Of a stretch of DNA of 64,000 nt, positions 1-64,000 are shown one piece after another. Below the pieces are notes generated by a model, which saw only the letters and a list, made by a program, of their open reading frames with translations, did not search any database and had not been told where the DNA came from. A program made the translations under genes and the position numbers. This stretch comes from Elusimicrobiota bacterium. Lineage in GTDB: Bacteria; Elusimicrobiota; UBA8919. The stretch covers positions 1,521 through 65,520 of the forward strand of contig JACRDL010000065.1 of NCBI GenBank assembly GCA_016218625.1. The letters run 5' to 3'. The first letter of the stretch is position 1. The number at the start of each line of letters is the position of its first letter.

Positions 1-1086
1 AGAAAGATGGGCAAACCTTTCGTCGGAAGATAGGTCTTTTACTATTTCCGAATTTTTAATTTTCATATCGCAGCCGACGGTCGGACACAATTCATTTATT
101 CCTGTAATACCGCGGGCAACTGATGGCGAAAATTTTCCGGTCTCGCCGCGAACGCACAAAAGCCCTTTTTCAACTTTTGCGATTTCCACAAATACGCTTA
201 AAATTTTATCAAGCAAAACGGATACCTCAAGAATGCCGGCAAGGTCGCCGGATGCCTTGTGAAGGGCATAAAGGTCGTTTCTCATCATCTCCAGATGTTT
301 TACCGTTTTTCTAAATTCCTCTTCTTTATCCACTGACTTTATCACTTCAAGACCTACGCCCATAGCCGGACATATAACATTATAATCGCACCAGTTGCAA
401 AAAGGATTAGGCATCGGCTTAAATTCCTTGTCGGATTTAATAGTATCCGCAAGTTGTATAATTTTTTTCTCGGTCTGAGAGATATTTTCATCGTTTTTTA
501 TCAGCGTCATTTTTTGGTCAAAATTGAGGAAATAAAATGAAAGTTTGTTCGCGATAAATTTATATTTTTTTGAGAAAGCCAACTGGTAAATCGCAAGTTG
601 TAAATCATTTTCCATATCTTCCTGCCGAGGAAGATTCCTGTTTGTTTTGTAATCAATAATTTCGTAACCCTCGTCTGTTTTATCTATCCTGTCAATTCTC
701 CCGGCAAGAATATTATCTCCTACGGAAATCCTGAAAAAGTCCTCAAGGTAAAGCGGCTTTATTTTTATGTCGGCAGTATTATAAAATTTTTCCAAGACAG
801 AAAGCGCCTGGCTTTTCCAGTCGGCCTCTTCTTCCTTTGATGCATAACCCTTTGAAACCCAGCTCTGCCTTAACAAATTCTGAAGAGTATCTGGGGTTCT
901 TTTTAAAAAATCATCTATCTTAAAAAACTTTGCCAATGCCTGATGGACACTGTCCCCGAAAGAAAAATAAGACCTCTCCTGACGGTAAAGCGTGCCGAGA
1001 CCGTCTATAAAATGAAATTTATATTTTAACGGACACTGCTGATAGGTTGATAGATGGGTATAACTTATGTAAAGCGGATTCGCCAT
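1..1086 (-). CDS. Partial CDS that runs off the window's left edge. N-terminal RecB/Cas4-like PD-(D/E)XK nuclease (COG2887-like) followed by a GAF-like C-terminal region with no intervening stop.
   Basis: Hand translation of the minus strand from the ATG at 1084-1086 gives MANPLYISYTHLSTYQQCPLKY...GRIDRID...EIIDYKT...QLAIYQL...CNWCDYNVICP. These are nuclease motifs II and III, a QxxxY motif and a C-terminal Cys triad. The same frame then continues without a stop to position 1 (…MMRNDLYALHKASGDLAGILEVSVLLDKIL…), which looks GAF-like. The ORF track does not list it because no stop lies inside the window. Confidence 0.5.
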   Translation of the reverse strand, partial: MANPLYISYTHLSTYQQCPLKYKFHFIDGLGTLYRQERSYFSFGDSVHQALAKFFKIDDFLKRTPDTLQNLLRQSWVSKGYASKEEEADWKSQALSVLEKFYNTADIKIKPLYLEDFFRISVGDNILAGRIDRIDKTDEGYEIIDYKTNRNLPRQEDMENDLQLAIYQLAFSKKYKFIANKLSFYFLNFDQKMTLIKNDENISQTEKKIIQLADTIKSDKEFKPMPNPFCNWCDYNVICPAMGVGLEVIKSVDKEEEFRKTVKHLEMMRNDLYALHKASGDLAGILEVSVLLDKILSVFVEIAKVEKGLLCVRGETGKFSPSVARGITGINELCPTVGCDMKIKNSEIVKDLSSDERFAHLS

Positions 1087-1112
1087 TTTTATGTTTTTTC
1101 ACCATCCTAATA

Positions 1113-1228
1113 TCAGAGCGAAGCAAGAAATTTCTGCAGGTTTTGAATTTGCGACCTATACCCTACAGGAGCAAATTCTTTGAGCGACTACAAAGGAGCG
1201 ACCAAAGAAATTTGCTTGCGAGCGACCA
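1113..1228. repeat. Repeat family C copy (…agagcgaagcaagaaattt … aaatttgcttgcgagcgac)
   Basis: Copies at 55588-55760, 59684-59797 and 60203-60284. All end about 1-2 bp from a minus-strand stop codon. Confidence 0.8.
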
Positions 1229-1792
1229 TTATTCGTTTAGCTTAAAATCACTTGTAACTTCGGAAAGTTTATTTTTTATTTCGGCAAGGCGATTTTTCAA
1301 ATCCTCTTGATTTGATGATTTTGCGATGCTGTCAAGTTCGCAGGATATGTCAGCAATTATAATTCTATCTTTTTTCACATAACTTTTTATCGCGTTTGAC
1401 ATGTCCTCTACTTCTAATGCTAAGTCTTTTAATTCGTCGCCGCGCCGAAGAGAAATATGTCCGCCGATATGTCCGCCCTTTATCATGGCAATAATTTTTT
1501 CAAGGGCATAAATCGGACCTATTATTTTATGAAATCTTATCAAACTCTGAATACCGATGACAACCAGCAAAATCAAAACTATCCATCCGAAAGGCGACAT
1601 CATTGCCGATTGCACCGCGCGGATTTCCGATTCATTAACTAAATTTTCAAGCGCATCGGTGGTATAAATTGTTCTTCTCATTACAACAAGGATGCAAACC
1701 GATGTAATGACAACGGTTAAAAGTGCATAAACAACATACTTAAATAAAAGTTTCGGCTTTACAAAAAATGATTTTCTTAAAAGGTAAAACAT
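1229..1792 (-). CDS. Membrane protein with two TM helices and a HAMP-like linker
   Basis: 187 aa with hydrophobic N-terminal segments followed by an amphipathic helical region (GPIYALEKIIAMIKGGHIGGHISLRRGDELKDLALEVEDMSNAIKSY), typical of a HAMP domain. Confidence 0.4.
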   Translation of the reverse strand: MFYLLRKSFFVKPKLLFKYVVYALLTVVITSVCILVVMRRTIYTTDALENLVNESEIRAVQSAMMSPFGWIVLILLVVIGIQSLIRFHKIIGPIYALEKIIAMIKGGHIGGHISLRRGDELKDLALEVEDMSNAIKSYVKKDRIIIADISCELDSIAKSSNQEDLKNRLAEIKNKLSEVTSDFKLNE

Positions 1793-1879
1793 AAAAACCT
1801 CCTTAACTACGATTCAAACGGATAAAAGCGCGGATGCAAACGGATTTCTATCTGTCTGAATCTGGCTTTTCATCTGTCT

Positions 1880-2749
1880 TCATCGTTTTACTATTATATT
1901 ATCAATAAGACGGGTTTTGCCCACGATTACAGCAACTGCTATCACAACTTTTTTTTTGATATATTTTATTTCTTCAAGCGTTTCGGCATCATGAATATCT
2001 ATGTAGTCAATTTTATCAACTTTCGGCGAAATTATTTTTCTCATTTCGGAAATTATTTTTTCCGCCGATTTTATATTTTTATATTTTATTAAATTTTTGG
2101 CTGTTTGTAAAGAGCGGGAAAGCGATAACGCATTTTTTCTTTCGGTAAATGATAAATAAACATTTCTGCTTGAAAGTGCCAGACCGTCTTTTTCGCGAAC
2201 TATTGGTGATGAGATAATTTTTACAGGAAAATTGAGATCTGTTACCATTTTTTTAACAATAACCGACTGTTGGAAATCCTTTAATCCGAAATATGCTCTG
2301 TCCGGTTGAACAATATTAAAAAGTTTAGCGACAATAGTTGCAACCCCTCTGAAATGTCCGTGACGAAATTTACCGCACATAATATCTGAAAGTTTTTCAA
2401 CGGTAATATAGGTCAGATAATTTTCAGGATACATTTCTTTTGGCGAGGGGGCAAAAATCACATCTACACCCTCGCTTTTACAGATGCCGACATCTTTCTC
2501 AAAAGGCCGCGGATATTTTTTCAAGTCCTCATTTGGACCGAATTGCGCCGGGTTGACAAAAATGCTTACGGCAACGATGTCGTTTTCTTTTCTTGCACGA
2601 CGGATTAAAGAAATATGACCCTGATGTAATGCACCCATCGTCGGAACAAAACCGATTGATTTTTTTTGTTGCTTAAGTTTTTTTATGATGTTTTGAACCT
2701 GTTCAGATTTTTTTATAACTTTCATCTCACAAGGACTCCATCCGGTCAT
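1880..2749 (-). CDS. panC: Pantoate--beta-alanine ligase
   Basis: Carries the PTMGALHQGHISLI signature of class I aaRS-like PanC. Length is 289 aa. Confidence 0.9.
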   Translation of the reverse strand: MTGWSPCEMKVIKKSEQVQNIIKKLKQQKKSIGFVPTMGALHQGHISLIRRARKENDIVAVSIFVNPAQFGPNEDLKKYPRPFEKDVGICKSEGVDVIFAPSPKEMYPENYLTYITVEKLSDIMCGKFRHGHFRGVATIVAKLFNIVQPDRAYFGLKDFQQSVIVKKMVTDLNFPVKIISSPIVREKDGLALSSRNVYLSFTERKNALSLSRSLQTAKNLIKYKNIKSAEKIISEMRKIISPKVDKIDYIDIHDAETLEEIKYIKKKVVIAVAVIVGKTRLIDNIIVKR

Positions 2750-3657
2750 TTTAAATATTTTACAAAAAATTCGGCGACTCTCCTCTCATATTCAAGCGGA
2801 TTTTTACTGTGTGATTCCATATGGTCGGCACCAGAAACTTCCCAGAATTCCTTGGGCTCACCCGCCATACTATGTAATTTTTTGCCTTCTTCAACCGGAA
2901 TCCTTTCGTCATCTGCGCCGTGAATAAAAAATATGGGTCTCGGAGAGATTTTTTTAACATATCTAACCGCTGAAAAATCATCGGGATTAAATCCGAGCCG
3001 CATTTTAGCAAATAAAAATGTTACCGGGGTTAACGGGTATTTCGGGATTTTGTAAAAAAGTTTCGCATATCTTAAAACAATATAATTGAAACTTGAAAAC
3101 GGTGAGTCAACAACTATCGCAGATATTCTTTCATCCTGTGCGGCGGTTAAAATTGCAACGGATGCACCCATAGATATTCCGTAGACGCCGATTTTTTGCG
3201 AAAATTCCGGTTTTTCTTTTTTGAGATATTCAACCGCGGCTGTTAAATCCAGACCTTCCAATTTTCCTATTGATGAAACACTGCCGCCGCTTGCACCGTG
3301 ATTCCTGAAATCAAAATAGAGGAGATTAAAGCCCTTCTTCAGAAGATATATGGTTGAAGGAAAAATATCGGATTTATTGGCACCCCAGCCGTGACAGATA
3401 ATTATCGTTTTATTAGATTTTTCCGCTATGCGTGAGCGAACGAACCAGCCGGAAATTTTTATTCCGTCGGAAGTTAAAAATTCTATATTTTCAGAATTAA
3501 GATTAAAACTGGCGGGATTTATTTCAAGCGATAATTTAGGAACTTTCAATATCAAAGACGAGGAAAACCATCCCCATATAAAAAAAAATAAAACAAGAAT
3601 GACTATAAAATTAAAAAACACCGGTATTTTAAGAAATAAAATTTCTTTAATTTGCAT
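2746..3657 (-). CDS. Alpha/beta-fold hydrolase
   Basis: Has a GISMGAS nucleophile elbow (GxSxG), an HGxxD-containing C-terminus and an N-terminal TM segment. Confidence 0.7.
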   Translation of the reverse strand: MQIKEILFLKIPVFFNFIVILVLFFFIWGWFSSSLILKVPKLSLEINPASFNLNSENIEFLTSDGIKISGWFVRSRIAEKSNKTIIICHGWGANKSDIFPSTIYLLKKGFNLLYFDFRNHGASGGSVSSIGKLEGLDLTAAVEYLKKEKPEFSQKIGVYGISMGASVAILTAAQDERISAIVVDSPFSSFNYIVLRYAKLFYKIPKYPLTPVTFLFAKMRLGFNPDDFSAVRYVKKISPRPIFFIHGADDERIPVEEGKKLHSMAGEPKEFWEVSGADHMESHSKNPLEYERRVAEFFVKYLK

Positions 3658-3683
3658 TGAGAGTTCTGCATCCTACAAAATGA

Positions 3684-3856
3684 AACCACAGATAAACCCC
3701 CGATGGAATCATTCGGGGGCAGGCTCCGATTTATGCAGAAATGTCATTGCGAAGCCCCGATACAACATCGGGGCTGTGGCAATCTCAAAAACCGAGATTA
3801 CTTCGGGCTTTGCCCTCGTAATGACAGCATTGCTGTCATCTGTGCCCATCTGTGGT
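3684..3856. repeat. Diverged family A-like element that also contains a family-F-type GC hairpin (cccccgatggaatcattcggggg)
   Basis: Shares gtcattgcga…gtggcaatc…accgagatt…cctcgtaatgac with family A. Lies between recA and the hydrolase gene. Confidence 0.7.
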
Positions 3857-3889
3857 TTTATAATTTCATGTGCGCCAAGAAAAAACTTT

Positions 3890-4927
3890 TTAATTCTTTT
3901 TTTCTTTTACTTCTTTTTCGGAGGCGGAAATACCCGCGGCTTTTTCAAGTATCGCTTTTTTAATGTCGTCGGTAATCTTCGGGTTTTCCCTTAAAAACGC
4001 TTTTGAGTTGTCCATTCCCTGCCCAAGTTTTTCACCTTTATAAACGAACCAACTTCCGCTTTTTTCTATAACTGAGTATTCAACACCGGTATCAATGATA
4101 CTTCCCTCCGGCGAAATCCCTTCGCCGAAAATCATTTCAAATTCCGCCTGTTTGAACGGCGGAGCAACTTTATTTTTCACAACTTTAACGCGAACCCTCG
4201 TGCCTATCGCAGCATCACCGTCTTTAATCGTCGTTACTCTTCTTATATCCATTCTGATTGATGCATAAAATTTCAAGGCGAGACCGCCGGTTGTGGTTTC
4301 GGGATTCCCGAACATAACGCCGATTTTTTGTCTGATTTGATTGATAAAAATTATTGTCGTCTTTGATTTTGCGACGATGGCGGTAAGTTTTCTGAGCGCC
4401 TGACTCATAAGCCGCGCCTGAAGACCCATGTGCGAATCGCCCATCTCGCCTTCAATTTCCGCCCTCGGAGTGAGCGCCGCAACGGAATCAATAATAATTA
4501 TGTCAACCGCATTGCTTCGGACAAGTTTTTCCGTAATTTCTAATGACTGCTCACCGGAATCCGGCTGGGAAATTAAAAGTTTATCAATATCAACGCCTAA
4601 TTTCGTCGCATAAACGGGATCCATTGCATGTTCGGCATCAACATATGCACAGGTTCCGCCCAATTTTTGGGCGCTGGAAATTACCTGAAGGCAGAGCGTG
4701 GATTTACCCGAGGATTCCGGACCGTAAATTTCAATGATTCGCCCTTTCGGAATTCCGCCAACACCCAGAGCAACATCAAGCCCGATAATCCCCGTCGGAA
4801 TTGCCTCAACTTTTTGATGCGGGCTTTCGCCGAGCCGCATTATTGCACCTTTACCAAAATCTTTTTCTATCTGTGCAAGTGCCAACTCCAATGCTTTTTC
4901 TTTATCCGATTTTTCCGCCTTTGACAT
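3890..4927 (-). CDS. recA: Recombinase RecA
   Basis: Contains GPESSGKTTL (Walker A) and the conserved RecA core (…[24 protein letters not shown]…). Confidence 0.95.
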
Positions 4928-4948
4928 AAGACCCCCTTATTTATTTTA

Positions 4949-5093
4949 ACCACAGATTACACAGATTGACACAGATGACAACAAAGTTGTCATTGCGAGG
5001 GCGAAGCCCGTGGCAATCCCATCATTAAAACCGAGATTGCTTCGTTTCACTCGCAATGACGTTTCTTGTGAAAATCTCGTGAAATCTTGTGGT
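4949..5093. repeat. Repeat family A copy. A palindromic core (gtcattgcgagggcgaagcccgtggcaatc…gattgc…ctcgcaatgac) is flanked by [cacagat]n and [atcttgtg]n heptamer arrays.
   Basis: Near-identical copies at 24493-24627 and 30862-30995, and a diverged copy at 3684-3856. All are intergenic. Confidence 0.85.
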
Positions 5094-5150
5094 TCCGTTT
5101 TTTTATTATATCAGATTTTTTATAAAAAACAAGGAAAAATTAAACGCCGC

Positions 5151-6062
5151 TTAGTTTCCAATCTGGATTTTGTATAGACCTAAAAGATTTTTCAGAAGCA
5201 TTACTGTTGTAACCGCTCCGACTCCGCCTGGAACGGGGGTGATATATCCGGCAATATTTACCGCTTCCTCATATACAACATCGCCAACCGTCTTCATTTT
5301 CGGTTTGCCGGTTTTTTCGTCAATCACCGGTTCGCCTTTTTCATCTTTCATCTGTATTCTGTTTATTCCGACATCTATCACAATCGCACCTTCTTTTATC
5401 ATGTTACCCTTTATTAAGCCTGCTTTTCCGACGGCTACAATCAGTATCTCTGCCCGTTTCGTGTGACTTGCCAAATTTTTCGTCGCTATGTGACAGACGG
5501 TAGGCGTTGCCGATTCCAAAAGCGACGATAAAAGCATGAGCGTTACAGGTTTTCCCACTATCTCGCTATGTCCGACTATTACGGCTTCTTTACCTCTGAT
5601 GTTTTCTCCCGTTGATTTTATGCACTCCATAACAGAAAGTGCGGTGCAGGGAGCAACGGGCGGTTTTACATCAGAATATAAAAGTTTGCCGAGGTTTGCA
5701 GGTGAAACGCCTTCTACATCTTTTTGAGATGAGATCGCCATTTGAACTTTTCTTGAATTGATATGGGCTGGTAATGGCATCTGTAAAATCAGCCCTGTTA
5801 CTTTTTCATCTCGGTTTATTTTTTGTATTTCAGCAATCAACGCATCTTCCGTTATACTATTGTCCAATTGGACTAAATTGTATTCAATACCAATATCTTC
5901 GCAAGATGATTTTTGATTTTTTATATAAACTTTACTTGCGGGATTTTCACCGACCTGAACCGCCACAAGCACGGGCTTCTCTTTTATTTTTTCAAGTTCT
6001 GATTTTATCTCTTGTTTTATCGCATCCGCAATTTTGTTTCCGTCAATAACTTTCGCGTTCAC
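5151..6062 (-). CDS. folD: Bifunctional methylene-THF dehydrogenase / methenyl-THF cyclohydrolase
   Basis: Typical FolD N-terminus and length (303 aa), with the GRSxxVG-like NAD(P) motif region (VIVGHSEIVGKPV). Confidence 0.9.
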   Translation of the reverse strand: MNAKVIDGNKIADAIKQEIKSELEKIKEKPVLVAVQVGENPASKVYIKNQKSSCEDIGIEYNLVQLDNSITEDALIAEIQKINRDEKVTGLILQMPLPAHINSRKVQMAISSQKDVEGVSPANLGKLLYSDVKPPVAPCTALSVMECIKSTGENIRGKEAVIVGHSEIVGKPVTLMLLSSLLESATPTVCHIATKNLASHTKRAEILIVAVGKAGLIKGNMIKEGAIVIDVGINRIQMKDEKGEPVIDEKTGKPKMKTVGDVVYEEAVNIAGYITPVPGGVGAVTTVMLLKNLLGLYKIQIGN

Positions 6063-6658
6063 GGTTTTACCTCCGTTTTTTTGATTATTTTTTCTATCTC
6101 CTCAAAAGCATCCTTCATTATGTTTTCATATTTTATTTTTGTTTCTTCCTTAAAATCTGCATCGTCAATAAATTTCAGATTTATATCTATATTGCATTTC
6201 GCCGACTCAATCCCGGACCGCAACATTGATACGCCGCAGGAAACATCGCTTAATAGATTTTTATTGCCTATTTCCGAAAGACGCATCGCAATCGGAATTG
6301 CCTCAACCGATGTCTCAAAAATTTTACGGGGAACCAACATCGCATTTTTTAATGCATCCTGAATCTTTTCTTTGGTTTTTGTTTTATATGCTTCAGAAAG
6401 AGTTGTATAGGCATTTACATCCTCATCTATTAAAATTGAGAGTTGTGAGTTAAGAGTTGCGAGTTTGGTCAAAATATTTTTTATTTCATCCTGATGTGCT
6501 TCATAACCTTTTTTTTCAACCGTAAAATTTGCCGTCATCAAAAGGCAAGAGATACCAGTAGCAGAAACCAAAGCAGCGGCGCTCCCGCCGCCGGGTGCAG
6601 GCAGTTTTGCGGACAAATCGTCCAGATACTTTTTTATTGATGAATTGATATAGTCCAT
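6059..6658 (-). CDS. fchA: Cyclodeaminase/cyclohydrolase family protein, FchA-like methenyl-THF cyclohydrolase
   Basis: PAPGGGSAAALVSATG motif of the FTCD C-terminal-like family. Sits between folD and metF, as in acetogen methyl-branch operons. Confidence 0.7.
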   Translation of the reverse strand: MDYINSSIKKYLDDLSAKLPAPGGGSAAALVSATGISCLLMTANFTVEKKGYEAHQDEIKNILTKLATLNSQLSILIDEDVNAYTTLSEAYKTKTKEKIQDALKNAMLVPRKIFETSVEAIPIAMRLSEIGNKNLLSDVSCGVSMLRSGIESAKCNIDINLKFIDDADFKEETKIKYENIMKDAFEEIEKIIKKTEVKP

Positions 6659-6667
6659 AGTGAACTT

Positions 6668-6701
6668 CCGAACAAGTGTTCGGCATCGAACATTTGTTCG
6701 G
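6668..6701. terminator. Family E double hairpin (ccgaacaagtgttcgg-catcgaacatttgttcgg) between fchA and metF
   Basis: Self-complementary. A sister copy lies at 7592-7624 on the other side of metF. Confidence 0.5.
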
Positions 6702-6704
6702 GTT

Positions 6705-7580
6705 TTACATGCCCGCGAGTTTAAGGATTTTGGGGACCTTATCGTCCCAGCCGAGCGGCATTATGTGGACACCCTGACAGTATGGTTTGAGTTCTTTGAT
6801 GAGTCGTGCAGCAATTTCTATTCCTGTTTGACCTGATTTTGTTTTTTCTTTGTCTTTTTTGAGTTCTTCAATTAAATTGTCCGGGACATAAACACCGGCG
6901 ACATTTTCATTCATATATTTTGCCATTCCGACAGTTTTCAATACAACGATTCCCGCCATAACCGGGACACCAAATTGTTTTGCTTTCTCCATAAACTTCA
7001 CGAATTTTTCTGTTTCATAAACCGCCTGCGTCTGGAAAAACTGTGCGCCCGCTTTTACCTTTTTCTCCATTTTTATAAGTTGCGGCTCAACTGGTTCACT
7101 GCACGGCGAAACTACGGCACCGATTGAAAATTTCGGCGGTTCGCCGTCAAGTTTATTCCCTGCCAAATCCTCGCCGCTTTCAAGTTTTTTTACCGCATGA
7201 ATTAAAGACACTGCATCCAAATCAAAAACCGGTTTTGCCTGCGGATGGTCGCCAAGTTTCGTGTGGTCGCCTGTTAAAAGCAGCAAGTTTTCTATACCGA
7301 ATGCAGCAGCAGATAAAATATCCGATTGAAGTGCAATTCTGTTTCTGTCGCGGCAAACCACCTGATAGACAGGTTCAAGTCCTTTGTCTTTTAAGAAATG
7401 ACAGGTTGCGAGAGAGCCAAACCTCATTACCGACGACTGATTATCAGTAACATTTATAGCATCCACTTTGCCTTTAAGCAATTCTGCCTCGTGTAAGCAT
7501 TTGCTTATATCATATCCCTTTGGCGGACCAATTTCCGAAGTGATAACAAATTTTTTTGGAAACAGTTCAGCCAGTTTCAT
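6705..7580 (-). CDS. metF: Methylenetetrahydrofolate reductase
   Basis: TIM-barrel MTHFR. N-terminal FVITSEIGPPKG is conserved in MetF. 291 aa. Confidence 0.85.
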   Translation of the reverse strand: MKLAELFPKKFVITSEIGPPKGYDISKCLHEAELLKGKVDAINVTDNQSSVMRFGSLATCHFLKDKGLEPVYQVVCRDRNRIALQSDILSAAAFGIENLLLLTGDHTKLGDHPQAKPVFDLDAVSLIHAVKKLESGEDLAGNKLDGEPPKFSIGAVVSPCSEPVEPQLIKMEKKVKAGAQFFQTQAVYETEKFVKFMEKAKQFGVPVMAGIVVLKTVGMAKYMNENVAGVYVPDNLIEELKKDKEKTKSGQTGIEIAARLIKELKPYCQGVHIMPLGWDDKVPKILKLAGM

Positions 7581-7591
7581 AATTATACTAA

Positions 7592-7624
7592 CCGAACAAG
7601 TGTTCGGTGCCGAACACTTGTTCG
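7592..7624. terminator. Family E double hairpin between metF and metV
   Basis: ccgaacaagtgttcggtgccgaacacttgttcg. Confidence 0.5.
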
Positions 7625-7633
7625 CCTCCAGTT

Positions 7634-8305
7634 TTATTTTTCTTGTTCTACATCGTAAAACATTGATTTCCGTAATTCTGTCTTTGGAAACATTTTTGAA
7701 TAGTCGCGAAGTTTTGTAAATTTTTGCAGATTTTCAAGTTTATTTAATTTTTTAAGACGGTTGTAAATTTTTTCCCAGCCGCAGTCAAGTTCTTTGTCTA
7801 TTTCACATTTCCCGTTTTTTGCACCGCCGCAGGAACCGTTCAGTAAAGATTTTGAACAGTTTGTTATCGGACAAATTCCGCCTGTCAAATCCAGAACGCA
7901 CTCGCCGCATTCGGCACAGCGCTCTTGCGACGGCCATGTCCCCTGAAATCCGCCGAGATAAATCGTATTGTTCGCGGGATGAACATATTTATCAATTACC
8001 GACGAAACTGCTTGAACGCCGACTCCGCATGTTAATGCAATAATTGAATCTGCAAAATCAATTTTTTCTTTATGTCTTAATATCTTTAGGGAATCCAAAA
8101 GTTTATTACACATAAAATCAACCGTTGTGCAGCCAACAACTTTTATTCCGGATGCTTCCAACTTTTGTTTCAACTCAACACATGCCTTTTCGCCGCCGGT
8201 TTCACAAACCTCAGCACAGCCGTTGCATCCGACGACAAAAACAGTTTTTTCGCCTTCAAGCATTTTTAAGATTTCGTCAATTGGTTTCTGTTGAGAAACA
8301 ATCAT
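7634..8305 (-). CDS. metV: MetV-like protein (MTHFR C-terminal-domain family, Cys-rich)
   Basis: 223 aa with multiple Cys pairs (VGCNGCAEVCE; CPITNCSKSLLNGSCGGAKNGKCE). Lies immediately upstream of metF, as MetV does in acetogens. Confidence 0.6.
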   Translation of the reverse strand: MIVSQQKPIDEILKMLEGEKTVFVVGCNGCAEVCETGGEKACVELKQKLEASGIKVVGCTTVDFMCNKLLDSLKILRHKEKIDFADSIIALTCGVGVQAVSSVIDKYVHPANNTIYLGGFQGTWPSQERCAECGECVLDLTGGICPITNCSKSLLNGSCGGAKNGKCEIDKELDCGWEKIYNRLKKLNKLENLQKFTKLRDYSKMFPKTELRKSMFYDVEQEK

Positions 8306-8781
8306 TGTTTTACCTCACATAGAATAGTTTTTATAATTTCCGGAATTTTATTTCTGATTTCCTCCGAAAGTCCAATCTTCGGCTCAATCTCTTTCGGTTC
8401 AACACCGATAAAAACAATCTCTTTCGGAATAGTGCCAACTTTTTCGGCAATTTTTAATGCATCAATTATATTCAAATCATGTAAAGATGTTTTCTGCATT
8501 TCACTATTTCGAAATTGTGAAATTGTGAAATTGTGAAATTTGTAAATATCGCCATGAACTCCGCCGTTTTTTACAGCGTCAACTATTATTAGTTTGTCAA
8601 CATCCCTTAACGAAAGAATAACATCAAGTGCTGATGTCCCACCATCAATAAATTGGACATTGGACTTCGGACATTGGACTTCGGACAACTCTTTTATTAT
8701 ATGAACCCCAATCCCTTCATCACCCATTAAAATATTTCCGAAACCAACAACCGCAATTTTACAGTGTTCTGTATTTTCCAA
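8302..8781 (-). CDS. [NiFe] hydrogenase maturation endopeptidase (HycI/HyaD family)
   Basis: GDEGIGVHI motif. 159 aa. Sits immediately downstream of the hydrogenase large subunit. Confidence 0.75.
   Translation of the reverse strand: MENTEHCKIAVVGFGNILMGDEGIGVHIIKELSEVQCPKSNVQFIDGGTSALDVILSLRDVDKLIIVDAVKNGGVHGDIYKFHNFTISQFRNSEMQKTSLHDLNIIDALKIAEKVGTIPKEIVFIGVEPKEIEPKIGLSEEIRNKIPEIIKTILCEVKQ
8521..8552. repeat. Intragenic tandem heptamer array (gaaattg x4), in-frame in the hydrogenase maturation protease
   Basis: Encodes …HNFTISQFRNS…. A second array lies at 8655-8690 (ggacattggacttcggacattggacttcggaca). Confidence 0.75.
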
Positions 8782-10252
8782 TTATATTACCTCTTAAATC
8801 AACCAGATGAACCGCACAGGCAAGGCAAGGGTCAAAGGAACGAATAATGCGAACTATTTCAAATGGATTATTTTCGTCTTTGATTTTTGTTCCGATGATT
8901 GCCTGCTCAATAGGTCCCGGCTGTTCTTTATCGTCCATCGGAGATGCGTTCCATGTTGTAGGCACAATACACTGATAATTTTCTATCTTTTTATTTTTAA
9001 CTTTTATCCAATGACCGAGTGCACCGCGAGGACCCTCCGTTAATCCCATGCCTTCCGCTTCTTCTGGCATTTGATAGTCAGTAAAAACTGGTTCATCCGG
9101 ATTTAATTGCAAAACCCAATTTGACATATTATCAGCAACAAGTTTTGATTCAATTGCTCTCGCAGCATGCCGGCCGAGAACAGAAAACAGAACTTCCGGT
9201 TTCGCATTAAATTCTGAAAGAACGCTATCAACAAGTTTTTTAGTTGTTTCATCACCGGAAATATAATTTACTAAAATTCTGGCAAGAGGTCCCACTTCGC
9301 AGACATTACCTTCGTATCTCGGTGATTTAAGCCATGAATATCCGTCTTTTTTATCTTTTTTCGGGATTGTTTCTTCGTCAAGTGGATACTTGTGCGTCTG
9401 TGAATCATCATACCATGAGTATTTTACATCCTCGGTAATTTTTGATGAATCAACAGTTTTATATGTCAGGTCTGTTGAGGTTATTCCGCTTCTTAAAAGC
9501 CGTTTTCTTGAAAGGTAATTCTTTTCGCTGCCTTCCAAATCAAAAACACCATATGCAAGATAATTACCGCATCCCTTGCCGATTTGAAAATAATCGGAAT
9601 ATTTTTTAGCAACAAAAATTACATCGGGGATATAAACATTGTCAATAAATCCACGCAATTCATTCAGCCGCCACAGAAAATTTGTAATTTTATCAACCGT
9701 CGGCTTTTCAGTTACACCGCCGGAAATTATTCCTACATTATGCGGCATTTTTCCGCCGAAAATTGCAAGCATCTCGTGTGCTTTTCTTCTAATTTCAAGC
9801 GCCTTTATGTAGTGCTGTGTCAATTCGGAATTTTCTAATTCAGAAAGACGGTAATCACCTTCGTATCTCGGAATGAAAGGTGGAACATCGGGTGATTTAA
9901 CAAAATCCAGTGCCGCAAGATGATAAAAATGCAAAATATGCGATTGAATAAAATTAGCGCCAAGAATTAGATTTCTTATTATGCGGCCGTTATCCGTAAT
10001 TTTGTCGGCAATCCCAAATGCAGAATCAAGGGCAAGTGCGGAAGCGGTTGCATGGCAAATCGGACAAACACCGCAAATTCTCTGAGTGATTTGCGAGGCA
10101 TCACGCGGGTCTCTGTTTTTTAATATTATTTCAAGCCCTCTGAAAAGTGTACCTGATGAATTTGCCTCTTTTACAATTCCACCGTTAACGATTGCTTCAA
10201 TTTTTAGATGCCCTTCAATTCGGGTTACCGGGTCTATCACAATTTTTGTCAT
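8759..10252 (-). CDS. [NiFe] hydrogenase large subunit
   Basis: N-terminal RICGVCPICH (L1 motif) and C-terminal DPCLACAVH (L2 motif) followed by a 15-aa cleavable extension. 497 aa. Cys, not Sec. Confidence 0.9.
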   Translation of the reverse strand: MTKIVIDPVTRIEGHLKIEAIVNGGIVKEANSSGTLFRGLEIILKNRDPRDASQITQRICGVCPICHATASALALDSAFGIADKITDNGRIIRNLILGANFIQSHILHFYHLAALDFVKSPDVPPFIPRYEGDYRLSELENSELTQHYIKALEIRRKAHEMLAIFGGKMPHNVGIISGGVTEKPTVDKITNFLWRLNELRGFIDNVYIPDVIFVAKKYSDYFQIGKGCGNYLAYGVFDLEGSEKNYLSRKRLLRSGITSTDLTYKTVDSSKITEDVKYSWYDDSQTHKYPLDEETIPKKDKKDGYSWLKSPRYEGNVCEVGPLARILVNYISGDETTKKLVDSVLSEFNAKPEVLFSVLGRHAARAIESKLVADNMSNWVLQLNPDEPVFTDYQMPEEAEGMGLTEGPRGALGHWIKVKNKKIENYQCIVPTTWNASPMDDKEQPGPIEQAIIGTKIKDENNPFEIVRIIRSFDPCLACAVHLVDLRGNIIGKYRTL

Positions 10253-11067
10253 TTTTCTTCGCTCCAGTGAGTTTTTTTATACATCGCTTCTAAATCGGGG
10301 AATTCCGGCTCTACACAGCCGATACAGGGAGAACCATTTTGAATGCACCAGTTGACGCCAGAATTCCAACTTCTTATCGGACAGTCAGCGTTTGTATAAG
10401 GTCCCTTGCAACCAAGTTCAAAAAGACAACCCTCATCGGAAAACTTTTTTGCGAATTTTCCTTTGTCAAAATATGGTCTTCTCTCGCAATTCTCGTGAAT
10501 AAGTTTTCCGTAAAAAAGTTTCGGTCTTGAAAGTTCGTCTAATTGAGGGATCCCAAACAATAAAATATTTGCAACCGTTCCGACAAACCAGTCGGGATGA
10601 GGCGGACAGCCAGGAATGTTTATTATTGGAATCTTTATATTTTTTGAATTCAAAAACTCTTGAACGCTTTTTGATTTTGTCGGATTGGGCTTTCCTTTTG
10701 GAATTCCTCCGAATGCGGAACATGTTCCGAGCGATATAATTGCTGATGCATTTTTTGATAGTTCTTCAACACTATCCTCCATTGATTTTTCAGCGACATC
10801 TCCGAAATCATTTTTTGGAATTGAACCTTCAACTATGAGTATGTATTCGCCGCTTTTATTTTTTTCAGCGTCAATAATTACATCTATTGCCGACTTTCCG
10901 GATGCAGCCATCACGACAGGCATAAATAAAAGATTGATGTGTTTTCCCGGGACAAGTTCATCCAGCAAAACATTTTTTATCGTCGGACTTAAAGAATTAA
11001 GCACCGAAACGGCACATCCGCTACAGGCAGCACCTTGAAACCAAATTACAGAAAATTCTTTTGGCAT
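10249..11067 (-). CDS. [NiFe] hydrogenase small subunit, cytoplasmic (no Tat signal)
   Basis: Proximal cluster GAACSGC. Medial/distal cluster motifs GCLFELGCKGPYTNADCP and WCIQNGSPCIGC. No RRxFxK twin-arginine signal. Confidence 0.85.
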   Translation of the reverse strand: MPKEFSVIWFQGAACSGCAVSVLNSLSPTIKNVLLDELVPGKHINLLFMPVVMAASGKSAIDVIIDAEKNKSGEYILIVEGSIPKNDFGDVAEKSMEDSVEELSKNASAIISLGTCSAFGGIPKGKPNPTKSKSVQEFLNSKNIKIPIINIPGCPPHPDWFVGTVANILLFGIPQLDELSRPKLFYGKLIHENCERRPYFDKGKFAKKFSDEGCLFELGCKGPYTNADCPIRSWNSGVNWCIQNGSPCIGCVEPEFPDLEAMYKKTHWSEEK

Positions 11068-11128
11068 TTTTTTGCTCCGATTATCCCGACGCTTAAGCGT
11101 CGGCTACTAATCCCTCGCATCGTTTTTT

Positions 11129-12847
11129 CTAAAATAGTCCAACAACTTTTCCATCTTTATCTATATCAAGCCGCGTGCCAGCGGGAACAGATGGGAGTCC
11201 CGGCATTGTTCTCATCTCGCCACAAAGTGGATACAAAAACCCTGCACCAATTGACGCACGAATATCACGAATCGGCAATGTAAAATCCTTCGGTCTTCCT
11301 TTCCAACTCGGCTCGTGAGACAATGATAAATGCGTCTTCGCCATATTTATCGGCAATTTATCCCAGCCCAAGTCAGTATAGAGTTTGATTTTTTCTTCTG
11401 CGGGCGGAAGATACTGCACATCTTTTGCACCGTAAATTTTTGATGCAATTGTTTCTATTTTTTTCTTGATAGCCCAGTTCAGTTCATAAAGAAATCGGAA
11501 TTGCATTTTTTTCTCACACGCCTTTACAACTGCTTTTGCTAATTCCATCCCACCCTCGCCGCCTTTTTCCCATACCTCAGAAATAACAGCATCTTCAGCG
11601 CCAAACTCAACTGCTTTTTTTCTGACCAGTTCTATTTCTGTATCGGTATCCGTTGTGAATCTGTTGATTGCAACTACTACCGGTACACCATGCAGTTTTG
11701 CATTTTCAATCTGTTTTTCTAAATTACATAAACCCTGTTCTATAAGTTCCAGATTTTCTTTTGTCAGTTCATCCGGAAGTGATTTACCGGCGATAACATT
11801 TACTTTGCCCGAATGCATCTTTAATGCCCTGATGGAGCAGACCATCACAACACAATTCGGTGTAAGCCCGGAATACCTGCATTTGATATTCATAAACTTT
11901 TCCATCCCGCAGTCCGCACCGAATCCGCTTTCTGTAACCACATAATCAGTCAATTTTAATGCAATTTTATCCGCAATGATTGACGAATTACCATGGGCGA
12001 TATTTGCAAACGGTCCTGCGTGAACAAAACACGGAGTGCCTTCTGTCGTCTGTAACAGGTTGGGCTTGATTGCATCTTTCAAAAGCACCGCCATAGCCCC
12101 TGCTACTTTTATATCTTCCGCAGTTACGGGTCTATTATCATATGTGAACGCAACTACTATTTTCCTTAACCGTTCTCTTAAGTCGCGTAATGAAGTTGTT
12201 AAGGCAAGAATTGCCATCGCTTCAGAGGCAACTGAAATATCAAACCCTGTATAAAGTGGTACGCCATCATCACCGGGGCCAAGCCCTGTGATTATATTTC
12301 TTAAAAAGCGTTCTGAGACATCAACAACATACCGCCATAAGATTTTTTTCGGGTCAATATTTATCTGCCTGCGATAAAGTGCATTATTCAAAAATGCCAT
12401 ACATAGATTATGCGCAATTGATACCGCATGGACATCACCTGTAAGATGCAGATTAAAATCTTCCATCGGTAGAACCTGCGAATAGCCGCCACCCGCTGCA
12501 CCACCCTTTATGCCAAAAACAGGACCGAGTGATGGTTGTCTGATAGTGGTGATAACCTTTTTATCAATTTTAGCAAGACCGAGTGAAAGCCCGATTGTGG
12601 TGACCGTTTTGCCTTCGCCGAGCGGTGTTGGTGTGATTGCTGTTACATCAATATATTTTCCTTGTGGTTTATCTTTGAGTCGTTCAAGAACTTCCAGTTT
12701 TATTTTTGCTTTATAGTCGCCATAAAGTTCAAGTTCGTTTTTTCTGAGACCGATTTTTTCTGCAATCTCCGTAATTGGTTCCAGTTTGATTGATTGCGCA
12801 ATCTCAATATCCGACGGTACATTTTTAGCCATATTTTCCTCCCACAA
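11129..12847 (-). CDS. fhs: Formate--tetrahydrofolate ligase
   Basis: PTPLGEGKTVTTIGL signature. 572 aa. Confidence 0.95.
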   Translation of the reverse strand: MWEENMAKNVPSDIEIAQSIKLEPITEIAEKIGLRKNELELYGDYKAKIKLEVLERLKDKPQGKYIDVTAITPTPLGEGKTVTTIGLSLGLAKIDKKVITTIRQPSLGPVFGIKGGAAGGGYSQVLPMEDFNLHLTGDVHAVSIAHNLCMAFLNNALYRRQINIDPKKILWRYVVDVSERFLRNIITGLGPGDDGVPLYTGFDISVASEAMAILALTTSLRDLRERLRKIVVAFTYDNRPVTAEDIKVAGAMAVLLKDAIKPNLLQTTEGTPCFVHAGPFANIAHGNSSIIADKIALKLTDYVVTESGFGADCGMEKFMNIKCRYSGLTPNCVVMVCSIRALKMHSGKVNVIAGKSLPDELTKENLELIEQGLCNLEKQIENAKLHGVPVVVAINRFTTDTDTEIELVRKKAVEFGAEDAVISEVWEKGGEGGMELAKAVVKACEKKMQFRFLYELNWAIKKKIETIASKIYGAKDVQYLPPAEEKIKLYTDLGWDKLPINMAKTHLSLSHEPSWKGRPKDFTLPIRDIRASIGAGFLYPLCGEMRTMPGLPSVPAGTRLDIDKDGKVVGLF

Positions 12848-12872
12848 AAAATTATACTTAAAAAACCTATTT

Positions 12873-12968
12873 TGTCAAGATAAGCCACAGAATTTCACAG
12901 AAGTTCATAGAAGTTTTTTCTGTGTCATTTCTGTGTCTTTCTGTGGCGCCTTTCAAATTCCGATACCA
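12873..12968. repeat. Repeat family B copy. Structure: [cacagaa]n … [ttctgtg]n hairpin … cctttcaaattccgata.
   Basis: Copies are at 15925-16035 and three tandem copies at 41343-41641. Each lies immediately 3' of a stop codon (moeA, tupA, the methyltransferase). Confidence 0.85.
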
Positions 12969-12977
12969 CTAAATAAT

Positions 12978-14171
12978 TCACCATAACAAAAGTTTTACTA
13001 TGCTATTTTTTTTTAAGAAAGATTTATTTTCATTAACTATCATAAAAGCATTTGCTTTTGAAAGCGAACCTATATCGGCAGAACCGCGATAATCGCTAAT
13101 CGGCAATACACTGATTTGATTTTTATTATCAATAACAAATGCCGGTACAAAATGTTTTCTGCCGGGGTGCTGCCTAAAATCAATCTTCAATATCCCGGAT
13201 TTTATATTCAATCCCGGGGTCATTCCCATCATTTTCTCGATTGCCGGTTTAATCATAACTAAAAATATCAGATATGCTGAAACAGGATTGCCCGGAATAC
13301 CGAAAATTATTTTTCTTCCCTTAATTCCAAAGAATACGGGTTTGCCGGGTTTAATTTTAACTGTATGAAATATTTTTTTAACACCGCATAAGTTCAATAT
13401 AGACGGTACTAAATCATAATCGCCTACGGAAACCCCGCCTGAAACAAGTAAAATATCATTTTTCATCTCTTCCACTATCGCTTTTTTTAGTTTTTTTTCT
13501 TCATCCCCGACAATACCTCTATATGCAACTTGCACATTCATCTTTTTAAGTAAGGATGACAGCATCGGACCATTACTATTATAAATCTTTCCCTTAATCA
13601 AATCATTCCCGGGCTCGATTATTTCATTGCCTGTATTAATTATCGCTGCGGTAGGTTTCCTATAAACCTTTACTTTTATTGCCCCAAGAGCGGAAATTAC
13701 AGAAACTTCAGGGGCTCTTATAGGTGTACCTTTTTTAAGAACAATTTTGCCTTTTCTTACATTTTCCCCTCTCAAAGATATGTTTTCACCTTGTTTTATA
13801 TTTTTCAGTATCTCAACACGCCCGTTCTTATTTTTCTTGGTATGCTCAACCATTACAACGGAATCGGTGCCTTTCGGCAGCGGTGAGCCCGTCATTATTC
13901 TGACGCATTCGCCTTTTCCGACAGTTTTCTTACAAATCTGACCCGCCGATATTATATCAATACATTTTAATCTCACCGGTATATGAACCAGATCCCGACA
14001 ACGGACAGCATACCCGTCCATAGAAGATTTGTTAAAAGGCGGTATGTTGCATTTTGCTTTAATATCTTCGGCAAGAATATACCCGAGCGCTTCATCTGTC
14101 GGTAATTTTTCGGTATCTAATATTTTCGCCCGAGCAAGTACCTTCTTAAATGCTTCATTAAAACTAATCAT
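12978..14171 (-). CDS. moeA: Molybdopterin molybdenum/tungsten transferase
   Basis: MoeA domain order and length (397 aa), including the GGVSVGDYD motif. Confidence 0.85.
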   Translation of the reverse strand: MISFNEAFKKVLARAKILDTEKLPTDEALGYILAEDIKAKCNIPPFNKSSMDGYAVRCRDLVHIPVRLKCIDIISAGQICKKTVGKGECVRIMTGSPLPKGTDSVVMVEHTKKNKNGRVEILKNIKQGENISLRGENVRKGKIVLKKGTPIRAPEVSVISALGAIKVKVYRKPTAAIINTGNEIIEPGNDLIKGKIYNSNGPMLSSLLKKMNVQVAYRGIVGDEEKKLKKAIVEEMKNDILLVSGGVSVGDYDLVPSILNLCGVKKIFHTVKIKPGKPVFFGIKGRKIIFGIPGNPVSAYLIFLVMIKPAIEKMMGMTPGLNIKSGILKIDFRQHPGRKHFVPAFVIDNKNQISVLPISDYRGSADIGSLSKANAFMIVNENKSFLKKNSIVKLLLW

Positions 14172-15163
14172 TGGTATACCTTCACAGCAGACGCTTTGAA
14201 AATTACAAAAACTTCTTCATCTATATTCAAACGCATATCAAAAAAAGATTTCTTGGTAATAAAAACGTGCAGTGGAATACCGATATCTACAACCAAATCT
14301 ATAAGACCTTTTAATTCCGCTATACTGACAATTCTTGACTTAAAACTATTCAATGCACTGGAATAAATATTCTGTCGGGAAATAATAATATCGCTTGGGT
14401 CAATCGAAACTGTTGCCCGGCATGGCTTCTCTGCCACTGCATAAATTTTTACTCCATTAGTAAGTTCTGCCGCCTTTACACCACCGCAATCGGTCAGGTT
14501 AACAAAAAATACATTCCATAACGGGTTGGGTTCAATTCTACCGTTAACCAGATACATAATATCCGACGTGAATTTGTACGCCTGATTTAAGTCATGGGTC
14601 GTCATTATAACCGTTTTATTAATATCATTTATCATTGAATAAATTATATCTTCCGCTATGTTGATATAACCCTTGTCCAAGTTTGCCGTCGGTTCGTCCA
14701 AAAGTATAATATCTGTATCCAATACCATTGATCTTGCAATTGCCACTTTTTTTTTCTCGCCGGCAGATAATACCGAGCCATTTTTATTTCTTAATTCCCA
14801 CAATCCTAACCGTTCCATCACAGGCTTGATTATTTGCACAATCTTTTTTTTATCAACGGAACGGAATATTAACCCCTGCGATATATTATTAAATACTGTT
14901 GTTTTGAAAATGTAGGGTGTCTGCATTACCGATGTAATTTTTCTATTAAGGTTATCAACCGGAAAACCATAATTTCCGAAATTAATCTCACCTTCCGAAG
15001 GTTTATCTAAAAATCCTAAAAGATTTAACAGAGTGGTTTTCCCAGCGCCGTTGGGTCCGTATATTATATAAAATTTTCCCTGTTCAATGGTAAGTGACGG
15101 TATATCTAAAACCAAAGTATCACAATAATATTTTTTTATATTTTTAATTTCGTATAAATTCAT
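14168..15163 (-). CDS. tupC: ABC transporter ATP-binding protein with a C-terminal TOBE-like domain (tungstate/molybdate type)
   Basis: Walker A GPNGAGKTT, LSAGEKKKVAIAR signature and Walker B ILLDEP. 331 aa with a ~100-aa C-terminal extension. Confidence 0.7.
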   Translation of the reverse strand: MNLYEIKNIKKYYCDTLVLDIPSLTIEQGKFYIIYGPNGAGKTTLLNLLGFLDKPSEGEINFGNYGFPVDNLNRKITSVMQTPYIFKTTVFNNISQGLIFRSVDKKKIVQIIKPVMERLGLWELRNKNGSVLSAGEKKKVAIARSMVLDTDIILLDEPTANLDKGYINIAEDIIYSMINDINKTVIMTTHDLNQAYKFTSDIMYLVNGRIEPNPLWNVFFVNLTDCGGVKAAELTNGVKIYAVAEKPCRATVSIDPSDIIISRQNIYSSALNSFKSRIVSIAELKGLIDLVVDIGIPLHVFITKKSFFDMRLNIDEEVFVIFKASAVKVYQ

Positions 15164-15174
15164 TTTTTATATTC

Positions 15175-15212
15175 GCTACGCTCACCCCCGACTAAAGTCG
15201 GGGGCTACATTA
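15175..15212. repeat. Family F GC-stem hairpin (cgctcacccccgactaaagtcgggggctacatt) between tupB and tupC
   Basis: Related copies are inserted in CDSs at 37501-37540 and 56314-56350, and inside the 3684-3856 element. Confidence 0.7.
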
Positions 15213-15938
15213 TTGGCTCTTTTTCACAAATACTTGAAACAATAAATTAATTCCCAGCGCAATTATAATTAAAATCAAACCGAGTGCGAGTCCTAATATA
15301 AATTCACCCTTCGTTGTTTCAAACGCAATTGCTGTGGTAATATTTCTGGTATAGTTTTTAATATTACCTCCCAGCATCATTGAAATACCGACTTCCGAAA
15401 ATACCCGCCCGAAACCTACAATTACGGCAGATAAAATCATTATATGCAATTCTTTAGCAAGTGTTGATATTGACTGAAATTTGGTTGCCCCCAAGGCAAT
15501 CGCTGTAATGTATATTTTTTTATCCGCATTTTCCATGACTGATAAAACGAGCGCAGTAATTATCGGCGTTGCAAGGATAATCTGTCCTATAATCATTGCA
15601 TATGGCGTATATAAAAAGTTGAACCCGCCCAAAAAACCTTTTCTGCACAGCATTGAATAAACAACAAGACCTATTACAACAGTGGGTAAAGCCGTTAACG
15701 TATTAATAATAGTTATCAAAATTTGTCTGCCCTTAAACTGATTTATAGATATAATAAATACCAGCGACATGCTAAAAATTGCAGCAATTAAAACGGATGT
15801 ACCTGTTATCCAAAGCGATGTCCATGAGATTTGTAAAATGTTTCCGTCCAATGTAAATATCAAAAAAAATGCTTTCCCTAAACTATCAAAAAAATAACTC
15901 ATAATTTTTGTGTAATCAATTTGAACAAGATAAGCCAC
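15210..15938 (-). CDS. tupB: ABC transporter permease (tungstate/molybdate type)
   Basis: 242 aa, polytopic. Sits between the ATPase and binding-protein genes. Confidence 0.7.
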   Translation of the reverse strand: MAYLVQIDYTKIMSYFFDSLGKAFFLIFTLDGNILQISWTSLWITGTSVLIAAIFSMSLVFIISINQFKGRQILITIINTLTALPTVVIGLVVYSMLCRKGFLGGFNFLYTPYAMIIGQIILATPIITALVLSVMENADKKIYITAIALGATKFQSISTLAKELHIMILSAVIVGFGRVFSEVGISMMLGGNIKNYTRNITTAIAFETTKGEFILGLALGLILIIIALGINLLFQVFVKKSQ

Positions 15939-16035
15939 AGAATGTCACAGAATTTCACAGAAGTTTTTTCTGTGCTGTTTCGGCGACTGTCCCGCTTGCG
16001 GGATAATTCTGTGGCGCCTTTCAAATTCCGATGCT
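15925..16035. repeat. Repeat family B copy (supplies the last codons of tupA)
   Basis: caagataagccacagaatgtcacagaatttcacagaag…ttctgtggcgcctttcaaattccgatgc. Confidence 0.85.
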
Positions 16036-16866
16036 CTGAAATAATTGTTTGTTTTTTATCTTAAATTTATTTATCAGTTCTTTGGCCTCTTTTGAAGAAA
16101 GCCATCCGACGAATTGTTTTGCCTCATTATATTTTATCTGTTTATGTAAATTGGGATTGACAATTATGACGGAATACGGATTGTTTAAAATTTTATCTCC
16201 TTCAAAAAGCACACCCAAATCAATTTTATCTTCATATGAAATAAAAGTTGCCCTATCCGTCAAACAATACCCATTTTTTTCATTTGCAATAATAAGTGTC
16301 TCTCCCATTCCCTGTCCCGTTTCCACATACCATTGACCTTTCGGAGAAACATTACACCGATTCCATATTTCAAGTTCTTTTATATGTGTTCCCGAATTAT
16401 CTCCCCGGGATATAAATATAAGTTTTTCTTCAACGATTCTTTTAAACATATCAACAACCTTTTTTAAATTCCTAATTTTAGCAGCATTTTTTTCGGGTCC
16501 AACAATAATAAAATCATTATAAAATACCGGTTTTCTATCTATTCCAAAACCTTTTTTTACAAAATTTTCTTCCGCTAGCGGGTCATGGACCAAAACAATA
16601 TCAACATCGCCATTTTCGGCAAGTTTTAGCGCTTTACCGGACCCTACGGCAATGATTTGTATTTTGCTCCCGTATTTTTTTTCAAAAACAGGCAAAAGAA
16701 AATCCATTAGACCGGAATTTTCTACGCTGGTTGTTGTGGCCATCTTGAGAATTGGTAATTTAGGAGCGCAACCGATAAAGACAGTGAACAGTAAAGTCAA
16801 AACCCACCACTTCCTACTTCCGCGTCTGTTCTGCGTCTTGTTCCGCACCTGTTCCGTGTTTTTCAT
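16021..16866 (-). CDS. tupA: Tungstate-binding periplasmic protein
   Basis: Contains ATTTSVENSGL, the TTTS signature of TupA-type binding proteins, plus a signal peptide/TM. The last five codons and the stop are contributed by a copy of repeat family B. Confidence 0.7.
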   Translation of the reverse strand: MKNTEQVRNKTQNRRGSRKWWVLTLLFTVFIGCAPKLPILKMATTTSVENSGLMDFLLPVFEKKYGSKIQIIAVGSGKALKLAENGDVDIVLVHDPLAEENFVKKGFGIDRKPVFYNDFIIVGPEKNAAKIRNLKKVVDMFKRIVEEKLIFISRGDNSGTHIKELEIWNRCNVSPKGQWYVETGQGMGETLIIANEKNGYCLTDRATFISYEDKIDLGVLFEGDKILNNPYSVIIVNPNLHKQIKYNEAKQFVGWLSSKEAKELINKFKIKNKQLFQSIGI

Positions 16867-17438
16867 CTCTGCTCCATATCTTTTGGTGTATTAATACTAA
16901 ATACTGATAATTCTTCTTTTTCGTTTAACTTTATGTATTCGCAGAAAAATTTTGAAACCGTTTTATTGACAGAAAACTCACGTTTTTTGAGAGATTCTTC
17001 AATATAAGGAGCGATTTTTTTGCTATACGCCGCGAATAACGGCTCCATTCCTTTATGCGTATACGGAACCACACAATCGGCGCGGGTTTTTGGCACTCTT
17101 TTTATAATTCTTCCTATCAGATTTTTATCAATATAGGGCATATCGCAGGCGACAAAAAAAGCGTATTCCGTATTTATTGTTTTCAACCCCGTATAAATTC
17201 CGCCGAGAGGTCCGCAGTTTTTTATAATATCACTGACGATATTAATATCATTGAATTCGGAAAAATCCCGAGAATTATTTGTAACGATTATTATTTCAGA
17301 AAAAATATTTTCAAGAACGCCCAGCATTATGTCAATAATTCTCTCTTTGCCGATTTTAAGTAATGCCTTGTTATAGCCGGAAAACCTTGTGTTTTTTCCG
17401 CCGGCTAAAATAACAGCGGAAATATTTTTATCTTTCAT
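16863..17438 (-). CDS. mobA: Molybdenum cofactor guanylyltransferase
   Basis: AVILAGGKNTRFSG…NKALL motif. 191 aa. Confidence 0.75.
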   Translation of the reverse strand: MKDKNISAVILAGGKNTRFSGYNKALLKIGKERIIDIMLGVLENIFSEIIIVTNNSRDFSEFNDINIVSDIIKNCGPLGGIYTGLKTINTEYAFFVACDMPYIDKNLIGRIIKRVPKTRADCVVPYTHKGMEPLFAAYSKKIAPYIEESLKKREFSVNKTVSKFFCEYIKLNEKEELSVFSINTPKDMEQR

Positions 17439-17441
17439 AAT

Positions 17442-20198
17442 TTAGGTCTTTTCAAGCCGAACCGCACATACTTTCAATTCGGGAATTTTTGAAACAGGGT
17501 CAAGTGCAGTATTGCTGAATAGAACATTTGTTTTTGTTTCAGCAAAATGAAAACTCAAAGATATGGTGCCTTCCGGCGTGTTTTCGGTAATATGTACCCT
17601 GACACGAACATCGCCACGCCGAGAGACAACTTTGACAAAATTGCCGTCAATAAGATTCAATTTTTCAGCATCTAACGGATTTATCTCCAGCAGTTCTTCT
17701 GGCTTGAGTTTATTAAGCCCCTCAACTTTGCGTGTAAGTGTGCCTGTATGGTAGTGATACAATAACCGTTCTGTTGTAAGTATAAACGGGAACTCAGTAT
17801 CAGGTTGTTCTACTGATGGAGTATAGGAAACAGGCACAAACTTTCCTTTACCGCGGCTAAATCTATCTTTATGAAGAATATCTGTTCCCGGATGGTTGTC
17901 GTCGGGACAGGGCCACTTCAATGTCTTTTCTTTTAACCGTTTATATGAAATCCCTGCATAAATCGGCGCAACTTGGGCAATTTCGTCCATTATTTCAGAC
18001 GGCGTTTGGAATTCAAATCCGGGCTGATTCATTTTTTTTGCAAGTTCGCAAACAATCTGCCAGTCGGATTTTGATTCGCCCAGCGGCTTAATCGCCTTAT
18101 TTAAGAGTTGAACTCTTCTTTCGGTGTTGGTGTATGTGCCGTCTTTTTCAGCGAAACTGCACGCGGGAAGAACGATGTCGGCAAGTTTTGCCGTTTCTGT
18201 CAGAAACATATCCTGAACAACAAGAAACTCAAGTTCGGTCAATGAACACTCAGAGTGTTTTGAACACGGCTCGCTTAAAATAGGATTTTCTCCGATAATA
18301 TACATTGCTTTAATTTCGCGGATGTACGCTTTTTTGAACATCTCTGTCAGCGTTAATCCGGGATTGGAATTTAATTCTGTATTATAAAATTTCTCAAATT
18401 TTTGCTTTATTATTTCATCGGTTACAGATTGATATCCGGGAAATACATTCGGAAGCGCACCCATATCGCATGCACCCTGAACATTGTTCTGACCGCGCAG
18501 TGGATTTATTCCCGTTGACGGTTTGCCTATATTTCCTGTTAAAATCGCCATGTTGGAAACGGCGAAAACATTATCTGTTCCGTGCGAGTGCTGCGTTATG
18601 CCCATTCCGTAAAGAATCGTAGCGGGTTTTTCAGTCGCATATATTCTCGCCGCTTCTATAATCAAGTCCTTTTTAACGCCCGTAATTTTTTCTGTCTCAT
18701 CTAGATTTATCTCTTTCAAACTTTTTAGATACTCCTCGTAATTTTCGCATCTTTCGCGGATAAATTCCGCATCCTGCAGATTTTCATCAACAATAACTTT
18801 TGCGATGCTATTAAGCAAAGCAACATCGGTTCCTGGTTTATGATGCAAAGAAAGATATGCGAATTTACAGAGTTCAATTTTTTTGGGATTGATAATAATC
18901 AGTTTTGCACCGTTATCAACTGCTTGTTTTATTTTTAAACCTATTACGGGATGAGTGGATGTGGAATTTGAGCCGATTGACAGAATAGTTTTTGCAAACG
19001 CTATTTCAGAAATTGAATTGGTCATCGCACCGGAGCCGAGTGTTTTTGCAAGCCCTACAACGGTCGGGGCATGACAAAGACGGGCGCAATGGTCTATGTT
19101 GTTCGTCTTCAATACCGCGCGGGAAAATTTTTGTATGACATAATTTTCCTCGTTGGTGCACTTTGCCGACGACATAACGGCGATATCGCTGCCTTTATAT
19201 TTTGAAAACTTTTCGGCAATCAAACTTAATGCCTCGTTCCAATTTACAAATACAAAATCTGTATTTTTAAAACTTTTGTAGTCGCTTGATTTATCAAGCC
19301 CAATAAATTGGGCAACTACATCTTTTTTAACCAATGGTCTTGTAAGTCGTTCAGAATGGTGCACGAACTCTTTTATACCGAATCTACCTTTCACGCATAA
19401 TTGACCGTAATTTGTTGGACCATCAATGTCAGGAATTACTCTGACAATTTTTTCATCTCGGACTTCGGACTTCGGACTTCGGACTTCTAACTTAATTGAG
19501 CATCCGACGCCGCAGTAAGGACACAATGTTGTAATAACTTTATCCGGTTGAAACGATTCCTTAAAGTCCTTTTCCAAAAGCGCGCCGGTAGGACAGATAT
19601 CCACGCAGGCGCCGCAGAATTCACAATTTGAATCTTGGAGTTTTTTATTGAAAGAAGTGCCAGGTACCGATTTAATTCCGCGAAACATAAAATCTACCGC
19701 GGCGTTTTTTCTTAATTCTTCGCAGACACGAACGCATCTTCCGCAAAGAATGCACAAATTATAATCCCTGTTAAAAAACGGCTCTTCTTCGTATACGGTC
19801 AGGTTTTTATCTATAAAGGGCAAAGTTAATTTTTCAATTCCGAGATATGCGGCAATCTGCTGGAGTTCGCATCTCAAATTTTTATCACAAGTCGTGCATG
19901 TTTTATTATGTTCAGTTAAAATAAGTTCAAATACCTGCCGGCGCAAATTTTGAAGTTGTTCAGTATTTGTTCTGACAACCATCCCATCTTCAATATATGT
20001 AGTGCAAGCGGTTGGGCATCCTTTCATATTATCAATTTCCACAATACAAAGCCGACAAGCACCGTAGGGTTTAAGTCCGGGATAATAACATAAAGAGGGA
20101 ATATAAATATTATTTCTTTTTGCGGTTTCCAATACGGTTAAACCCCGTTCAATTTCTACTATTTTATCGTCAATGGTTAATTTTATTTTCATATTCAT
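17442..20198 (-). CDS. fdhA: Formate dehydrogenase alpha subunit (Mo/W-bis-PGD), Cys-type, with N-terminal [2Fe-2S]/[4Fe-4S] NuoG-like domains
   Basis: 918 aa. The active-site region IDHCARLCHAPTVVGL has Cys where selenoproteins have Sec, and there is no in-frame TGA. A molybdopterin oxidoreductase fold follows, with a ferredoxin-like N-terminus. Confidence 0.9.
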   Translation of the reverse strand: MNMKIKLTIDDKIVEIERGLTVLETAKRNNIYIPSLCYYPGLKPYGACRLCIVEIDNMKGCPTACTTYIEDGMVVRTNTEQLQNLRRQVFELILTEHNKTCTTCDKNLRCELQQIAAYLGIEKLTLPFIDKNLTVYEEEPFFNRDYNLCILCGRCVRVCEELRKNAAVDFMFRGIKSVPGTSFNKKLQDSNCEFCGACVDICPTGALLEKDFKESFQPDKVITTLCPYCGVGCSIKLEVRSPKSEVRDEKIVRVIPDIDGPTNYGQLCVKGRFGIKEFVHHSERLTRPLVKKDVVAQFIGLDKSSDYKSFKNTDFVFVNWNEALSLIAEKFSKYKGSDIAVMSSAKCTNEENYVIQKFSRAVLKTNNIDHCARLCHAPTVVGLAKTLGSGAMTNSISEIAFAKTILSIGSNSTSTHPVIGLKIKQAVDNGAKLIIINPKKIELCKFAYLSLHHKPGTDVALLNSIAKVIVDENLQDAEFIRERCENYEEYLKSLKEINLDETEKITGVKKDLIIEAARIYATEKPATILYGMGITQHSHGTDNVFAVSNMAILTGNIGKPSTGINPLRGQNNVQGACDMGALPNVFPGYQSVTDEIIKQKFEKFYNTELNSNPGLTLTEMFKKAYIREIKAMYIIGENPILSEPCSKHSECSLTELEFLVVQDMFLTETAKLADIVLPACSFAEKDGTYTNTERRVQLLNKAIKPLGESKSDWQIVCELAKKMNQPGFEFQTPSEIMDEIAQVAPIYAGISYKRLKEKTLKWPCPDDNHPGTDILHKDRFSRGKGKFVPVSYTPSVEQPDTEFPFILTTERLLYHYHTGTLTRKVEGLNKLKPEELLEINPLDAEKLNLIDGNFVKVVSRRGDVRVRVHITENTPEGTISLSFHFAETKTNVLFSNTALDPVSKIPELKVCAVRLEKT
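19458..19494. repeat. Intragenic tandem heptamer array (gacttcg x4), in-frame in fdhA
   Basis: Encodes KLEVRSPKSEVRDEK. Confidence 0.75.
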
Positions 20199-21825
20199 TA
20201 GAAAAATGTTTTAATGTTGATATTACAGGATTGGGTGCTGCCTGACCCAACCCGCACAGCGAGGTCAATTTAATTGTTTGGGATAGTTCTTTTAGTTTTT
20301 CAAGGTCTTCTTTTTTTGCATTACCGCTTGTAATTTTTTCTAAAATATTTAAGAGTTGTTTTGTACCGACTCTGCATGGTGTACATTTGCCGCAGGACTC
20401 ATTTGAACTAAATTCAACAAAATACTTACACATTTGTGTAATATCCATTTTCGTATCTACGATGACAATTCCGCCGGAACCCATAGAAGCACTTATTTCG
20501 GAAAGCGACTCAAAATCTACCGGTTTATCCAGATATTTTCCCGGAACGCAACCTCCCGTAGGCCCTCCAATAAATACCGCTTTCAATTTTTTTCCTTTCG
20601 GCAAACCGCCGCAGATGTTAAAAATTATCTTCTTTAATGAAATACCAAGCGGTAACTCAACAACGCCTGAATTATTTACTATCCCTGAAATTGAAAATAA
20701 TTTTGTTCCCTTACTTTTTTCAGTTCCATATTTATTTAACCAATCGGCACCGTTCAGAATAATCTGCGGTACATTGGCATATGTTTCAACATTATTTATA
20801 ACAGTCGGTTTATCTGATAACCCTTTTTCAACCGGATACGGCGGTCTAAAACGAGGTATCGCTCTTTTACCGGAAATCAATTCCAAAAGGGCTGTCTCTT
20901 CACCTGAAACATATCCACCGGCAATTGTTACAACAAAAATTTGAAAACAGAAATTTGAGCCTAAAATATTCTTTCCAAGAAAACCCAACTCGGTAGCATC
21001 CTTTATCGCTTTTTGTATTCTCTCAATAGATAAAGAGTATTCATTATTAATATAGATATAGCCAACTTTTGCACCGATAGCATAACCGGCAATAACCATT
21101 CCCTCAATTATAGAATGCGGGTCGCTTTCCAATAAAACCCTGTCCTTAAAAGTTCCGGGTTCGCCTTCTTCTGCATTACAAATAATATAGGCGATTGGGC
21201 GATTGGGCGGTTGGGCGATTGAGTGACGACATAGTTCCCATTTTATACCTGTCGGGAAACCTACACCGCCGCGACCGCGCAGACCGGATTTTTTTATTTC
21301 GTTGATAATTCCTTCCGGTGACATTTTTAGTGCTTTTTCTAAACCACTATACCCACCCTCTGCGATATAATGATAAATATTTTCCGGATTTATAAATCCG
21401 CACCGTCGTAAAATCCGTCTTACCTGATGTTTCATAAATGGTATCTCCAACAAGTTGGATATACCATCTATTGATTTTTCGCCGACCGTTCCGATAACAA
21501 GATTTTTCGGTATGCTGTTATGTAAAATATAATCAACTATTTTTGGAACATTTTCAACTGTTACATTTCCAAAACAAATTCTTGGGCCGCCGGGTTTTGA
21601 TACATCAATCAGCGGTTCCAAGTAGCAAAGCCCGATGCAACCGACAGGGATTATTTCAAAATTGATTTTTTTCTTTCTACACAGGGTGACTAAAGCCGTC
21701 TCTACATCGTCGGCACCGGCGGATTTTCCGCAGGTTGCCATTCCAACAAAAATAAGTATTTTTGATGGATTTGTAATTTTTTCCCACTCGTTTATTGCAG
21801 TTAGTTTTATTTTTTGAAATGTCAT
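20170..21825 (-). CDS. NADH-binding FMN/FeS subunit (NuoF/HydB-like)
   Basis: 551 aa with an N-terminal thioredoxin-like domain, an FMN/NADH-binding core and a C-terminal 4Fe-4S motif (ESCGKCTPCR). Confidence 0.85.
   Translation of the reverse strand: MTFQKIKLTAINEWEKITNPSKILIFVGMATCGKSAGADDVETALVTLCRKKKINFEIIPVGCIGLCYLEPLIDVSKPGGPRICFGNVTVENVPKIVDYILHNSIPKNLVIGTVGEKSIDGISNLLEIPFMKHQVRRILRRCGFINPENIYHYIAEGGYSGLEKALKMSPEGIINEIKKSGLRGRGGVGFPTGIKWELCRHSIAQPPNRPIAYIICNAEEGEPGTFKDRVLLESDPHSIIEGMVIAGYAIGAKVGYIYINNEYSLSIERIQKAIKDATELGFLGKNILGSNFCFQIFVVTIAGGYVSGEETALLELISGKRAIPRFRPPYPVEKGLSDKPTVINNVETYANVPQIILNGADWLNKYGTEKSKGTKLFSISGIVNNSGVVELPLGISLKKIIFNICGGLPKGKKLKAVFIGGPTGGCVPGKYLDKPVDFESLSEISASMGSGGIVIVDTKMDITQMCKYFVEFSSNESCGKCTPCRVGTKQLLNILEKITSGNAKKEDLEKLKELSQTIKLTSLCGLGQAAPNPVISTLKHFSNEYENKINH
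21189..21222. repeat. Intragenic tandem heptamer array (gggcgat x4), in-frame in the nuoF-like gene
   Basis: Encodes SIAQPPNRPIAY. Confidence 0.7.
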
Positions 21826-22343
21826 TTTCTTAATTTCTTAATCTCTTTCTTCGCTTTCTGCGGGGTCATTCTGCTATAAACTTTATTATCAATTACGACT
21901 ACAGGCGATAGAGCACAACAGCCAAAACAGGATACACTTTCTAAACCAAATTTTTTATCGGGTGTAATTCCTCCGCAGGTAATCCCCAACTCTTTTTCTA
22001 AACTGTCAAGAATCTCCGCCCCAGCTCGGACATAACAGGCGGTGCCGAGACAAACTTTTATGGAGTGTTTTGGCGGTTTGGTGAATCTAAATTGGGAATA
22101 AAAACTTGCCACGCCAAAAATTTTTGATGCGGAAATTTTAAAAAAATTTGAAATATGTCCTACTGCTTTTTCTGGAATGTAACCTAATTTGTTTTGAATT
22201 TTTTGTAGGATGGGTATCAGGGCATCCGGATTGTTTTTATGGGTGTTGAGTATTTCCAATAGCCATTGTTCCATTTTATTATCCAGCGAGCGAGTGAAAT
22301 CAAAAATGAAGTTTTTGAATTTCCGAGTGAGTGCAGATAACAC
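21822..22343 (-). CDS. [2Fe-2S] thioredoxin-like subunit (NuoE/HydC-like)
   Basis: 173 aa with the CxxxxC…CxxxC pattern (CLGTACYVRAG … CFGCCALSP). Confidence 0.8.
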   Translation of the reverse strand: MLSALTRKFKNFIFDFTRSLDNKMEQWLLEILNTHKNNPDALIPILQKIQNKLGYIPEKAVGHISNFFKISASKIFGVASFYSQFRFTKPPKHSIKVCLGTACYVRAGAEILDSLEKELGITCGGITPDKKFGLESVSCFGCCALSPVVVIDNKVYSRMTPQKAKKEIKKLRK

Positions 22344-22357
22344 AGGGTGAAAACCCT

Positions 22358-23146
22358 TTATTTTTTTCTGTATGCCTCTAAATATGAATCACAATAAAGT
22401 TGTTTTCCGAGCAGAAGTTCTGCCGTTATCATTGAATCCATCAGTTCTTTATCTAATGGATTACAAATTGCAGCGTCAAGTCCTGATGCCAAAGCCATAA
22501 CAAGAAATGTTCTATCAACAAGCGGCCTGTCAACTGTTTTTTGGGAAACATTTGACAAACCCAAAATTGTTTTCGGAGGCGGGTCGCAGATAAGTTTGCA
22601 TTGTTTGATTGTTTCTAAAACCGCAGGTGCGTGGTCCTGCGCGACATTTACAGGAAGTATAATCGCATCAATAAAAAGATTTTCTATTTCAAGACCGTAC
22701 TCCATTGCTGATGCGACTATATTTGCCGCTATTTCAAGTCGTGCTTCTGCGTTTGCAGGAACACCGGATTTCGTCATTGTCAAGGCAATCACTTTTGCGT
22801 TGTATTTTTTGGCTAATGGAATAAGTATATCCAGTTTTTCTTTCTGCCCGGAAGTAGAATTTAAGATGGACCCCGGTCCCGCCAATGAAAGCCCTTTTTC
22901 CATAACAGCCAGTTTTGTTGTGTCAACAGCAATCGGTTTATCCGTTACCTCCCGTATTGTTGTGATGAGCCACTCCATATCTGCCAATGGCTCCGCAGAT
23001 GCAGGACCAACATTTACATCCAGCGCATCGGCACCGGCATCAAGTTGTTTTTTTGCTAACTCCTGAATTATCAGTTTGTTTTTTGTCGCAATCGCCTCAC
23101 TTACATTTTTAAACATCCCATTAATCTTTTCACCGATAATGAACAT
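22358..23146 (-). CDS. acsE: Methyl-THF:corrinoid iron-sulfur protein methyltransferase
   Basis: 262 aa pterin-binding TIM barrel (ALDVNVGP…). Size and context match AcsE. Confidence 0.85.
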   Translation of the reverse strand: MFIIGEKINGMFKNVSEAIATKNKLIIQELAKKQLDAGADALDVNVGPASAEPLADMEWLITTIREVTDKPIAVDTTKLAVMEKGLSLAGPGSILNSTSGQKEKLDILIPLAKKYNAKVIALTMTKSGVPANAEARLEIAANIVASAMEYGLEIENLFIDAIILPVNVAQDHAPAVLETIKQCKLICDPPPKTILGLSNVSQKTVDRPLVDRTFLVMALASGLDAAICNPLDKELMDSMITAELLLGKQLYCDSYLEAYRKK

Positions 23147-23158
23147 ATTTCCTCCGTT

Positions 23159-23231
23159 CAGGATTAAGGATTAAGGATTAAGCGGGCAGTGTCAAAAAAC
23201 TTAATCCTTACAACTTATCACTTAATCCTGC
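23159..23231. repeat. Family G element: [ggattaa]x3 … [ttaatcc]x3 inverted heptamer arrays between acsE and ackA
   Basis: ggattaaggattaaggattaag…cttaatccttacaacttatcacttaatcc. Confidence 0.7.
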
Positions 23232-23236
23232 CTCTT

Positions 23237-24424
23237 CTATTTCACCAGTTCCATTGTCTCTTTCGCAATTAAAATCTTTTCATTTCTTGGCAGAACGAAT
23301 ATTTTTACTTTTGAGTCAGGAGCGTTTATTTCACCTTCAATACCGATGGTTTTTTCGTTCTTTTTTGAATCAATTTTTATTCCGAATTTGTCAAGTCCTG
23401 TAAGTATTTTTTCTCTAATTAGCGGTGAATTTTCGCCTATCCCGCCCGTAAACGATATCGCTTCAACATCACCGTCTAAAACAAACCAGTATGAGCCGAG
23501 ATATTTTCTCGCTCTATAGACAAAAATATCTATTGCGAGTTTTGCTTTTGCATCACCCCTTTGGGCTGATTCAACAACTTTCTTCATCTCGGTACTTATT
23601 CCCGAAAGCCCGTAGGTGCCGCTTTCTTTGTTGAGCATCATTTCAAGTTCGCTCAATGTCCAGCCACTTCTTAAAAGATACAGAATGACGCCCGGACTGA
23701 TATCGCCAGGCCTGTCATTCATGACAAGCCCTTCAAGCGGCGTAAAACCCATTGATGTATCCACCGATTTTCCGTTTTTAATTGCGCAGATACTGGAACC
23801 TGCACCGAGATGGAAAGAAATCATCGTAGGCATTTTTTTGTTAAGTACTTGTGCGGTTCTTTCGGTCACATATTTATGTGAGATACCATGAAACCCGTAT
23901 CTTCTGATTTTATATTCATAATACAGCCGTTCCGGAAGCGCATATCTGAAGGCAACTTCTGGCATAGTTTGGTGGAATGAGGTATCAAATACCGCGACAT
24001 TTTTTTTGCCCGGGAAAATCGCCTCAACCGCCTCTATTCCTTTGAGGTTATAAGGATTGTGCAGCGGGGCAAGTTCAAAATCCTTATAAATTTCTTTTTT
24101 GACATTTTCATCAATTATAACCGACGAAGTAAATGTCCATCCGCCGTGAACAACCCTGTGACCGATACCATCTATCTCACCTTTTGATTTAAGACAGTTG
24201 TATTTAGGATTTGTAATTGTAGAAATTATCAGTTCAAGTCCTTTTTGATGGTCTAAAATCGGTTGAACAATTTTTTCGGTCTTATCACCAACAGTTTGCG
24301 TAAGCATTGTATCATCAAATCCAATGTGTTCCAAAACACCTTTGCATAATTCGGTTTTCTGCGGCATCTCAAAAACTTCATACTCAATAGAATAGATTCT
24401 GCAATTCAAAACAAGAATTTTCAT
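23237..24424 (-). CDS. ackA: Acetate kinase
   Basis: HLGAGSSICAI…DTSMGFTPLEGLVMNDRPGDISPG acetate kinase motifs. I place the start at the internal ATG (MKILVLNC…), which has an AGGAGGA RBS 4 nt upstream. The 17-codon extension in the ORF track reads through a palindromic repeat. Confidence 0.85.
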   Translation of the reverse strand: MKILVLNCRIYSIEYEVFEMPQKTELCKGVLEHIGFDDTMLTQTVGDKTEKIVQPILDHQKGLELIISTITNPKYNCLKSKGEIDGIGHRVVHGGWTFTSSVIIDENVKKEIYKDFELAPLHNPYNLKGIEAVEAIFPGKKNVAVFDTSFHQTMPEVAFRYALPERLYYEYKIRRYGFHGISHKYVTERTAQVLNKKMPTMISFHLGAGSSICAIKNGKSVDTSMGFTPLEGLVMNDRPGDISPGVILYLLRSGWTLSELEMMLNKESGTYGLSGISTEMKKVVESAQRGDAKAKLAIDIFVYRARKYLGSYWFVLDGDVEAISFTGGIGENSPLIREKILTGLDKFGIKIDSKKNEKTIGIEGEINAPDSKVKIFVLPRNEKILIAKETMELVK

Positions 24425-24459
24425 TTTTCCTCCTGATTTTGGAACCAGAGATGGATTCA

Positions 24460-24485
24460 CCCTGTTAGAGTTCACTCTAACAGGG
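24460..24485. repeat. Short family D-like hairpin in the ackA 5' leader
   Basis: ccctgttagagttcactctaacaggg. Confidence 0.7.
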
Positions 24486-24492
24486 CAAGGAT

Positions 24493-24627
24493 TAACACAG
24501 ATGACAACAAAGTTGTCATTGCGAGGGCGAAGCCCGTGGCAATCCCATCATTAAAACCGAGATTGCTTCACGGAGCAAGGTCCCGTTTTGACGGGATTCG
24601 CAATGACATTTCGGCGGCAATCCGTGG
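24493..24627. repeat. Repeat family A copy (with an internal extra hairpin insert)
   Basis: Matches 4971-5060 over most of its length. Lies between acsD and ackA. Confidence 0.85.
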
Positions 24628-24713
24628 TTTCAGTATATCTCCGTAATTCCACAAAACTAACACGAAACTTTTTAGCATTTGTTCTGCGTTTTAGTTTTGC
24701 GTCTGTTCCGCGT

Positions 24714-25679
24714 TTATTTTATCAATTTCTGAATATAATTTTTTACTTCTTTAACGACAGCGGGATGATTCATAACAATCACATCCGCGCCGGCTTGAAT
24801 ATACCCCGCCGCAGTGGTCAACTCCCACAAGATACCCCTCTGTTTCAAAGGGCCCCATTCCGGTTTTTCCGACTCATCTGCCCTACACTCTTTGGTCTTC
24901 CATGTTTCCTGTCCGACAAATGTTATAATCGGTTGCGACATCATTTTGTCGCCTGATAGTGCGGCAAGACGCGTTCTTTCAATTATCGTATAACAGTACT
25001 CAAACCCATACCCTAACCCGCCCGTCGACGGATGAATTACAAGTCGGTCGGAACCAAATCCCATATCGGTTATAAGAATGTTTAACTGCTTTTCAAGATT
25101 GATATCAAGTGGCGTCTCGGCAATAAGTGAATGTCCGCCCGACTGGGCCGCGGCTGTAAATGTTTTATAATTTTCTTTTGTTGCCATCCCGAGCAAACAA
25201 TTCTCGCCTTTTGCCGCTTGACTTACATCCATTATAATTGACGAATCCTTTTCATTGTTTCCGCAGCCGATAATCAGCATCGGCAGCGAAGTTGCAGACA
25301 AAACATCTTTTACCGTTTTTGCCACTTCGGTTGAAGAAGCATTTTTACCGTCGGGCTCTGCACTTTTCAAACGAAAGCATATTAAGTCAGCGCCCAATGT
25401 CTCGCATTTTTTCGCCCACTGGGTAGGGTCATTTAATACGCTGCCATATTCATTTTTAAGGACATCGGGCCAATCGGTAGGTTCTATATCCCAAACCTCC
25501 ATCGCAATAGCCGGAGGATTCGGATTCTCACCCTCAAAAAAAAGAAAAGGAAGCGTATTACTTCCCCCTATTTTAACCACCTTTGAACGCGTGCCGCCTG
25601 TTTCTTTGGTTGCGCCTATTATCAATTCATAAATCTTTCCGGGCCATTTTTCAATTGCTTGTTCCATAAATAACTCCAA
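24714..25679 (-). CDS. acsD: Corrinoid iron-sulfur protein small subunit
   Basis: 321 aa TIM-barrel-like CFeSP delta subunit. Sits adjacent to RACo and acsC. Confidence 0.8.
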   Translation of the reverse strand: MELFMEQAIEKWPGKIYELIIGATKETGGTRSKVVKIGGSNTLPFLFFEGENPNPPAIAMEVWDIEPTDWPDVLKNEYGSVLNDPTQWAKKCETLGADLICFRLKSAEPDGKNASSTEVAKTVKDVLSATSLPMLIIGCGNNEKDSSIIMDVSQAAKGENCLLGMATKENYKTFTAAAQSGGHSLIAETPLDINLEKQLNILITDMGFGSDRLVIHPSTGGLGYGFEYCYTIIERTRLAALSGDKMMSQPIITFVGQETWKTKECRADESEKPEWGPLKQRGILWELTTAAGYIQAGADVIVMNHPAVVKEVKNYIQKLIK

Positions 25680-25711
25680 TTCAAAATTAAAAATTAAAAG
25701 TTAAAAATTAT

Positions 25712-27637
25712 TTAAGAATAATAATCTACATTTTTCATTTTTAATTGTTTTTTCACTGATGGAAACAGTTCCAAATTCGTATGCGGTAAAAACAAAGACG
25801 CCGTATAATTATTCATAAATTCCGGATCGGCGCTTAAATCTATATATGTCATTTTTTGCGCAATCTCATTGGCACGCCGCATGGCGCTCTGCGACAAAAG
25901 ACACATTTTACAACCTGTTATCGAGCCGTTGCCGATAAACGAAAACTTTTCTGTAGGTATTTCGGGGAACAGACCAATCACTATGGATTTTTCTATGTCA
26001 AGAGCATTTCCGAGCCCACCCGCTATAATCACCTTGGAAAGTTGATGAATATCAATGCCGATTTTTTTAGTCAAAACCTCTATGCCGGAAAATATGGCGC
26101 CTTTTGAATGTATGAGATTTTTGATGTCCGCCTGAGTAACGGAGATGTTGTCGGTAATGAAAAACTCATAGCCCTCTTCCGTTTTTTTGAGATGTTTTGA
26201 CGAACCTTTTATGAAATCTCCTGATTTATCAATAATTCCGTTTGTAAAAAGTTCGGCAACTATAGAAATTATACCCGCACCGCAGATACCTATTGGTTTT
26301 TCATTGCCAATCGTTTCAATTCTTAATTCTGATCCTGAATCAAGTTCAGGATTAATTCTGAATTTTTCAATCGCACCTGCTTGCGCCCGTATGCCGTGCT
26401 TTATCCCGCCGCCCTCGAAACAGGGACCAGCAGAAGTTGAGCAACAAGCCAAAAAATCTTTATTACCGAGAACAACTTCGCCATTTGTTCCCAAATCAAT
26501 AAAAAGTGCAAGGTGCGAAAAATTACTCATTCCGCTTGCTAAAACACCCGCCGTTATATCACCTCCGACATAACATGCAACATTAGGTATGGTCGCCAAA
26601 AGTCCTCGCGGATTTATTTTTATTCCCGCCTCCGCTGCACGAATTACCGGAAAAGCATTCGCGGCGGGCACATATGGCGAACGTCTTATGTGCGTGGGAT
26701 CAACCTTAAGCAGAAGGTGTATCATCGTTGTGTTTCCCGCAGCGGTAACGCAGTTTATATCGTTGAGCGAAATTTTGTCGGAAATTACATGAGAAACTAT
26801 CAAATCGTTAACCGCGTCAACTATAACATGGTGAATACGGTCAAGACCAGATGAATCGCCGGCATAGATTATCCTCGTAATGACGTCTTCGCCGAAAGAA
26901 ACCTGCGGGTTATACATCGCCTTTGCGGAGACAACCTTTTGTGCTTTTAAATCAACGAGATAAGAAACGACAGTCGTGGTTCCTATATCTACGGCAACCC
27001 CGAAATTTTTATCAGCCGTATTGCCCGGCTCAACAAGAACGACCTCCGTGGTTTCGTTTCTGTTGCCGAGCGTAACGGTTATTTTAAAATCTGATGTCCT
27101 CAAAAGTGAAGGAAGTTTTTTTATGTTCGCAAGCCCCATCTGCATAACGGGACTTGCCGTTTTTGACTTTCTTATTTCTCTGAATATCCTTTCAAGATCG
27201 GCAACGGCGTTCTCTATTGACGGACGCGGAACTTCCAGATACAATTTTGCCGAAAGCGGGCTGTACTCAAAAATCTTTTCCTCAAAAACTTCAACGGGGG
27301 GGGCGGCGCGCTCGGCCGGAGTATAAATCTCGCCCATGGTTAATATCTGGGCTTTTTCCACGCGGGATTCTTCGGGTACAAAAACATCTATATCAACTTT
27401 GCAAATAGTTCTGCAGGCAAGAACAAAACCGTCCTTTTTTTCTTTTTCGGAAAGAATCGCAGAATCGGTCGTAACCTCGCCCTTTAAAATTTTCACCTTA
27501 CATCTTCCGCAAATACCGTCGCCGCCGCAGGAATTGTAAATTTGGACGCCGGCCATAGTTGACGCTGAAAGCAGATCCGTCCCGGGCGAAACAGAAACCT
27601 CTTTATTATGCGGTAAAAATTTTATTTTGCAGGACAT
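25712..27637 (-). CDS. Reductive activator of corrinoid Fe-S protein (RACo-like), with an N-terminal [2Fe-2S] ferredoxin domain and an ASKHA ATPase domain
   Basis: The N-terminus CGGDGICGRCKV is a plant-type ferredoxin motif. The 641-aa length and ASKHA-like core match RACo/DUF4445. Sits in an acs cluster. Confidence 0.75.
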   Translation of the reverse strand: MSCKIKFLPHNKEVSVSPGTDLLSASTMAGVQIYNSCGGDGICGRCKVKILKGEVTTDSAILSEKEKKDGFVLACRTICKVDIDVFVPEESRVEKAQILTMGEIYTPAERAAPPVEVFEEKIFEYSPLSAKLYLEVPRPSIENAVADLERIFREIRKSKTASPVMQMGLANIKKLPSLLRTSDFKITVTLGNRNETTEVVLVEPGNTADKNFGVAVDIGTTTVVSYLVDLKAQKVVSAKAMYNPQVSFGEDVITRIIYAGDSSGLDRIHHVIVDAVNDLIVSHVISDKISLNDINCVTAAGNTTMIHLLLKVDPTHIRRSPYVPAANAFPVIRAAEAGIKINPRGLLATIPNVACYVGGDITAGVLASGMSNFSHLALFIDLGTNGEVVLGNKDFLACCSTSAGPCFEGGGIKHGIRAQAGAIEKFRINPELDSGSELRIETIGNEKPIGICGAGIISIVAELFTNGIIDKSGDFIKGSSKHLKKTEEGYEFFITDNISVTQADIKNLIHSKGAIFSGIEVLTKKIGIDIHQLSKVIIAGGLGNALDIEKSIVIGLFPEIPTEKFSFIGNGSITGCKMCLLSQSAMRRANEIAQKMTYIDLSADPEFMNNYTASLFLPHTNLELFPSVKKQLKMKNVDYYS

Positions 27638-27646
27638 ACCCCCCCT

Positions 27647-30600
27647 TTATTCTCCGAATAGTTGCTTAAATATGTTTTTTTTCTCGCTTCCTTTTGGTTT
27701 ATCAGTCTCTGCTTTTTTCTGCTGTTCTTTTAATTGCCATTCTATCCGTTTCTTTAACATCTCGTTTTCTTTAATTACTGCTTGATACTTAATCTGCCAA
27801 TGTGATTCACCTAATAGTAACTGTTTTTTAAATGATGTTATTTCTTTTTCTAAATCGTCGGTTTTTTTAACCAAGCGTTTTTTTTGTTCTTCTATCTCGT
27901 GCTGGACAACTTTTTCTACTTCTTTGTCTTTGTATTGTAATTTCTGGTTAAATTCTTTTCTTTCATCTTCAATTCTCTTTTTCCATGTTTCAATTTCCTG
28001 CTCCAGCGTAGATTCTACTGATTTTTTTTCTTGCTGAATATTATATATCTTTTCGTTCAGGACTATTCGCTCTTCATTCATTTTTTTGTGCGTCATTTCC
28101 AGTTCGGTTCCAAGTTGCTGGAGCCGGCTTACAAGTTGCTGTTCTCTCTGTTCCATTTTTTCGATATATTTGTCTTTCTCTTCTTGCTGATTTTTAAGCA
28201 TTTGCTGAAATTTCTGTTTCTCAGCACCGACTTCTTCTTTCAACTTTACTGCTTGTAATTGCTCTGTCTGCAATTGTTCCTTAACCGCTTTGAGCATCTG
28301 CTCGCGTTTTTCTATTCCAATCTGTAAATTAGAATCTTTCTGTACTATTTCTGTTCCTAATTCGCCCTGCCGTTTTATGCCTTCTTCTATAATACACTTT
28401 AATCTGTTTATCTCAGACCTTAACTCATCTATTGTCCGCTTCTTCTCTTCAAACCCTTTTTGCCACCGCTCGTCGTTTTGCTTAAATTCCTGTACGAGTG
28501 ATGCTTTATCTCTTTCAATATCATCTATTTTGTTTTTCAAACTATTCATCTTTCGTTCATTCTCTTCTTTCTCTATTTGATATTGTGCTGCCTTTTCACG
28601 TTCAGCCAAAATTATGCCGCCTAACTTGTTTAATCCTTCTCCTGCTCTACTTATCTCATCTTGTAATTGCTTTATCTTCTGTTCAAAACCCTGAACGATA
28701 GAACCCTTTTCTCTTTCAAAGTTATCTTGTTCCTCTGATAACTCTTTTTTTAACTGCGAACTCTCTAACTCAACTGATTGTAATTTCTCGCCCAGCAGTT
28801 TTATTGCTTGCTCTTTTTTTTGCATCTCGGTTTGAAGTTGGAAATTCTGCTGTAACATCTCTGTTTCTAATAATTTTTTTTCTTCTATCTTGCTCTCTAA
28901 ATTTTTCTCTAATTCCGCCGTTTTATTTTTTAATATATTTATCTCTTCCTGTTTTTTTTGTAAATTGGTTTGCAGTTCTTTTTCATTAGTAATTCTACTC
29001 GCTTCCCATTTAATTTGTTTTTCTTCTAATTGTTTATTTAATTTTCTTATTTCGTCTTCCTTAAAATTAAACTTTGTAATCCACTGATTATTATTTTCAA
29101 GAACTTGTTTTTTTAGAATATTGATTTCCACATCTTTGTTTTCTATCGTTGTTTTAAATTCCTTTATATTTATCTCTTTTTCATCAATGATATGTTGTTC
29201 AGTGTTTATTTTTTGCTGAAACACTGCGATTTCATTTTGTAATTGATGTATTTGTGTTAATAGTTTCTCTTTTTCACCCTTGAATTCAGTTTTTAATTCG
29301 GTTGCGTTTAACTGTTCCGTTTGTAATTGGTCGCCTAATGCTTTGATTATCTGGTCTCGCTTCTGAATTTCAATCTTTATCTGTGCATCCTTCTGTAACA
29401 TCTGTGACCCTAACTCGCCTTTTTGTTTGATATTTTCCTCTATCGTTTTCTTCAATTTATTTATTTCATTCCGTAATTCCTCTATTGTTTGCTTCTTCTC
29501 TTCAAACCCTTTTCGCCACCGCTCATCGTTCTGCTTAATCTCTTGTAAAAGTGTCTCTTTTTCCTGCCCCATCTTCACTATCTGTCCAGTCAAACGGCTT
29601 ATTTCTTTCTCTTTTGTTTCATGCTCTACACACCATTGCGAGACCTTCTGCACTAACTCCAAATCTAATTCTGCCCGTTGTTCGTCCAGTTTTTTTATCT
29701 TTACTTGCCAATCTCTGTTATGTTCTTCTAATGTTTTATTAAAGGTCTCACCCGCTTCTTTTATCTGTTTTTTTAATGTTTCTATCTCCAGTTCCTTTTG
29801 TTGAATCGTCGCCTGAAATTGAACCGTAAACTCGGCCTTCTCCTTTGTAGATTTCTCTCGCTCTTTAAAAATTAGTGCGTCTAACTTGTTTATGTCCGCT
29901 TTCTCACGCTCTAACTTTTCTTGTAATTGTTTCTCTCGCTCTTCAAAACTTTGTATAAGTGAACTTTTTTCTTTCTCAAATGAAGCCCGTAATTGTTTCT
30001 CTTTTTCATCGAATTTCTGGATCTTTTCGTTGAACTCTTTTTTTAACTGCGGACTCTCTAACTCAACTAATTGTAGTTTCTCGCCCAGCAATTTTATCGC
30101 TTGCTCTTTTTTCTGCAACTCGGTTTGAAGTTGGAATTTCTGCTGCAACATTTCCGTCTCTAACACGCTTTTTTCTTTTATTATAGCACCGAGATTTTTA
30201 TGTGTTTCGTTTAATTCTTTCCGCAGTTCATCAATTTCTTGCTGTCTGTTTTGTAGACCTTCCTGCCAGCGGGTTTCTTTTTGAACAAATTTTTCAATAA
30301 GTGAGTCCTTCTCTTTTTCAAAATTATCCTGCAACTCTGTTTCACGAATTCTGAGTTTTCCTAATGATTCAACCCGTATTTCTTCCCGCTGTCTATCCAG
30401 TTTTCTAATTTCGCCTTCTTTTAATTGAAATACATCCTGCCAGTTTTTGTTGTTCTCTAAAATCTGATTTTTCAGATTCTGGATTTCATTATTTTTATGT
30501 TTTATATTCTCCTCTAATTCTTCTATCTGTTGTCTGAATGGTATCTGTATGTTTTTAATTTCTGTTTCCGACTCCGCCAGTTTTTGGTTTATTTGAATCT

Positions 30601-30826
30601 GTTGCTCTTTAATTTTTTGAATCTCATCTGCCCAATGTGTTAGTTTTTCTTCTAATTCTTTAACTATATCTGACAGTATCCTTTTAATATTGGTGGCAAC
30701 TGCAAAGGCACGAATATCAGAATCTGTTTTCCCGATTATTCTTTCTTCAGTGTAACCAAAACCAGTTTTCATTTTGGTTTTTATTTCTGATAATAAAGCG
30801 TCTATTTCGTCCTTATATTTTTCCAT
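27647..30826 (-). CDS. Giant coiled-coil protein (1059 aa), rich in E/K/Q and internally duplicated, function unknown
   Basis: Heptad-rich sequence throughout, with no TM segments or recognisable enzymatic motifs. Two long modules are duplicated (IKQNDERWRKGFEEKKQTIEELRNEINKLK… versus FKQNDERWQKGFEEKKRTIDELRSEINRLK…; LETEMLQQKFQLQTELQKKEQAIKLLGEKLQLVELESPQLKKEF versus LETEMLQQNFQLQTEMQKKEQAIKLLGEKLQSVELESSQLKKEL). A GGGGGA SD-like motif lies upstream of the ATG. Confidence 0.8.
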   Translation of the reverse strand: MEKYKDEIDALLSEIKTKMKTGFGYTEERIIGKTDSDIRAFAVATNIKRILSDIVKELEEKLTHWADEIQKIKEQQIQINQKLAESETEIKNIQIPFRQQIEELEENIKHKNNEIQNLKNQILENNKNWQDVFQLKEGEIRKLDRQREEIRVESLGKLRIRETELQDNFEKEKDSLIEKFVQKETRWQEGLQNRQQEIDELRKELNETHKNLGAIIKEKSVLETEMLQQKFQLQTELQKKEQAIKLLGEKLQLVELESPQLKKEFNEKIQKFDEKEKQLRASFEKEKSSLIQSFEEREKQLQEKLEREKADINKLDALIFKEREKSTKEKAEFTVQFQATIQQKELEIETLKKQIKEAGETFNKTLEEHNRDWQVKIKKLDEQRAELDLELVQKVSQWCVEHETKEKEISRLTGQIVKMGQEKETLLQEIKQNDERWRKGFEEKKQTIEELRNEINKLKKTIEENIKQKGELGSQMLQKDAQIKIEIQKRDQIIKALGDQLQTEQLNATELKTEFKGEKEKLLTQIHQLQNEIAVFQQKINTEQHIIDEKEINIKEFKTTIENKDVEINILKKQVLENNNQWITKFNFKEDEIRKLNKQLEEKQIKWEASRITNEKELQTNLQKKQEEINILKNKTAELEKNLESKIEEKKLLETEMLQQNFQLQTEMQKKEQAIKLLGEKLQSVELESSQLKKELSEEQDNFEREKGSIVQGFEQKIKQLQDEISRAGEGLNKLGGIILAEREKAAQYQIEKEENERKMNSLKNKIDDIERDKASLVQEFKQNDERWQKGFEEKKRTIDELRSEINRLKCIIEEGIKRQGELGTEIVQKDSNLQIGIEKREQMLKAVKEQLQTEQLQAVKLKEEVGAEKQKFQQMLKNQQEEKDKYIEKMEQREQQLVSRLQQLGTELEMTHKKMNEERIVLNEKIYNIQQEKKSVESTLEQEIETWKKRIEDERKEFNQKLQYKDKEVEKVVQHEIEEQKKRLVKKTDDLEKEITSFKKQLLLGESHWQIKYQAVIKENEMLKKRIEWQLKEQQKKAETDKPKGSEKKNIFKQLFGE

Positions 30827-30861
30827 ATCCTACATCCCCCAACACCCCTCTTGTTCTGTAA

Positions 30862-30995
30862 CCACAGATTTCACGGATTTTCACAGATGACAACAAAGTT
30901 GTCATTGCGAGGGCAAAAGCCCGTGGCAATCCCATCATTAAAACCAAGATTGCTTCACTTCGTTCGCAATGACATTTCTTGTGTAATCTTGTGGT
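30862..30995. repeat. Repeat family A copy
   Basis: Matches 4951-5093, including the flanking cacagat arrays. Lies between the response regulator and the coiled-coil gene. Confidence 0.85.
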
Positions 30996-31026
30996 TGCCA
31001 TTTTTTGCATTACAAAACTATCCCTT

Positions 31027-31404
31027 TTATTCGCCCAAGACCTGTTTTACTTTTGACCATAACTGTTCAATACTATATGGTTTTTCAAGAAAAGTATCTC
31101 CTTCTGTTTTCAGTGGGGGGAAAGCAAATACTTTGGACATAAATCCTTTAATCGTAGATATAATAACCGGTATATTTTTTGTTTTTTCATTTTCTTTCAG
31201 TTTTGTGTAGACAGTAAATCCATCCATCTTAGGCATCATAATATCTAAAATTATCAAATCCGGTAGATGTTCCTGGGCTTGTTTCAATCCTTCCTCGCCA
31301 TTTCTTGCAATAAGTATTTCATAGCCAGCAATCTCTAAACTGGTCTTCAGAAGTTCTACAGTTTCTTCAGTATCGTCACAAAGTAATACAAGTTTTTTAG
31401 CCAT
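31027..31404 (-). CDS. Single-domain response regulator (CheY-like receiver)
   Basis: 125 aa with D-D…D(54-like) in LIILDIMMPKMDGF, plus T and K. Overlaps the acsC stop by 8 nt, so it is co-transcribed with acsC. Confidence 0.8.
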   Translation of the reverse strand: MAKKLVLLCDDTEETVELLKTSLEIAGYEILIARNGEEGLKQAQEHLPDLIILDIMMPKMDGFTVYTKLKENEKTKNIPVIISTIKGFMSKVFAFPPLKTEGDTFLEKPYSIEQLWSKVKQVLGE

Positions 31405-32719
31405 TTTGCTTCCAAACCGTTTTCAGATATTTTGGAATGCCTGATGCCTCTTTCGGACCGACGAGCACCTGCCAGCCGGTAGTATCTTCAAGTTTCCCGC
31501 TCATAACCGAAACATAACCGGGAATGATTATTTTTTTATGGCTGACTTTATTTGCAACTTCTGTTTTTTTCATCCAGGTATCAACGATTTCAGCATTGAA
31601 CTTGTCTGCAGCCCATGCGGTTAAAACCGACATACCCTCAGCATCGCAAACCAAAAGCCACGCCGGAATTTTTGAGTTCTCTATTTCAGGTGAGACGGTA
31701 AAAAATGTTAAAGAAAAATTTGTAGTAACCAAAAGCGGCGATTTATCGTCGGGTGTACCGATAGAATAAAGTTTGGGCTCCATCATTATTGGTTTTTGTG
31801 GGTCGGTGTAAATATTCAGACGAAGCGTAACCAGAGGCAGAATTTCTTCGACTTTGTCCATCTCAACGACGAGCACACCTGCGTATTTTACGATGTAGGT
31901 AGATGCTTCAAAGGCATCGTTTGCAAATGCGATTAAAGGATAACCGAGCGGCCTAAAATTTTTTTTCAATGCAAAACGCCTGGCTTGAGTAAAATCCTGA
32001 ACGCATTTTGAAACATCGCGGCAGCTCAAGTCAAGCACAATGTCCTTAACTCCCGCCGATGAAACCTTCTGCGAAAGAGCAGCTGTTTCTTCAATATTTT
32101 TTCCGCAAACACACAGAGGAATATTATATTTTTTTGCGAGCGCGGTCATCTGCTCGGAATTTTTTTCGTTTGCGCAATAGATAAGCGGCCTTTTTTGCGA
32201 AAGATTTTTTAGTGCTTCATCAATTGCCACCGGGTTTTCGCTGATTAAAACAAGAGGCAGTCCGGTTTTTTCGGATAACTCTTTTGAGACCGAAGCGAAT
32301 TTTTCGGCATTATTTGTTTCATTTTTTACGGCAATCATATCAACGCCAACCATCATTCCCACCCGTTCAAAATTCAATTTTTTTATTCTTTCAATTTTTG
32401 CTGAAAGATTTTGTTCATTGTCTGAAATTGAAACAGCAATCGCCGTTGGATGAAAGAAAGTTTTTTCGTGCCTGAACAGAACCGTTTCGCCGCCGACTTC
32501 AACTTTTCTATCACCCTCTCCGATAGTAATCGTTGCCATTGGCGGAAGTGAAGCGGACTCCAATAGTTGTTTTGCTTGTTCGCTTACATCCGGGCATTTT
32601 GACAGTTCTGTTTTTTTTCCGGCGAGCGCCATCGCAAACGCAAGACAGGTCGGAAACCCGCATTTTTTACAATTTGTTTTAGGTAAATTTTTGTAAATAT
32701 CAAGCCCCGACAGTGCCAT
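31397..32719 (-). CDS. acsC: Corrinoid iron-sulfur protein large subunit
   Basis: N-terminal 4Fe-4S motif CKKCGFPTCLAFAMAL, followed by TIM-barrel and B12-binding regions. 440 aa. Confidence 0.85.
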   Translation of the reverse strand: MALSGLDIYKNLPKTNCKKCGFPTCLAFAMALAGKKTELSKCPDVSEQAKQLLESASLPPMATITIGEGDRKVEVGGETVLFRHEKTFFHPTAIAVSISDNEQNLSAKIERIKKLNFERVGMMVGVDMIAVKNETNNAEKFASVSKELSEKTGLPLVLISENPVAIDEALKNLSQKRPLIYCANEKNSEQMTALAKKYNIPLCVCGKNIEETAALSQKVSSAGVKDIVLDLSCRDVSKCVQDFTQARRFALKKNFRPLGYPLIAFANDAFEASTYIVKYAGVLVVEMDKVEEILPLVTLRLNIYTDPQKPIMMEPKLYSIGTPDDKSPLLVTTNFSLTFFTVSPEIENSKIPAWLLVCDAEGMSVLTAWAADKFNAEIVDTWMKKTEVANKVSHKKIIIPGYVSVMSGKLEDTTGWQVLVGPKEASGIPKYLKTVWKQNG

Positions 32720-32748
32720 AAAATTCCTCCGTTAATTAAGTAATTATA

Positions 32749-33618
32749 TTATTCTGAAAAATACTTTGATAACTTTTCCTTTAGTAAGTCATATAATCTT
32801 TTATATGGAGTTGTATTTTGAGAATTGAAAAACTCTAATAATAATTTTAGAGTTTTACCTTCTCTGAAAATCACTTTAATAATACCCTCTTCCCACAATT
32901 TTTCATTTTCCAAAATTTTACGCCAATATCTCAATTCTAATTCTTTTAATTCTTCAAAACTTTTAAGGGGTTCTTTGTCGCAATTAACTTCTGGAATTTC
33001 TGGCAAATCTTTTTTCCATTGTTTCAACCATAAAAGCATGTCGTCCCACATTTTTGGATTTTTTAGGTATTCAAAAAATTCTTCTCCATAAAATAATTTA
33101 ACTTCAATATCATAAAAGGAACTTAATCTTGTTATCTCTTGTTCATAAAAATTTTTATTTTTTGAAAGATCTGGGTCAATAAAATACATAATTCCTGTCA
33201 ATTGTTTTCCATGTTTTTTATAAAGAATTTCTAATTTTGTTTCAAAATTTGAAATTTGACCCCGTTTTTTAGTTGAGTCGTGGTCATCTCTTACTTTCTG
33301 TTCAACAAAATAAATTTTATTTAACTTGCTAAAATATTGGTCTATTGATAAATTTTCGCCTTTTTCATTAGTAATATTCTTATCAAGTATTGTATAATCC
33401 CAATCTCTTAAAATTTTTTTAATTAATTCTTCAAGTGCATCGCCAAATCTAATTTCGTGTGACTGTAACAAATTCTGAAGAACTTTTGTTCCCGGTTTTG
33501 TAGGTCTGAATAAACCAATAAATCGTTCTGGCCAATCTGCAATCTTTTTTAACAACTCATTCTTTTCTTTACTAAACAAATGCTCATTCAAAATTTTAGC
33601 AAAATTTTCATAATTCAT
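32749..33618 (-). CDS. Hypothetical protein, candidate restriction endonuclease partnering the adjacent methyltransferase
   Basis: 289 aa with no recognisable family. A possible PD-(D/E)xK-like D…(E/V)EQK arrangement is present (SIDQYF…YFVEQKVRDD). It lies on the same strand 18 bp downstream of a Type II-like MTase, forming a two-gene islet between acsB and acsC. Confidence 0.35.
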   Translation of the reverse strand: MNYENFAKILNEHLFSKEKNELLKKIADWPERFIGLFRPTKPGTKVLQNLLQSHEIRFGDALEELIKKILRDWDYTILDKNITNEKGENLSIDQYFSKLNKIYFVEQKVRDDHDSTKKRGQISNFETKLEILYKKHGKQLTGIMYFIDPDLSKNKNFYEQEITRLSSFYDIEVKLFYGEEFFEYLKNPKMWDDMLLWLKQWKKDLPEIPEVNCDKEPLKSFEELKELELRYWRKILENEKLWEEGIIKVIFREGKTLKLLLEFFNSQNTTPYKRLYDLLKEKLSKYFSE

Positions 33619-33635
33619 AATAAATCACCCCTCAA

Positions 33636-34535
33636 CTATGTTTTTACTAATATTTTATTTTCACTCTTTCTACTAACAAACAAGTCATCATCTAATTCTT
33701 TTAATCGTTTATTTATAACTTCAATATATTTATGTTCTTTTTCAATCATTATGTAATTTCTTCCAAATTTTTTGGCTATATATCCTGTCGTGCCTGTACC
33801 CGCAAATGGGTCTAACACAATATCGCCTTCTTTACTCGTTGCTAAAATAATTCTGGTAAGTAACTTTTCTGGCTTTTGCGTGGAATGAACTTTTTGACCG
33901 TTTTCATCTTTTATTCTTTCATCACCGGTACAAAGTGAAAAATACCAATCACTTCTCATCTGTTTCCCGTTATTCATTTCTTTCATCAATTTATAATTAA
34001 ACGTATATTTTTTGGAATATTTGTCCTTTGTCGCCCAAATAAGTGTTTCATGTGCATTAGTAAAACGAACCCCACGAAAATTTGGCATCGGATTTGTTTT
34101 TATCCATACAACATCATTTAATATCCAAAATCCTAAATCTTGCATCACTTTTCCAACTCTAAAAATATTATGATATGCACCAATAACCCAGATTGTACCT
34201 GTTTTTTTGAGAATCCGTTGACATTCATATAACCAATTTTTGATAAATTCATCATATTCCTCAAAACTGCCAAATTTATCCCAATTATCATTAACTCCAT
34301 TAACAATTGAATTATTTGGTCTTATTAGAATATTTTGTAACTGTAAATTGTACGGTGGGTCGGCAAAAATCAAATCAATAGAATTATCAGGAATTGCTTT
34401 CATTACTTCAGTACAATTACCTTCAATAATTTTATTTGTGAAATCACTAACATTCTTTGTAAATGTTTTTGCATCGTAAATCACAATATTACTTTTCATT
34501 AACAACGGCTTTTTTCCTTTTTTCTTTTTATACAT
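33636..34535 (-). CDS. DNA methyltransferase, beta-class (N6-adenine or N4-cytosine)
   Basis: The DPPYN motif IV precedes the FAGTGTTG motif I, which is the circularly permuted beta-class order. 299 aa. Confidence 0.85.
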
Positions 34536-34662
34536 TTTATTTCCTTTTTATATCTTCAAATCTGTTTCGCATTTTTTAGATTTAAGCAAGCCAAGGGCTT
34601 GCAACTACAATTAATGGGCGAATAAATTCGCCACTACATTCATTGGCGAGAAAACCTCGCAA

Positions 34663-36840
34663 CTACATTAAGGGCTCTATTGTAAGTGCCGGATGGTTCA
34701 CTTTCTGTAAAAATTCTAAAAGTTTTTCGGTGTCAGTCGCAATTGTTTCATCTGCAATTTTGTCAAGAAAATCCGGGATATCTTCTTCTTCGCTGCGCTT
34801 TTTAAGTTTCCCGGAAATTGCTTCTTTAAGTTCTTTCGGCATCCATACAATTCTTTTTAATCCGCCGTCGGCTTTTATGAATTTTTTAGATGTGATATAA
34901 AGCCGTCCGAAACCCATAAATCCAGGTGTTTGATTCCCGCCGCCGACGGAACCGGCAAGAGTGGAAAATGTCATCCCGAGCGGCGTCATTCCCGAATACT
35001 CGCGGTTGACAACCATAAATCCGTTCGCCTCGGGAACAATAGCCCCTATGCACTCAAAACAACCGCAACTTGTCTCAGGCCAGGTCATAATTGAGTATCC
35101 GTGAAATCGTTCAAGATGACCGTTTGATTTTATTTTCACCCAATCGTTAATGCCCTGCCATTCGCCGCGAGATTCATCAAGCATCGTGCCTTTTTTCACC
35201 GGCTGGTTAGGACCTGTCGGATTTATCTCAAAAGACGCTTTACAGTCAAGCCAATTGTAAGCGCCGCAAAGCCCGAGACGCTCCGGTTTTACGATGCACA
35301 GATGATTTGGCGCAAACGATTGACAAAGCGTACAGGAATAAAATGTATCAACCGATTCGTCGGTCATAGCGCCAATTCTTTCGTCGCGAAATTTATATGA
35401 TTCACGGGCAGAAGGTAAAAGTTTTTCTATATCCTCTTGTTTTGTATAAATTATTACCCGAACTTTGTCAACTATCGCTCCAAAAACCTCGTGAACTCTC
35501 GCGTGGATTATAGTGCCGAGGTGTTTCAACTTAAAGCCCTTTGATTTTGCTTCTTTGGAAATCCTCAGCCATATCAGATCTCGCTGGCCGGTATGCATTA
35601 TTCCCTGCGCCTCGTTCAAAAATGTATGAATCTGCCTTTCAACAATTGACTCAAACTCTTTCTGCATTTTTCTGCCGGCAACTTCAACATAAATTCCCAA
35701 CGGAACTGCAGAACCTTCTTGAACATCATCAATTTCATGACCTATAACTTCAAATTTACCGTCTTCAATCTCGTCAGTATTTTTCATCGTTGCATATTCA
35801 AATGCTGTTGAGTACCTGCTTCCTGCTTCAAGATATGTCTGAGTTTTGCGAATTCTTTCACCTTCAAATGCTGCGGAATATGCAACAGGAATCGGTATTT
35901 CTGAAACCTTTACTTTTACACCTCTAACCTCAATACATCTTGGAACGATTTTTTTGTAATCAAGTTCGGAAACCAGATGTTCATATGTGCAAATACCGGT
36001 CGGCAAAATTTCAGGAATATCAGTATCGGCAATTATTGGAAATCCCATGTTTATTGCGCCGGCGCCGGTCGCATATTTAATATCATCAATTTCGCCGAGT
36101 GTAACTCCGAATGCAAAAACTCTGTCCTTACAGTACTTTAAACATTTTAATGCTTCGCCTTTTTTATGACCGCCGAAAGTAAGTGCTCCTCTGATAGCCC
36201 AGTTGAGAGGATAAATTCCTGTGATTGTATCTCTGCCGTAGGGAACTATGTAATTATCCCAGCCCATCTCCACATTTTCCTGTTTTAATTGGTCTATTAT
36301 AGAAACGCCGTTTGTGGAAGAACCGACGAAAGTGAGAATCTGCCTTTTCTGAAACTCACGAACGATTTCAACGGCTGTCTTGTTATCGGGTGCGGCACCC
36401 AAAATCGCGGCGAAACCCGCCATCCTTCCGTCAACGAGCTGAATTCCCAACTGCCTTAAAATCGTGTCTGAAAAAAATCCAACGCAGTCGGGTTGGGGTT
36501 CCTGTCCGTAAAGGTAGCGAAGTCCGACAATGATTTCCTCGGCAAGAATCGCTGCGACACCGGAGTCAAGAGCGTCGCCTAAATAAGGAAACCAAATTTG
36601 CTCGGTGGGCTCGTTATGCAAAAGCGACTTTGCTTCCTGCAAAACAGATTTGATATCGCCGAGCGTTTTCACTTCTACGCCCATAAGTGCATATGCCATC
36701 GGAAAATAATACGCCGTATCCGGAAACTCTATTTTCTGCGATTCGCCTTTCTCGGCGATTGCTTTGTTTAAAAAATCCTCAGCATCCTTAACAATTTTTT
36801 GGGCGCCTCTTATCGCAGCAGTAGCAACAATTTTTGACAT
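34663..36840 (-). CDS. acsB: Acetyl-CoA synthase catalytic subunit
   Basis: 725 aa. The C-terminal A-cluster region (…CTLCQSFAPNHLCIVKPERLGLCGAYNW…CGCFECIGA…) is characteristic of ACS. Confidence 0.9.
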   Translation of the reverse strand: MSKIVATAAIRGAQKIVKDAEDFLNKAIAEKGESQKIEFPDTAYYFPMAYALMGVEVKTLGDIKSVLQEAKSLLHNEPTEQIWFPYLGDALDSGVAAILAEEIIVGLRYLYGQEPQPDCVGFFSDTILRQLGIQLVDGRMAGFAAILGAAPDNKTAVEIVREFQKRQILTFVGSSTNGVSIIDQLKQENVEMGWDNYIVPYGRDTITGIYPLNWAIRGALTFGGHKKGEALKCLKYCKDRVFAFGVTLGEIDDIKYATGAGAINMGFPIIADTDIPEILPTGICTYEHLVSELDYKKIVPRCIEVRGVKVKVSEIPIPVAYSAAFEGERIRKTQTYLEAGSRYSTAFEYATMKNTDEIEDGKFEVIGHEIDDVQEGSAVPLGIYVEVAGRKMQKEFESIVERQIHTFLNEAQGIMHTGQRDLIWLRISKEAKSKGFKLKHLGTIIHARVHEVFGAIVDKVRVIIYTKQEDIEKLLPSARESYKFRDERIGAMTDESVDTFYSCTLCQSFAPNHLCIVKPERLGLCGAYNWLDCKASFEINPTGPNQPVKKGTMLDESRGEWQGINDWVKIKSNGHLERFHGYSIMTWPETSCGCFECIGAIVPEANGFMVVNREYSGMTPLGMTFSTLAGSVGGGNQTPGFMGFGRLYITSKKFIKADGGLKRIVWMPKELKEAISGKLKKRSEEEDIPDFLDKIADETIATDTEKLLEFLQKVNHPALTIEPLM

Positions 36841-36854
36841 CTCGGGACCTCCGG

Positions 36855-38177
36855 TTAAATTAAAATTTCGCTGTATTCTTTTTCGGCAAATTCGCTTTTA
36901 TATTGCTTAATTAACGGTATTATCTTTGCAAAATCAAAATTATTCCCCATCATAACCTCTTTTATTGACGAGACATTTATTTTTTTCTTAAGAAGCAAAC
37001 CGAAAATGCCCGACTTATCAACATCTTTTACAAGAACAAACCCGACAATTTTATTATCTTTAAGAATGATTTTCCTATAAATGCTACTTGCAATATTTTT
37101 TCTGACCAGTATTTCATATTCCTCACCTTTCGGTTTTGTTATTCCGCAAGAAATTGTCGGAAGTTCAAAAAATTCTACAGAGTTCATACTAATCGAGCCG
37201 TCATATTTTATGTTTTTTTCGACCATATTAAACCCCGCGATTTTTCCCTGAATAACGGCATTTGGCCAGAGTGCATTTATTGTACTTTCCCCTGTAATCA
37301 AATCGTTTGCCTGTGCGACATCGCCGGCAGCATAAATATCGGAAACAGTTGTTCTTAAATAATCATTTACAACAATTCCCTTCTCGGTTTTAATTTCAGT
37401 GTTTTTTACAAGTTCCATATTTGCCTGAACGCCTTTGCCGATGATTACAATTTGGCAATCAATTTTTTCGCCATTTTCAAGAACAACTCCGGAAACACTA
37501 TTCGCTTCGCTCACCCCCGAATGAATTCGGGGGCTACATTTGTTGCCTAAAATCTCTTTTGCAGCAAGACCGGTTAGAACCTTAATCCCTTCCTTTTCAA
37601 TTTTATCCTGAATAAATTTTGCGCCCTCTTCGTCAAGCATCTGCGAAAGAACATGCTTTGACTTAACAACAACTGTTACTTTTATTCCCCGTTTGTGCAG
37701 AGCATATGCCGCGCGAAGACCTATGAGTCCTCCGCCGAGCATAACTGCCGCCTTGGAATTTTGCAGTCGTTTTTCTATTTTTCTTGCATCATCTATGTTC
37801 CTTAACCCAAATACCCCTTCCTTTTCAATCCCCGGAATTTTTTCCATCTTTGAACGCGAACCGGTTGCAATTAAAAGTTTGTCAAATGTCAAAACACTAC
37901 CATCAGAAAGTTTAACCTTTTTGTCCGATGACATAACCGCATCAACCTTTTTTCCAATAATTGCATTGACATTGAATTTCCTGTAAAAATCATCTTCCCT
38001 GTATTTAAGTTTTCCCTCGGGGATTATTCCCGCAAGATAGTATGAAAGCATGCATCTTGAATAAACCGGATAATTTTCGTCGGAAACGACTGTGATTTTT
38101 CCTTCCATATCAATTGACCTTATCGCTTCAACACAAGAAATACCGGCGGCACTTGCACCGATTATCAAATAATTCAT
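36855..38177 (-). CDS. FAD/NAD(P)-binding pyridine nucleotide-disulfide oxidoreductase, CODH-associated
   Basis: N-terminal GxGxxG (IIGASAAG) and a second NAD-binding motif (VMLGGGLIGL). 440 aa. Sits downstream of cooS-cooF. Carries an in-frame palindrome insertion (family F). Confidence 0.75.
   Translation of the reverse strand: MNYLIIGASAAGISCVEAIRSIDMEGKITVVSDENYPVYSRCMLSYYLAGIIPEGKLKYREDDFYRKFNVNAIIGKKVDAVMSSDKKVKLSDGSVLTFDKLLIATGSRSKMEKIPGIEKEGVFGLRNIDDARKIEKRLQNSKAAVMLGGGLIGLRAAYALHKRGIKVTVVVKSKHVLSQMLDEEGAKFIQDKIEKEGIKVLTGLAAKEILGNKCSPRIHSGVSEANSVSGVVLENGEKIDCQIVIIGKGVQANMELVKNTEIKTEKGIVVNDYLRTTVSDIYAAGDVAQANDLITGESTINALWPNAVIQGKIAGFNMVEKNIKYDGSISMNSVEFFELPTISCGITKPKGEEYEILVRKNIASSIYRKIILKDNKIVGFVLVKDVDKSGIFGLLLKKKINVSSIKEVMMGNNFDFAKIIPLIKQYKSEFAEKEYSEILI
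37501..37540. repeat. Family F hairpin inserted in-frame in the FAD oxidoreductase gene (encodes CSPRIHSGVSEA)
   Basis: ttcgcttcgctcacccccgaatgaattcgggggctacatt. Confidence 0.8.
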
Positions 38178-38178
38178 T

Positions 38179-38619
38179 TCATACCTCTTTTGATATTAAC
38201 GCTTTTGTGGGACAGGAAATTATACATTGCGGTCCTTTTTCATTGTCTTTGCACAAATCACATTTCAAAGCGAGTTTCGTTTGACGAGAAATTGCAGCAA
38301 ACGGACAGACCATTATACACATCCAGCAACCGACACACTTTTCTTCAATATGTTGCGTAGAACCGTCCTCCGCTTTATACATCGCACCTGACATGCACGC
38401 AGAAATACAGGGGGCATCTTCACAATGATGACATGCATCGGAAATTATTATTTCATCAACTGCCTGAACTCTTCTCCTGTGAATAGGAACGGGTTCTTCT
38501 TTTATCGCATTAAAAAGCGTCTTGCTTTTGGAGTGCTCAACCGCACAGGCAAGTTCACAACTTCTGCATCCGAGACATTTTGAAACATCGCAATAAATTT
38601 TTTTCCCTTCATTCAACAT
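38179..38619 (-). CDS. cooF: 4Fe-4S ferredoxin, CooF-like
   Basis: Multiple CxxCxxCxxxCP motifs (CLGCRSCELAC…, CVGCWMCIMVCP). 146 aa. Confidence 0.75.
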   Translation of the reverse strand: MLNEGKKIYCDVSKCLGCRSCELACAVEHSKSKTLFNAIKEEPVPIHRRRVQAVDEIIISDACHHCEDAPCISACMSGAMYKAEDGSTQHIEEKCVGCWMCIMVCPFAAISRQTKLALKCDLCKDNEKGPQCIISCPTKALISKEV

Positions 38620-38623
38620 GATT

Positions 38624-40531
38624 TTATTCTCCGTACATCATTGGTTTGAGTTTAAGTGCTTCTCTTTTTTTATCTAAATGCTTAACAATCAAGTCCGCTG
38701 CTTTGAGCGGGTCGGACTCAAATGCAAATTTTCCGCCGACGGTATTTTCAATACTATTTATTAGATACTCTGTAAGATTTTTTCCGCCCATAACAGGAAG
38801 CGGTAATCCCAAGACAGTAAATATACCGGAAGCAACGGCATAAAATCCTATGGATACTGCTTTTTCAGACATCCATTCAGGAGCAGCAGCGGCAACGGGT
38901 AAATCAGAAATATCCTCGCCCAAGCCACCCTCTGTTAAAACATTGCAAAGAGTTGTGAGGATTCTTGAAATATCCACACACGCACCCATATGCAAAACAG
39001 GCGGGATGCCGACTGCTTCGCAGATTTCCTGCAGTCCCTTGCCCGCATATTTTTTTGCCGCTTCCGGAACCAACAGACCCGCCTTTGCGGACGCCAGAGC
39101 CGAACAACCGGTTGTAACGACCAGAACATCATTTTTTATCAGTTCCTTCGTAAGTTCAATGTGCGCCCAGTCGTGTTTGATTTTAGGATTATTACAACCG
39201 ACGATTCCAACCGCACCACGAAGTCGACCCGATATAACAGCATCGTTGAGTGGTCTGTAAGTCGCTCTATATTTTCCACCGAGCATCTTAAAAACATATT
39301 CAGAAGTAAAACCGGCAACTAATTCCATTTTTTCCTTCGGGATATTTAAAGATTCTTTTTTTCTGTTTTTATAATTTTCAACCGCCATTCTTACTATTTT
39401 TTTTGCAATCGGCAATGCTTCTTCTTCTGAAAACTCTATGTGTTCAACGCCGGGAAATTTTGCTTTAGGAGAAGTTGAGATAATCTTTGTATGGAAACAA
39501 GTTGCAAGTTTTCCAAGTGCCGGCATTATGCATTGAACATCAACTAACATTAAATCAACCGCACCGGTGATTACAGCGAGTTCCTGCTGTAAGAAATTTC
39601 CTGCAACTGATATGCCATGACGCATCAAAATCTCATTTGCTGTGCAGCAGATACCTGCAAGATTTATACCTTTTGCTCCGTACTTTTTTGCAAGTTCCAA
39701 AAGTTCTTTATCCTGTGATGCAGCGACAATTACATCTGAAAGTGTGGGCTCGTGACCGTGAACTATTATGTTCACCTCATCTTCCTTCAATACGCCGAGG
39801 TTTGAAACCGACCTGACCGGTTCGGGCTGACCGAATAAAACATCCTGCAGGTCGGTTGCTATCATGCTTCCGCCCCAACCGTCACCGAGAGATGTGCGAA
39901 TACCCTGCTGTAAAATATTTTGATAATCATTGTCGACGCCGATATTCGTCCTGTGCATGATTTCAACGACTTCCCTGTCAATTCCCCGCGGGGTGAACCT
40001 GTTTTTTCTCCATATCTCCTGTCTTTTTTTAGGGGCACGACGGGTGAACTGCAATTCGCCGTGCTGCTGGCCGAACTCAGCGAAACATTTTTCTGCTACA
40101 TCGTGCGCGACTTCTTCTATTTTTCTGTTTTCGATTTTCACTTTCAGCTCTTTTGCAAGATTTAAAAGTTTTTCCTTCCCCTTTATTCCGTAGCCCTTGG
40201 TTTTTCCTTCGGAAGTTGTAAGCAATGTATGGGCAACATCTCTGCCGTGGTCAGAATGAGCGGCAGCACCCGCAGCAATCATCCTGACAAGATTTCGCGC
40301 AGCGATAGTATCCGCTGTGGCGCCGCAGATTCCTTCCTGCGGACCTTCGCCGAACGGATCAATCCTACAAGGACCCATAACGCAATTTCTGCAACAAATA
40401 CCCAATTGACCAAAACCGCATTCCGGCTCCATAGTTTCGTGTCTATCAAAAGCAGTGCATATATTTTTATTACAGGCAAGTCCCAGCATTTCTTTCGTTG
40501 CCAAATCAATACTTTTTTCACTATCGCTCAT
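38624..40531 (-). CDS. cooS: Anaerobic carbon-monoxide dehydrogenase catalytic subunit
   Basis: 635 aa. N-terminal B-/D-cluster cysteines (CGFGQLGICCRNCVMGPCRI) and a C-cluster region. Context matches cooS/acsA. Confidence 0.9.
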   Translation of the reverse strand: MSDSEKSIDLATKEMLGLACNKNICTAFDRHETMEPECGFGQLGICCRNCVMGPCRIDPFGEGPQEGICGATADTIAARNLVRMIAAGAAAHSDHGRDVAHTLLTTSEGKTKGYGIKGKEKLLNLAKELKVKIENRKIEEVAHDVAEKCFAEFGQQHGELQFTRRAPKKRQEIWRKNRFTPRGIDREVVEIMHRTNIGVDNDYQNILQQGIRTSLGDGWGGSMIATDLQDVLFGQPEPVRSVSNLGVLKEDEVNIIVHGHEPTLSDVIVAASQDKELLELAKKYGAKGINLAGICCTANEILMRHGISVAGNFLQQELAVITGAVDLMLVDVQCIMPALGKLATCFHTKIISTSPKAKFPGVEHIEFSEEEALPIAKKIVRMAVENYKNRKKESLNIPKEKMELVAGFTSEYVFKMLGGKYRATYRPLNDAVISGRLRGAVGIVGCNNPKIKHDWAHIELTKELIKNDVLVVTTGCSALASAKAGLLVPEAAKKYAGKGLQEICEAVGIPPVLHMGACVDISRILTTLCNVLTEGGLGEDISDLPVAAAAPEWMSEKAVSIGFYAVASGIFTVLGLPLPVMGGKNLTEYLINSIENTVGGKFAFESDPLKAADLIVKHLDKKREALKLKPMMYGE

Positions 40532-41322
40532 TTTTCCGCCTCCAGAATGATTTTTATTTTTTCAATCTGACTTAAAATAGAACTATCACATAACAACACC
40601 CCGCGAGCATCTCGCAAATTTTTATTATAACCGATAAAACTTAAAATATCAACCCTGTTAGAGATGTCACACCGTGACACGGTATCTCTAACAGGGTCAA
40701 TCCCATCAACATTTTTTCCTATAAATTCCTCGTCAGTTTTATTCAAAACTTTATTCCCGACGATAAAAACTTTGTTTATTTTCAAATCATAGCAAAGTTT
40801 TTTTATTCTTTTCGCGGTTTCAATGGATTTTATATCGGGTTCTACAATAATTAAAACGGCATCAACTCCTGTTGCCGTTCCACGAGAAAGGTTTTCAATT
40901 CCCGCAGGCATATCCATTATAAGGACTTCGTCTCTTTGAAGAACGAGATGTCCCACGAGCGTTTTAATAAACGCGTTTTCTGGGCAGAAACATCCTGAGC
41001 CGCCTTTCTTAAGCGAACCCATATTTATAAGACGGATATTTTTATATTCGGGGCAGAATTTTTCGGGTATGTCGTCGACTTTCGGATTCATTTTGAAAAA
41101 ACCGTTTTTTGCTTCGGTTCGTTCGTTGATTATATTTTTCATTCCCGATATAGGCGTGATTTTTTCTGCATTGGGAAAATTAAGTGTCTGGGCAAGATTT
41201 GAGTCCGGGTCGCAGTCAGCGGCAATAACCTTTTTTTCTTTTGAAAAAGCAACCGCAATTGCAGCAGCAATTGTGGTTTTTCCGACACCGCCTTTGCCAG
41301 TTACAGCAATTTTTTTTATCAC
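40528..41322 (-). CDS. cooC: CODH nickel-insertion ATPase (CooC/AcsF)
   Basis: Walker A IAVTGKGGVGKTT. I place the start at the GTG (VIKKIAVTG…). The longer reading in the ORF track translates repeat family B. Carries an in-frame palindrome insertion (PVRDTVSRCDISNRV). Confidence 0.85.
   Translation of the reverse strand: MIKKIAVTGKGGVGKTTIAAAIAVAFSKEKKVIAADCDPDSNLAQTLNFPNAEKITPISGMKNIINERTEAKNGFFKMNPKVDDIPEKFCPEYKNIRLINMGSLKKGGSGCFCPENAFIKTLVGHLVLQRDEVLIMDMPAGIENLSRGTATGVDAVLIIVEPDIKSIETAKRIKKLCYDLKINKVFIVGNKVLNKTDEEFIGKNVDGIDPVRDTVSRCDISNRVDILSFIGYNKNLRDARGVLLCDSSILSQIEKIKIILEAEK
40663..40706. repeat. Family D-like palindrome inserted in-frame in cooC (encodes PVRDTVSRCDISNRV)
   Basis: ccctgttagagatgtcacaccgtgacacggtatctctaacaggg has the same arms as family D with a different loop. 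Confidence 0.8.
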
Positions 41323-41342
41323 GGTTTTAATTCTATCAAACT

Positions 41343-41641
41343 GACCGTTATTTGTCAAGATAAGCCACAGAATGTCACAGAATTTCACAGAATTTTTTTC
41401 TGTGTTCTTTTTCTGTGTGATTCTGTGGCGCTTTTGAAATTCCAATACTACAAGATAGCCACAGAATGTCACAGAATTTCACAGAAGTTTTTTCTGTGTT
41501 CTTTTTCTGTGTGGTTCTGTGGCGCCTTTCAAATTCCGATACTCCAAGATAGCCACAGAATGTCACAGAATTACACAGAATTTTTTTCTGTGTTCTTTTT
41601 CTGTGTGATTCTGTGGCGCTTTTGAAATTCCGATGCTGTAA
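41343..41641. repeat. Three directly abutting tandem copies of repeat family B (about 96-100 bp each)
   Basis: Unit starts lie near 41343, 41451 and 41546, with 90% or more identity between units. There are no unique spacers. Confidence 0.9.
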
Positions 41642-41645
41642 AATA

Positions 41646-42482
41646 TCAGGCAATATCTTTTTTAAATAAATATATCATATACCGCAGGTTCTGTCTGAAT
41701 TTTTCAGGGTTAAGTTTTTCGGGGTTTTTATTATGAATATCTTCAGCAATTTTTTTGATTTTCCGTTTGAAAAAAAACTTTGCCATTTTTGTAATTATAG
41801 GGATTTCATCGTGCGCAAGTGAAACAACGGCTTCCGTAATAGGAATTACAAATTTTCTATAATATATATCCCCGATTAAAAGTGTCGGCAAAACATTTTC
41901 GGTAATATCTTCATCTCTAACAATTTTGAAACCGTTTTTTTCCGCTTCATAAAGAAACCGGGATAAAACGGCGCAGTTTCTATAATATCCCGTCGCTTGG
42001 TTTCTAAAATAATCGGATATCAGAAGATAACCGTCTTTATTTAATATACTGTTACATTTTTCAAAAAGATTTTTCAAACTTATGTATTGGGAACTTTCAC
42101 TCATCAATATAAGGTCGTACTTTTTTTCGGCAAAAAATTCTTCAAATTTTGTGAGATGAAACTTAACCGCACCTTTAAATTTTTCATTTATTATTTGTCG
42201 GTTATAAAGGTCAGGGCTCATGCATTCAACATCAGCACCTTTTGAAATAAGTATTTCGGTTGAAATGCCGGTTCCGCAACCGACATCAAGAATTGTCGCA
42301 ACCTCCGACGGAATATAACTCAAAAGTTTTTCGGTATATTTTAATTGAGCACTCTTCAGGTCTTCTATCGTCAAGTTATGCTCGCCTTCAAAATATCCGA
42401 AATGAAATGCAGGAAGACCTAACACTTCCCTGCAAAGTTTTAACGAGTAATCAATTTTTCTATCTTTTGACCGCATTTTCAA
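41646..42482 (-). CDS. Class I SAM-dependent methyltransferase
   Basis: LDVGCGTGISTEIL motif I. 278 aa. Confidence 0.7.
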   Translation of the reverse strand: MKMRSKDRKIDYSLKLCREVLGLPAFHFGYFEGEHNLTIEDLKSAQLKYTEKLLSYIPSEVATILDVGCGTGISTEILISKGADVECMSPDLYNRQIINEKFKGAVKFHLTKFEEFFAEKKYDLILMSESSQYISLKNLFEKCNSILNKDGYLLISDYFRNQATGYYRNCAVLSRFLYEAEKNGFKIVRDEDITENVLPTLLIGDIYYRKFVIPITEAVVSLAHDEIPIITKMAKFFFKRKIKKIAEDIHNKNPEKLNPEKFRQNLRYMIYLFKKDIA

Positions 42483-42506
42483 AAACCTCCTACGAGACAG
42501 TTTTAG

Positions 42507-45500
42507 TTAGAGTAATCTCTTCATGCCTTTTATAGGAATTGTTATCCATTCCGGACGATTATTAATTTCATACCCCAGTTCGTAGACCGCCTTTTCAAGA
42601 ATAAACGCATCCAGCATAATTTTAAGTTCTTCCTTATCCTGCGGAATAAACGGCATCTCTTTTACCGTGTCAAAATACGACCTCAGGAATGCACCCGCTA
42701 CATAGTTATACCACAAAACAGCCCACTGCTCTATTTCAGAAATATTTTCTATTTTAACAGTAGTGTTTTTATTCAGCGAGGTATATGCGGCATAATGAAA
42801 GGAGCGAATCATTCCCGCGATATCCATTAACGGCGATCTTTTAAGTCGTCTTTCGCTTAACGACCGCATAGGTTCGCCTTCAAAATCAATGATAATAAAA
42901 TCATTCCCGGTAAAAAGAACCTGACCGAGATGATAATCACCGTGTATTCTCATCTTTACCGCTGATATTTTTTTATTAAGCAGCGATTTGAATTTACTGA
43001 TTATTTCTTTTTCGGAATTTAATAATTCGGACGCTTCCGCCCTGACGCTCTCCGGCAGATTTTTCTGATTTTTCCTCAGATTTTCAAAAACCTTTTTTGT
43101 GAGACCGCGCATTGACTGATAAAGAGAACGTTGCTCAAGTGCGGAAAACGGCTCCGCGGTAAAATATGGGTCTTGCGTTTTGCAATAAAGTGACAGATGG
43201 AGTTCCGCAGTTCTTTTTCCTAAAAGCCGCACCATCTCAAAATAATCGGCGTCCACGAGCTCGTTGATCAGCGGCGGAATATCAATATGTGCCGCCTCCA
43301 AAATAGAAACGGGTGGCTGCGGCATTTTTTGTACTTCCGTTTTTTTTGCAAGTACTCTCTCGTAATACCTTCCCAGCGAATCTAAAGAATATTTCCATGC
43401 GTTTCCCTCATTTCCGACGACACTCTGAAGCATTCCTATAACTATCGGTTTTAAGCCGGGTCTTCTGTATTCAATTGCTCCTGCGAATAAAGGTGTGTTT
43501 TTGAAGGGCGTTTTTTCGGTGAGGAACTTTCCGATTTCAAGTTCGGGATTTATACCTTCTTCAAGTTTTCTGAAAAGTTTGAAAAACAGTTTGTCTTCAT
43601 ACAGAAACGAAGTGTTGCTCTGTTCTACTCTCAAAACCTGCGATTTTTCAGGCGGGAGCAATTTGCCTGGCTGAAAAAATGTCTTCAAAAACTTTCCCGG
43701 ATACGCTATCAGTTTGCCGTGCAATCCGTCGGCACTGCCTTTTTTTTCAATCATTAAAAGAATATTTTTACGGAACTCCTCATTAAAAGTACCTTCATAT
43801 ATAATTCCGTCTGTATTCTCGCATTTTAATTTTGATATAACCGCCGCGGGATTTTCTTGCATAATCTTTTCCGACTCATTTTTTGATGCGAAACATACCG
43901 GAAGCAGATATGTCTCCGATAGTCCCTCTACATATAAAACTTCCAGGAAAAGCAGGTGTGTAACAGCAGAATTTTTTCCTATCGGTATGTTTTCTAAAAT
44001 TTTTACCGACTGAATTTTTCTCGCCTTTGACCTGAACCACCTGCATCGCTCCAAGTATAAAGGAAGCAGTTCAATCTCAAGAATCCCCCTTCTTTTTTTC
44101 TGCAGAACCGTTTCCCATTTTCCTTCGACGGTTAATTCCGCAATTGTCTGTGCAGTAATTTCGGCAGCATCTTCTTTTTTTCTGAGCACAAACCAAAAAT
44201 AATCATAAAACCCGAGAGTGAAAATATAAGGCGTATCTTTTATCGGCGGAAATCTGTTTCTGCTGAAAACCTCCTGTGGGAAATAGCCGGCAAACTTTGA
44301 AAGGTCAAGTTCAACTGCCTGTGAAAATCTGGACAGGTTAATAACGACAAGCATACTTTCATCCTGATATTTTCTGATAAATGCAAGAACCTTCGGATTG
44401 TCGGAATGCAGAAACTCTATGTCGCCGCGGCCGAACGATTTGAATCGCTTGCGCATTGAGACAATCCTTTTCATCCACCACAGAAGCGACGATTGATTCC
44501 GCTCGCTGTTTTCAACATTTACCGACTCGTAATGATACTCGGGATCTATTATAATCGGCAGATAGAGTTTTTGCGGATTTGCCATGGAAAATCCGGCGTT
44601 TCTGTCGGAGTTCCACTGCATAGGCGTTCTGACGCCGTTTCTGTCGCCGAGATAATAATTGTCGCCCATGCCGATTTCATCTCCGTAGTACATAACGGGA
44701 GTGCCGGGTAAAGAAAAAAGCAAAAAATTCATCAACTCTATTTTTCTTCTGTGATTGGACAAAAGAGGTGCAAGCCGACGGCGAATGCCGAGATTTATCC
44801 TTGCCGAGGAATCCTTTGCATAAACCCTGTACATATAGTCCCGTTCCTCGTCTGTAACCATCTCAAGCGTCAGTTCGTCGTGATTTCTCAGAAAAAGCGC
44901 CCACTGGCAATTTTCGGGTATCCGGGGCGTTTGTTCAAAAATATCAATTATGGGGAATTTGTCCTCCAACCAGATGGACATAAACATTCTCGGCATCAAA
45001 GGAAAATGAAAAGCCATCTGACAGGCATCACCATTTCCGAAATAGGCGGCAGCATCTTCGGGCCACTGGTTTGCCTCGGCAAGAAGCATTTTGTCTTTAT
45101 ATTTACCGTCAACATGCATCCTTAATTTTTTCAGAAACTGATATGTCTCCGGTAAATTCTCGCAGTTTGTCCCCTCTCTTTCATAAAGATACGGCACGGC
45201 ATCCAAACGCATGCCGTCCACTCCCATATCAAACCAGTAATTTATAACTTTCAACATTGCATTTTGAACATGAGGATGAGCATAGTTCAAATCCGGCTGA
45301 TGCGAATAAAAACGGTGCCAAAAATATGCTTTTGCAACAGAATCCCATGTCCAGTTGGACGTCTCAAAATCCTTGAAGATTACCCGCGCATCCTTATATT
45401 TTTCGGCGGTATCGCTCCAGACATAAAAATTTCTAAATTCTGAACCCGGCTTTGATTTCCTTGCTTTTTGGAACCATTCATGCTGGTCGGATGTATGATT

Positions 45501-45824
45501 AAGAACAAGTTCGGTAATAATCCTTATGCCTCTTTTATGCGATTCCTTTAAAAATTCTTTAAAATCTTTTAAGGTTCCGTAATTGGGATGTATGCTAAAA
45601 TAATCGGATATGTCGTAACCGTCGTCCCTTAAAGGCGAGGGATAAAAAGGAAGAAGCCATATAGCCGTTATTCCGAGTTCATCCAGGTAATTAAGCTTTT
45701 TAGTGAGCCCCTTAAAATCGCCGATACCGTCCGCGTTACTGTCATGAAACGCTTTTATATTGAGTTCGTAAATCACGGCGTCTTTATACCACAGGGGTTC
45801 GTTTATAAAATAGTTTTTTTTCAT
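42507..45824 (-). CDS. treS: Trehalose synthase / maltokinase fusion (TreS-Mak/Pep2)
   Basis: N-terminal GH13 motifs (AIWLLPFYPSP…DGYDISDY; GMRLDAV) and a C-terminal aminoglycoside-phosphotransferase-like HGDYHLGQVL. 1105 aa. Confidence 0.85.
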   Translation of the reverse strand: MKKNYFINEPLWYKDAVIYELNIKAFHDSNADGIGDFKGLTKKLNYLDELGITAIWLLPFYPSPLRDDGYDISDYFSIHPNYGTLKDFKEFLKESHKRGIRIITELVLNHTSDQHEWFQKARKSKPGSEFRNFYVWSDTAEKYKDARVIFKDFETSNWTWDSVAKAYFWHRFYSHQPDLNYAHPHVQNAMLKVINYWFDMGVDGMRLDAVPYLYEREGTNCENLPETYQFLKKLRMHVDGKYKDKMLLAEANQWPEDAAAYFGNGDACQMAFHFPLMPRMFMSIWLEDKFPIIDIFEQTPRIPENCQWALFLRNHDELTLEMVTDEERDYMYRVYAKDSSARINLGIRRRLAPLLSNHRRKIELMNFLLFSLPGTPVMYYGDEIGMGDNYYLGDRNGVRTPMQWNSDRNAGFSMANPQKLYLPIIIDPEYHYESVNVENSERNQSSLLWWMKRIVSMRKRFKSFGRGDIEFLHSDNPKVLAFIRKYQDESMLVVINLSRFSQAVELDLSKFAGYFPQEVFSRNRFPPIKDTPYIFTLGFYDYFWFVLRKKEDAAEITAQTIAELTVEGKWETVLQKKRRGILEIELLPLYLERCRWFRSKARKIQSVKILENIPIGKNSAVTHLLFLEVLYVEGLSETYLLPVCFASKNESEKIMQENPAAVISKLKCENTDGIIYEGTFNEEFRKNILLMIEKKGSADGLHGKLIAYPGKFLKTFFQPGKLLPPEKSQVLRVEQSNTSFLYEDKLFFKLFRKLEEGINPELEIGKFLTEKTPFKNTPLFAGAIEYRRPGLKPIVIGMLQSVVGNEGNAWKYSLDSLGRYYERVLAKKTEVQKMPQPPVSILEAAHIDIPPLINELVDADYFEMVRLLGKRTAELHLSLYCKTQDPYFTAEPFSALEQRSLYQSMRGLTKKVFENLRKNQKNLPESVRAEASELLNSEKEIISKFKSLLNKKISAVKMRIHGDYHLGQVLFTGNDFIIIDFEGEPMRSLSERRLKRSPLMDIAGMIRSFHYAAYTSLNKNTTVKIENISEIEQWAVLWYNYVAGAFLRSYFDTVKEMPFIPQDKEELKIMLDAFILEKAVYELGYEINNRPEWITIPIKGMKRLL

Positions 45825-47047
45825 TTTATCAAATCAATTGCTTTTGTAGCGAGCGATAATGTAATGAAAAACCCTGTTAAGTCGGTAATTGTAGTAAGTA
45901 CTGGTCCTGTTGCGACGGCAGGATCAACTTTTATAAACTTCAAAAATAAAGGAATCATTATTCCGACGAAACCCGCTATGTAAATGCTGCAAAACATTGC
46001 AGCACCCGCAACAAGCCCGAAATACGGATTCCATTTCCACAGATATGCCAATAGGGCAACCTCAAGCCCCAAAACGATTCCGGTAATAAATCCGAGAAGC
46101 GACTGCCTTTTAAAAATCTTCCATAAATCTTTGATTGAAATTTTGCCTAATGCAAAACCGCGGACAATAAGAGTTAGCCCCTGAAAACCGGTGTTGCCGC
46201 TCATATCGGAAATAACAGGCATCAAGACAGCAATCGCTACAACCGCCTGAATTGTTCCCTGATAAATCGCCACGACGCTTACAGCGATTACATCTAAAAG
46301 CATATTAAATACAAGCCAAGGTAAACGCTTTTTTATCGCCAAAAAAAACGGTGCGTCAATTGAAAGATCATCGGAAGAAATACCGCTAATTCTAATCAAA
46401 TCTTCCGTCGCCTCTTGTCTTACGGCTCTTGAAACATCGTCGGCGGTGATAATGCCTAAAATACAGTTTTTTTCATCTACAACAGGTATGACAAGAAAAT
46501 TATATTTCTGAAAAAAATTCGCAGTTGCTTCTCTGTCCAATGTATGAGGGACGGAAATAACCGATTTTTTCAAAATATCTCTGATGACGGTCTGAGGCGG
46601 TTTTGTTATCAAATCCCGGAGTGAAAGAACACCCGATAAATGATTTTGGTCGTCAGTTACATAAATATAAAATGCGCGGTTTGTATCAGGCGAGTCCTTT
46701 CTTATTTTGTCTATGACAAATTCAATAGTAACATTTTGATTGAATGCCGAAAACTCAACCGCCATCATTCCGCCGGCAGTATCCTTGCCGTAAAGAAGAA
46801 GTTGCGAAACCTTTCTGGCTTTTTCCGTTTCTATGTTTTCAAGAATTTCCGCCTGTTCTGATTTCGGGAAAATTTCAAGAATGTCCACCAGTTCGTCGGA
46901 AGGCAGACCGTCTACTATATGTGCAATTTCGGAAGGTAAAACTTTTTTGAATATTTTTTTAATCTGCGAACTATCCGCAGACCGCAAAAAATCGCGCCTT
47001 TCCTGAATAGATAAATTTTTTAGATTTGTTATATTATAGTTTTGCAT
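45821..47047 (-). CDS. mgtE: Magnesium transporter MgtE
   Basis: MgtE-N, tandem CBS and a 5-TM C-terminal domain. 408 aa. Confidence 0.85.
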   Translation of the reverse strand: MQNYNITNLKNLSIQERRDFLRSADSSQIKKIFKKVLPSEIAHIVDGLPSDELVDILEIFPKSEQAEILENIETEKARKVSQLLLYGKDTAGGMMAVEFSAFNQNVTIEFVIDKIRKDSPDTNRAFYIYVTDDQNHLSGVLSLRDLITKPPQTVIRDILKKSVISVPHTLDREATANFFQKYNFLVIPVVDEKNCILGIITADDVSRAVRQEATEDLIRISGISSDDLSIDAPFFLAIKKRLPWLVFNMLLDVIAVSVVAIYQGTIQAVVAIAVLMPVISDMSGNTGFQGLTLIVRGFALGKISIKDLWKIFKRQSLLGFITGIVLGLEVALLAYLWKWNPYFGLVAGAAMFCSIYIAGFVGIMIPLFLKFIKVDPAVATGPVLTTITDLTGFFITLSLATKAIDLIK

Positions 47048-47191
47048 ATATCGAGATTGTAGAAAAATCTAACAATCTTTGATGACGGCGATAAAAACAC
47101 CGATGACAGCGATAAATCATCGTCGGTCATCGCTGTAATCTAATTCGTTAATCGCTGTAATCAAGACCGTTGAGGGATTTTTTCAACAGTG

Positions 47192-48493
47192 TCATTTTAT
47201 CAAAATTCCTGCAATTGTTGCCGTCATAAAACAGGCAAGCGAACCGGCAAGGACAGCCCAGAGACCGAGTTTTGCAAGGTCATGACGTCTGTTGTGAGCA
47301 AGCGCGCCGATACCGCCTATTTGAATCGCAATTGACAGAAAGTTAGAGAAACCGCAAAGGGCATATGTCACTATTATCATTGACCTTTCCGCTAACACGC
47401 CGGGATTCTCCTTGATGAATACCGCAAAATCAAAATATGCAACAAATTCATTGACAGCAGTTTTAACGCCCATCAGATTTCCGATTATAAAACAGTCCTT
47501 CCAAGGAACACCCATAATCCACGCCAACGGAGCAAAAATAAACCCGAATATTTTTTGAAGCGACAGCCCCGCAACACCAAATAAACCGCCCGTCCAGCCA
47601 ATTAGAAAATTCAACCTTGCAAGAAGTGACAGAAACGCAATAAGACAGCCGGCGACGTTCAGGGCAAGTTGAAGTCCTACTGTGGCGCCGTTTGCCGCAG
47701 CATCTATTATATTGGCATCCGTTTTTTCATAGTGGATTTTCACAATACCTGCGGTCTTGGACTCTTCCGTTTCTGGAAGAATTATTTTTGCCATAACCAA
47801 CGCGGCGGGCGCTGACATCACGGATGCCGTTAAAAGATGACCCGCTATACTCGGAAAATAATCTTTCAGCATCCCCACATATGCAGCCATAACTCCGCCT
47901 GCAACAGTTGCCATTCCGCCGGTCATCACTGCTAAAAGTTCCGACTTCGTCATAGTGGAAATAAATGGTCTTACCAGAAGTGGCGCTTCCGTTTGACCTA
48001 CAAAAATATTGGCGGAACAGGAAAGCGATTCGGCGCCGGATACATCCATAAATTTCGTCATAACTTTTGCGAAAGCAAGAACAATCAACTGCATCACGCC
48101 GAGATAATACATAACCGACATCAACGATGAAAAGAAAATTATAGTCGGCAAAACGGAAAAAGCAAAAAATGCTCCGCCGTAGGCGACCGCTTTTATAGTT
48201 GCGACAAAATTATAATTTTCCAAAACACCGACGGGAATATAATTTGCTACAAGATTACCGAATAAAAATCTCGCCCCATCTTCCGAGAATGAAAGCATTT
48301 TTACAATAACATCATTCATTTTTGAAAAAAACCATCTGCCCGGAGGAGATACCAGAACTATCAGAGCAAGAATTACCTGTAAGGTAATGCCGACGGCGAC
48401 CGTCTTCCAATTGATTTTTTTCCTGTTCATTGAAAAAAGCCAAGCAATTCCGACGAGCACAACCGTTCCTAAAACGCTAATCAATCTTTCCAT
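47192..48493 (-). CDS. nupC: Concentrative nucleoside transporter (NupC family)
   Basis: 433 aa polytopic protein with NupC-like N- and C-terminal conserved segments. Confidence 0.65.
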   Translation of the reverse strand: MERLISVLGTVVLVGIAWLFSMNRKKINWKTVAVGITLQVILALIVLVSPPGRWFFSKMNDVIVKMLSFSEDGARFLFGNLVANYIPVGVLENYNFVATIKAVAYGGAFFAFSVLPTIIFFSSLMSVMYYLGVMQLIVLAFAKVMTKFMDVSGAESLSCSANIFVGQTEAPLLVRPFISTMTKSELLAVMTGGMATVAGGVMAAYVGMLKDYFPSIAGHLLTASVMSAPAALVMAKIILPETEESKTAGIVKIHYEKTDANIIDAAANGATVGLQLALNVAGCLIAFLSLLARLNFLIGWTGGLFGVAGLSLQKIFGFIFAPLAWIMGVPWKDCFIIGNLMGVKTAVNEFVAYFDFAVFIKENPGVLAERSMIIVTYALCGFSNFLSIAIQIGGIGALAHNRRHDLAKLGLWAVLAGSLACFMTATIAGILIK

Positions 48494-48506
48494 TTCCCCC
48501 CCATTA

Positions 48507-48552
48507 TTTCAATATTTCACAATTTCACAATTCTATAAAAGTGAAATGCAGA
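48507..48552. repeat. Inverted heptamer array [atttcac]x2 … gtgaaat between nupC and the ICMT-family gene
   Basis: The same 7-mer (gtgaaat) is tandemly repeated inside the hydrogenase-protease CDS at 8521-8552. Confidence 0.55.
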
Positions 48553-49171
48553 ATTTCCATAAATTATGTTCATAGATATAAATTAACGGCAGCAAAACTA
48601 AAATAAAAAGCAGTAAATTTGTTTCATTTTTGAACACTTTGTTCCAGTTAAAAGGTCTTTCCGGTTTTCTGAAGTTTTTTATTCTCGGAAAAAACGCGGG
48701 AACGGATTTTTTATAATCATTGTATGCCGCACCGAACTTATTTGACAGATATGATTCCTCAGCTTTTATTATGAAAAAATACTCAACTGCAAAAAACCCA
48801 ACGATAACTACGAAAAAATATATTTCCCACCACATTATCGCTAATCCAAGCCACATTAAAAAATTTGCGAGATAAAGCGGGTTTCTGCAAACCTGATACA
48901 TCCCGTCGGTAACGACCTCTTTTACATCTATGTTGGTCCCACGGCCGCTTGTTCCCGGTTTTTTGTATCCGATAACAAGAACTCTAACATAAAAACCGAA
49001 CAATGCGAGAATAAAACCGAAAATATCAAAAAAGGCATCTGTAATTTTTGAGTCAAACGATATTTGCGGTTTTGTAAAAATTATTAGGAACAGCAAAACC
49101 GGAACAAAAAAATAACTTCTGTATTTGAAAAAGATATTACCTACGATAACCGTCAGATTTTGTTTTTCCAT
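48533..49171 (-). CDS. Membrane methyltransferase of the ICMT/PEMT family
   Basis: RNPLYLANFL…EE..L…FG..Y..Y motif pattern. 212 aa, 4-5 TM. Confidence 0.6.
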   Translation of the reverse strand: MEKQNLTVIVGNIFFKYRSYFFVPVLLFLIIFTKPQISFDSKITDAFFDIFGFILALFGFYVRVLVIGYKKPGTSGRGTNIDVKEVVTDGMYQVCRNPLYLANFLMWLGLAIMWWEIYFFVVIVGFFAVEYFFIIKAEESYLSNKFGAAYNDYKKSVPAFFPRIKNFRKPERPFNWNKVFKNETNLLLFILVLLPLIYIYEHNLWKFCISLL

Positions 49172-49205
49172 ATCAAGAATTTATTATATTATAGAAAATT
49201 TATAT

Positions 49206-50048
49206 TCACAACACAACACTTTTTTTTCTCAATGCATGGCATTGTATATTTACCGCAACCGGAAGCGATGTAATGTGAGTAGGTGCATCGCTAATCAAAA
49301 CAGCAAGAGCCGTTGTTCCGCCGCCGAGTGCCATCGGGCCCAATCCCGTCTTATTTATATCGGCAAGAATTTCTTTCTCCAATTTTTGGTAAATTTTTTT
49401 AGGATTTTTAGAATCTAATCCTCTCAAAAGTGCCTTTTTGGCAAGAAGTCCGACGGTCTCAAAAGTTCCCCCGAGTCCTACGCCGACTACAACCGGCGGA
49501 CAGGCGTTTGCGCCGGCAGTTTTTACCGTTTCAACTATAAAATTTTTTATATCCTTAACCGTTGTAGAAGGAGCGAACATTTTCAAAGCCGACATATTTT
49601 CCGCACCGCCGCCTTTGGCGAGAATAGAAATTTTTAATTTGCTTCCATGAACAATTTTCGTGTGTATTATGGCGGGCGTATTGTCGCCGGTATTTTTTCT
49701 TTCAAGCGGGTCGGCGACAATTGAGTTCCTCAAATATCCTTTTTTATACGCCCGTCTCACGCCTTCGTTGACCGCATCTGCTAAATTTCCGCCGACTATT
49801 TGAACACCCTGCCCGACTTCCAAAAAAACAACCGCAGTGCCGGTGTCCTGACAAAGCGGGATTTTTTCCTGGCGGGCAATATTTTCATTTTTGAGGATTT
49901 GCTCAAAAATCATTTTTGCGCGAGGATTTCTTTCCTTGTTGCATGCAATTTTTATTTTTTTCAAAACATCACGAGGAATTGAAAAATTCACATCAAGCAG
50001 AAGAGTTTCCACAGTTTCAGTAATTTTGCGAGTAGATATTCTACGCAT
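49206..50048 (-). CDS. Fe-S hydro-lyase alpha subunit (class I fumarase / L(+)-tartrate dehydratase alpha type)
   Basis: CQDTGTAV motif. 280 aa. No beta subunit is adjacent. Confidence 0.7.
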   Translation of the reverse strand: MRRISTRKITETVETLLLDVNFSIPRDVLKKIKIACNKERNPRAKMIFEQILKNENIARQEKIPLCQDTGTAVVFLEVGQGVQIVGGNLADAVNEGVRRAYKKGYLRNSIVADPLERKNTGDNTPAIIHTKIVHGSKLKISILAKGGGAENMSALKMFAPSTTVKDIKNFIVETVKTAGANACPPVVVGVGLGGTFETVGLLAKKALLRGLDSKNPKKIYQKLEKEILADINKTGLGPMALGGGTTALAVLISDAPTHITSLPVAVNIQCHALRKKSVVL

Positions 50049-51546
50049 TCAGATATTCCTCATTAAATATATTTCCCCTGTTGAGAATGCCTTTCGGGTC
50101 AAGCACTTTTTTTACTTCCGCCATCTGTTTCAGTCCTTTTTTCCCGTACATAACTTCCAGATACTGATGTTTGATTTTTCCGATTCCGTGTTCCGCAGAG
50201 ACGGTGCCTCCCAGCAATACCGCCTTTGCGGCAAAATCCAGATGAAGTTCTTTGGCTTTAAGAAACTCTTCATTATTCCTCGGAAGAATGTTCATATGGA
50301 GATGATTTTCGCCGATATGACCGAATATAGTGTTTTGCAATTTCATCGGCTCAAGTTTTGATTTATAATACGAAATCATTTCTAAAAAATTTTCAGCCGG
50401 CACTGCAATGTCAGCGGAAATTTTGTGAATTGCCGGATATTTTTGTTTTGTCCTGGCAAGTGTCTCGTTTATGGTCTCTGGAATGGAGTGCCTTATTTGT
50501 CTTATTTTTTCAATCTCTTTTTTTTCAAAACCGCCCCATGTATTATCCATTGAGGAGTTGTTTTTTTTAAGAAGTTCTTCTATTGCCAACATAGTATTTC
50601 CCAAATTATCGTCGGTATATTCAATTTCAAAAAAAATTGCGGCATTTTTATCTGGAGGCAAATCAGCCATTTTGGGTCTTAAAAGTTCAAACGCACCTTT
50701 GTCAAAATATTCAAAAACGACTGCCGATGTAAGCATTTGCTTACATTCAAAAAAGAAATTCATTGCATTTTGTTCTTGTGGAAAAAAAGCAAGCAATGTC
50801 ATTATATTTTCCGGTTTTTTTGTTAATGCGAGTTCTACTTCGGTTATCACTCCGAGTGTTCCCTCGCTGCCGATAAATAAATCTATTAAGTCCATATTTT
50901 TTTTCGCGTAATAACCCGCTGCATTCTTAACGGAAGGCATTTTGTATTGAGGAATTTTTATTTTTTTGATACTTCCGTCCGGTAATTTTATTTCCAAATC
51001 ATAACCGTTTGCGAAAATCTTTCCTCTTTCAATTGATAAAACATTGCCGTCAGACAAAACAACCCGCAAAGACCGGACCCAGTTTCTGGTCGGGCCGTAT
51101 TTGAAACTTCTTTCCCCGGAAGCATTTGTAGAAACGGTTCCGCCGATTTTTGCGGTTGATTCGGTAACATCAACGGGATAAAAATATTTTTCACCGGAAA
51201 AATTTTCGTTTTCCAAAAATTTATAAAACTGGTCAAGCGATACCCCGCTTTCAAGACGGACGCGGTATTCGCCGATGCTCTTTTTCACGCCGAAAATTTT
51301 ATTAAATTTTTCAAGCGACATCAAAGCGCCGGAAACAGGTACCGCGCCGCCGACGACGCCCGTTTTGCCGTTGGAAATTGTAACGGGCATATTTTTATCG
51401 CGGCAGAATTTCAGAAATTCGCAAACATCTCCTTCATTTTCGGGAAAAGCCAGATATTTCACATCCCCGAATGAAAGTTTTGATTCGTCCTGCAAATATG
51501 TTGAAAATCCCGAAATAATGTTTTCTTTTCCTTCAATAATTCTCAT
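50041..51546 (-). CDS. FAD-linked oxidase (GlcD / D-lactate dehydrogenase-like)
   Basis: FAD-binding PCMH domain plus a C-terminal oxidase domain. 501 aa. Confidence 0.75.
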   Translation of the reverse strand: MRIIEGKENIISGFSTYLQDESKLSFGDVKYLAFPENEGDVCEFLKFCRDKNMPVTISNGKTGVVGGAVPVSGALMSLEKFNKIFGVKKSIGEYRVRLESGVSLDQFYKFLENENFSGEKYFYPVDVTESTAKIGGTVSTNASGERSFKYGPTRNWVRSLRVVLSDGNVLSIERGKIFANGYDLEIKLPDGSIKKIKIPQYKMPSVKNAAGYYAKKNMDLIDLFIGSEGTLGVITEVELALTKKPENIMTLLAFFPQEQNAMNFFFECKQMLTSAVVFEYFDKGAFELLRPKMADLPPDKNAAIFFEIEYTDDNLGNTMLAIEELLKKNNSSMDNTWGGFEKKEIEKIRQIRHSIPETINETLARTKQKYPAIHKISADIAVPAENFLEMISYYKSKLEPMKLQNTIFGHIGENHLHMNILPRNNEEFLKAKELHLDFAAKAVLLGGTVSAEHGIGKIKHQYLEVMYGKKGLKQMAEVKKVLDPKGILNRGNIFNEEYLNA

Positions 51547-51556
51547 AAAGGTTTTA

Positions 51557-51600
51557 CCCTGTTAGAAGTATCGTAGCACGATGTGCCACTTCTAACAGGG
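51557..51600. repeat. Repeat family D palindrome (ccctgttagaagtatcgtagcacgatgtgccacttctaacaggg) filling the whole larA / FAD-oxidase intergenic gap
   Basis: Perfect 12-bp arms. The right arm encodes the last two codons and stop of larA. Related copies are at 62737-62780, 40663-40706 and 24460-24485. Confidence 0.85.
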
Positions 51601-52983
51601 TTTTATCAAAAAATTAGGATTATCTACCACTGCAACCGTTTTATCGCCGAGATGTTTTTCAAGCCATAATTTTAACCGTTTTTCAACCGGGTCGGATTCA
51701 TTACCCCAAAAAACAAAGGGCAAAAATCCGTAATCTTCTTCGGGTATCCCGTCCTGAATTATATGTAAATTTCCCCACCCGACGAAATGCAATATCTGAA
51801 AAAGGTCAACCGGCTTTTGCTTGCCTATCTTAAAATCTTTTTTAACGACATTTATCACGCGAACCATCGCTTTTTTTATTCCTTCCGATTTTTCGTCATA
51901 TTTATTGAGTTCGCCCATCCCTACTTTCATAAGATTTTTGAATTCTTCATTGCCCCATCCCTGATTGCACGGTGCGACATTAAGGACGATTCCACCTTTT
52001 TTAACGGCGTGATATGCACAGTGAGTCGCCTTGCCCATCTGGTAAAGATTTACCCCCCAGTGACCGGCGCCGGATATAACAATATCCGCACGCTCTTTTA
52101 TATTTACCGTCCAGACATTTTTAAGAATTTTCGCTGCCCTAAGATGGCTTTCAAATGTCTCGCCGCCTTTTAAGTAAACCAAATCACCGGCGGTATCAAT
52201 TATTGAAGTTATTGTATAGACCTCCCTTTTATTTTTTTTCAGCGTTTCAATAATTGCTTTTACGATTTTTTTCTTCGTCTCAAAAACCGGGTTGCCTTCT
52301 ATATTTCCCAAATCAACATTGTGAGCGAAACCGCACTCGCCGAACATTTTTAAGTGCTCGTAGGTAATTGTGTCAATATCGCATACCCCGGGACATAATG
52401 CCTTAGGACCCCCTGCGATACCGGCAAAATAATGGTTTTCTACATCGGTCAGCGGAATTACAATATCGGAATTAAAAACTGTCTCGTTGATTTTTACCGT
52501 TAAGCCGTCAATTTTACCCGCCTCAACATTATTTTCCCTGCATTTGTGAATTACAAAATTCACCCTGCCGAACATTTGTCCGCCCAAAATATTTTTAAGT
52601 TCTTCGTCGGTGGACGGACGATGCGTGCCGGTTGCGATGACGACTTTTATTTTAGTAAGTGGTAAGTGGTAAGTAGTAAGTAGTAAGTCAACTAAAACAG
52701 GTAAAAGAATCCGTGTGTGGATGTTCGGTCTGTCGTGGTCGTCAACTATTATTGACAAATCTCCGCCGGCATAATTTTCTTTTATAAGAATACTTAAAGG
52801 TTTCTGATTGCCGACCGGTTTTTCAAGCGCATCAAAAAGGTTTTGCCAGACATTTTTAATAACAGGAAGTTTTTTAGGAACAACCAAAGGCAGGAATTGC
52901 CCGTTATCAATAACTTTTTGCGGAATGAAATCTGACAGGGTCTTTTCGCCGTAATGAAGAACGACATCTTTTGATTTAAGCAT
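51592..52983 (-). CDS. larA: Lactate racemase-like nickel-pincer enzyme (LarA/DUF2088 family)
   Basis: 463 aa with LarA-like organisation. Contains an in-frame gtaagt(g/a) heptamer-array insertion (LLLTTYHLPLT). Confidence 0.55.
   Translation of the reverse strand: MLKSKDVVLHYGEKTLSDFIPQKVIDNGQFLPLVVPKKLPVIKNVWQNLFDALEKPVGNQKPLSILIKENYAGGDLSIIVDDHDRPNIHTRILLPVLVDLLLTTYHLPLTKIKVVIATGTHRPSTDEELKNILGGQMFGRVNFVIHKCRENNVEAGKIDGLTVKINETVFNSDIVIPLTDVENHYFAGIAGGPKALCPGVCDIDTITYEHLKMFGECGFAHNVDLGNIEGNPVFETKKKIVKAIIETLKKNKREVYTITSIIDTAGDLVYLKGGETFESHLRAAKILKNVWTVNIKERADIVISGAGHWGVNLYQMGKATHCAYHAVKKGGIVLNVAPCNQGWGNEEFKNLMKVGMGELNKYDEKSEGIKKAMVRVINVVKKDFKIGKQKPVDLFQILHFVGWGNLHIIQDGIPEEDYGFLPFVFWGNESDPVEKRLKLWLEKHLGDKTVAVVDNPNFLIKPC
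52655..52689. repeat. Intragenic tandem heptamer array (gtaagt[g/a] x5), in-frame in larA
   Basis: Encodes LLLTTYHLPLT. Confidence 0.75.
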
Positions 52984-52985
52984 TT

Positions 52986-54344
52986 TTATAATTTCTTTAT
53001 TCTTTCCCAGAACTTTGCCGAAAGTTCGCGGGATTTCTGACAGATAAACTCTTCGTTGATATTTTCAAGTTTTTTGTCTTTCATAAGAGTTTTACCATTG
53101 CAAATTGTAGTGTCCACCGTCGCATCCACTATTCCGAAAATCAAGTGTCCCAGAAAATTATCTTTTGACAAAGGAGTCGGCGGAATATAGTCAAGAACTA
53201 TCAAATCGGCGGGAGAACCCACTTCAATTTTTCCCACAGGCGCGCCTGTTTTTTTTCCGAAAATTTTTTCGGCGATTTTTGAATTATTCTGCAAAAGCAT
53301 TTCCGGGGCTTCGCAGAAAGCAACCCGCGGGTCTTTTTTATTATGACGGTGAATCAAATATGCGCATCTCATCTGCGAAAGCATATCCGACGACATCCCG
53401 TCCGTGCCGAGTCCGACGGTAATGCCTTTTTTCATCATAGTAAGGACGTCCGCACAGCCAACCGCATTGTTCATATTGCTTTCGGGATTGTGCACCGCAT
53501 TAGTTTTTGTTTCATTCATTATTTCCATTTCTTTTTCGTCTATGTGAATGCAGTGAATGAGCATTGTCTTTTCACCGAGGGCTCCGAATTTTTTCAATCG
53601 CTCAACAATCCGCATTTTATATTTTTCGACGGAGTCATTCTCATCTGCCAAATCCTCGGCGCAATGGATGTGCATTCCGACATTGTATTTTTTTGCCAAA
53701 GCGGCGTGTGATTCCAATGTGTCATTATTGACGGTAAACGGAGCGTGAAGTCCGACCATACCAGTAACGAGGGACGGGGGACGAGAGACGAGGGACGAGA
53801 GAAAGCGTTCATTCTCTTTAAGTCCTTCGCCGCCCTTACCATAACGGTCTGAAGTCCCGAAACATAAACAGGCACGAATGCCGATTTTTTCAACCGCTTT
53901 TTGAATCTCATCAAGCGAACCAACCTGAAATTCCTGCGATTCGTGATGATCAATAATTGTTGTTGTGCCGTTCTTCACGCATTCAATCAAAGGGATTAAC
54001 GAGGAATAATAAATGTCCTCCGCCGTCAGAACCCTGTCAAGTTTCCACCAAAGTTTCTCAAGAACTTCCACAAAGTTTTTCGCAGGGGTCCCCGGAATAT
54101 ACATCCCGCGGGCGAAAGTGGAATACAAATGGTGGTGCGTGTTGATAAATCCCGGAAGAATTATTTTTTTCTTGGCGTCAATAATTTTTAATTGAATTTT
54201 ATCTTCTGAAACTCTGAAAACTTTTGCTCTTACTTCATCCGTATTTCCCACATCTTTTATTACTCCGTCCTCAAACAACACCCCACCGTTTTCAATAACT
54301 TCCGACGGTGTAATCACCGTACCGTTACACAATAAAGTCAACAT
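52986..54344 (-). CDS. Amidohydrolase (SsnA / chlorohydrolase-aminohydrolase family)
   Basis: PGFINTHHHLY metal-binding motif. 452 aa. Contains an in-frame heptamer-like insertion (SLVSRPPSLVTG). Confidence 0.7.
   Translation of the reverse strand: MLTLLCNGTVITPSEVIENGGVLFEDGVIKDVGNTDEVRAKVFRVSEDKIQLKIIDAKKKIILPGFINTHHHLYSTFARGMYIPGTPAKNFVEVLEKLWWKLDRVLTAEDIYYSSLIPLIECVKNGTTTIIDHHESQEFQVGSLDEIQKAVEKIGIRACLCFGTSDRYGKGGEGLKENERFLSSLVSRPPSLVTGMVGLHAPFTVNNDTLESHAALAKKYNVGMHIHCAEDLADENDSVEKYKMRIVERLKKFGALGEKTMLIHCIHIDEKEMEIMNETKTNAVHNPESNMNNAVGCADVLTMMKKGITVGLGTDGMSSDMLSQMRCAYLIHRHNKKDPRVAFCEAPEMLLQNNSKIAEKIFGKKTGAPVGKIEVGSPADLIVLDYIPPTPLSKDNFLGHLIFGIVDATVDTTICNGKTLMKDKKLENINEEFICQKSRELSAKFWERIKKL
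53767..53805. repeat. Intragenic GA-rich tandem heptamer-like array (gagggac/gagagac), in-frame in the amidohydrolase
   Basis: Encodes SLVSRPPSLVTG. Confidence 0.6.
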
Positions 54345-54406
54345 TCAAACCTCCATAGTGAGAAATTGAACCTGTCCCCTTTTTTTCTCTTTTTTTCCCT
54401 TTTTTT

Positions 54407-54925
54407 TCAGATTTTATTTCGTAAGAAACCTTTTATTTGCTTGGGCGGGGGTTGGGGCAAAACTAACATCTGGTTAAGCAATTTGAAAATGTATTTTATC
54501 CGTGCATCGTGTTCTTCAATTTTTTTCTGTAAGTCCTTGTGTGTTGCTAAAATCTTACGCAGTTTAGTAAAGACACGCATGATTTGGATATTTATTTCTA
54601 TCGCCCTGTCGCTATTTAATACTGATGAAAGCATAAGAACGCCGTGCTCTGTAAATGCATATGGTAAATGCCCGCCGAAATACTTTTTATGTGGTATCAC
54701 ATTTTGTGATACCACCTGTTCGGCTTCGGATTCGTTGAGTTGAAACATAAAATCATTAGGAAATCTTTTGATATTACGGTTAACAGATTGAACAAGTGTC
54801 CTCGTCTCAACCCCGTATAATTCTGCTAAATGAAAACTTAACATCACTTTTTGACCTCTGATGAGCAAAATTTTACTTTCAATTCTTTCCAGCGGAATAC
54901 TGACAATTAAATTTTTCTTTTTCAT
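54407..54925 (-). CDS. ORF6N-domain protein (phage/mobile-element-associated DNA-binding family)
   Basis: LAELYGVETRTLVQSVNRNIKRFPNDFMFQL…PYAFTEHGVLMLSSVL matches the ORF6N/KilA-N-like domain pattern as I remember it. Confidence 0.55.
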   Translation of the reverse strand: MKKKNLIVSIPLERIESKILLIRGQKVMLSFHLAELYGVETRTLVQSVNRNIKRFPNDFMFQLNESEAEQVVSQNVIPHKKYFGGHLPYAFTEHGVLMLSSVLNSDRAIEINIQIMRVFTKLRKILATHKDLQKKIEEHDARIKYIFKLLNQMLVLPQPPPKQIKGFLRNKI

Positions 54926-55047
54926 AATAATTTTATTTTACCTCTTTGAAATAAAAAATCAATGAAGAAATCGGAACTGTCTATTTTTTCTTGTTTTTTC
55001 TGAGTCAACCATTTTCAACTCCATATCCTGACACGCTTTGAGAGAAA

Positions 55048-55407
55048 TCAGCGATTGCTAATATTCCTCATCTCAAGCATTGGCATAAACAAAGCTATCA
55101 CTGTTACAAGAAGCAGCAATCCTATTATCACTGCCGAAATCCTCACAAAATTTATGATTCTGCTATTTTTCCCTATAACTATATAAAAATAAATTACACT
55201 TATTGGCAATAAAATCACAAACCACATTTTAGATAAATACAATATGCCTTTGGTGATTTGCGGTAAATCAACTCCTAAACTATCAAATATTTCTTTAAAC
55301 ACAGGGACGACAACAATGAAAATAAAAGAGCAAACTATTATTCCCGAGAGTAAACACAATTTAGGATCTGCTAATTTAGACATATTATTTTTAATAAATT
55401 TTATCAT
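55048..55407 (-). CDS. GspF/PilC-like fragment (single T2SS-F domain), possibly a gene remnant
   Basis: 119 aa. PVFKEIFDSLGVDLPQITKGIL resembles the conserved T2SSF repeat. It is only about one third the length of PilC/GspF. Confidence 0.35.
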   Translation of the reverse strand: MIKFIKNNMSKLADPKLCLLSGIIVCSFIFIVVVPVFKEIFDSLGVDLPQITKGILYLSKMWFVILLPISVIYFYIVIGKNSRIINFVRISAVIIGLLLLVTVIALFMPMLEMRNISNR

Positions 55408-55587
55408 CTGATTTCCTTCATGCGAGAAAATTGGGACGCTTTATTTTTTCTATTTGTCTATGTTTTCAATGGTTTTTAAAAGGCTTCTGCCTACGACTTG
55501 AGAAATCAGGCAAAATTCCAAAAACAACTAATAATTGCAAAAACCTAAATTTTATTGCTGCGGGCTTTTTTCGTTTTTCTTTAACCG

Positions 55588-55760
55588 CAGAGCGAAGCAA
55601 GAAATTTGTAAGGAACCTTGAGGAGCGACTTCGCTTTCAAGAGCGACGAACAGAGCGACCGAAGGAAGTCCCTTTAGGGACGAAATCCGACAGGGCGGTC
55701 GGTGAGCGACCGAAGGAAGTCCCTTTAGGGGCGTTTCCGACAAATTTGCTTGCGAGCGAC
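55588..55760. repeat. Repeat family C copy with an internal 27-bp direct duplication (gagcgaccgaaggaagtccctttaggg x2)
   Basis: Shares termini with the other C copies. Lies immediately 3' of the DPD-like gene stop. Confidence 0.8.
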
Positions 55761-55762
55761 TT

Positions 55763-58297
55763 TTAATCCTCTTTCAATGCGGATTTTTCTGCGGCGGTTC
55801 TGTCACGCATTGACAAAGCGCCCGAGAAACATTTCTGCACGCAGATGCTGCAGCCTATACATTTCTCCGCATCCGTCACGGGATGTTTGTCTTTATCAAG
55901 CGAGATTGCCTGATACGGACATCTGGAACAGTTGCCGCAGATAAGGCATATATCCGTATCGCAGGATGAGATTTTTTTAACCGGCGTCAATTCCATAAAA
56001 CCGGTAATCGGTTTAGGAAGCGCAATACCAATCAATTCCTTTATAGATTTTATTCCCAGCTCTTTCATCAGATAACTGGTTCCGTTGACAAGTTCATCAA
56101 AAATTTTGTAGCCGTGCTTGGTCGCAATGGTGCAAAACTGGACCGTTTTTACTCCAAGCGCAAGAAAATTCATCGCCGCTTTGTAATTCATAGGACCGCC
56201 GTTTCCGGAAACTGCAATACCCAAAGAAGACACGCTCGCAAGAGTTAAATAACTTATCGGAGTTACTCCGTCGCCGCTCATCCCGACGACAATGCCTTCT
56301 TCCCATCTACTCGCTTCGCTCACCCCCGAATGAATTCGGGGGCTACTTTTAGGTCTGAAACACATCGTCGGAAAAGTATTCGCCAGAGTTATTCCGGCTT
56401 TTTTGTTCGGATACTTCGCAAAAACTTTTTTGATAGCATTTACGATTGGGACTATTGATGTCACCGCCGCCGTAAGTTTGAAAAGTTTCGGAATTTCCGG
56501 ATTACTTACCTCCATTATCCAGTCAATTATTTTTGCGGTCAAGGCGGCATTCTGCGAAACAATGTCGCCCTCGGTTCCGTCGCCGCCCTGCGGACAGGAA
56601 AGCGAGTACTCTATTCCCATTACACCGGACGCCTCAAGTTTTTTTGTGTTTGACTGCCAGCCCTTTTTATCATTTTCATCGTTGCCGGTAACCGGTCCGC
56701 CGGTGGACGCCATTGTGAGACGGTCGGGATATTCTCTAACTAATTTTTGAACTTCCCTGCATACCCTGTCAAGATGATGACCCGAAACATTGTCGCAGTT
56801 CCCGTAAGTCAAATTATTGAAAACATGCATATATTCTCCTGGAATATGAATCGGCACGTTGTCAAACGATGTCTTCATCACGCCGCCCGACCAACCCGAT
56901 TCGTACGCTTTTTTCATCTGGTCGTAACCGTCGGAAGGAGGCGCTGCGGAAAGCAAAAACGGAGTTGAGATTTTTCTGCCGAAAAAGTCGGTTTCAATTG
57001 ATACAGGAATATGAATGTATCCTTTGAGCACGACATCGCTTTTCACTTTTTTATCAAAAACGGGTTTCTTTTTATTATTTATAAACGCATCTATTTCCAA
57101 TGCGGCATTTTTTCCCGCAGCAGTTGCTTCAACAACCGTCGTTGGTCCCTGAATACAATCACCCGAATAAAAAACGGCAGGATTATTTACTTTTTTAATT
57201 CCTGAACGCGCACCGATGGCAATTATTACCGCTGACAAATCCTTTCTAACTTGATTTGTGCCCGGAATTTCTTTTATATCTTTGAGATTAAATTTTACGC
57301 CTTTGGGAAGTGAAACTTTTACCGTCTCAAGACCTGAAATGAGTTTGCCTTTTTTAAGAATTGCCGTAACCCGCGTCCTTCCTGTTATTTCAATATTATT
57401 TTCCAGAAGTTCATTCATCTCTCTCGGTGTCAGCGGCATTTCTCCGACGGTTTCCAGAGCGAGCATTTCAACATTTGATGCGCCGCCTGCGGACTTCGCT
57501 GTCATCGCAGCGTCTGCGGCAGTCGCACCGCCGCCGATAACCGCAACCTTACCTTTTAGTTTGTATTTTTTCGGGTTTTTCAGATAATCCAATCCGACAA
57601 TTGCAAAATCCTCATTTTTAATACCCGCTTTTATCGGCTCAGTAAGACCTGTTGCCGAAAGAACTGCGTCATAATTTTTTTTCAGCAGAATTTCCGGATT
57701 TCCTATCTCCGAATTTAATTTTATGTTTATATCGCCGAGTGATGTCAGGAATTTTAAATCCTCTTTAAGCATCTTTTTTTCAAGCCGATAATCGGGTATG
57801 ATATTGCACATTCCGCCCGCAAAATTTTCTTTCTCATAAATGTCAACCTTATAGCCGATAGCACCGAGGACAGCCGCAGCGCCCAAACCGGCAGGTCCCG
57901 AGCCAACTATCGCAACTTTTTTCCCGTTTAATTTCGGCTTGGAAAACTCGGCGACACCGCCCATGTCTCTGGCTTTTTTTACAATTGTTGCCTGGACGGC
58001 GGGAATATTCACCGCAGAATCAAATTTTTTGTGAACACAGGCAGCGACGCAAAACCTGTCAGGACAGACCATTCCGCAAACACCTCCCAGCGGATTATTT
58101 TTCATTATTTGAGCGGCGGACCTTTTTATATCCGAATTACCAAAAACCCTGGCAGCCATAATAAAATCAGCCGCGGAACAGTCGCAAGGACACTTCTCCT
58201 TGCAGGGTTTTTCCTCGCAGAACTCGCATTTCGCGAATTCATTTTTCAATTGCGCATCCGTTAAAAAAAGCCCGCTATAAATAGATTTTTCAGCCAT
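55763..58297 (-). CDS. YgfK/dihydropyrimidine-dehydrogenase-like FeS flavoprotein. Comprises a glutamate-synthase-small-subunit-like FAD/NAD module, a DHODH-like TIM barrel and 2x[4Fe-4S].
   Basis: 844 aa. N-terminal FeS Cys motifs, GSGPAGL FAD/NAD motifs, a TIM barrel and C-terminal ferredoxin motifs (CIGCSICVQKC). Carries an in-frame family-F palindrome (SPRIHSGVSEAS). Confidence 0.75.
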   Translation of the reverse strand: MAEKSIYSGLFLTDAQLKNEFAKCEFCEEKPCKEKCPCDCSAADFIMAARVFGNSDIKRSAAQIMKNNPLGGVCGMVCPDRFCVAACVHKKFDSAVNIPAVQATIVKKARDMGGVAEFSKPKLNGKKVAIVGSGPAGLGAAAVLGAIGYKVDIYEKENFAGGMCNIIPDYRLEKKMLKEDLKFLTSLGDINIKLNSEIGNPEILLKKNYDAVLSATGLTEPIKAGIKNEDFAIVGLDYLKNPKKYKLKGKVAVIGGGATAADAAMTAKSAGGASNVEMLALETVGEMPLTPREMNELLENNIEITGRTRVTAILKKGKLISGLETVKVSLPKGVKFNLKDIKEIPGTNQVRKDLSAVIIAIGARSGIKKVNNPAVFYSGDCIQGPTTVVEATAAGKNAALEIDAFINNKKKPVFDKKVKSDVVLKGYIHIPVSIETDFFGRKISTPFLLSAAPPSDGYDQMKKAYESGWSGGVMKTSFDNVPIHIPGEYMHVFNNLTYGNCDNVSGHHLDRVCREVQKLVREYPDRLTMASTGGPVTGNDENDKKGWQSNTKKLEASGVMGIEYSLSCPQGGDGTEGDIVSQNAALTAKIIDWIMEVSNPEIPKLFKLTAAVTSIVPIVNAIKKVFAKYPNKKAGITLANTFPTMCFRPKSSPRIHSGVSEASRWEEGIVVGMSGDGVTPISYLTLASVSSLGIAVSGNGGPMNYKAAMNFLALGVKTVQFCTIATKHGYKIFDELVNGTSYLMKELGIKSIKELIGIALPKPITGFMELTPVKKISSCDTDICLICGNCSRCPYQAISLDKDKHPVTDAEKCIGCSICVQKCFSGALSMRDRTAAEKSALKED
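56314..56350. repeat. Family F hairpin inserted in-frame in the DPD/YgfK-like gene (encodes SSPRIHSGVSEAS)
   Basis: The 33-nt core cgcttcgctcacccccgaatgaattcgggggcta is shared with 37504-37536; the two copies differ only in the few nt after it. Both sit in the same reading frame. Confidence 0.8.
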
Positions 58298-58309
58298 CTT
58301 CTTCTCCTC

Positions 58310-59665
58310 CTATCTTTTTAGAAATTTTCCGTAACCACTATCCGAAGTAAATTTACCATTATCATAAATTATTTTTCCGCGAAGCATCGTCATAACCGTT
58401 TTACCCGTGATTTTCATATTCTGATAAGGACTCCAGCCGCAATTTGTGTTAAGTTTTCTGTAATCAATCCGCCACTTCATCTTAGGGTCAAAAATTGTTA
58501 AATCAGCGTCGCAGCCGATTTTTATGCAGCCTTTTTTAGGATAAAGTCCGAATATTTTTGCAGGATTTTGAGATGTCACCTGTACAAGTTTTTTAAGCGT
58601 TATTCTTTTTTTCACGACGCCTTCCGAAAATAAAATCGGAAATAATGTTTCAACCCCGGGCATACCGAACCTTAAATTCCTGAAATCATTTTTTGCTTTT
58701 TGCTTATCTTTTTTTGAGAATGCGCAGTGGTCGGTTGCAACCGTTTTCACCGTTCCGGTTTTAAGCCCTTCCCATAACGCTTTATTATCCGACGGTAATT
58801 TTAAGGTAGGACAGGTCGCAAAAAGATAACCATCTTTTTTTTCATAAACATTTTTATTCAGGACAAGATACTGCGGACAGGTTTCAATAATAACACTGAC
58901 ACCCCTCTTCTTTGCCTCTGCGGCAATTTTCACTGCGCCTGCCGTAGTCGTATGAACCACATAAAGATTCCCGCCGGATTTTTCAGCAAGAAATACCGCA
59001 CGATTTACCGCTTCTTCTTCCGCAATGTTCGGTCTTGTGTAATAAAAATTTGAAACTGCCGTTTTTTTACGGTCAACAAAACTTTTAACAAATCCGTCTA
59101 TAAGAGGACTGCTTTCGGCATGAACTTCTATGATCGCCGAAAATCTTTTTGACGCTTCCAAAATTTTCAGCAAATCGTAATCGCCGACGCCCCAACCTTC
59201 CGTTTTCGGCATAAAAACCTTAAATGATTTAATGCCGTAACCTGTGGCAAGTTTTTTGAAATCGCTTTGACTCTGATTGTTCCAGTTGATGATTTGCGAA
59301 TGTAAGGAATAATCAATATATGATTTTTCGGCTTTTTTACGGCAACGGATTACCGATTCAAACATCGTCTCATTTTTTTGAGGAATTGCATAATTTATAA
59401 CGGTTGTGACACCGCCGGCAGCAGCAGATTTTGTACCGCTTGAAAAATCATCAGAAGTTCTTGAACCATATGCTTCAAGACCGAAATGGGTATGGGCGTC
59501 TATAACGCCGGGAAAAATATATTTATTTCTTGCATCTATAATTTTACAATTTTTCTGGAATTGGATTTTTCCGATTTTTGAGATTTTTTCGCCGGATATA
59601 AAAATATCCGCATTAAAAATTTTGTCAGCGGTTATAATTGTTCCGTTTTTTATAAGAAGATCCAT
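58310..59665 (-). CDS. Dihydropyrimidinase / D-hydantoinase
   Basis: PGVIDAHTHF metal-binding motif. I place the start at the internal ATG (MDLLIKNGTIIT); the 26-codon N-terminal extension in the ORF track lies within repeat C. Confidence 0.8.
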   Translation of the reverse strand: MDLLIKNGTIITADKIFNADIFISGEKISKIGKIQFQKNCKIIDARNKYIFPGVIDAHTHFGLEAYGSRTSDDFSSGTKSAAAGGVTTVINYAIPQKNETMFESVIRCRKKAEKSYIDYSLHSQIINWNNQSQSDFKKLATGYGIKSFKVFMPKTEGWGVGDYDLLKILEASKRFSAIIEVHAESSPLIDGFVKSFVDRKKTAVSNFYYTRPNIAEEEAVNRAVFLAEKSGGNLYVVHTTTAGAVKIAAEAKKRGVSVIIETCPQYLVLNKNVYEKKDGYLFATCPTLKLPSDNKALWEGLKTGTVKTVATDHCAFSKKDKQKAKNDFRNLRFGMPGVETLFPILFSEGVVKKRITLKKLVQVTSQNPAKIFGLYPKKGCIKIGCDADLTIFDPKMKWRIDYRKLNTNCGWSPYQNMKITGKTVMTMLRGKIIYDNGKFTSDSGYGKFLKR

Positions 59666-59683
59666 TTGTTCAATTCTTTCTCC

Positions 59684-59797
59684 CGGAGCGAGGAAAAAAT
59701 TTCTGAAGAGCCTCAATTTGCGACTTATTCTTTCCAGGAGCAAATTGCAGAGCGAGTGGCAGACGAGCGTCTCAAAGAAATTTGTTTCCGAGCGACT
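59684..59797. repeat. Repeat family C copy
   Basis: Lies immediately 3' of the panD stop and overlaps the N-terminal extension of the hydantoinase ORF as given in the ORF track. Confidence 0.8.
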
Positions 59798-59798
59798 T

Positions 59799-60152
59799 TT
59801 ATTTTTTTAGGGGTCTGTTTTTTTTGTCAAGAAAAACAATTTTCGGTTTGTATTTTTTTGCTTTTTCTTCTTCAACAAACTCATTTGAAATAATTATAAG
59901 CTCGTCGCCGACTTCACCGAGACGGGCTGCGCCACCGTTTAACTCAACACATCCCGAGTTTTTTCCACCGACAAGCACATATGTCTCAAATCTGGCGCCG
60001 GTGGTTTTGTTAACGACCATCACGATTTCATAAGGATATATATCGGCAAGGTCCATAAGTTTTCTGTCAATTTTTATGGAACCGAGATAATTCAGATTTT
60101 TGCCCGTAACTTTTGCCAACTGTATTTTTGACTTTGCCATCATTCTAAACAT
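59799..60152 (-). CDS. panD: Aspartate 1-decarboxylase (pyruvoyl-dependent)
   Basis: 117 aa. Gly-Ser self-cleavage site (NYLGS) and a conserved PanD core (…ETYVLVGG…GAARLGEVGDELIII). Confidence 0.85.
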   Translation of the reverse strand: MFRMMAKSKIQLAKVTGKNLNYLGSIKIDRKLMDLADIYPYEIVMVVNKTTGARFETYVLVGGKNSGCVELNGGAARLGEVGDELIIISNEFVEEEKAKKYKPKIVFLDKKNRPLKK

Positions 60153-60202
60153 TTTTTTACCCCTTTAATGATAAGCGAGGGTGTTGTTGAGCAGAACCTC
60201 AC

Positions 60203-60284
60203 GGAATTCTGCATTCGCATTCAGCGGAGCGAGTGAGAGCCCGCCTGCAGAGGCAAGGCGTTTCTGCGAGACAATTCCCGAGCG
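60203..60284. repeat. Repeat family C copy (shorter)
   Basis: Ends …cccgagcgacta immediately 3' of the stop of the 60286..60594 gene. Confidence 0.65.
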
Positions 60285-60285
60285 A

Positions 60286-60594
60286 CTATTCCAGCATATA
60301 ATCCTCAAACGGAATTTTTTTCTTTCTCAAATCCTCTTTCCATTTTTCAAGCGCAATAGGCATTTGTTCTTTGGACATTTTTACCCATTTTGAATTAGGC
60401 GGAGAAAATTGCTCAATTGCCGTCTGATACCACACATATGCCATTTTCCAGTCATTAATCTTTGCCGCTTTTTCCGCTTCCATATACGAGTGTTTTGCAC
60501 GAAACCATACATCAAGATAAATCATAATGTATATCGCTATAACGGTTAAAATTACGGCAATGGCAGAGCGTACCCATTTTTTATTAAACATCAT
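60286..60594 (-). CDS. Small membrane-anchored hypothetical protein
   Basis: 102 aa with one N-terminal TM helix. Confidence 0.35.
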   Translation of the reverse strand: MMFNKKWVRSAIAVILTVIAIYIMIYLDVWFRAKHSYMEAEKAAKINDWKMAYVWYQTAIEQFSPPNSKWVKMSKEQMPIALEKWKEDLRKKKIPFEDYMLE

Positions 60595-60985
60595 ATCCCC
60601 CTAAAATTTTTTTTACATCTACCGCAAAAATAGCAGGGTCTATCGGCTTGGAATAAAAACCGCGGACACTCGGTTGTGACTTTACAAAATCATATGTCGT
60701 TCCGTCGGCAAATTTACCGGTGATAATCAATACGGGAATATTTTTTGTGTTTTCATTTTGCTGAAGCGATTTTAACACCTGAAACCCGCCCTGTTTGGGA
60801 AGCATCAAATCAAGAATAATTATATCCGGCCCGGCAACGGGGATTTTTTCCAGCGCTTCATCCCCGTCCAATGCGGTAAAAACCTCAAGATTTTCTTTTT
60901 CAAGAATATGTCTAAAAAGTTCAACTATATTGGGGTCATCGTCAACAATAAATGCTTTTTTGTTCATAATTTGTAATTTTATCAC
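60584..60985 (-). CDS. Single-domain response regulator (receiver)
   Basis: DD…IIILDLMLPKQGGF…K receiver signature. 133 aa. Confidence 0.75.
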   Translation of the reverse strand: MIKLQIMNKKAFIVDDDPNIVELFRHILEKENLEVFTALDGDEALEKIPVAGPDIIILDLMLPKQGGFQVLKSLQQNENTKNIPVLIITGKFADGTTYDFVKSQPSVRGFYSKPIDPAIFAVDVKKILGGYDV

Positions 60986-62076
60986 TTTTTTTCCTGTTTG
61001 TCAACTATAAAAATTTTAACGGACGGACTGCGCCCCGTATTTTCCCAGATGTCTATTGCACAAACCCGAACAAAAAGTGCGGATGCGTCTCGCTTTTTAT
61101 TTTCATATCTAATATCTGCCGATAATTTTTTAGAATTTATAGAAAACATATACGGCGAAGTGTAAGAAATTAAGCCATGTCTTTTCCAAATTTTATTGTC
61201 TTTTGATATTTCAAGCCAGACCTTTTGGATTTCGCAGGCTCGCACGGAAGCATAAATTACTTTTTTTTCGGTGAGTTTTTCGCCCTCTGTTATGCCCATT
61301 AAACCGACCGTTATATTTTGGGATAATTCCGGAACAAATTTTATTGCGATAGCCGGTTCAAAAACGGTTATCGGCGATTTAAGTGTTGTCGTGCTGTAAT
61401 GCTGCGGCGGGTTGCCTTTTATTTCGTCATTGATAAAACTGTTAGCATCCTTATCGCCCCATGCTGCGGCGATTATCGGACTATTTGAAGAATTGGTTAA
61501 ATATGCGGATGTTGACCAAAGAGCAATATAATTTTCACCGCCGAAATTTATTTCTTCTGACCGGACTTCAGTCCAAAACCATCGGGATTCGCCTACCTGC
61601 TCGACAGCGAGTTCATTATCGCCTTCAAAGGGAATATCATCGGTAGTTATTAAAAATTTCCAGTTTGATTTTTTCCACGACGGTGTTGATGACACCGCCA
61701 TAAAAATATCGCCCGGGATTGCCTCTTTGTCAAGTGCGACTTTTCCGTTATTATAAACTTGCTTTGATTTCATCCGCCCGAGTTTGGCTCCGATAAAAAT
61801 TTTTTTATAATCCGACACGTTTTTCGGAACAAAAATTTTTTCTATCCAGACCCTGTTATAGCCGACATACCAGAAACCGTCCCAACCGCCGCCGTTTGCA
61901 AAAAGCCGGTAGTCATTAGGATTGCCGGCTTCGCATAAATATACCGGATAAGAGATGGTTGTCTGGGCATAAGTATAAGTTAAAAGTAAAAAAAGCAAGA
62001 TTGTAATCCACTTCCGTCTTCCGTCTTTCATCTTCCGGCTAATTACTCGCAAGCCATTTTTTAATTGTTTCTGCAT
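60982..62076 (-). CDS. Secreted/exported hypothetical protein
   Basis: N-terminal signal/TM (WITILLFLLLTYTYA). 364 aa with no recognisable motif. Confidence 0.4.
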   Translation of the reverse strand: MQKQLKNGLRVISRKMKDGRRKWITILLFLLLTYTYAQTTISYPVYLCEAGNPNDYRLFANGGGWDGFWYVGYNRVWIEKIFVPKNVSDYKKIFIGAKLGRMKSKQVYNNGKVALDKEAIPGDIFMAVSSTPSWKKSNWKFLITTDDIPFEGDNELAVEQVGESRWFWTEVRSEEINFGGENYIALWSTSAYLTNSSNSPIIAAAWGDKDANSFINDEIKGNPPQHYSTTTLKSPITVFEPAIAIKFVPELSQNITVGLMGITEGEKLTEKKVIYASVRACEIQKVWLEISKDNKIWKRHGLISYTSPYMFSINSKKLSADIRYENKKRDASALFVRVCAIDIWENTGRSPSVKIFIVDKQEKK

Positions 62077-64000
62077 TTGGGCCTCCCGGTTTTAATTGAA
62101 TGTATTTTTGAAAATATTCTTTTGCTTCTTTGTTATTTTGCGATTGCGAATAAATCACGCCTACATTGTAATAAATATCGGCGGACGACGGTGTGTACTC
62201 AATCGCCTTTTTATATTCTGTAATTGCATCGTCAATTTTACCGCCAACAAAATTTTCATAACCTTTTCTCTGATAAATTTTTGACAATTGTATTAGTGAA
62301 TCCAAATCCATTTTATCGTACTGATATGCTTTTTTAAAATAGTCAATCGCCTTTTCCGCACCACCCCAATCCTCTTTTGCCAAATACAAAAGCCCCATAT
62401 TATAATATGCCGGCGAGTATGTTGAATCAAGTAAAATCGTGTGAGACAGCGTTCCAAAAGCACCGCTAAAATCCTTTCGCTGCCTTAAAATATCGCCGAC
62501 ATTATTGTGAAGCCAGATAAGTTCGGGACCGACTTTAAGCGATTTTTTTAATGCAAAAATTCCATCTTTTTTATCACCTGAATCAATTAAAAATTTTCCA
62601 TAAAAATACGAATATCGGGCAATAACTTCCTGCTCCCTATATTCGTATTTTTTTAACAAGTCACGCTTTACATAAAAATCCCAAATAAGTTTGTCAGATT
62701 TTTTCCGCTCCGTCCATAACAAACCGTTTAAGTAAACCCCGTTAGAAGTATCGTAGCACGATGTGCCACTTCTAACGGGGTGAAGCGACTTCTTTACTTT
62801 TGCCGTGTTGACAGCAGAATAATATATTTTTGATTTTTCCGGAACATTTTTTGATAAAAATATATTGTTATATGAGTCAATTATTGTAACGTCTTGCCTT
62901 TTATTAACAACGTTTTTCAGATAAGAAAGCGTAAAAATCGTTTCATCCACCTCGTCGTGCAAATACAAAACGCCGTTTCTTGCAACCGTTTTTAACACAT
63001 TAACCGGATAATCGTAGGCAGTGAAATTATATCTGTTATGATTCGTCCTTAACTGTAAGAATAAATGAAAACCTAATACCAAAAAAAACAACGCCAAAAT
63101 ATACTTAAATTTTGCCAACCTGCCGATTTCATAGCCCGTCCAAGTCGCCATCATAATCCATGCGGGAATATAATACGGAGTAAAAGCGTCAATATCCTGC
63201 GGGGTAAATTTGAAATTGAGCAGGATTATAAGTCCAACTGTATTTGCCAAAAAAATGAAAACGGTAAGCAGGGCGAATTTAATATCTTTTTTAATCAAAC
63301 TTACAAGCCCGAATACGGAGAGAACGACAAACAGTCCGAAGTTTTGTACTAACTGACTAAAAAAATTTCTTATAAACAGAAGTTTAGTCGCAAATCCGAC
63401 TTTTGCCGCCAATTCCAGCCCTCTGTATTGAAACCTTCCGATATGGGCAGTAAAATTTTTGAGATTTTCGGGATTGCCCCAGTCAATCGGCGGATTTACC
63501 GACGAGCGAATCGGAAGATAAAGATATAAAAAAAGCCCGGGCAGAAAAAATATAAGTAAGGTTAATATCGTTTTCAAATTAAAAACTTTCGGATTTTTCC
63601 ATATCAAATAAAATGCAAAAATAGGTCCAAAAAGAAACATAATGTAGTGATTGGCAAGTGAAAGCCCGTAGACAAATATAGCGAGTTGTAAGTAGCGAGT
63701 AGTGAGTAGTAAATAAATTATCAAAACGACAAAAAATGCGTTAAGTGTGTAGACCTCGGAAATGATTGACTGCGACCAGAAGGTTTTTGAGAACGCCAGT
63801 GCTAATGCCGAGAGTGAGTAAGTGAGTAAGTGAGTAAGTGAGGGGGGAGTTTGGTTTTCCTTACTAACTGCTAACTGCTTACTGCTAACTATCAAATAAA
63901 GGATGACGCAGGTTAATGCGCCGAAAAACGCACTCATTAAATTAACGCGGTATGCGATGTTTCCGAACGGAATTAGCAGAGTAAAAATTTTGCCGAGAAT
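62039..64000 (-). CDS. Partial CDS that runs off the window's right edge. Polytopic membrane glycosyltransferase-like N-terminus (PMT/DUF2723-like) followed by C-terminal TPR repeats.
   Basis: The ORF continues upstream past 63937 with no stop (hand translation …ILGKIFTLLIPFGNIAYRVNLMSAFFG…). It has more than 10 TM helices followed by TPR-like repeats (…AYQYDKMDLDSLIQLSKIYQRKGYEN…AIEYTPSSADIYYNVGVIYSQSQNNKEAKEYFQKYIQLKP). It contains in-frame family-D palindrome and heptamer-array insertions. Confidence 0.6.
   Translation of the reverse strand: MLGKIFTLLIPFGNIAYRVNLMSAFFGALTCVILYLIVSSKQLAVSKENQTPPSLTHLLTYSLSALALAFSKTFWSQSIISEVYTLNAFFVVLIIYLLLTTRYLQLAIFVYGLSLANHYIMFLFGPIFAFYLIWKNPKVFNLKTILTLLIFFLPGLFLYLYLPIRSSVNPPIDWGNPENLKNFTAHIGRFQYRGLELAAKVGFATKLLFIRNFFSQLVQNFGLFVVLSVFGLVSLIKKDIKFALLTVFIFLANTVGLIILLNFKFTPQDIDAFTPYYIPAWIMMATWTGYEIGRLAKFKYILALFFLVLGFHLFLQLRTNHNRYNFTAYDYPVNVLKTVARNGVLYLHDEVDETIFTLSYLKNVVNKRQDVTIIDSYNNIFLSKNVPEKSKIYYSAVNTAKVKKSLHPVRSGTSCYDTSNGVYLNGLLWTERKKSDKLIWDFYVKRDLLKKYEYREQEVIARYSYFYGKFLIDSGDKKDGIFALKKSLKVGPELIWLHNNVGDILRQRKDFSGAFGTLSHTILLDSTYSPAYYNMGLLYLAKEDWGGAEKAIDYFKKAYQYDKMDLDSLIQLSKIYQRKGYENFVGGKIDDAITEYKKAIEYTPSSADIYYNVGVIYSQSQNNKEAKEYFQKYIQLKPGGPNAETIKKWLASN
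62737..62780. repeat. Family D palindrome inserted in-frame inside the GT/TPR membrane-protein CDS (encodes HPVRSGTSCYDTSNGV)
   Basis: cccgttagaagtatcgtagcacgatgtgccacttctaacgggg differs from the 51557 copy at only two positions. It is translated within ORF 62039..63937. Confidence 0.85.
63811..63892. repeat. Intragenic palindromic heptamer array ([gagtaag]x3 … [ctaactg]x3) in the GT/TPR CDS; a second array lies at 63684-63712
   Basis: Encodes …LAVSKENQTPPSLTHLLTYSLSA…. Confidence 0.7.

Follow-up and report, generated by a model that had tools for sequence, protein, structure and literature searches.

Palindromic repeats and host genes in the window

The window analysed here, a 64-kb stretch of DNA (64,000 nts) from an Elusimicrobiota genome, carries two families of palindromic repeats, F and D, which lie between genes and inside four protein genes (Table 1). 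The first host gene belongs to a CODH/ACS cluster, whose synteny was compared with related loci, and is located downstream of the CODH (Prismane) and ferredoxin genes. The product of the second host gene comprises 844 aa, while its orthologs typically have 833–834 aa. In the case of cooC, the mechanically called ORF, with its start at 41472, extends into tandem repeats further upstream, and the true start is likely a TTG near 41358. The ORF of the fourth host gene has its 5′ end cut off by the ORF finder or by the window edge. All four host genes are intact, in agreement with the original prediction that no frame is broken.

Table 1. Repeat copies, related hairpins and host genes in the 64-kb window
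Feature	Position	Strand	Description
Family F copy 1	37500..37538	-	net 39-nt in-frame gain, FAD/NAD(P) oxidoreductase residues 214-226 (CSPRIHSGVSEAN)
Family F copy 2	56306..56350	-	DPD-like protein residues 650-664 (KSSPRIHSGVSEASR)
Family F copy 3, intergenic	15172..15208	-	compensatory A-T to C-G stem change
Other GTAG-tagged hairpin, GTAG-CCGACGC-TTAA-GCGTCGG	11086..11107	-	without the F tail
Family D copy in cooC	40652..40697		44-bp palindrome CCCTGTTAGAGAT...ATCTCTAACAGGG, TTGA/TTGA direct repeats; 48-nt in-frame gain (DPVRDTVSRCDISNRV)
Family D copy, intergenic	51556..51601		between ORFs 50041-51546 and 51592-52983; TTTTA/TTTTA flanks
Family D copy in TMEM260-like/TPR gene	62736..62781		48-nt in-frame gain (HPVRSGTSCYDTSNGV); TTCA/TTTA flanks
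Short D-type hairpin, CCCTGTTAGAG-TTCA-CTCTAACAGGG	24460..24485		stem as in D, TTCA loop as in F
Host gene 1: FAD-dependent pyridine nucleotide oxidoreductase, 440 aa	36855..38177	-
Host gene 2: DPD/GltD-like FAD oxidoreductase fused to DHOD-like and 4Fe-4S domains	55763..58297	-
Host gene 3: cooC (CODH nickel-insertion ATPase)	40528..41358	-
Host gene 4: TMEM260-like O-mannosyltransferase N-terminal domain and TPR repeats	62039..63937	-

On the coding strand, F consists of an unpaired GTAG, a G+C hairpin of 8–9 bp with a TTCA loop, and then TGAGCGAAGCGAATA; copy 1 reads T-GTAG-CCCCCGAA-TTCA-TTCGGGGG-TGAGCGAAGCGAATAG, with its conserved block at 37498-37541. The exact 35-mer CGCTTCGCTCACCCCCGAATGAATTCGGGGGCTAC occurs on the + strand at both 37503-37537 and 56312-56346 (0 expected, 100 shuffles), and the identical block widens to 44 nts of 95% identity (37498-37541 versus 56307-56350). 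Read from the minus strand in a common frame, the two genic copies give KCSPRIHSGVSEAN and KSSPRIHSGVSEAS. Both the 35-mer and these translations agree with the earlier claim that F sits in two enzyme genes in one orientation and frame. The peptide CSPRIHSGVSEAN recurs. The intergenic copy, previously placed at 15175-15212, was seen at 15169-15212 and is 86% identical, with the compensatory stem change CCCCCGAC/GTCGGGGG. It starts one base past the TAA stop (15212-15210) of the upstream ORF, ends 8 nts ahead of the ATG of the next one (15163) and has the orientation of both flanking genes.

Family D is a 44-bp perfect palindrome with an 18-nt core, whose arms are perfect over 13–14 bp in all three long copies and whose ends read CCCTGTTAGA. 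The arms covary (GAT/ATC versus AGT/ACT), and the copy in the TMEM260-like/TPR gene is 96% identical to the intergenic one. All three D loci of the original prediction were found again, with the cooC coordinates (40663-40706) 10 nts too high; its remaining coordinates were right to within 2–4 nts. Direct repeats flank the D copies: TTGA/TTGA in cooC as well as in L114 and L163, TTTTA/TTTTA at 51556 and TTCA/TTTA at 62736. A nested D copy in L150 has a 3-of-4 flank match, CGTG/TGTG (shared GTG). These flanks fit a 4-bp duplication (44 + 4 = 48 nts, the observed gain), but where A/T-rich they partly extend the palindrome. With 44 + 4 = 48, the frame would be kept by construction in every D insertion. 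Beyond the window, FolP-like and UvrA-like genes also contain D-type copies in frame, the FolP-like copy of the L114 metagenome contig being near-identical to the one in cooC, and a metagenome scan for D returned at least 120 loci, mostly 29-nt hairpins among the matches listed. An integron attC site, suggested for D by GTTAGA/TCTAAC, was rejected: the R′/R″ consensus is unmet and copies lie inside genes.

Lineage-specific insertions and their junctions

The 13-aa segment of the FAD oxidoreductase was missing in 19/19 orthologs (52–78% identity), and in the AlphaFold model of this protein residues 213–225, the insert, form the sole segment with pLDDT <50, between two strands. In the DPD-like protein, residues 650–664 replace the GNKKE of orthologs with a net gain of 30 nts, and the segment is missing in the closest orthologs (89–91% identity). 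The AlphaFold model of this protein being too poor (mean pLDDT 50.8), an alignment with pig DPD was used, in which the F site falls in a long loop, with the NT motif on one side and GGVSG on the other. Similarly, the D segment of cooC was missing in 3/3 orthologs compared and that of the TMEM260-like/TPR gene in a syntenic ortholog, 77% identical. The ortholog alignment that the original prediction had proposed as its refutation did not refute it: all four genic segments are lineage-specific gains (39, 30, 48 and 48 nts). Both F inserts map to loops, by a low-confidence model loop in one case and by alignment in the other.

Since the same DNA is found between genes, the inserted segments represent repeated DNA rather than a peptide motif. 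That they are ancestral or convergently selected peptide motifs, or assembly artefacts, is close to inconceivable and refuted by the ortholog alignments. Only the recurrence of the peptide CSPRIHSGVSEAN speaks for it, whereas the segments are missing in the closest orthologs, 35–44 nts of DNA are identical including synonymous positions, also between genes, and the element is present in independent NCBI, ENA, JGI and Logan assemblies.

Close empty alleles exist for three F sites, where a block of 42 nts (TGT...AGT) stands in place of one codon, and at the DPD site 45 nts stand in place of 15. The net gain was a multiple of 3 at the four window insertions and at two sites in sister genomes for which a close empty allele served as reference. 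Some insertions are recent: the CG06 DPD-like gene carries two F copies which are missing in the closely related P0126/L165 gene. The boundaries of F are fixed only to within about 3 nts. We tried AAT, AA and GTA by hand as a clean target duplication, and they fail in most copies. The codon ahead of the F block is often AAA, likewise inside a longer composite element (see below). One site can carry different hairpin subfamilies in orthologs, as seen for DPD (window versus L006) and for a PHP gene (L022 versus L026).

Such junctions could also be left by recombination, gene conversion or hairpin-induced template switching, where A-rich microhomology guides the spread and older copies donate. 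The lack of target duplication at F junctions, the replacement of 3 or 15 target nucleotides by the 42-nt block and the frequent AAA in front of it, as inside the composite, are consistent with this possibility, and the different subfamilies at the same orthologous site (DPD, PHP) look like conversion between copies; moreover, no transposase was found in ~400 kb. We consider it quite unlikely nonetheless. The GTAG tag and the TTCA loop are kept across differing stems, which points to protein recognition, the regular 4-bp direct repeats of D are a typical transposase trace, and a 3-nt microhomology is weak evidence at 39% G+C.

Census, frame and orientation of family F

A strict F pattern (GTAG required, four stem pairs left free) matched 36 loci in 3 of 185,579 species genomes, which belong to Elusimicrobia only, plus one contig binned as Planctomycetota. 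By an exact 22-base pattern, UBA4817 contains 17 copies and CG06_land_38_11 contains 21, in addition to the 3 of the 64-kb window, a moderate number compared with the hundreds in some proteobacteria. IMG/VR, where a phage link was sought, gave 0 matches for F. Hosts in sister genomes include ATP synthase beta, TrpRS, TIM, EtfA, UDG and others. The insertions are not specific to Wood-Ljungdahl enzymes.

The 42 F copies are divided into 19 genic (45%) and 23 intergenic ones, and a frame bias of the kind the original prediction had proposed to look for was found: every genic copy (19/19) lies in a stop-free frame, 17/19 in the one open sense frame and 2/19 antisense. The excess of sense copies is significant (p = 6e-7) when set against 1:2, the ratio that open frames by themselves would give. 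The two sense frames with TAG or TGA were used by 0/17 sense copies, while ~11 were expected. Nearly all 23 intergenic copies are co-oriented with the neighbouring genes, and many are located precisely where one gene has ended with its stop codon and the Shine-Dalgarno/ATG of another is about to follow, e.g. ahead of groES. The GC skew of the + strand is negative over the whole window and the GTAG-bearing coding strand is G-rich; replication and transcription are confounded here, and the orientation bias cannot be assigned to either.

From the open frames and the gains in multiples of 3, the inserts appear to be read through. The programmed translational bypass (byp) elements of Magnusiomyces mitochondria, reported by Lang et al. 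in PNAS in 2014, are reportedly skipped by the ribosome, with frame and stops unconstrained. F and D resemble them as short, G+C-rich, hairpin-forming mobile inserts in A+T-rich coding genes. In contrast to byp, no genic copy closes the frame of its host, and the gains over empty alleles are all multiples of 3. It is extremely improbable that the proteins stay unaltered through removal or skipping of the inserts in RNA or during translation, in the manner of introns, inteins or byp. The superficially byp-like aspect of G+C-rich hairpins in an A+T-rich coding context would suit such a scheme. However, skipping frees frame and stops, and yet no sense F lies in a closed frame and the gain is a multiple of 3 at all six sites compared with orthologs or empty alleles; in addition, no intein or intron motifs are present and 39–48 nts are far too short for either.

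Hairpin structure, covariation and the composite element

The RNA hairpin of F copy 1 folds at -17.3 kcal/mol (z -3.5), F copy 3 at -21.3 kcal/mol (z -4.8), the D copy of cooC at -28.6 kcal/mol (z -6.3) and the short D-type hairpin at -21.3 kcal/mol, within an overall range of -17 to -29 kcal/mol and z -3.5 to -7.5 for the elements. The F tag and hairpin span 24 nts and the whole conserved block ~40 nts, with a stem of 8–9 bp and a 4-nt loop (TTCA, TTTA or TAAA). GTAG is invariant in 42/42 aligned copies, as demanded by the search pattern, and abuts the stem in every copy; GTAG-headed hairpins also exist beyond that pattern, at 11086-11107 in the window and in related loci. In the F alignment, 98.9% of the stem cells are paired, and double changes were observed in all four stem pairs left free by the pattern (CGAA/TTCG, CGAC/GTCG, CGAT/ATCG and CAGT/ACTG variants). 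The covariation score of 0.321, against a shuffled mean of 0.098, was reached in 0/500 shuffles. Compensatory changes thus preserve the hairpins. G-U pairs are present in the stem extension.

F copies either stand alone or supply the 3′ hairpin of a head-to-tail composite. This 105-nt relative comprises an invariant helix GAAUUUGC/GCAAAUUC, two covarying TTCA-loop hairpins and conserved linkers, with compensatory changes at 11/27 pairs. The window contains solo F copies only, and a loose multi-motif scan of it for composite parts gave noise only. Other GTAG hairpins in CG06 do pair as TT or HH groups (L020, L024). An Rfam search with F and the composite returned no family, the only matches being two c-di-GMP-I riboswitches elsewhere in L018. 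A hammerhead was rejected for the UGAGCGAAGCGAA tail, which has no CUGAUGA/GAAA core and a stem II of just 2 bp.

The covarying stems, the G-U pairs of the stem extension, the co-orientation of nearly all 23 intergenic F copies with their neighbours and the position of many between a stop codon and the next Shine-Dalgarno/ATG, as at groES, would all be expected if the hairpins were primarily functional RNA (mRNA stabilisers, processing sites or translational couplers), the genic copies being by-products or internal regulators. The same argument has been made for REPs acting as RNA (PMC3733652). We hold this to be unlikely, given that Rfam offers no match, that the downstream genes are unrelated housekeeping genes and that copy number and location vary among sister genomes, as for mobile DNA. 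A role as RNA would concern the time after insertion; it does not exclude mobility and is compatible with it.

Relation to REPs, RPEs and MITEs

Di Nocera, De Gregorio and Rocco (2013, BMC Genomics 14:522; PMC3733652) distinguished 24 families of GTAG-tagged REPs (repetitive extragenic palindromes), spread over 8 phyla. They have a stem of 6–13 bp within a 20–40 bp palindrome and are mostly intergenic, in-frame intragenic copies having already been reported in several phyla; singleton-dominated families exist, and HH/TT dimers are common but not strictly defining (PMC3733652). The main text of that paper has 0 occurrences of Elusimicrobia. By its architecture, F is a GTAG-tagged REP-type repeat. 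It shares the terminal unpaired GTAG abutting a G+C-rich stem of 8–9 bp with a short loop, subfamilies set apart by complementary stem changes, many copies per genome (17 and 21, as above), a location between unidirectional ORFs near the upstream stop codon, a TAG within the tag that makes a stop in other frames, and some copies entirely within ORFs, in frame. Unlike most of these REPs, it carries a conserved 15-nt tail (TGAGCGAAGCGAATA) and occurs as singletons or as a head-to-tail composite 3′ half, with no HH/TT dimers. It further differs by a far higher genic share (45%), a strong sense-orientation bias and the absence so far of a RAYT in ~400 kb.

The original prediction had likened the in-frame copies to Rickettsia palindromic elements, and the likeness holds: the inserts are in-frame and lineage-specific, and the host genes intact. 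According to passages in PMC10969869 and PMC3733652, RPE-1 to RPE-10 (Ogata et al. 2000) number 44 copies in R. conorii, nearly half of them in ORFs; RPE-1 measures about 100–150 bp and encodes 30–50 residues, and the inserts are thought to be located where protein fold and function permit. RPE-4 and RPE-6 belong to the CGTC-tagged superfamily and are not GTAG-tagged (PMC3733652). Like RPEs, F and D are palindromic, lineage-specific and in frame in unrelated, intact housekeeping genes, and nearly half of the F copies are genic. They differ in size (39–48 nts, 13–16 residues) and in host, a free-living or groundwater-type Elusimicrobia lineage instead of an obligate intracellular alphaproteobacterium. 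F thus behaves like an RPE without belonging to the RPE families, being set apart by element length and phyletic range.

Prokaryotic MITEs that create in-frame fusions are also known (review PMC10969869; Delihas 2008, PMC2229807). The terminal inverted repeats that define MITEs are present in D, perfect over 13–14 bp, together with TSD-like 4-bp direct repeats, no coding capacity, nested insertions (L150) and occasional in-frame genic copies. At 44 bp versus the usual 70–300 bp, however, D is essentially inverted repeats and an 18-nt core.

Proposed mobilisation

The observation of the original prediction is confirmed: palindromic elements are inserted in-frame in these genes. Our explanation, which we think probable, is that F and D are two unrelated non-coding palindromic repeat families, inserted at the DNA level by REP-type and MITE mobilisation and translated in tolerant loops. 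Both would have proliferated within a small lineage of Elusimicrobia, inserting wherever they land. A genic copy would survive only where it adds a multiple of three nucleotides net, in a stop-free frame and in a tolerant loop. Surviving copies would simply be transcribed and translated, adding 13 (F) or 16 (D) residues to conserved enzymes. We infer this translation from the intact frames; read-through of F in the FAD oxidoreductase would give insert-encoded peptides such as IHSGVSEANSVSGVVLENGEK.

For both families we infer the mobilising enzyme. The REP anatomy of F (unpaired GTAG, G+C hairpin and no clean target duplication) makes it most likely that a REP-associated tyrosine (HUH/Y1) transposase, acting in trans, moved it in single-stranded form. 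Movement as ssDNA would also explain the co-orientation of F with genes and with the G-rich, presumably leading, strand. D, as suggested by its 44-bp perfect inverted repeat with 4-bp direct repeats, is most likely a minimal MITE that was moved by a transposase making 4-bp staggered cuts.

Neither a RAYT, an IS200-type TnpA nor another transposase was found in the ~400 kb of window and related loci: phmmer with an approximate IS608 TnpA query gave no match among 1117 ORFs, RAYT motif regular expressions gave no motif combination in the same ORFs, and Pfam assigned no transposase to 10 window ORFs. An ORF flanked by 59-nt inverted repeats is recA by Pfam. In L020, a 1.4-kb segment enclosed by inverted GTAG repeats was considered as a transposase locus; it codes for an NHL-like protein. 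Untidy junctions, which clean ssDNA transposition does not predict, speak against the HUH/Y1 model for F, as do the lack of the HH/TT dimers typical of most REP families and the 15-nt conserved tail, absent from most REPs. In a variant which we regard as very unlikely, F and the 105-nt composite would be an orientation-locked element mobilised as ssDNA by a non-RAYT enzyme, its hairpin being actively maintained even in genes and serving as a reusable loop cassette or as an internal mRNA structure that influences how core enzymes are expressed. For this variant speaks that the same site in orthologs carries different, always complementary stems.

Consequences and further hairpins

In-frame repeat insertion is a phenomenon known from REPs and Rickettsia-type palindromic elements, to which the present case adds a further example. 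With it, selfish DNA within protein genes is now seen in a phylum that is deep-branching and uncultured, and in the smallest size class of such elements (13–16 residues). The inserts are tolerated by highly conserved enzymes, namely CODH/ACS accessory proteins in the window and, in sister genomes, ATP synthase beta, TrpRS and TIM. They naturally mark permissive loops, and the close filled/empty allele pairs, with two recent insertions in one gene, offer a system for studying REP movement and strand bias. On the practical side, the inserts change the length of proteins, disturb the alignment of orthologs and can give rise to spurious ORFs or to assembly breaks when genomes are assembled from metagenomes.

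Two hairpins of the window had been overlooked in the original prediction. The GTAG-tagged one at 11086-11107 is intergenic, between ORFs 10249-11067 and 11129-12847, and the short D-type one at 24460-24485 coincides with the start of ORF 23237-24475 or lies directly ahead of it.

Two palindromic families with in-frame copies

The window, part of a metagenome-assembled Elusimicrobia genome, has a G+C content of 39%, and its minus strand carries nearly all long ORFs. A 35-mer of family F matches exactly twice, where none is expected by chance, within a 44-nt block common to the genes of a 440-aa FAD oxidoreductase and an 844-aa DPD-like protein. Both copies are translated from the minus strand in the same frame, as KCSPRIHSGVSEAN and KSSPRIHSGVSEAS respectively, as the original prediction had claimed. 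On the coding strand F reads T-GTAG-CCCCCGAA-TTCA-TTCGGGGG-TGAGCGAAGCGAATA, an unpaired GTAG followed by an 8–9 bp G+C hairpin (4-nt loop) and by a conserved tail. The predicted RNA fold of the block reaches −17.3 kcal/mol (z −3.5) and that of the intergenic variant −21.3 kcal/mol. Read from the sequence, two of the three sense frames are closed, one by the TAG of the tag and one by a TGA after the stem, and two antisense frames are open.

Family D is a 46-nt palindrome. Its three copies are all present, the one in cooC lying 10 nt lower than first reported. It is built of two perfect 13–14 bp arms (CCCTGTTAGARNT) around an 18-nt core with a small inner hairpin, folds at −27 to −28.6 kcal/mol (z −6.3 to −7.5), and differs between the cooC copy and the other two by covarying changes in the arms. 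The genic copies are translated as DPVRDTVSRCDISNRV and HPVRSGTSCYDTSNGV.

Coordinates of repeats and associated features (window positions unless a locus is named)
Feature	Position	Host or setting	Remark
F	37503-37537	FAD oxidoreductase gene	exact 35-mer
F	56312-56346	DPD-like gene	exact 35-mer
F, copy 3, intergenic	15169-15212		86% identity
GTAG-tagged hairpin	11086-11107		newly listed
D	40652-40697	cooC
D	51556-51601	intergenic
D	62736-62781	TMEM260-like/TPR gene
Short D-type hairpin	24460-24485		newly listed
F variants	L007: 1382-1440, 1931-1990, about 1200-1260	one DPD-like gene
P0014 insert	L164:1420-1510	gene 501-1871
94-nt repeats, three	41363-41645	directly upstream of cooC	head-to-tail, 94-100% identical
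94-nt repeat, partial	12883-12977, 15933-16027	two other intergenic spacers
59-nt inverted copies	3796-3854, 4960-5018	around recA (3890-4927)	83% complementary
Same family as 59-nt copies	24490-24569, 30876-30955
Palindromes	6669-6701, 7592-7624	both spacers flanking MTHFR gene (6705-7580)	near-identical
ATTTCACAATTTCAC-type units	8492-8548, 48505-48553	intergenic	short, tandem
AAATTTGCTTGCGAGCGAC-type units	1203-1240, 55737-55774, 59773-59810	intergenic	rich in GAGCGA motifs
1059-aa ORF	27647-30826		internal direct repeats

The genic segments as insertions

The 13 residues CSPRIHSGVSEAN of the FAD oxidoreductase are missing in 19/19 aligned orthologs (52–78% identity), and the DPD-like protein has KSSPRIHSGVSEASR where orthologs 89–91% identical to it have GNKKE. 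In CooC, the 16-residue segment is missing from three orthologs encoded at syntenic CODH/ACS loci; that of the TMEM260-like/TPR protein, also 16 residues long, is missing from a 77%-identical ortholog at a syntenic locus. Net gains are 39, 30, 48 and 48 nt, respectively. Since the segments are missing in orthologs, the alternative of peptides conserved across taxa fails; on these alignments the four segments are lineage-specific gains, as originally proposed.

In the AlphaFold model of the FAD oxidoreductase (mean pLDDT 85.6), the only segment with pLDDT below 50 is the F insert itself (residues 213–225), placed between strands 206–211 and 227–233; in solved homologs a tight turn occupies this position. 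For the DPD-like protein the model was set aside as too poor (mean pLDDT 50.8). Sequence alignment to pig DPD puts this insert between an NT motif and a GG(V/M)SG motif, a stretch at which the pig enzyme makes an excursion that is likewise long and similar in length. In CooC, the insert follows closely on the region alignable to CooC1 of Carboxydothermus.

Census of F and D

An exact search pattern that fixed 22 bases and left the hairpin's inner 12 nt free detected F at 36 loci, confined to 3 of 185,579 species genomes: the sister Elusimicrobia UBA4817 and CG06_land_8_20_14_3_00_38_11 (CG06), and one Planctomycetota-binned contig with a single divergent copy at its end. Viral contigs gave no match to the pattern. 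Including those of the window, the census set held 42 copies, of which 19 lie well within long ORFs, every one in a stop-free frame. Seventeen use the single open sense frame, [CS]SPR[ILF][HQY]SGVS[EKV]AN, and two are antisense (IRFAHPR[IL][NK]SGAT), in HypE-like and PrmC-like ORFs. With random orientation and survival of open frames alone, a sense:antisense ratio of 1:2 would be expected, against 17:2 observed (p = 6e-7).

By reading of translated ORFs, without family search, the hosts include EtfA, triosephosphate isomerase, TrpRS, ATP synthase beta, family-4 UDG, an epimerase, a LarA-like protein, an Rrf2 regulator, and a PHP-domain protein carrying F at the same site in both sister genomes. 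F targets are not specific to Wood-Ljungdahl enzymes. The 23 intergenic copies are nearly all co-oriented with both flanking genes, and many lie precisely in the gap from a stop codon to the Shine-Dalgarno/ATG of the following gene (AGCGAAtGGAGGtgattttttATG, upstream of groES, is an example). In the F stem, double compensatory changes occurred in all four pairs left free by the pattern, 98.9% of cells were paired, and the covariation score was above that of every one of 500 shuffles and of every slid control.

Metagenome matches show the D stem motif to be widespread (at least 120 loci); among the matches listed, most are 29-nt hairpins, mostly intergenic, with 4/122 in long ORFs. Judged from translations, close relatives of long-form D lie in frame in a FolP-like and a UvrA-like gene.

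Insertion junctions

The 44-bp D palindrome is bordered by direct repeats in cooC (TTGA/TTGA), at the intergenic copy (TTTTA/TTTTA) and in metagenome loci L114 and L163 (both TTGA/TTGA); in the TPR gene the borders are TTCA/TTTA. At locus L150:1470-1570, a D-type palindrome lies inside the core of another D, with flanks matching at 3/4 positions (CGTG/TGTG, shared GTG), which directly shows insertion of D as a whole. The palindrome is partly prolonged by A/T-rich flanks. A 4-bp duplication would give 44 + 4 nt, equal to the 48-nt gain seen, and D would then be unable to shift the reading frame.

For F, three sites were compared: two in CG06, set against empty alleles in L165, L005 and the window, and the one in the FAD oxidoreductase. 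In each, 14 codons (42 nt, TGT ... AGT) replace a single codon, with a net gain of 39 nt; the codon replaced is GGN in one case, AAT/AAA/GGC in another and GAA/GAT in the remaining one. At the DPD site of the window, 15 nt are replaced by 45 nt. A GTA target duplication can be read at one site and fails at the others; F thus shows no regular target duplication at the compared junctions, and its ends are fixed only to about 3 nt.

Composite forms and recent activity

Many F copies of the sister genomes belong to a longer composite (about 105 nt), of which they make up the 3′ half; its order is AAAATGAATTTGCRGAATG, hairpin A, CGTCAATGGAGCAAATTCACACAATAAT, GTAG with hairpin B, and TGAGCGAAGCGAATAG. 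In the consensus fold of the composite the outer helix (GAAUUUGC/GCAAAUUC) is invariant and covariation is seen in both hairpins; 11/27 pairs show compensatory changes, and no Rfam match was obtained. The DPD-like genes of CG06 and P0126 carry the entire composite in frame at the site of the window's solo F, with a common right junction and a different stem.

DPD-like orthologs also carry the F peptide elsewhere: twice in CG06 (P0128), once in P0127, and as degraded remnants in P0131 and P0138. Because P0126/L165 lacks the two other CG06 copies, these inserted after the CG06-P0126/L165 split, which shows recent activity. P0139/L007 has three in-frame copies of a longer variant, whose 3′ arm contains a further hairpin of 21 nt (CCTGCCTGACGGCAAGGCAGG), again with the frame kept. 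Its contig is labelled Syntrophomonadaceae and, since the DPD-like protein groups with Elusimicrobia orthologs, may be mis-binned. A further Elusimicrobia, from a Hainich groundwater assembly, has a separate insert of 22 aa in its FAD oxidoreductase (P0014/L164), in frame but elsewhere in the protein; it begins with the same GAGCGAAGCGAA motif, followed by other, nested G+C hairpins (−30.9 kcal/mol).

Orthologous genes can hold F at the same site with different yet complementary stems (L022:4776-4812 versus L026:1650-1686; window 56306-56350 versus L006:12030-12130). Possible causes are compensatory change in situ, gene conversion from one copy to another, and re-insertion at a hot spot. Other GTAG-tagged hairpin clusters (GTAGCGTCCCGATTTATCGGGACG and relatives), tandem and inverted, surround a 403-aa NHL-like ORF at L020:4169-4270 and 5580-5606; the lineage thus has several GTAG REP (repetitive extragenic palindrome) families.

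Possible mechanism and relation to known elements

F and D are DNA repeats whose genic copies are gains that keep frame and avoid stops, their hairpins are under constraint and some insertions are recent; read-through translation of the inserts would thus be the only simple reading. Splicing or bypass predicts about two thirds of sense F copies in closed frames, and none was found. F carries a GTAG tag and a hairpin, lacks a duplication and keeps its orientation locked to the G-rich (presumably leading) strand; together these features suggest that a HUH/Y1 transposase of the REP-associated type moves it in single-stranded form. The untidy junctions would also be compatible with spread of F by recombination or template switching. 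As for D, it is probably a minimal MITE moved by a transposase making 4-bp staggered cuts. A transposase for F or D was not found in about 400 kb of sequence. Intergenic copies may also act as RNA hairpins between cistrons, a role argued for REPs (PMC3733652).

A survey catalogued 24 families of GTAG-tagged REPs, drawn from over 80 species and 8 phyla; they have 6–13 bp stems and complementary-change subfamilies, adjoin upstream stop codons, and have in-frame intragenic copies in several species, most numerous in Opitutus terrae (PMC3733652). F agrees with them in structure and differs by its conserved tail, its occurrence as singletons or head-to-tail, the 45% of copies that are genic, and its strong orientation bias. 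The likeness first drawn was to Rickettsia palindromic elements (RPEs), the classic in-frame palindromic repeats of housekeeping genes, nearly half of them genic (PMC10969869, PMC3733652), of which RPE-4 and RPE-6 are the CGTC-tagged counterpart (PMC3733652). F works alike, but is not an RPE by size or taxon. In its main text the REP survey (PMC3733652) never mentions Elusimicrobia, and a full-text search for Elusimicrobia with 'palindromic' returned nothing relevant. The finding is real and its original interpretation is supported; family and phylum are new, whereas the kind of element is already described. Its value lies in the very small inserts, the clean filled/empty allele pairs, the apparent frame-neutrality of D, and two unexplained traits of F, its strand bias and its junctions.

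Other repeats

The 94-nt repeats are of the AGCCACAGAATGTCACAGAATTTCACAGAA... type; the mechanical cooC ORF extends into them, so the annotated N-terminus is probably spurious. The 59-nt copies belong to another family, containing GTCATTGCGAGGGCGAAGCCCGTGGCAATC; a transposon between them was rejected as the enclosed gene is recA. The palindromes beside the MTHFR gene read CGAACAAGTGTTCGG..CCGAACACTTGTTCG. Units of the AAATTTGCTTGCGAGCGAC type resemble the F tail, on the opposite strand. The 1059-aa ORF, with long internal direct repeats (176–300 nt, 60–83% identical), probably encodes a repetitive coiled-coil-like protein. Finally, the minus strand of CG06 locus L018 carries two tandem c-di-GMP-I riboswitch aptamers (4759-4903 and 5108-5246), above the Rfam gathering score.

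Follow-up and report, generated by a model that had tools for sequence, protein, structure and literature searches.

Three intergenic spacers of a 64,000-nucleotide stretch of Elusimicrobiota DNA (hereafter the window) carry the same palindrome of iterated CACAGAA heptads, one of them in three tandem copies, and this raises the question of whether the element serves the adjacent genes or is a repeat that has multiplied in the genome. According to Pfam, the window is a Wood-Ljungdahl and C1-metabolism gene cluster with all genes on the minus strand, including PanC, RecA, FolD, MTHFR, NiFe hydrogenase, FTHFS, MoeA, TupABC, and MobA along with formate-dehydrogenase-like and NuoEF-like proteins, AcsE, acetate kinase, CdhD, RACo, ACS, CooS, and CooC. 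The element, designated family B, lies between the MoeA stop and the fhs promoter (12876-12975), between tupA and tupB (15926-16043), and as an array between the stop of a SAM-methyltransferase gene and the cooC promoter. The gene labels of a first-pass annotation of the window held by Pfam at all three sites (MoeA/FTHFS; PBP_like_2 for tupA with an ABC ATPase; CooC-type ATPase with SAM methyltransferase). Our reading, held at a probability of roughly 0.6, is that groundwater Elusimicrobia carry family B as a palindromic repeat specific to their lineage, which is multi-copy, non-coding, and non-autonomous and belongs to the MITE, REP, or BOX kind.

Tandem Repeats Finder identified a period-94 tandem array of 3.0 copies with 93% matches (41356-41634), and a profile HMM built from the copies placed five units in the window (41353-41456, 41453-41551, 41544-41645, 12872-12975, and 15922-16043), three of them head to tail in the array at 41353-41645 and the remaining two single. 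The HMM units and the folds bore out the hairpin element that the first-pass annotation had described from the letters, with three tandem copies plus single copies at moeA and tupA; the unit of about 96 bp including caagataagcc given there is real, with the corrections that its canonical length is 94 bp (range 94-122 bp) and that the 5' 'caagata' may be flank. In each unit, a hairpin of ~64 nt, whose three CACAGAA/TTCTGTG helices of 7-9 bp have small internal loops between them, precedes an unpaired and conserved tail of ~30 nt (GCGCYTTTSAAATTCCGATRC...AARATA; Table 1). The heptads and the tail are near-invariant among copies, the 5' arm heptads keeping a strict 10-nt period in every copy and the 3' arm heptads being irregularly spaced (spacers of 3 and 5-6 nt). 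The pattern CACAGAANNNCACAGAA, with up to two mismatches, matched 16 times compared to 0.40 expected, and none of 100 shuffles reached 16. Fold prediction, which had been proposed as a check, gave a significant hairpin for the unit both as RNA (-37.9 kcal/mol, z = -7.4) and as DNA (-21 kcal/mol, z = -6.1). The array is non-coding, with most frames interrupted by stop codons.

Table 1. Family B units, neighboring promoters, and in-gene tandem tracts (window positions unless a contig is named).
Feature	Position	Strand	Basis or remark
Unit consensus: (CAAGATA)-A-GCC-ACAGAA-tgt-CACAGAA-ttt-CACAGAA-ttttt-TTCTGTG-ttcttt-TTCTGTG-tga-TTCTGT-GGC-GCYTTTSAAATTCCGATRCTNYAARAT(A)			sequence reading and copy alignment
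Unit 1 hairpin, GCC-(CACAGAA)x3 ... (TTCTGTG)x3-GGC	41364..41429	+	sequence, fold, HMM
Unit 1 tail, gcttttgaaattccaatactacaagat; terminal CAAGATA doubles as 5' junction of unit 2	41430..41456	+	sequence, copy alignment
Unit 2 hairpin	41458..41523	+	sequence, HMM
Unit 2 tail	41524..41550	+	sequence, copy alignment
Unit 3 hairpin	41552..41617	+	sequence, HMM
Unit 3 tail, ending ...gtaaaata; methyltransferase stop 41646-41648 (minus) directly after	41618..41645	+	
Single-copy hairpin; innermost 5' heptad CATAGAA, giving a G-T wobble	12884..12947	+	sequence, fold, HMM
Single-copy tail; MoeA stop at 12978-12980 (minus)	12948..12975	+	sequence, Pfam, HMM
Single-copy hairpin; middle 3' heptad degraded to TTCGGCG, then nested mini-hairpin tgtcccgcttgcgggata	15934..16015	+	
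Single-copy tail holding last tupA codons (..SIGI*) and stop 16021-16023 (minus)	16016..16043	+	
cooC sigma-70-like promoter, TTGACA-17-TAGAAT with TG, 11/12 matches	41330..41358	-	conserved in L054
fhs sigma-70-like promoter, TTGACA-16-TATAAT, 12/12 matches	12851..12878	-	adjoins 5' end of copy at 12884
In-gene tandem tracts	8511-8540, 8655-8687, 19458-19487, 21190-21221, 52653-52688		
In-gene tandem tracts, further	53767-53802, 63679-63710, 63813-63842, 63864-63890		
(CRCGGAAC+3) tracts in relatives	L054:2463-2515; L055:13228-13275 and 2530-2615		

The element also enters gene models. The earlier claim that it donates the last codons and stop of tupA was confirmed, as stop 16021-16023 and the terminal ..SIGI* lie in the tail, and so was the suspected N-terminal extension of cooC, which is false because the deposited CooC (P0001, 286 aa) starts inside unit 1 and its homologues have 247-248 aa. 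The NCBI entry with a CooC 100% identical to that of the window is assigned to an Elusimicrobia MAG. The tail contains a 7-bp palindrome, TTTSAAA (41434-41440, 41528-41534, and 41622-41628 in the array), whose central base is G or C about equally often; this base alternates G, C, G across the adjacent tandem units and shows partial linkage with a C/T variation located 4 nt upstream. A promoter within the tail was rejected on sequence reading, the TTGAAA/TAAAAT spacing being only 11 nt. A DNA-uptake sequence was likewise rejected because CACAGA is essentially confined to the elements. No tRNA or tmRNA genes were found in the window.

Thirteen further copies, including second copies on the same contig, were recovered on 10 other contigs from at least five sample series, nearly all of them groundwater metagenomes, bringing family B to 18 copies at 14 independent sites (window plus other contigs). 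An exact-pattern scan with the tail found one true copy among species-representative genomes, in Elusimicrobia bacterium UBA4817 (L001), and true copies on nine metagenome contigs, of which one came from Hainich groundwater and four belonged to a single sample series; the remaining tail-pattern matches lacked heptads and were due to chance. No family B copy occurred in the viral collection: scanning for three CACAGAA heptads returned only unrelated direct repeats, mostly on giant-virus contigs, and nothing beyond chance matches came from scans with the tail and the 5' end. When the false ORF that spans the array served as a protein query, no candidate copies emerged.

Variation among these copies indicates how they arose. 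The number of heptads is not constant: L001 has 2+2, the window 3+3, and L040, whose copy is a 5'-truncated half-element with four TTTCTGTGTA repeats, 0+5. The tail is missing in the second L022 copy and cut off at the tandem junction in L013. Nested mini-hairpins sit in the apical loop or the middle 3' heptad, including cccccga...tcggggg in L018 and further ones in L001 and L032. One of them, cccgcttgcggg, is common to the window copy at 15934 and to L008, and the variants are therefore copied as units. No compensatory changes were found among 22 stem pairs in nine copies of the canonical subfamily; deviations in the stem are breaks (A-A, A-C, and U-U), and one U-U break (CACTGAA opposite TTCTGTG) is common to five copies from different contigs. 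Such a pattern is what would be expected of a DNA repeat copied from masters and not of an RNA selected for structure.

The strong and significant fold could also be that of a structured non-coding RNA gene or cis-regulatory RNA. This we hold to be extremely unlikely given the lack of compensatory substitutions, the occurrence of copies in both orientations relative to genes, and the lack of a promoter belonging to the element. Wobble pairs, tested as a sign of RNA, favored neither strand among the copies, and Rfam gave no match in the window at the gathering threshold, with permissive thresholds yielding weak microRNA-like hairpin noise only (best sub-threshold match mir-1954, 25.8 bits vs. 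a threshold of 99). The palindromes might instead be immobile and have formed many times over at their present loci, through slippage and template switching in a lineage where tandem heptamers readily expand, as the same genomes hold many ~30-nt tracts of tandem 7-11-nt units and hairpins of other heptads, the copy number in the arms varies, and an arm-only half-element exists (L040). However, an origin in place cannot explain an identical 30-nt tail, identical spacer bases, and a shared nested insert at unrelated loci in different metagenomes, and we give it very little weight.

All 14 independent sites are intergenic, with mixed orientation relative to the flanking genes. At eight sites the element points opposite to them, namely the three window sites and L003, L008, L013, L025, and L040 (the L025 neighbor being PFK by Pfam and the neighbors in the other four being called by ORF length only). 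At least five are co-directional with Pfam-confirmed neighbors, comprising glycosyltransferases in L001, a holin-like gene and CAT at the two L018 sites, an amidase in L030, and UvrD in L032, and the L022 site lies between a divergently transcribed response regulator and MFS transporter. GC skew tracked the gene strand in every locus and hence was uninformative for orientation with respect to replication. The first-pass annotation had stated that the element always sits 3' of a minus-strand stop codon, a rule that could not fail within the window because every gene there is on the minus strand and that the co-directional L001, L018, L030, and L032 copies and the L022 copy between divergent genes show not to be a property of the family. 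It had also named copies in random orientation and position, with no association to gene ends, as the outcome that would refute it; the orientation part of this was borne out by the mixed sites, and the position part was not, all copies being intergenic.

The placement in the window invites the explanation that family B is a transcription terminator or mRNA 3'-end stabilizer maintained by the host at operon boundaries, its repetitiveness being secondary. The gene-sense strand there reads a GCC...GGC hairpin followed by CTTATCTTG, with five T in 8 nt (as a terminator, a GCC/GGC stem base followed by CUUAUCUU, five U of eight), other copies read CTTATTTTA after the hairpin (six T in eight), and the hairpin is predicted to form in either orientation. 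Two of the three window sites lie between a stop codon and the window's two best sigma-70-like promoters, those of fhs (12/12) and cooC (11/12), whose -35 boxes are the 'tgtcaa' flank at the 5' end of the copies, in the case of cooC abutting the array. The third lies between tupA, which encodes the binding protein, and tupB, where a REP would classically act as a stabilizer. Against a maintained terminator, at least five of the 14 sites have the other orientation, in which GCCTTTCA or GCTTTTGA, containing no more than 3-4 T, comes after the stem, and the L022 copy lies in a divergent promoter region. At L003, only ~30 nt lie between the element and the start of the downstream gene, too little for a promoter, and read-through must therefore occur. 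A terminator scan flagged inner helices only, those of the antisense strand; a terminator has no use for the conserved 30-nt tail, and covariation is lacking. We therefore regard a host-maintained terminator as unlikely to account for the family.

A further possibility is that a regulator or nucleoid protein binds the element as double-stranded DNA, the three direct and three inverted heptads forming an array of binding sites with a helical repeat of 10 bp. The strict 10-nt period of the 5' arm in all copies and the near-invariance of heptads and tail are in keeping with such an array, but the spacing of the 3' arm is irregular (3 and 5-6 nt), the heptad number differs between copies, and related hairpins use CACAGAT at 9-10 nt, CACGGAA at 11-14 nt, and AGGATTA at 7 nt. 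A regulon was rejected because the neighboring genes are functionally unrelated, comprising C1 metabolism, glycosyltransferases, amidase, UvrD, PFK, CAT, and an MFS transporter, and a binding array is considered quite improbable. From the three natures suggested in the first-pass annotation, the non-autonomous mobile element thus fits best, the terminator or 3'-UTR element is possible only in the window's orientation, and the protein-binding site found no support.

Presence and absence of the element were compared at the cooC spacer with the Logan contig L054, which has the same gene order as the window (amylase-like/methyltransferase/cooC/cooS), a CooC 80% identical to that of the window, and flanks with 85% nucleotide identity. 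The methyltransferase-cooC spacer of L054 contains no family B unit and holds 136 nt without a match among the sequences compared. Toward cooC, collinearity of the two contigs extends as far as '...ttatttgtcaagata', and at the opposite end it starts again with 'aatcttttttaaataaat...', the homology edges of the replaced segment in L054 reading '...tttgtcaagata' and 'aatcttttttaaataaat'. Because the L054 spacer lacks a unit, the array was either gained by the window lineage or lost from L054, and the alignment presents the event as a replacement rather than a clean insertion. Contigs L055, L057, and L061 were rejected as comparisons since a different gene lies upstream of cooC and they have no orthologous spacer. 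In L057 (6890-9206), a methylase and a MjaI-type restriction enzyme lie just upstream of cooC, and a DNA N6/N4 methyltransferase gene occurs in the window at 33636-34535 within the acetyl-CoA synthase cluster. TupC homologues, sought for an empty tup site, were none closer than 56% identity, and the TupC contig was 1.3 kb; for the moeA site, no record matched the MoeA sequence exactly.

The ends of the element may point to a preferred target. CAAGATA occurs in L054 exactly at the junction, although its spacer is without the element, and precedes eight of 13 independent copies, the others having TAAAATA or similar. The 3' ends of the element read CTNYAARATA, and tandem junctions share a single CAAGATA. 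No target-site duplication, which the first-pass annotation had proposed to look for, was detected in any copy compared: each copy has AARATA-like strings at both of its ends, but the two are never identical. The other eight CAAGATA strings in the window, approximately the number expected by chance, are unoccupied. From the single comparison with L054, we infer that the element inserts alongside A-rich sequence for which it has a preference and which its 3' end imitates. CAAGATA, which overlaps a -35 box in two window copies, may accordingly be flank rather than element; alternatively, it may be the first 7 nt of the element, with L054 keeping a remnant.

Family B is dispersed among unrelated intergenic spacers of several genomes in either orientation, with presence differing between close relatives; it is amplified in tandem, modular, and open to nested mini-hairpins. 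It also breaks short-read assemblies: contig L053, from an independent assembly of the window organism, ends inside unit 3. Copies would arise by copying of master sequences, most likely through a hairpin in single-stranded DNA on which an enzyme from another part of the genome would act in trans. No transposase, integrase, HUH, or Y1 transposase gene was present among the 52 Pfam-scanned ORFs of the window, nor was an autonomous partner found there. A-rich YAARATA sites would be the places beside which insertion occurs. Since the 3' end of the element (CTNYAARATA) resembles the target site, each junction of a head-to-tail array would have a single CAAGATA in common, and the heptad arms would grow and shrink by slippage. 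As a side effect, where the tail faces an upstream gene the transcript would carry a hairpin that has a GC-rich base and runs on into CUUAUCUUG or CUUAUUUUA, which could act as a weak terminator or a 3'-end stabilizer of the upstream mRNA. The tupA-tupB spacer is comparable to the malE-malF spacer of Escherichia coli, which contains a REP. Such a side effect cannot be the reason that the family exists because more than one-third of the copies have the other orientation, with only 3-4 U after the stem, and because the L003 gene starts too close downstream. A broader and rather improbable proposal is that family B, sister hairpins with CACAGAT, CACGGAA, and AGGATTA heptads, and the ~30-nt in-gene heptamer tracts reflect one undescribed DNA-level process of the clade. 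The candidate would be hairpin-guided single-strand transposition or copying, in which the iterated heptad stem would serve as substrate, target mimicry would yield head-to-tail arrays, and single arms could be deposited in frame within ORFs. It is the in-gene tracts that prompt this proposal.

Comparison with known systems places family B among small prokaryotic repeats without assigning it to a described class. The proteobacterial REP, BIME, and REPIN sequences resemble it as short extragenic palindromes with many copies in both orientations, often clustered, that form mRNA hairpins, classically between genes of one operon, and are thought to be mobilized in trans via single-stranded hairpins (PMC3116915, PMC2817692, PMC3733652). 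A REP, however, measures 20-40 nt and bears a GTAG or CGTC tag, and a REPIN is made of two REPs in inverted arrangement (PMC3116915, PMC2817692, PMC3733652), whereas family B is a single 64-nt iterated-heptad hairpin with a 30-nt asymmetric tail and forms head-to-tail instead of alternating arrays. A REP/REPIN assignment was rejected since family B has neither tag and no inverted pairs; no RAYT transposase was seen in the window. The pneumococcal BOX, RUP, and SPRITE repeats are likewise modular with variable internal tandem sub-repeats (boxB), insert into each other, and form intergenic clusters with stable folds, SPRITE being terminator-like (PMC10969869). However, BOX modules are 45-59 nt and not heptads, and RUP has target-site duplications and an IS630 partner (PMC10969869). 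There is no sequence relationship to family B.

With a length <300 bp, non-coding, and multi-copy, family B has the size and copy number of a MITE, and the inverted repeat GCCACAGAA/TTCTGTGGC is present, with conserved sequence running ~30 nt beyond it on one side. It was rejected as a classical MITE on the lack of a target-site duplication and on inverted repeats that appear not to be strictly terminal. Correia elements, the MITEs of Neisseria, are similar in being intergenic hairpin repeats of 100-150 bp that can bring or abut promoter hexamers and alter transcript ends, but their outermost sequences are 26-bp terminal inverted repeats and they show a TA duplication, in contrast to the tail outside the inverted repeat and the absence of duplication in family B. 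Palindrome-associated elements of the IS200/IS605 type share the hairpin as recognition element, insertion by a short specific sequence with no duplication, and a conserved left-flank target resembling the right end; derivation from them was rejected since their left and right ends carry two different hairpins whereas family B has only one, and no TnpA was found in the window. Rickettsia palindromic elements (PMC10969869) lie in frame in genes like the companion mini-hairpins of the present genomes (cooC, Pyr_redox, and NuoF-like; 40-100 nt), whereas family B was found only between genes, though its tail can supply the last codons of a gene. Integron attC sites (no GTTRRRY core, contiguous units without cassettes, and no integrase in the window) and a CRISPR array (units abutting without spacers) were also rejected. 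Family B is best classed with the small palindromic repeats of prokaryotes, as a new family of an ordinary kind.

Other hairpin repeats accompany family B in the same genomes. Family A hairpins occur at 3684-3848, 4949-5095, 24487-24636, and 30861-30995, all four intergenic and on the plus strand, with outer CCACAGAT...ATCT(T)GTGG heptad arms (CACAGAT) round a conserved branched module gtcattgcgagggcgaagcccgtggcaatccc...gattgcttc...ctcgcaatgac ('gtcattgcgag...'); the stem is followed by a run rich in T that lies antisense to the genes. A hairpin with tandem AGGATTA arms lies between acsE and ackA (23159-23230; DNA fold z = -6.2) and has the architecture of family B with an unrelated heptad. 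The cccccgaa..ttcggggg mini-hairpin is nested both in a family A copy (3699-3720) and in a family B copy of L018. Two copies of a GC-richer palindrome, CCGAACAAGTGTTCGG..., occupy folate-gene spacers (6667-6702 and 7593-7624), one of them followed by TTTT on the plus strand and terminator-like.

Palindromes and tandem tracts also occur inside genes. The mini-palindrome family ACCCTGTTAGA...TCTAACAGGGT was found at 40652-40697 (inside cooC), 51556-51601, and 24460-24486, the cooC copy being a 48-nt in-frame insertion of 16 residues flanked by ATTGA/GTTGA that is absent from the L055 and L054 orthologues; the L054 cooC has a different 87-nt insertion a few codons upstream of that point. More in-frame palindromic insertions relative to orthologues were present at 37496-37538 (Pyr_redox_2), L054:753-810 (amylase-like), and L055:10750-10850 (NuoF-like). 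Conserved enzymes of the window contain ~30-nt tracts of 3-5 perfect tandem 7-8-nt units (HycI, FdhA-like, NuoF-like, LarA-like, amidohydrolase, and TMEM260-like genes; Table 1) that gave no hairpin on folding, and HycI is collinear with E. coli HybD across both of its tracts, which replace sequence without lengthening the protein. Four copies of an 11-nt unit (CRCGGAAC+3) form the N-terminus of the window tupA (16818-16856) and, as an in-frame 11-residue insertion, occur at one methyltransferase loop in L054 and L055 and not in the window; the unit also makes up both arms of an intergenic L055 hairpin (CACGGAA).

To our knowledge, no repeat family has been described before from the phylum of the host, and family B has an unusual architecture that joins an iterated-heptad stem to an asymmetric tail. 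In uncultured Elusimicrobia it constitutes a hazard for annotation, having produced a false 22-residue CooC N-terminus and supplied the TupA C-terminus, and for assembly, as it breaks short-read contigs. Family B sits inside Wood-Ljungdahl and tungstate-transport operons and may set relative expression levels there. The in-frame palindromes and heptamer tracts in conserved enzymes suggest that this lineage would be a good one in which to study tiny selfish DNAs invading coding sequence.
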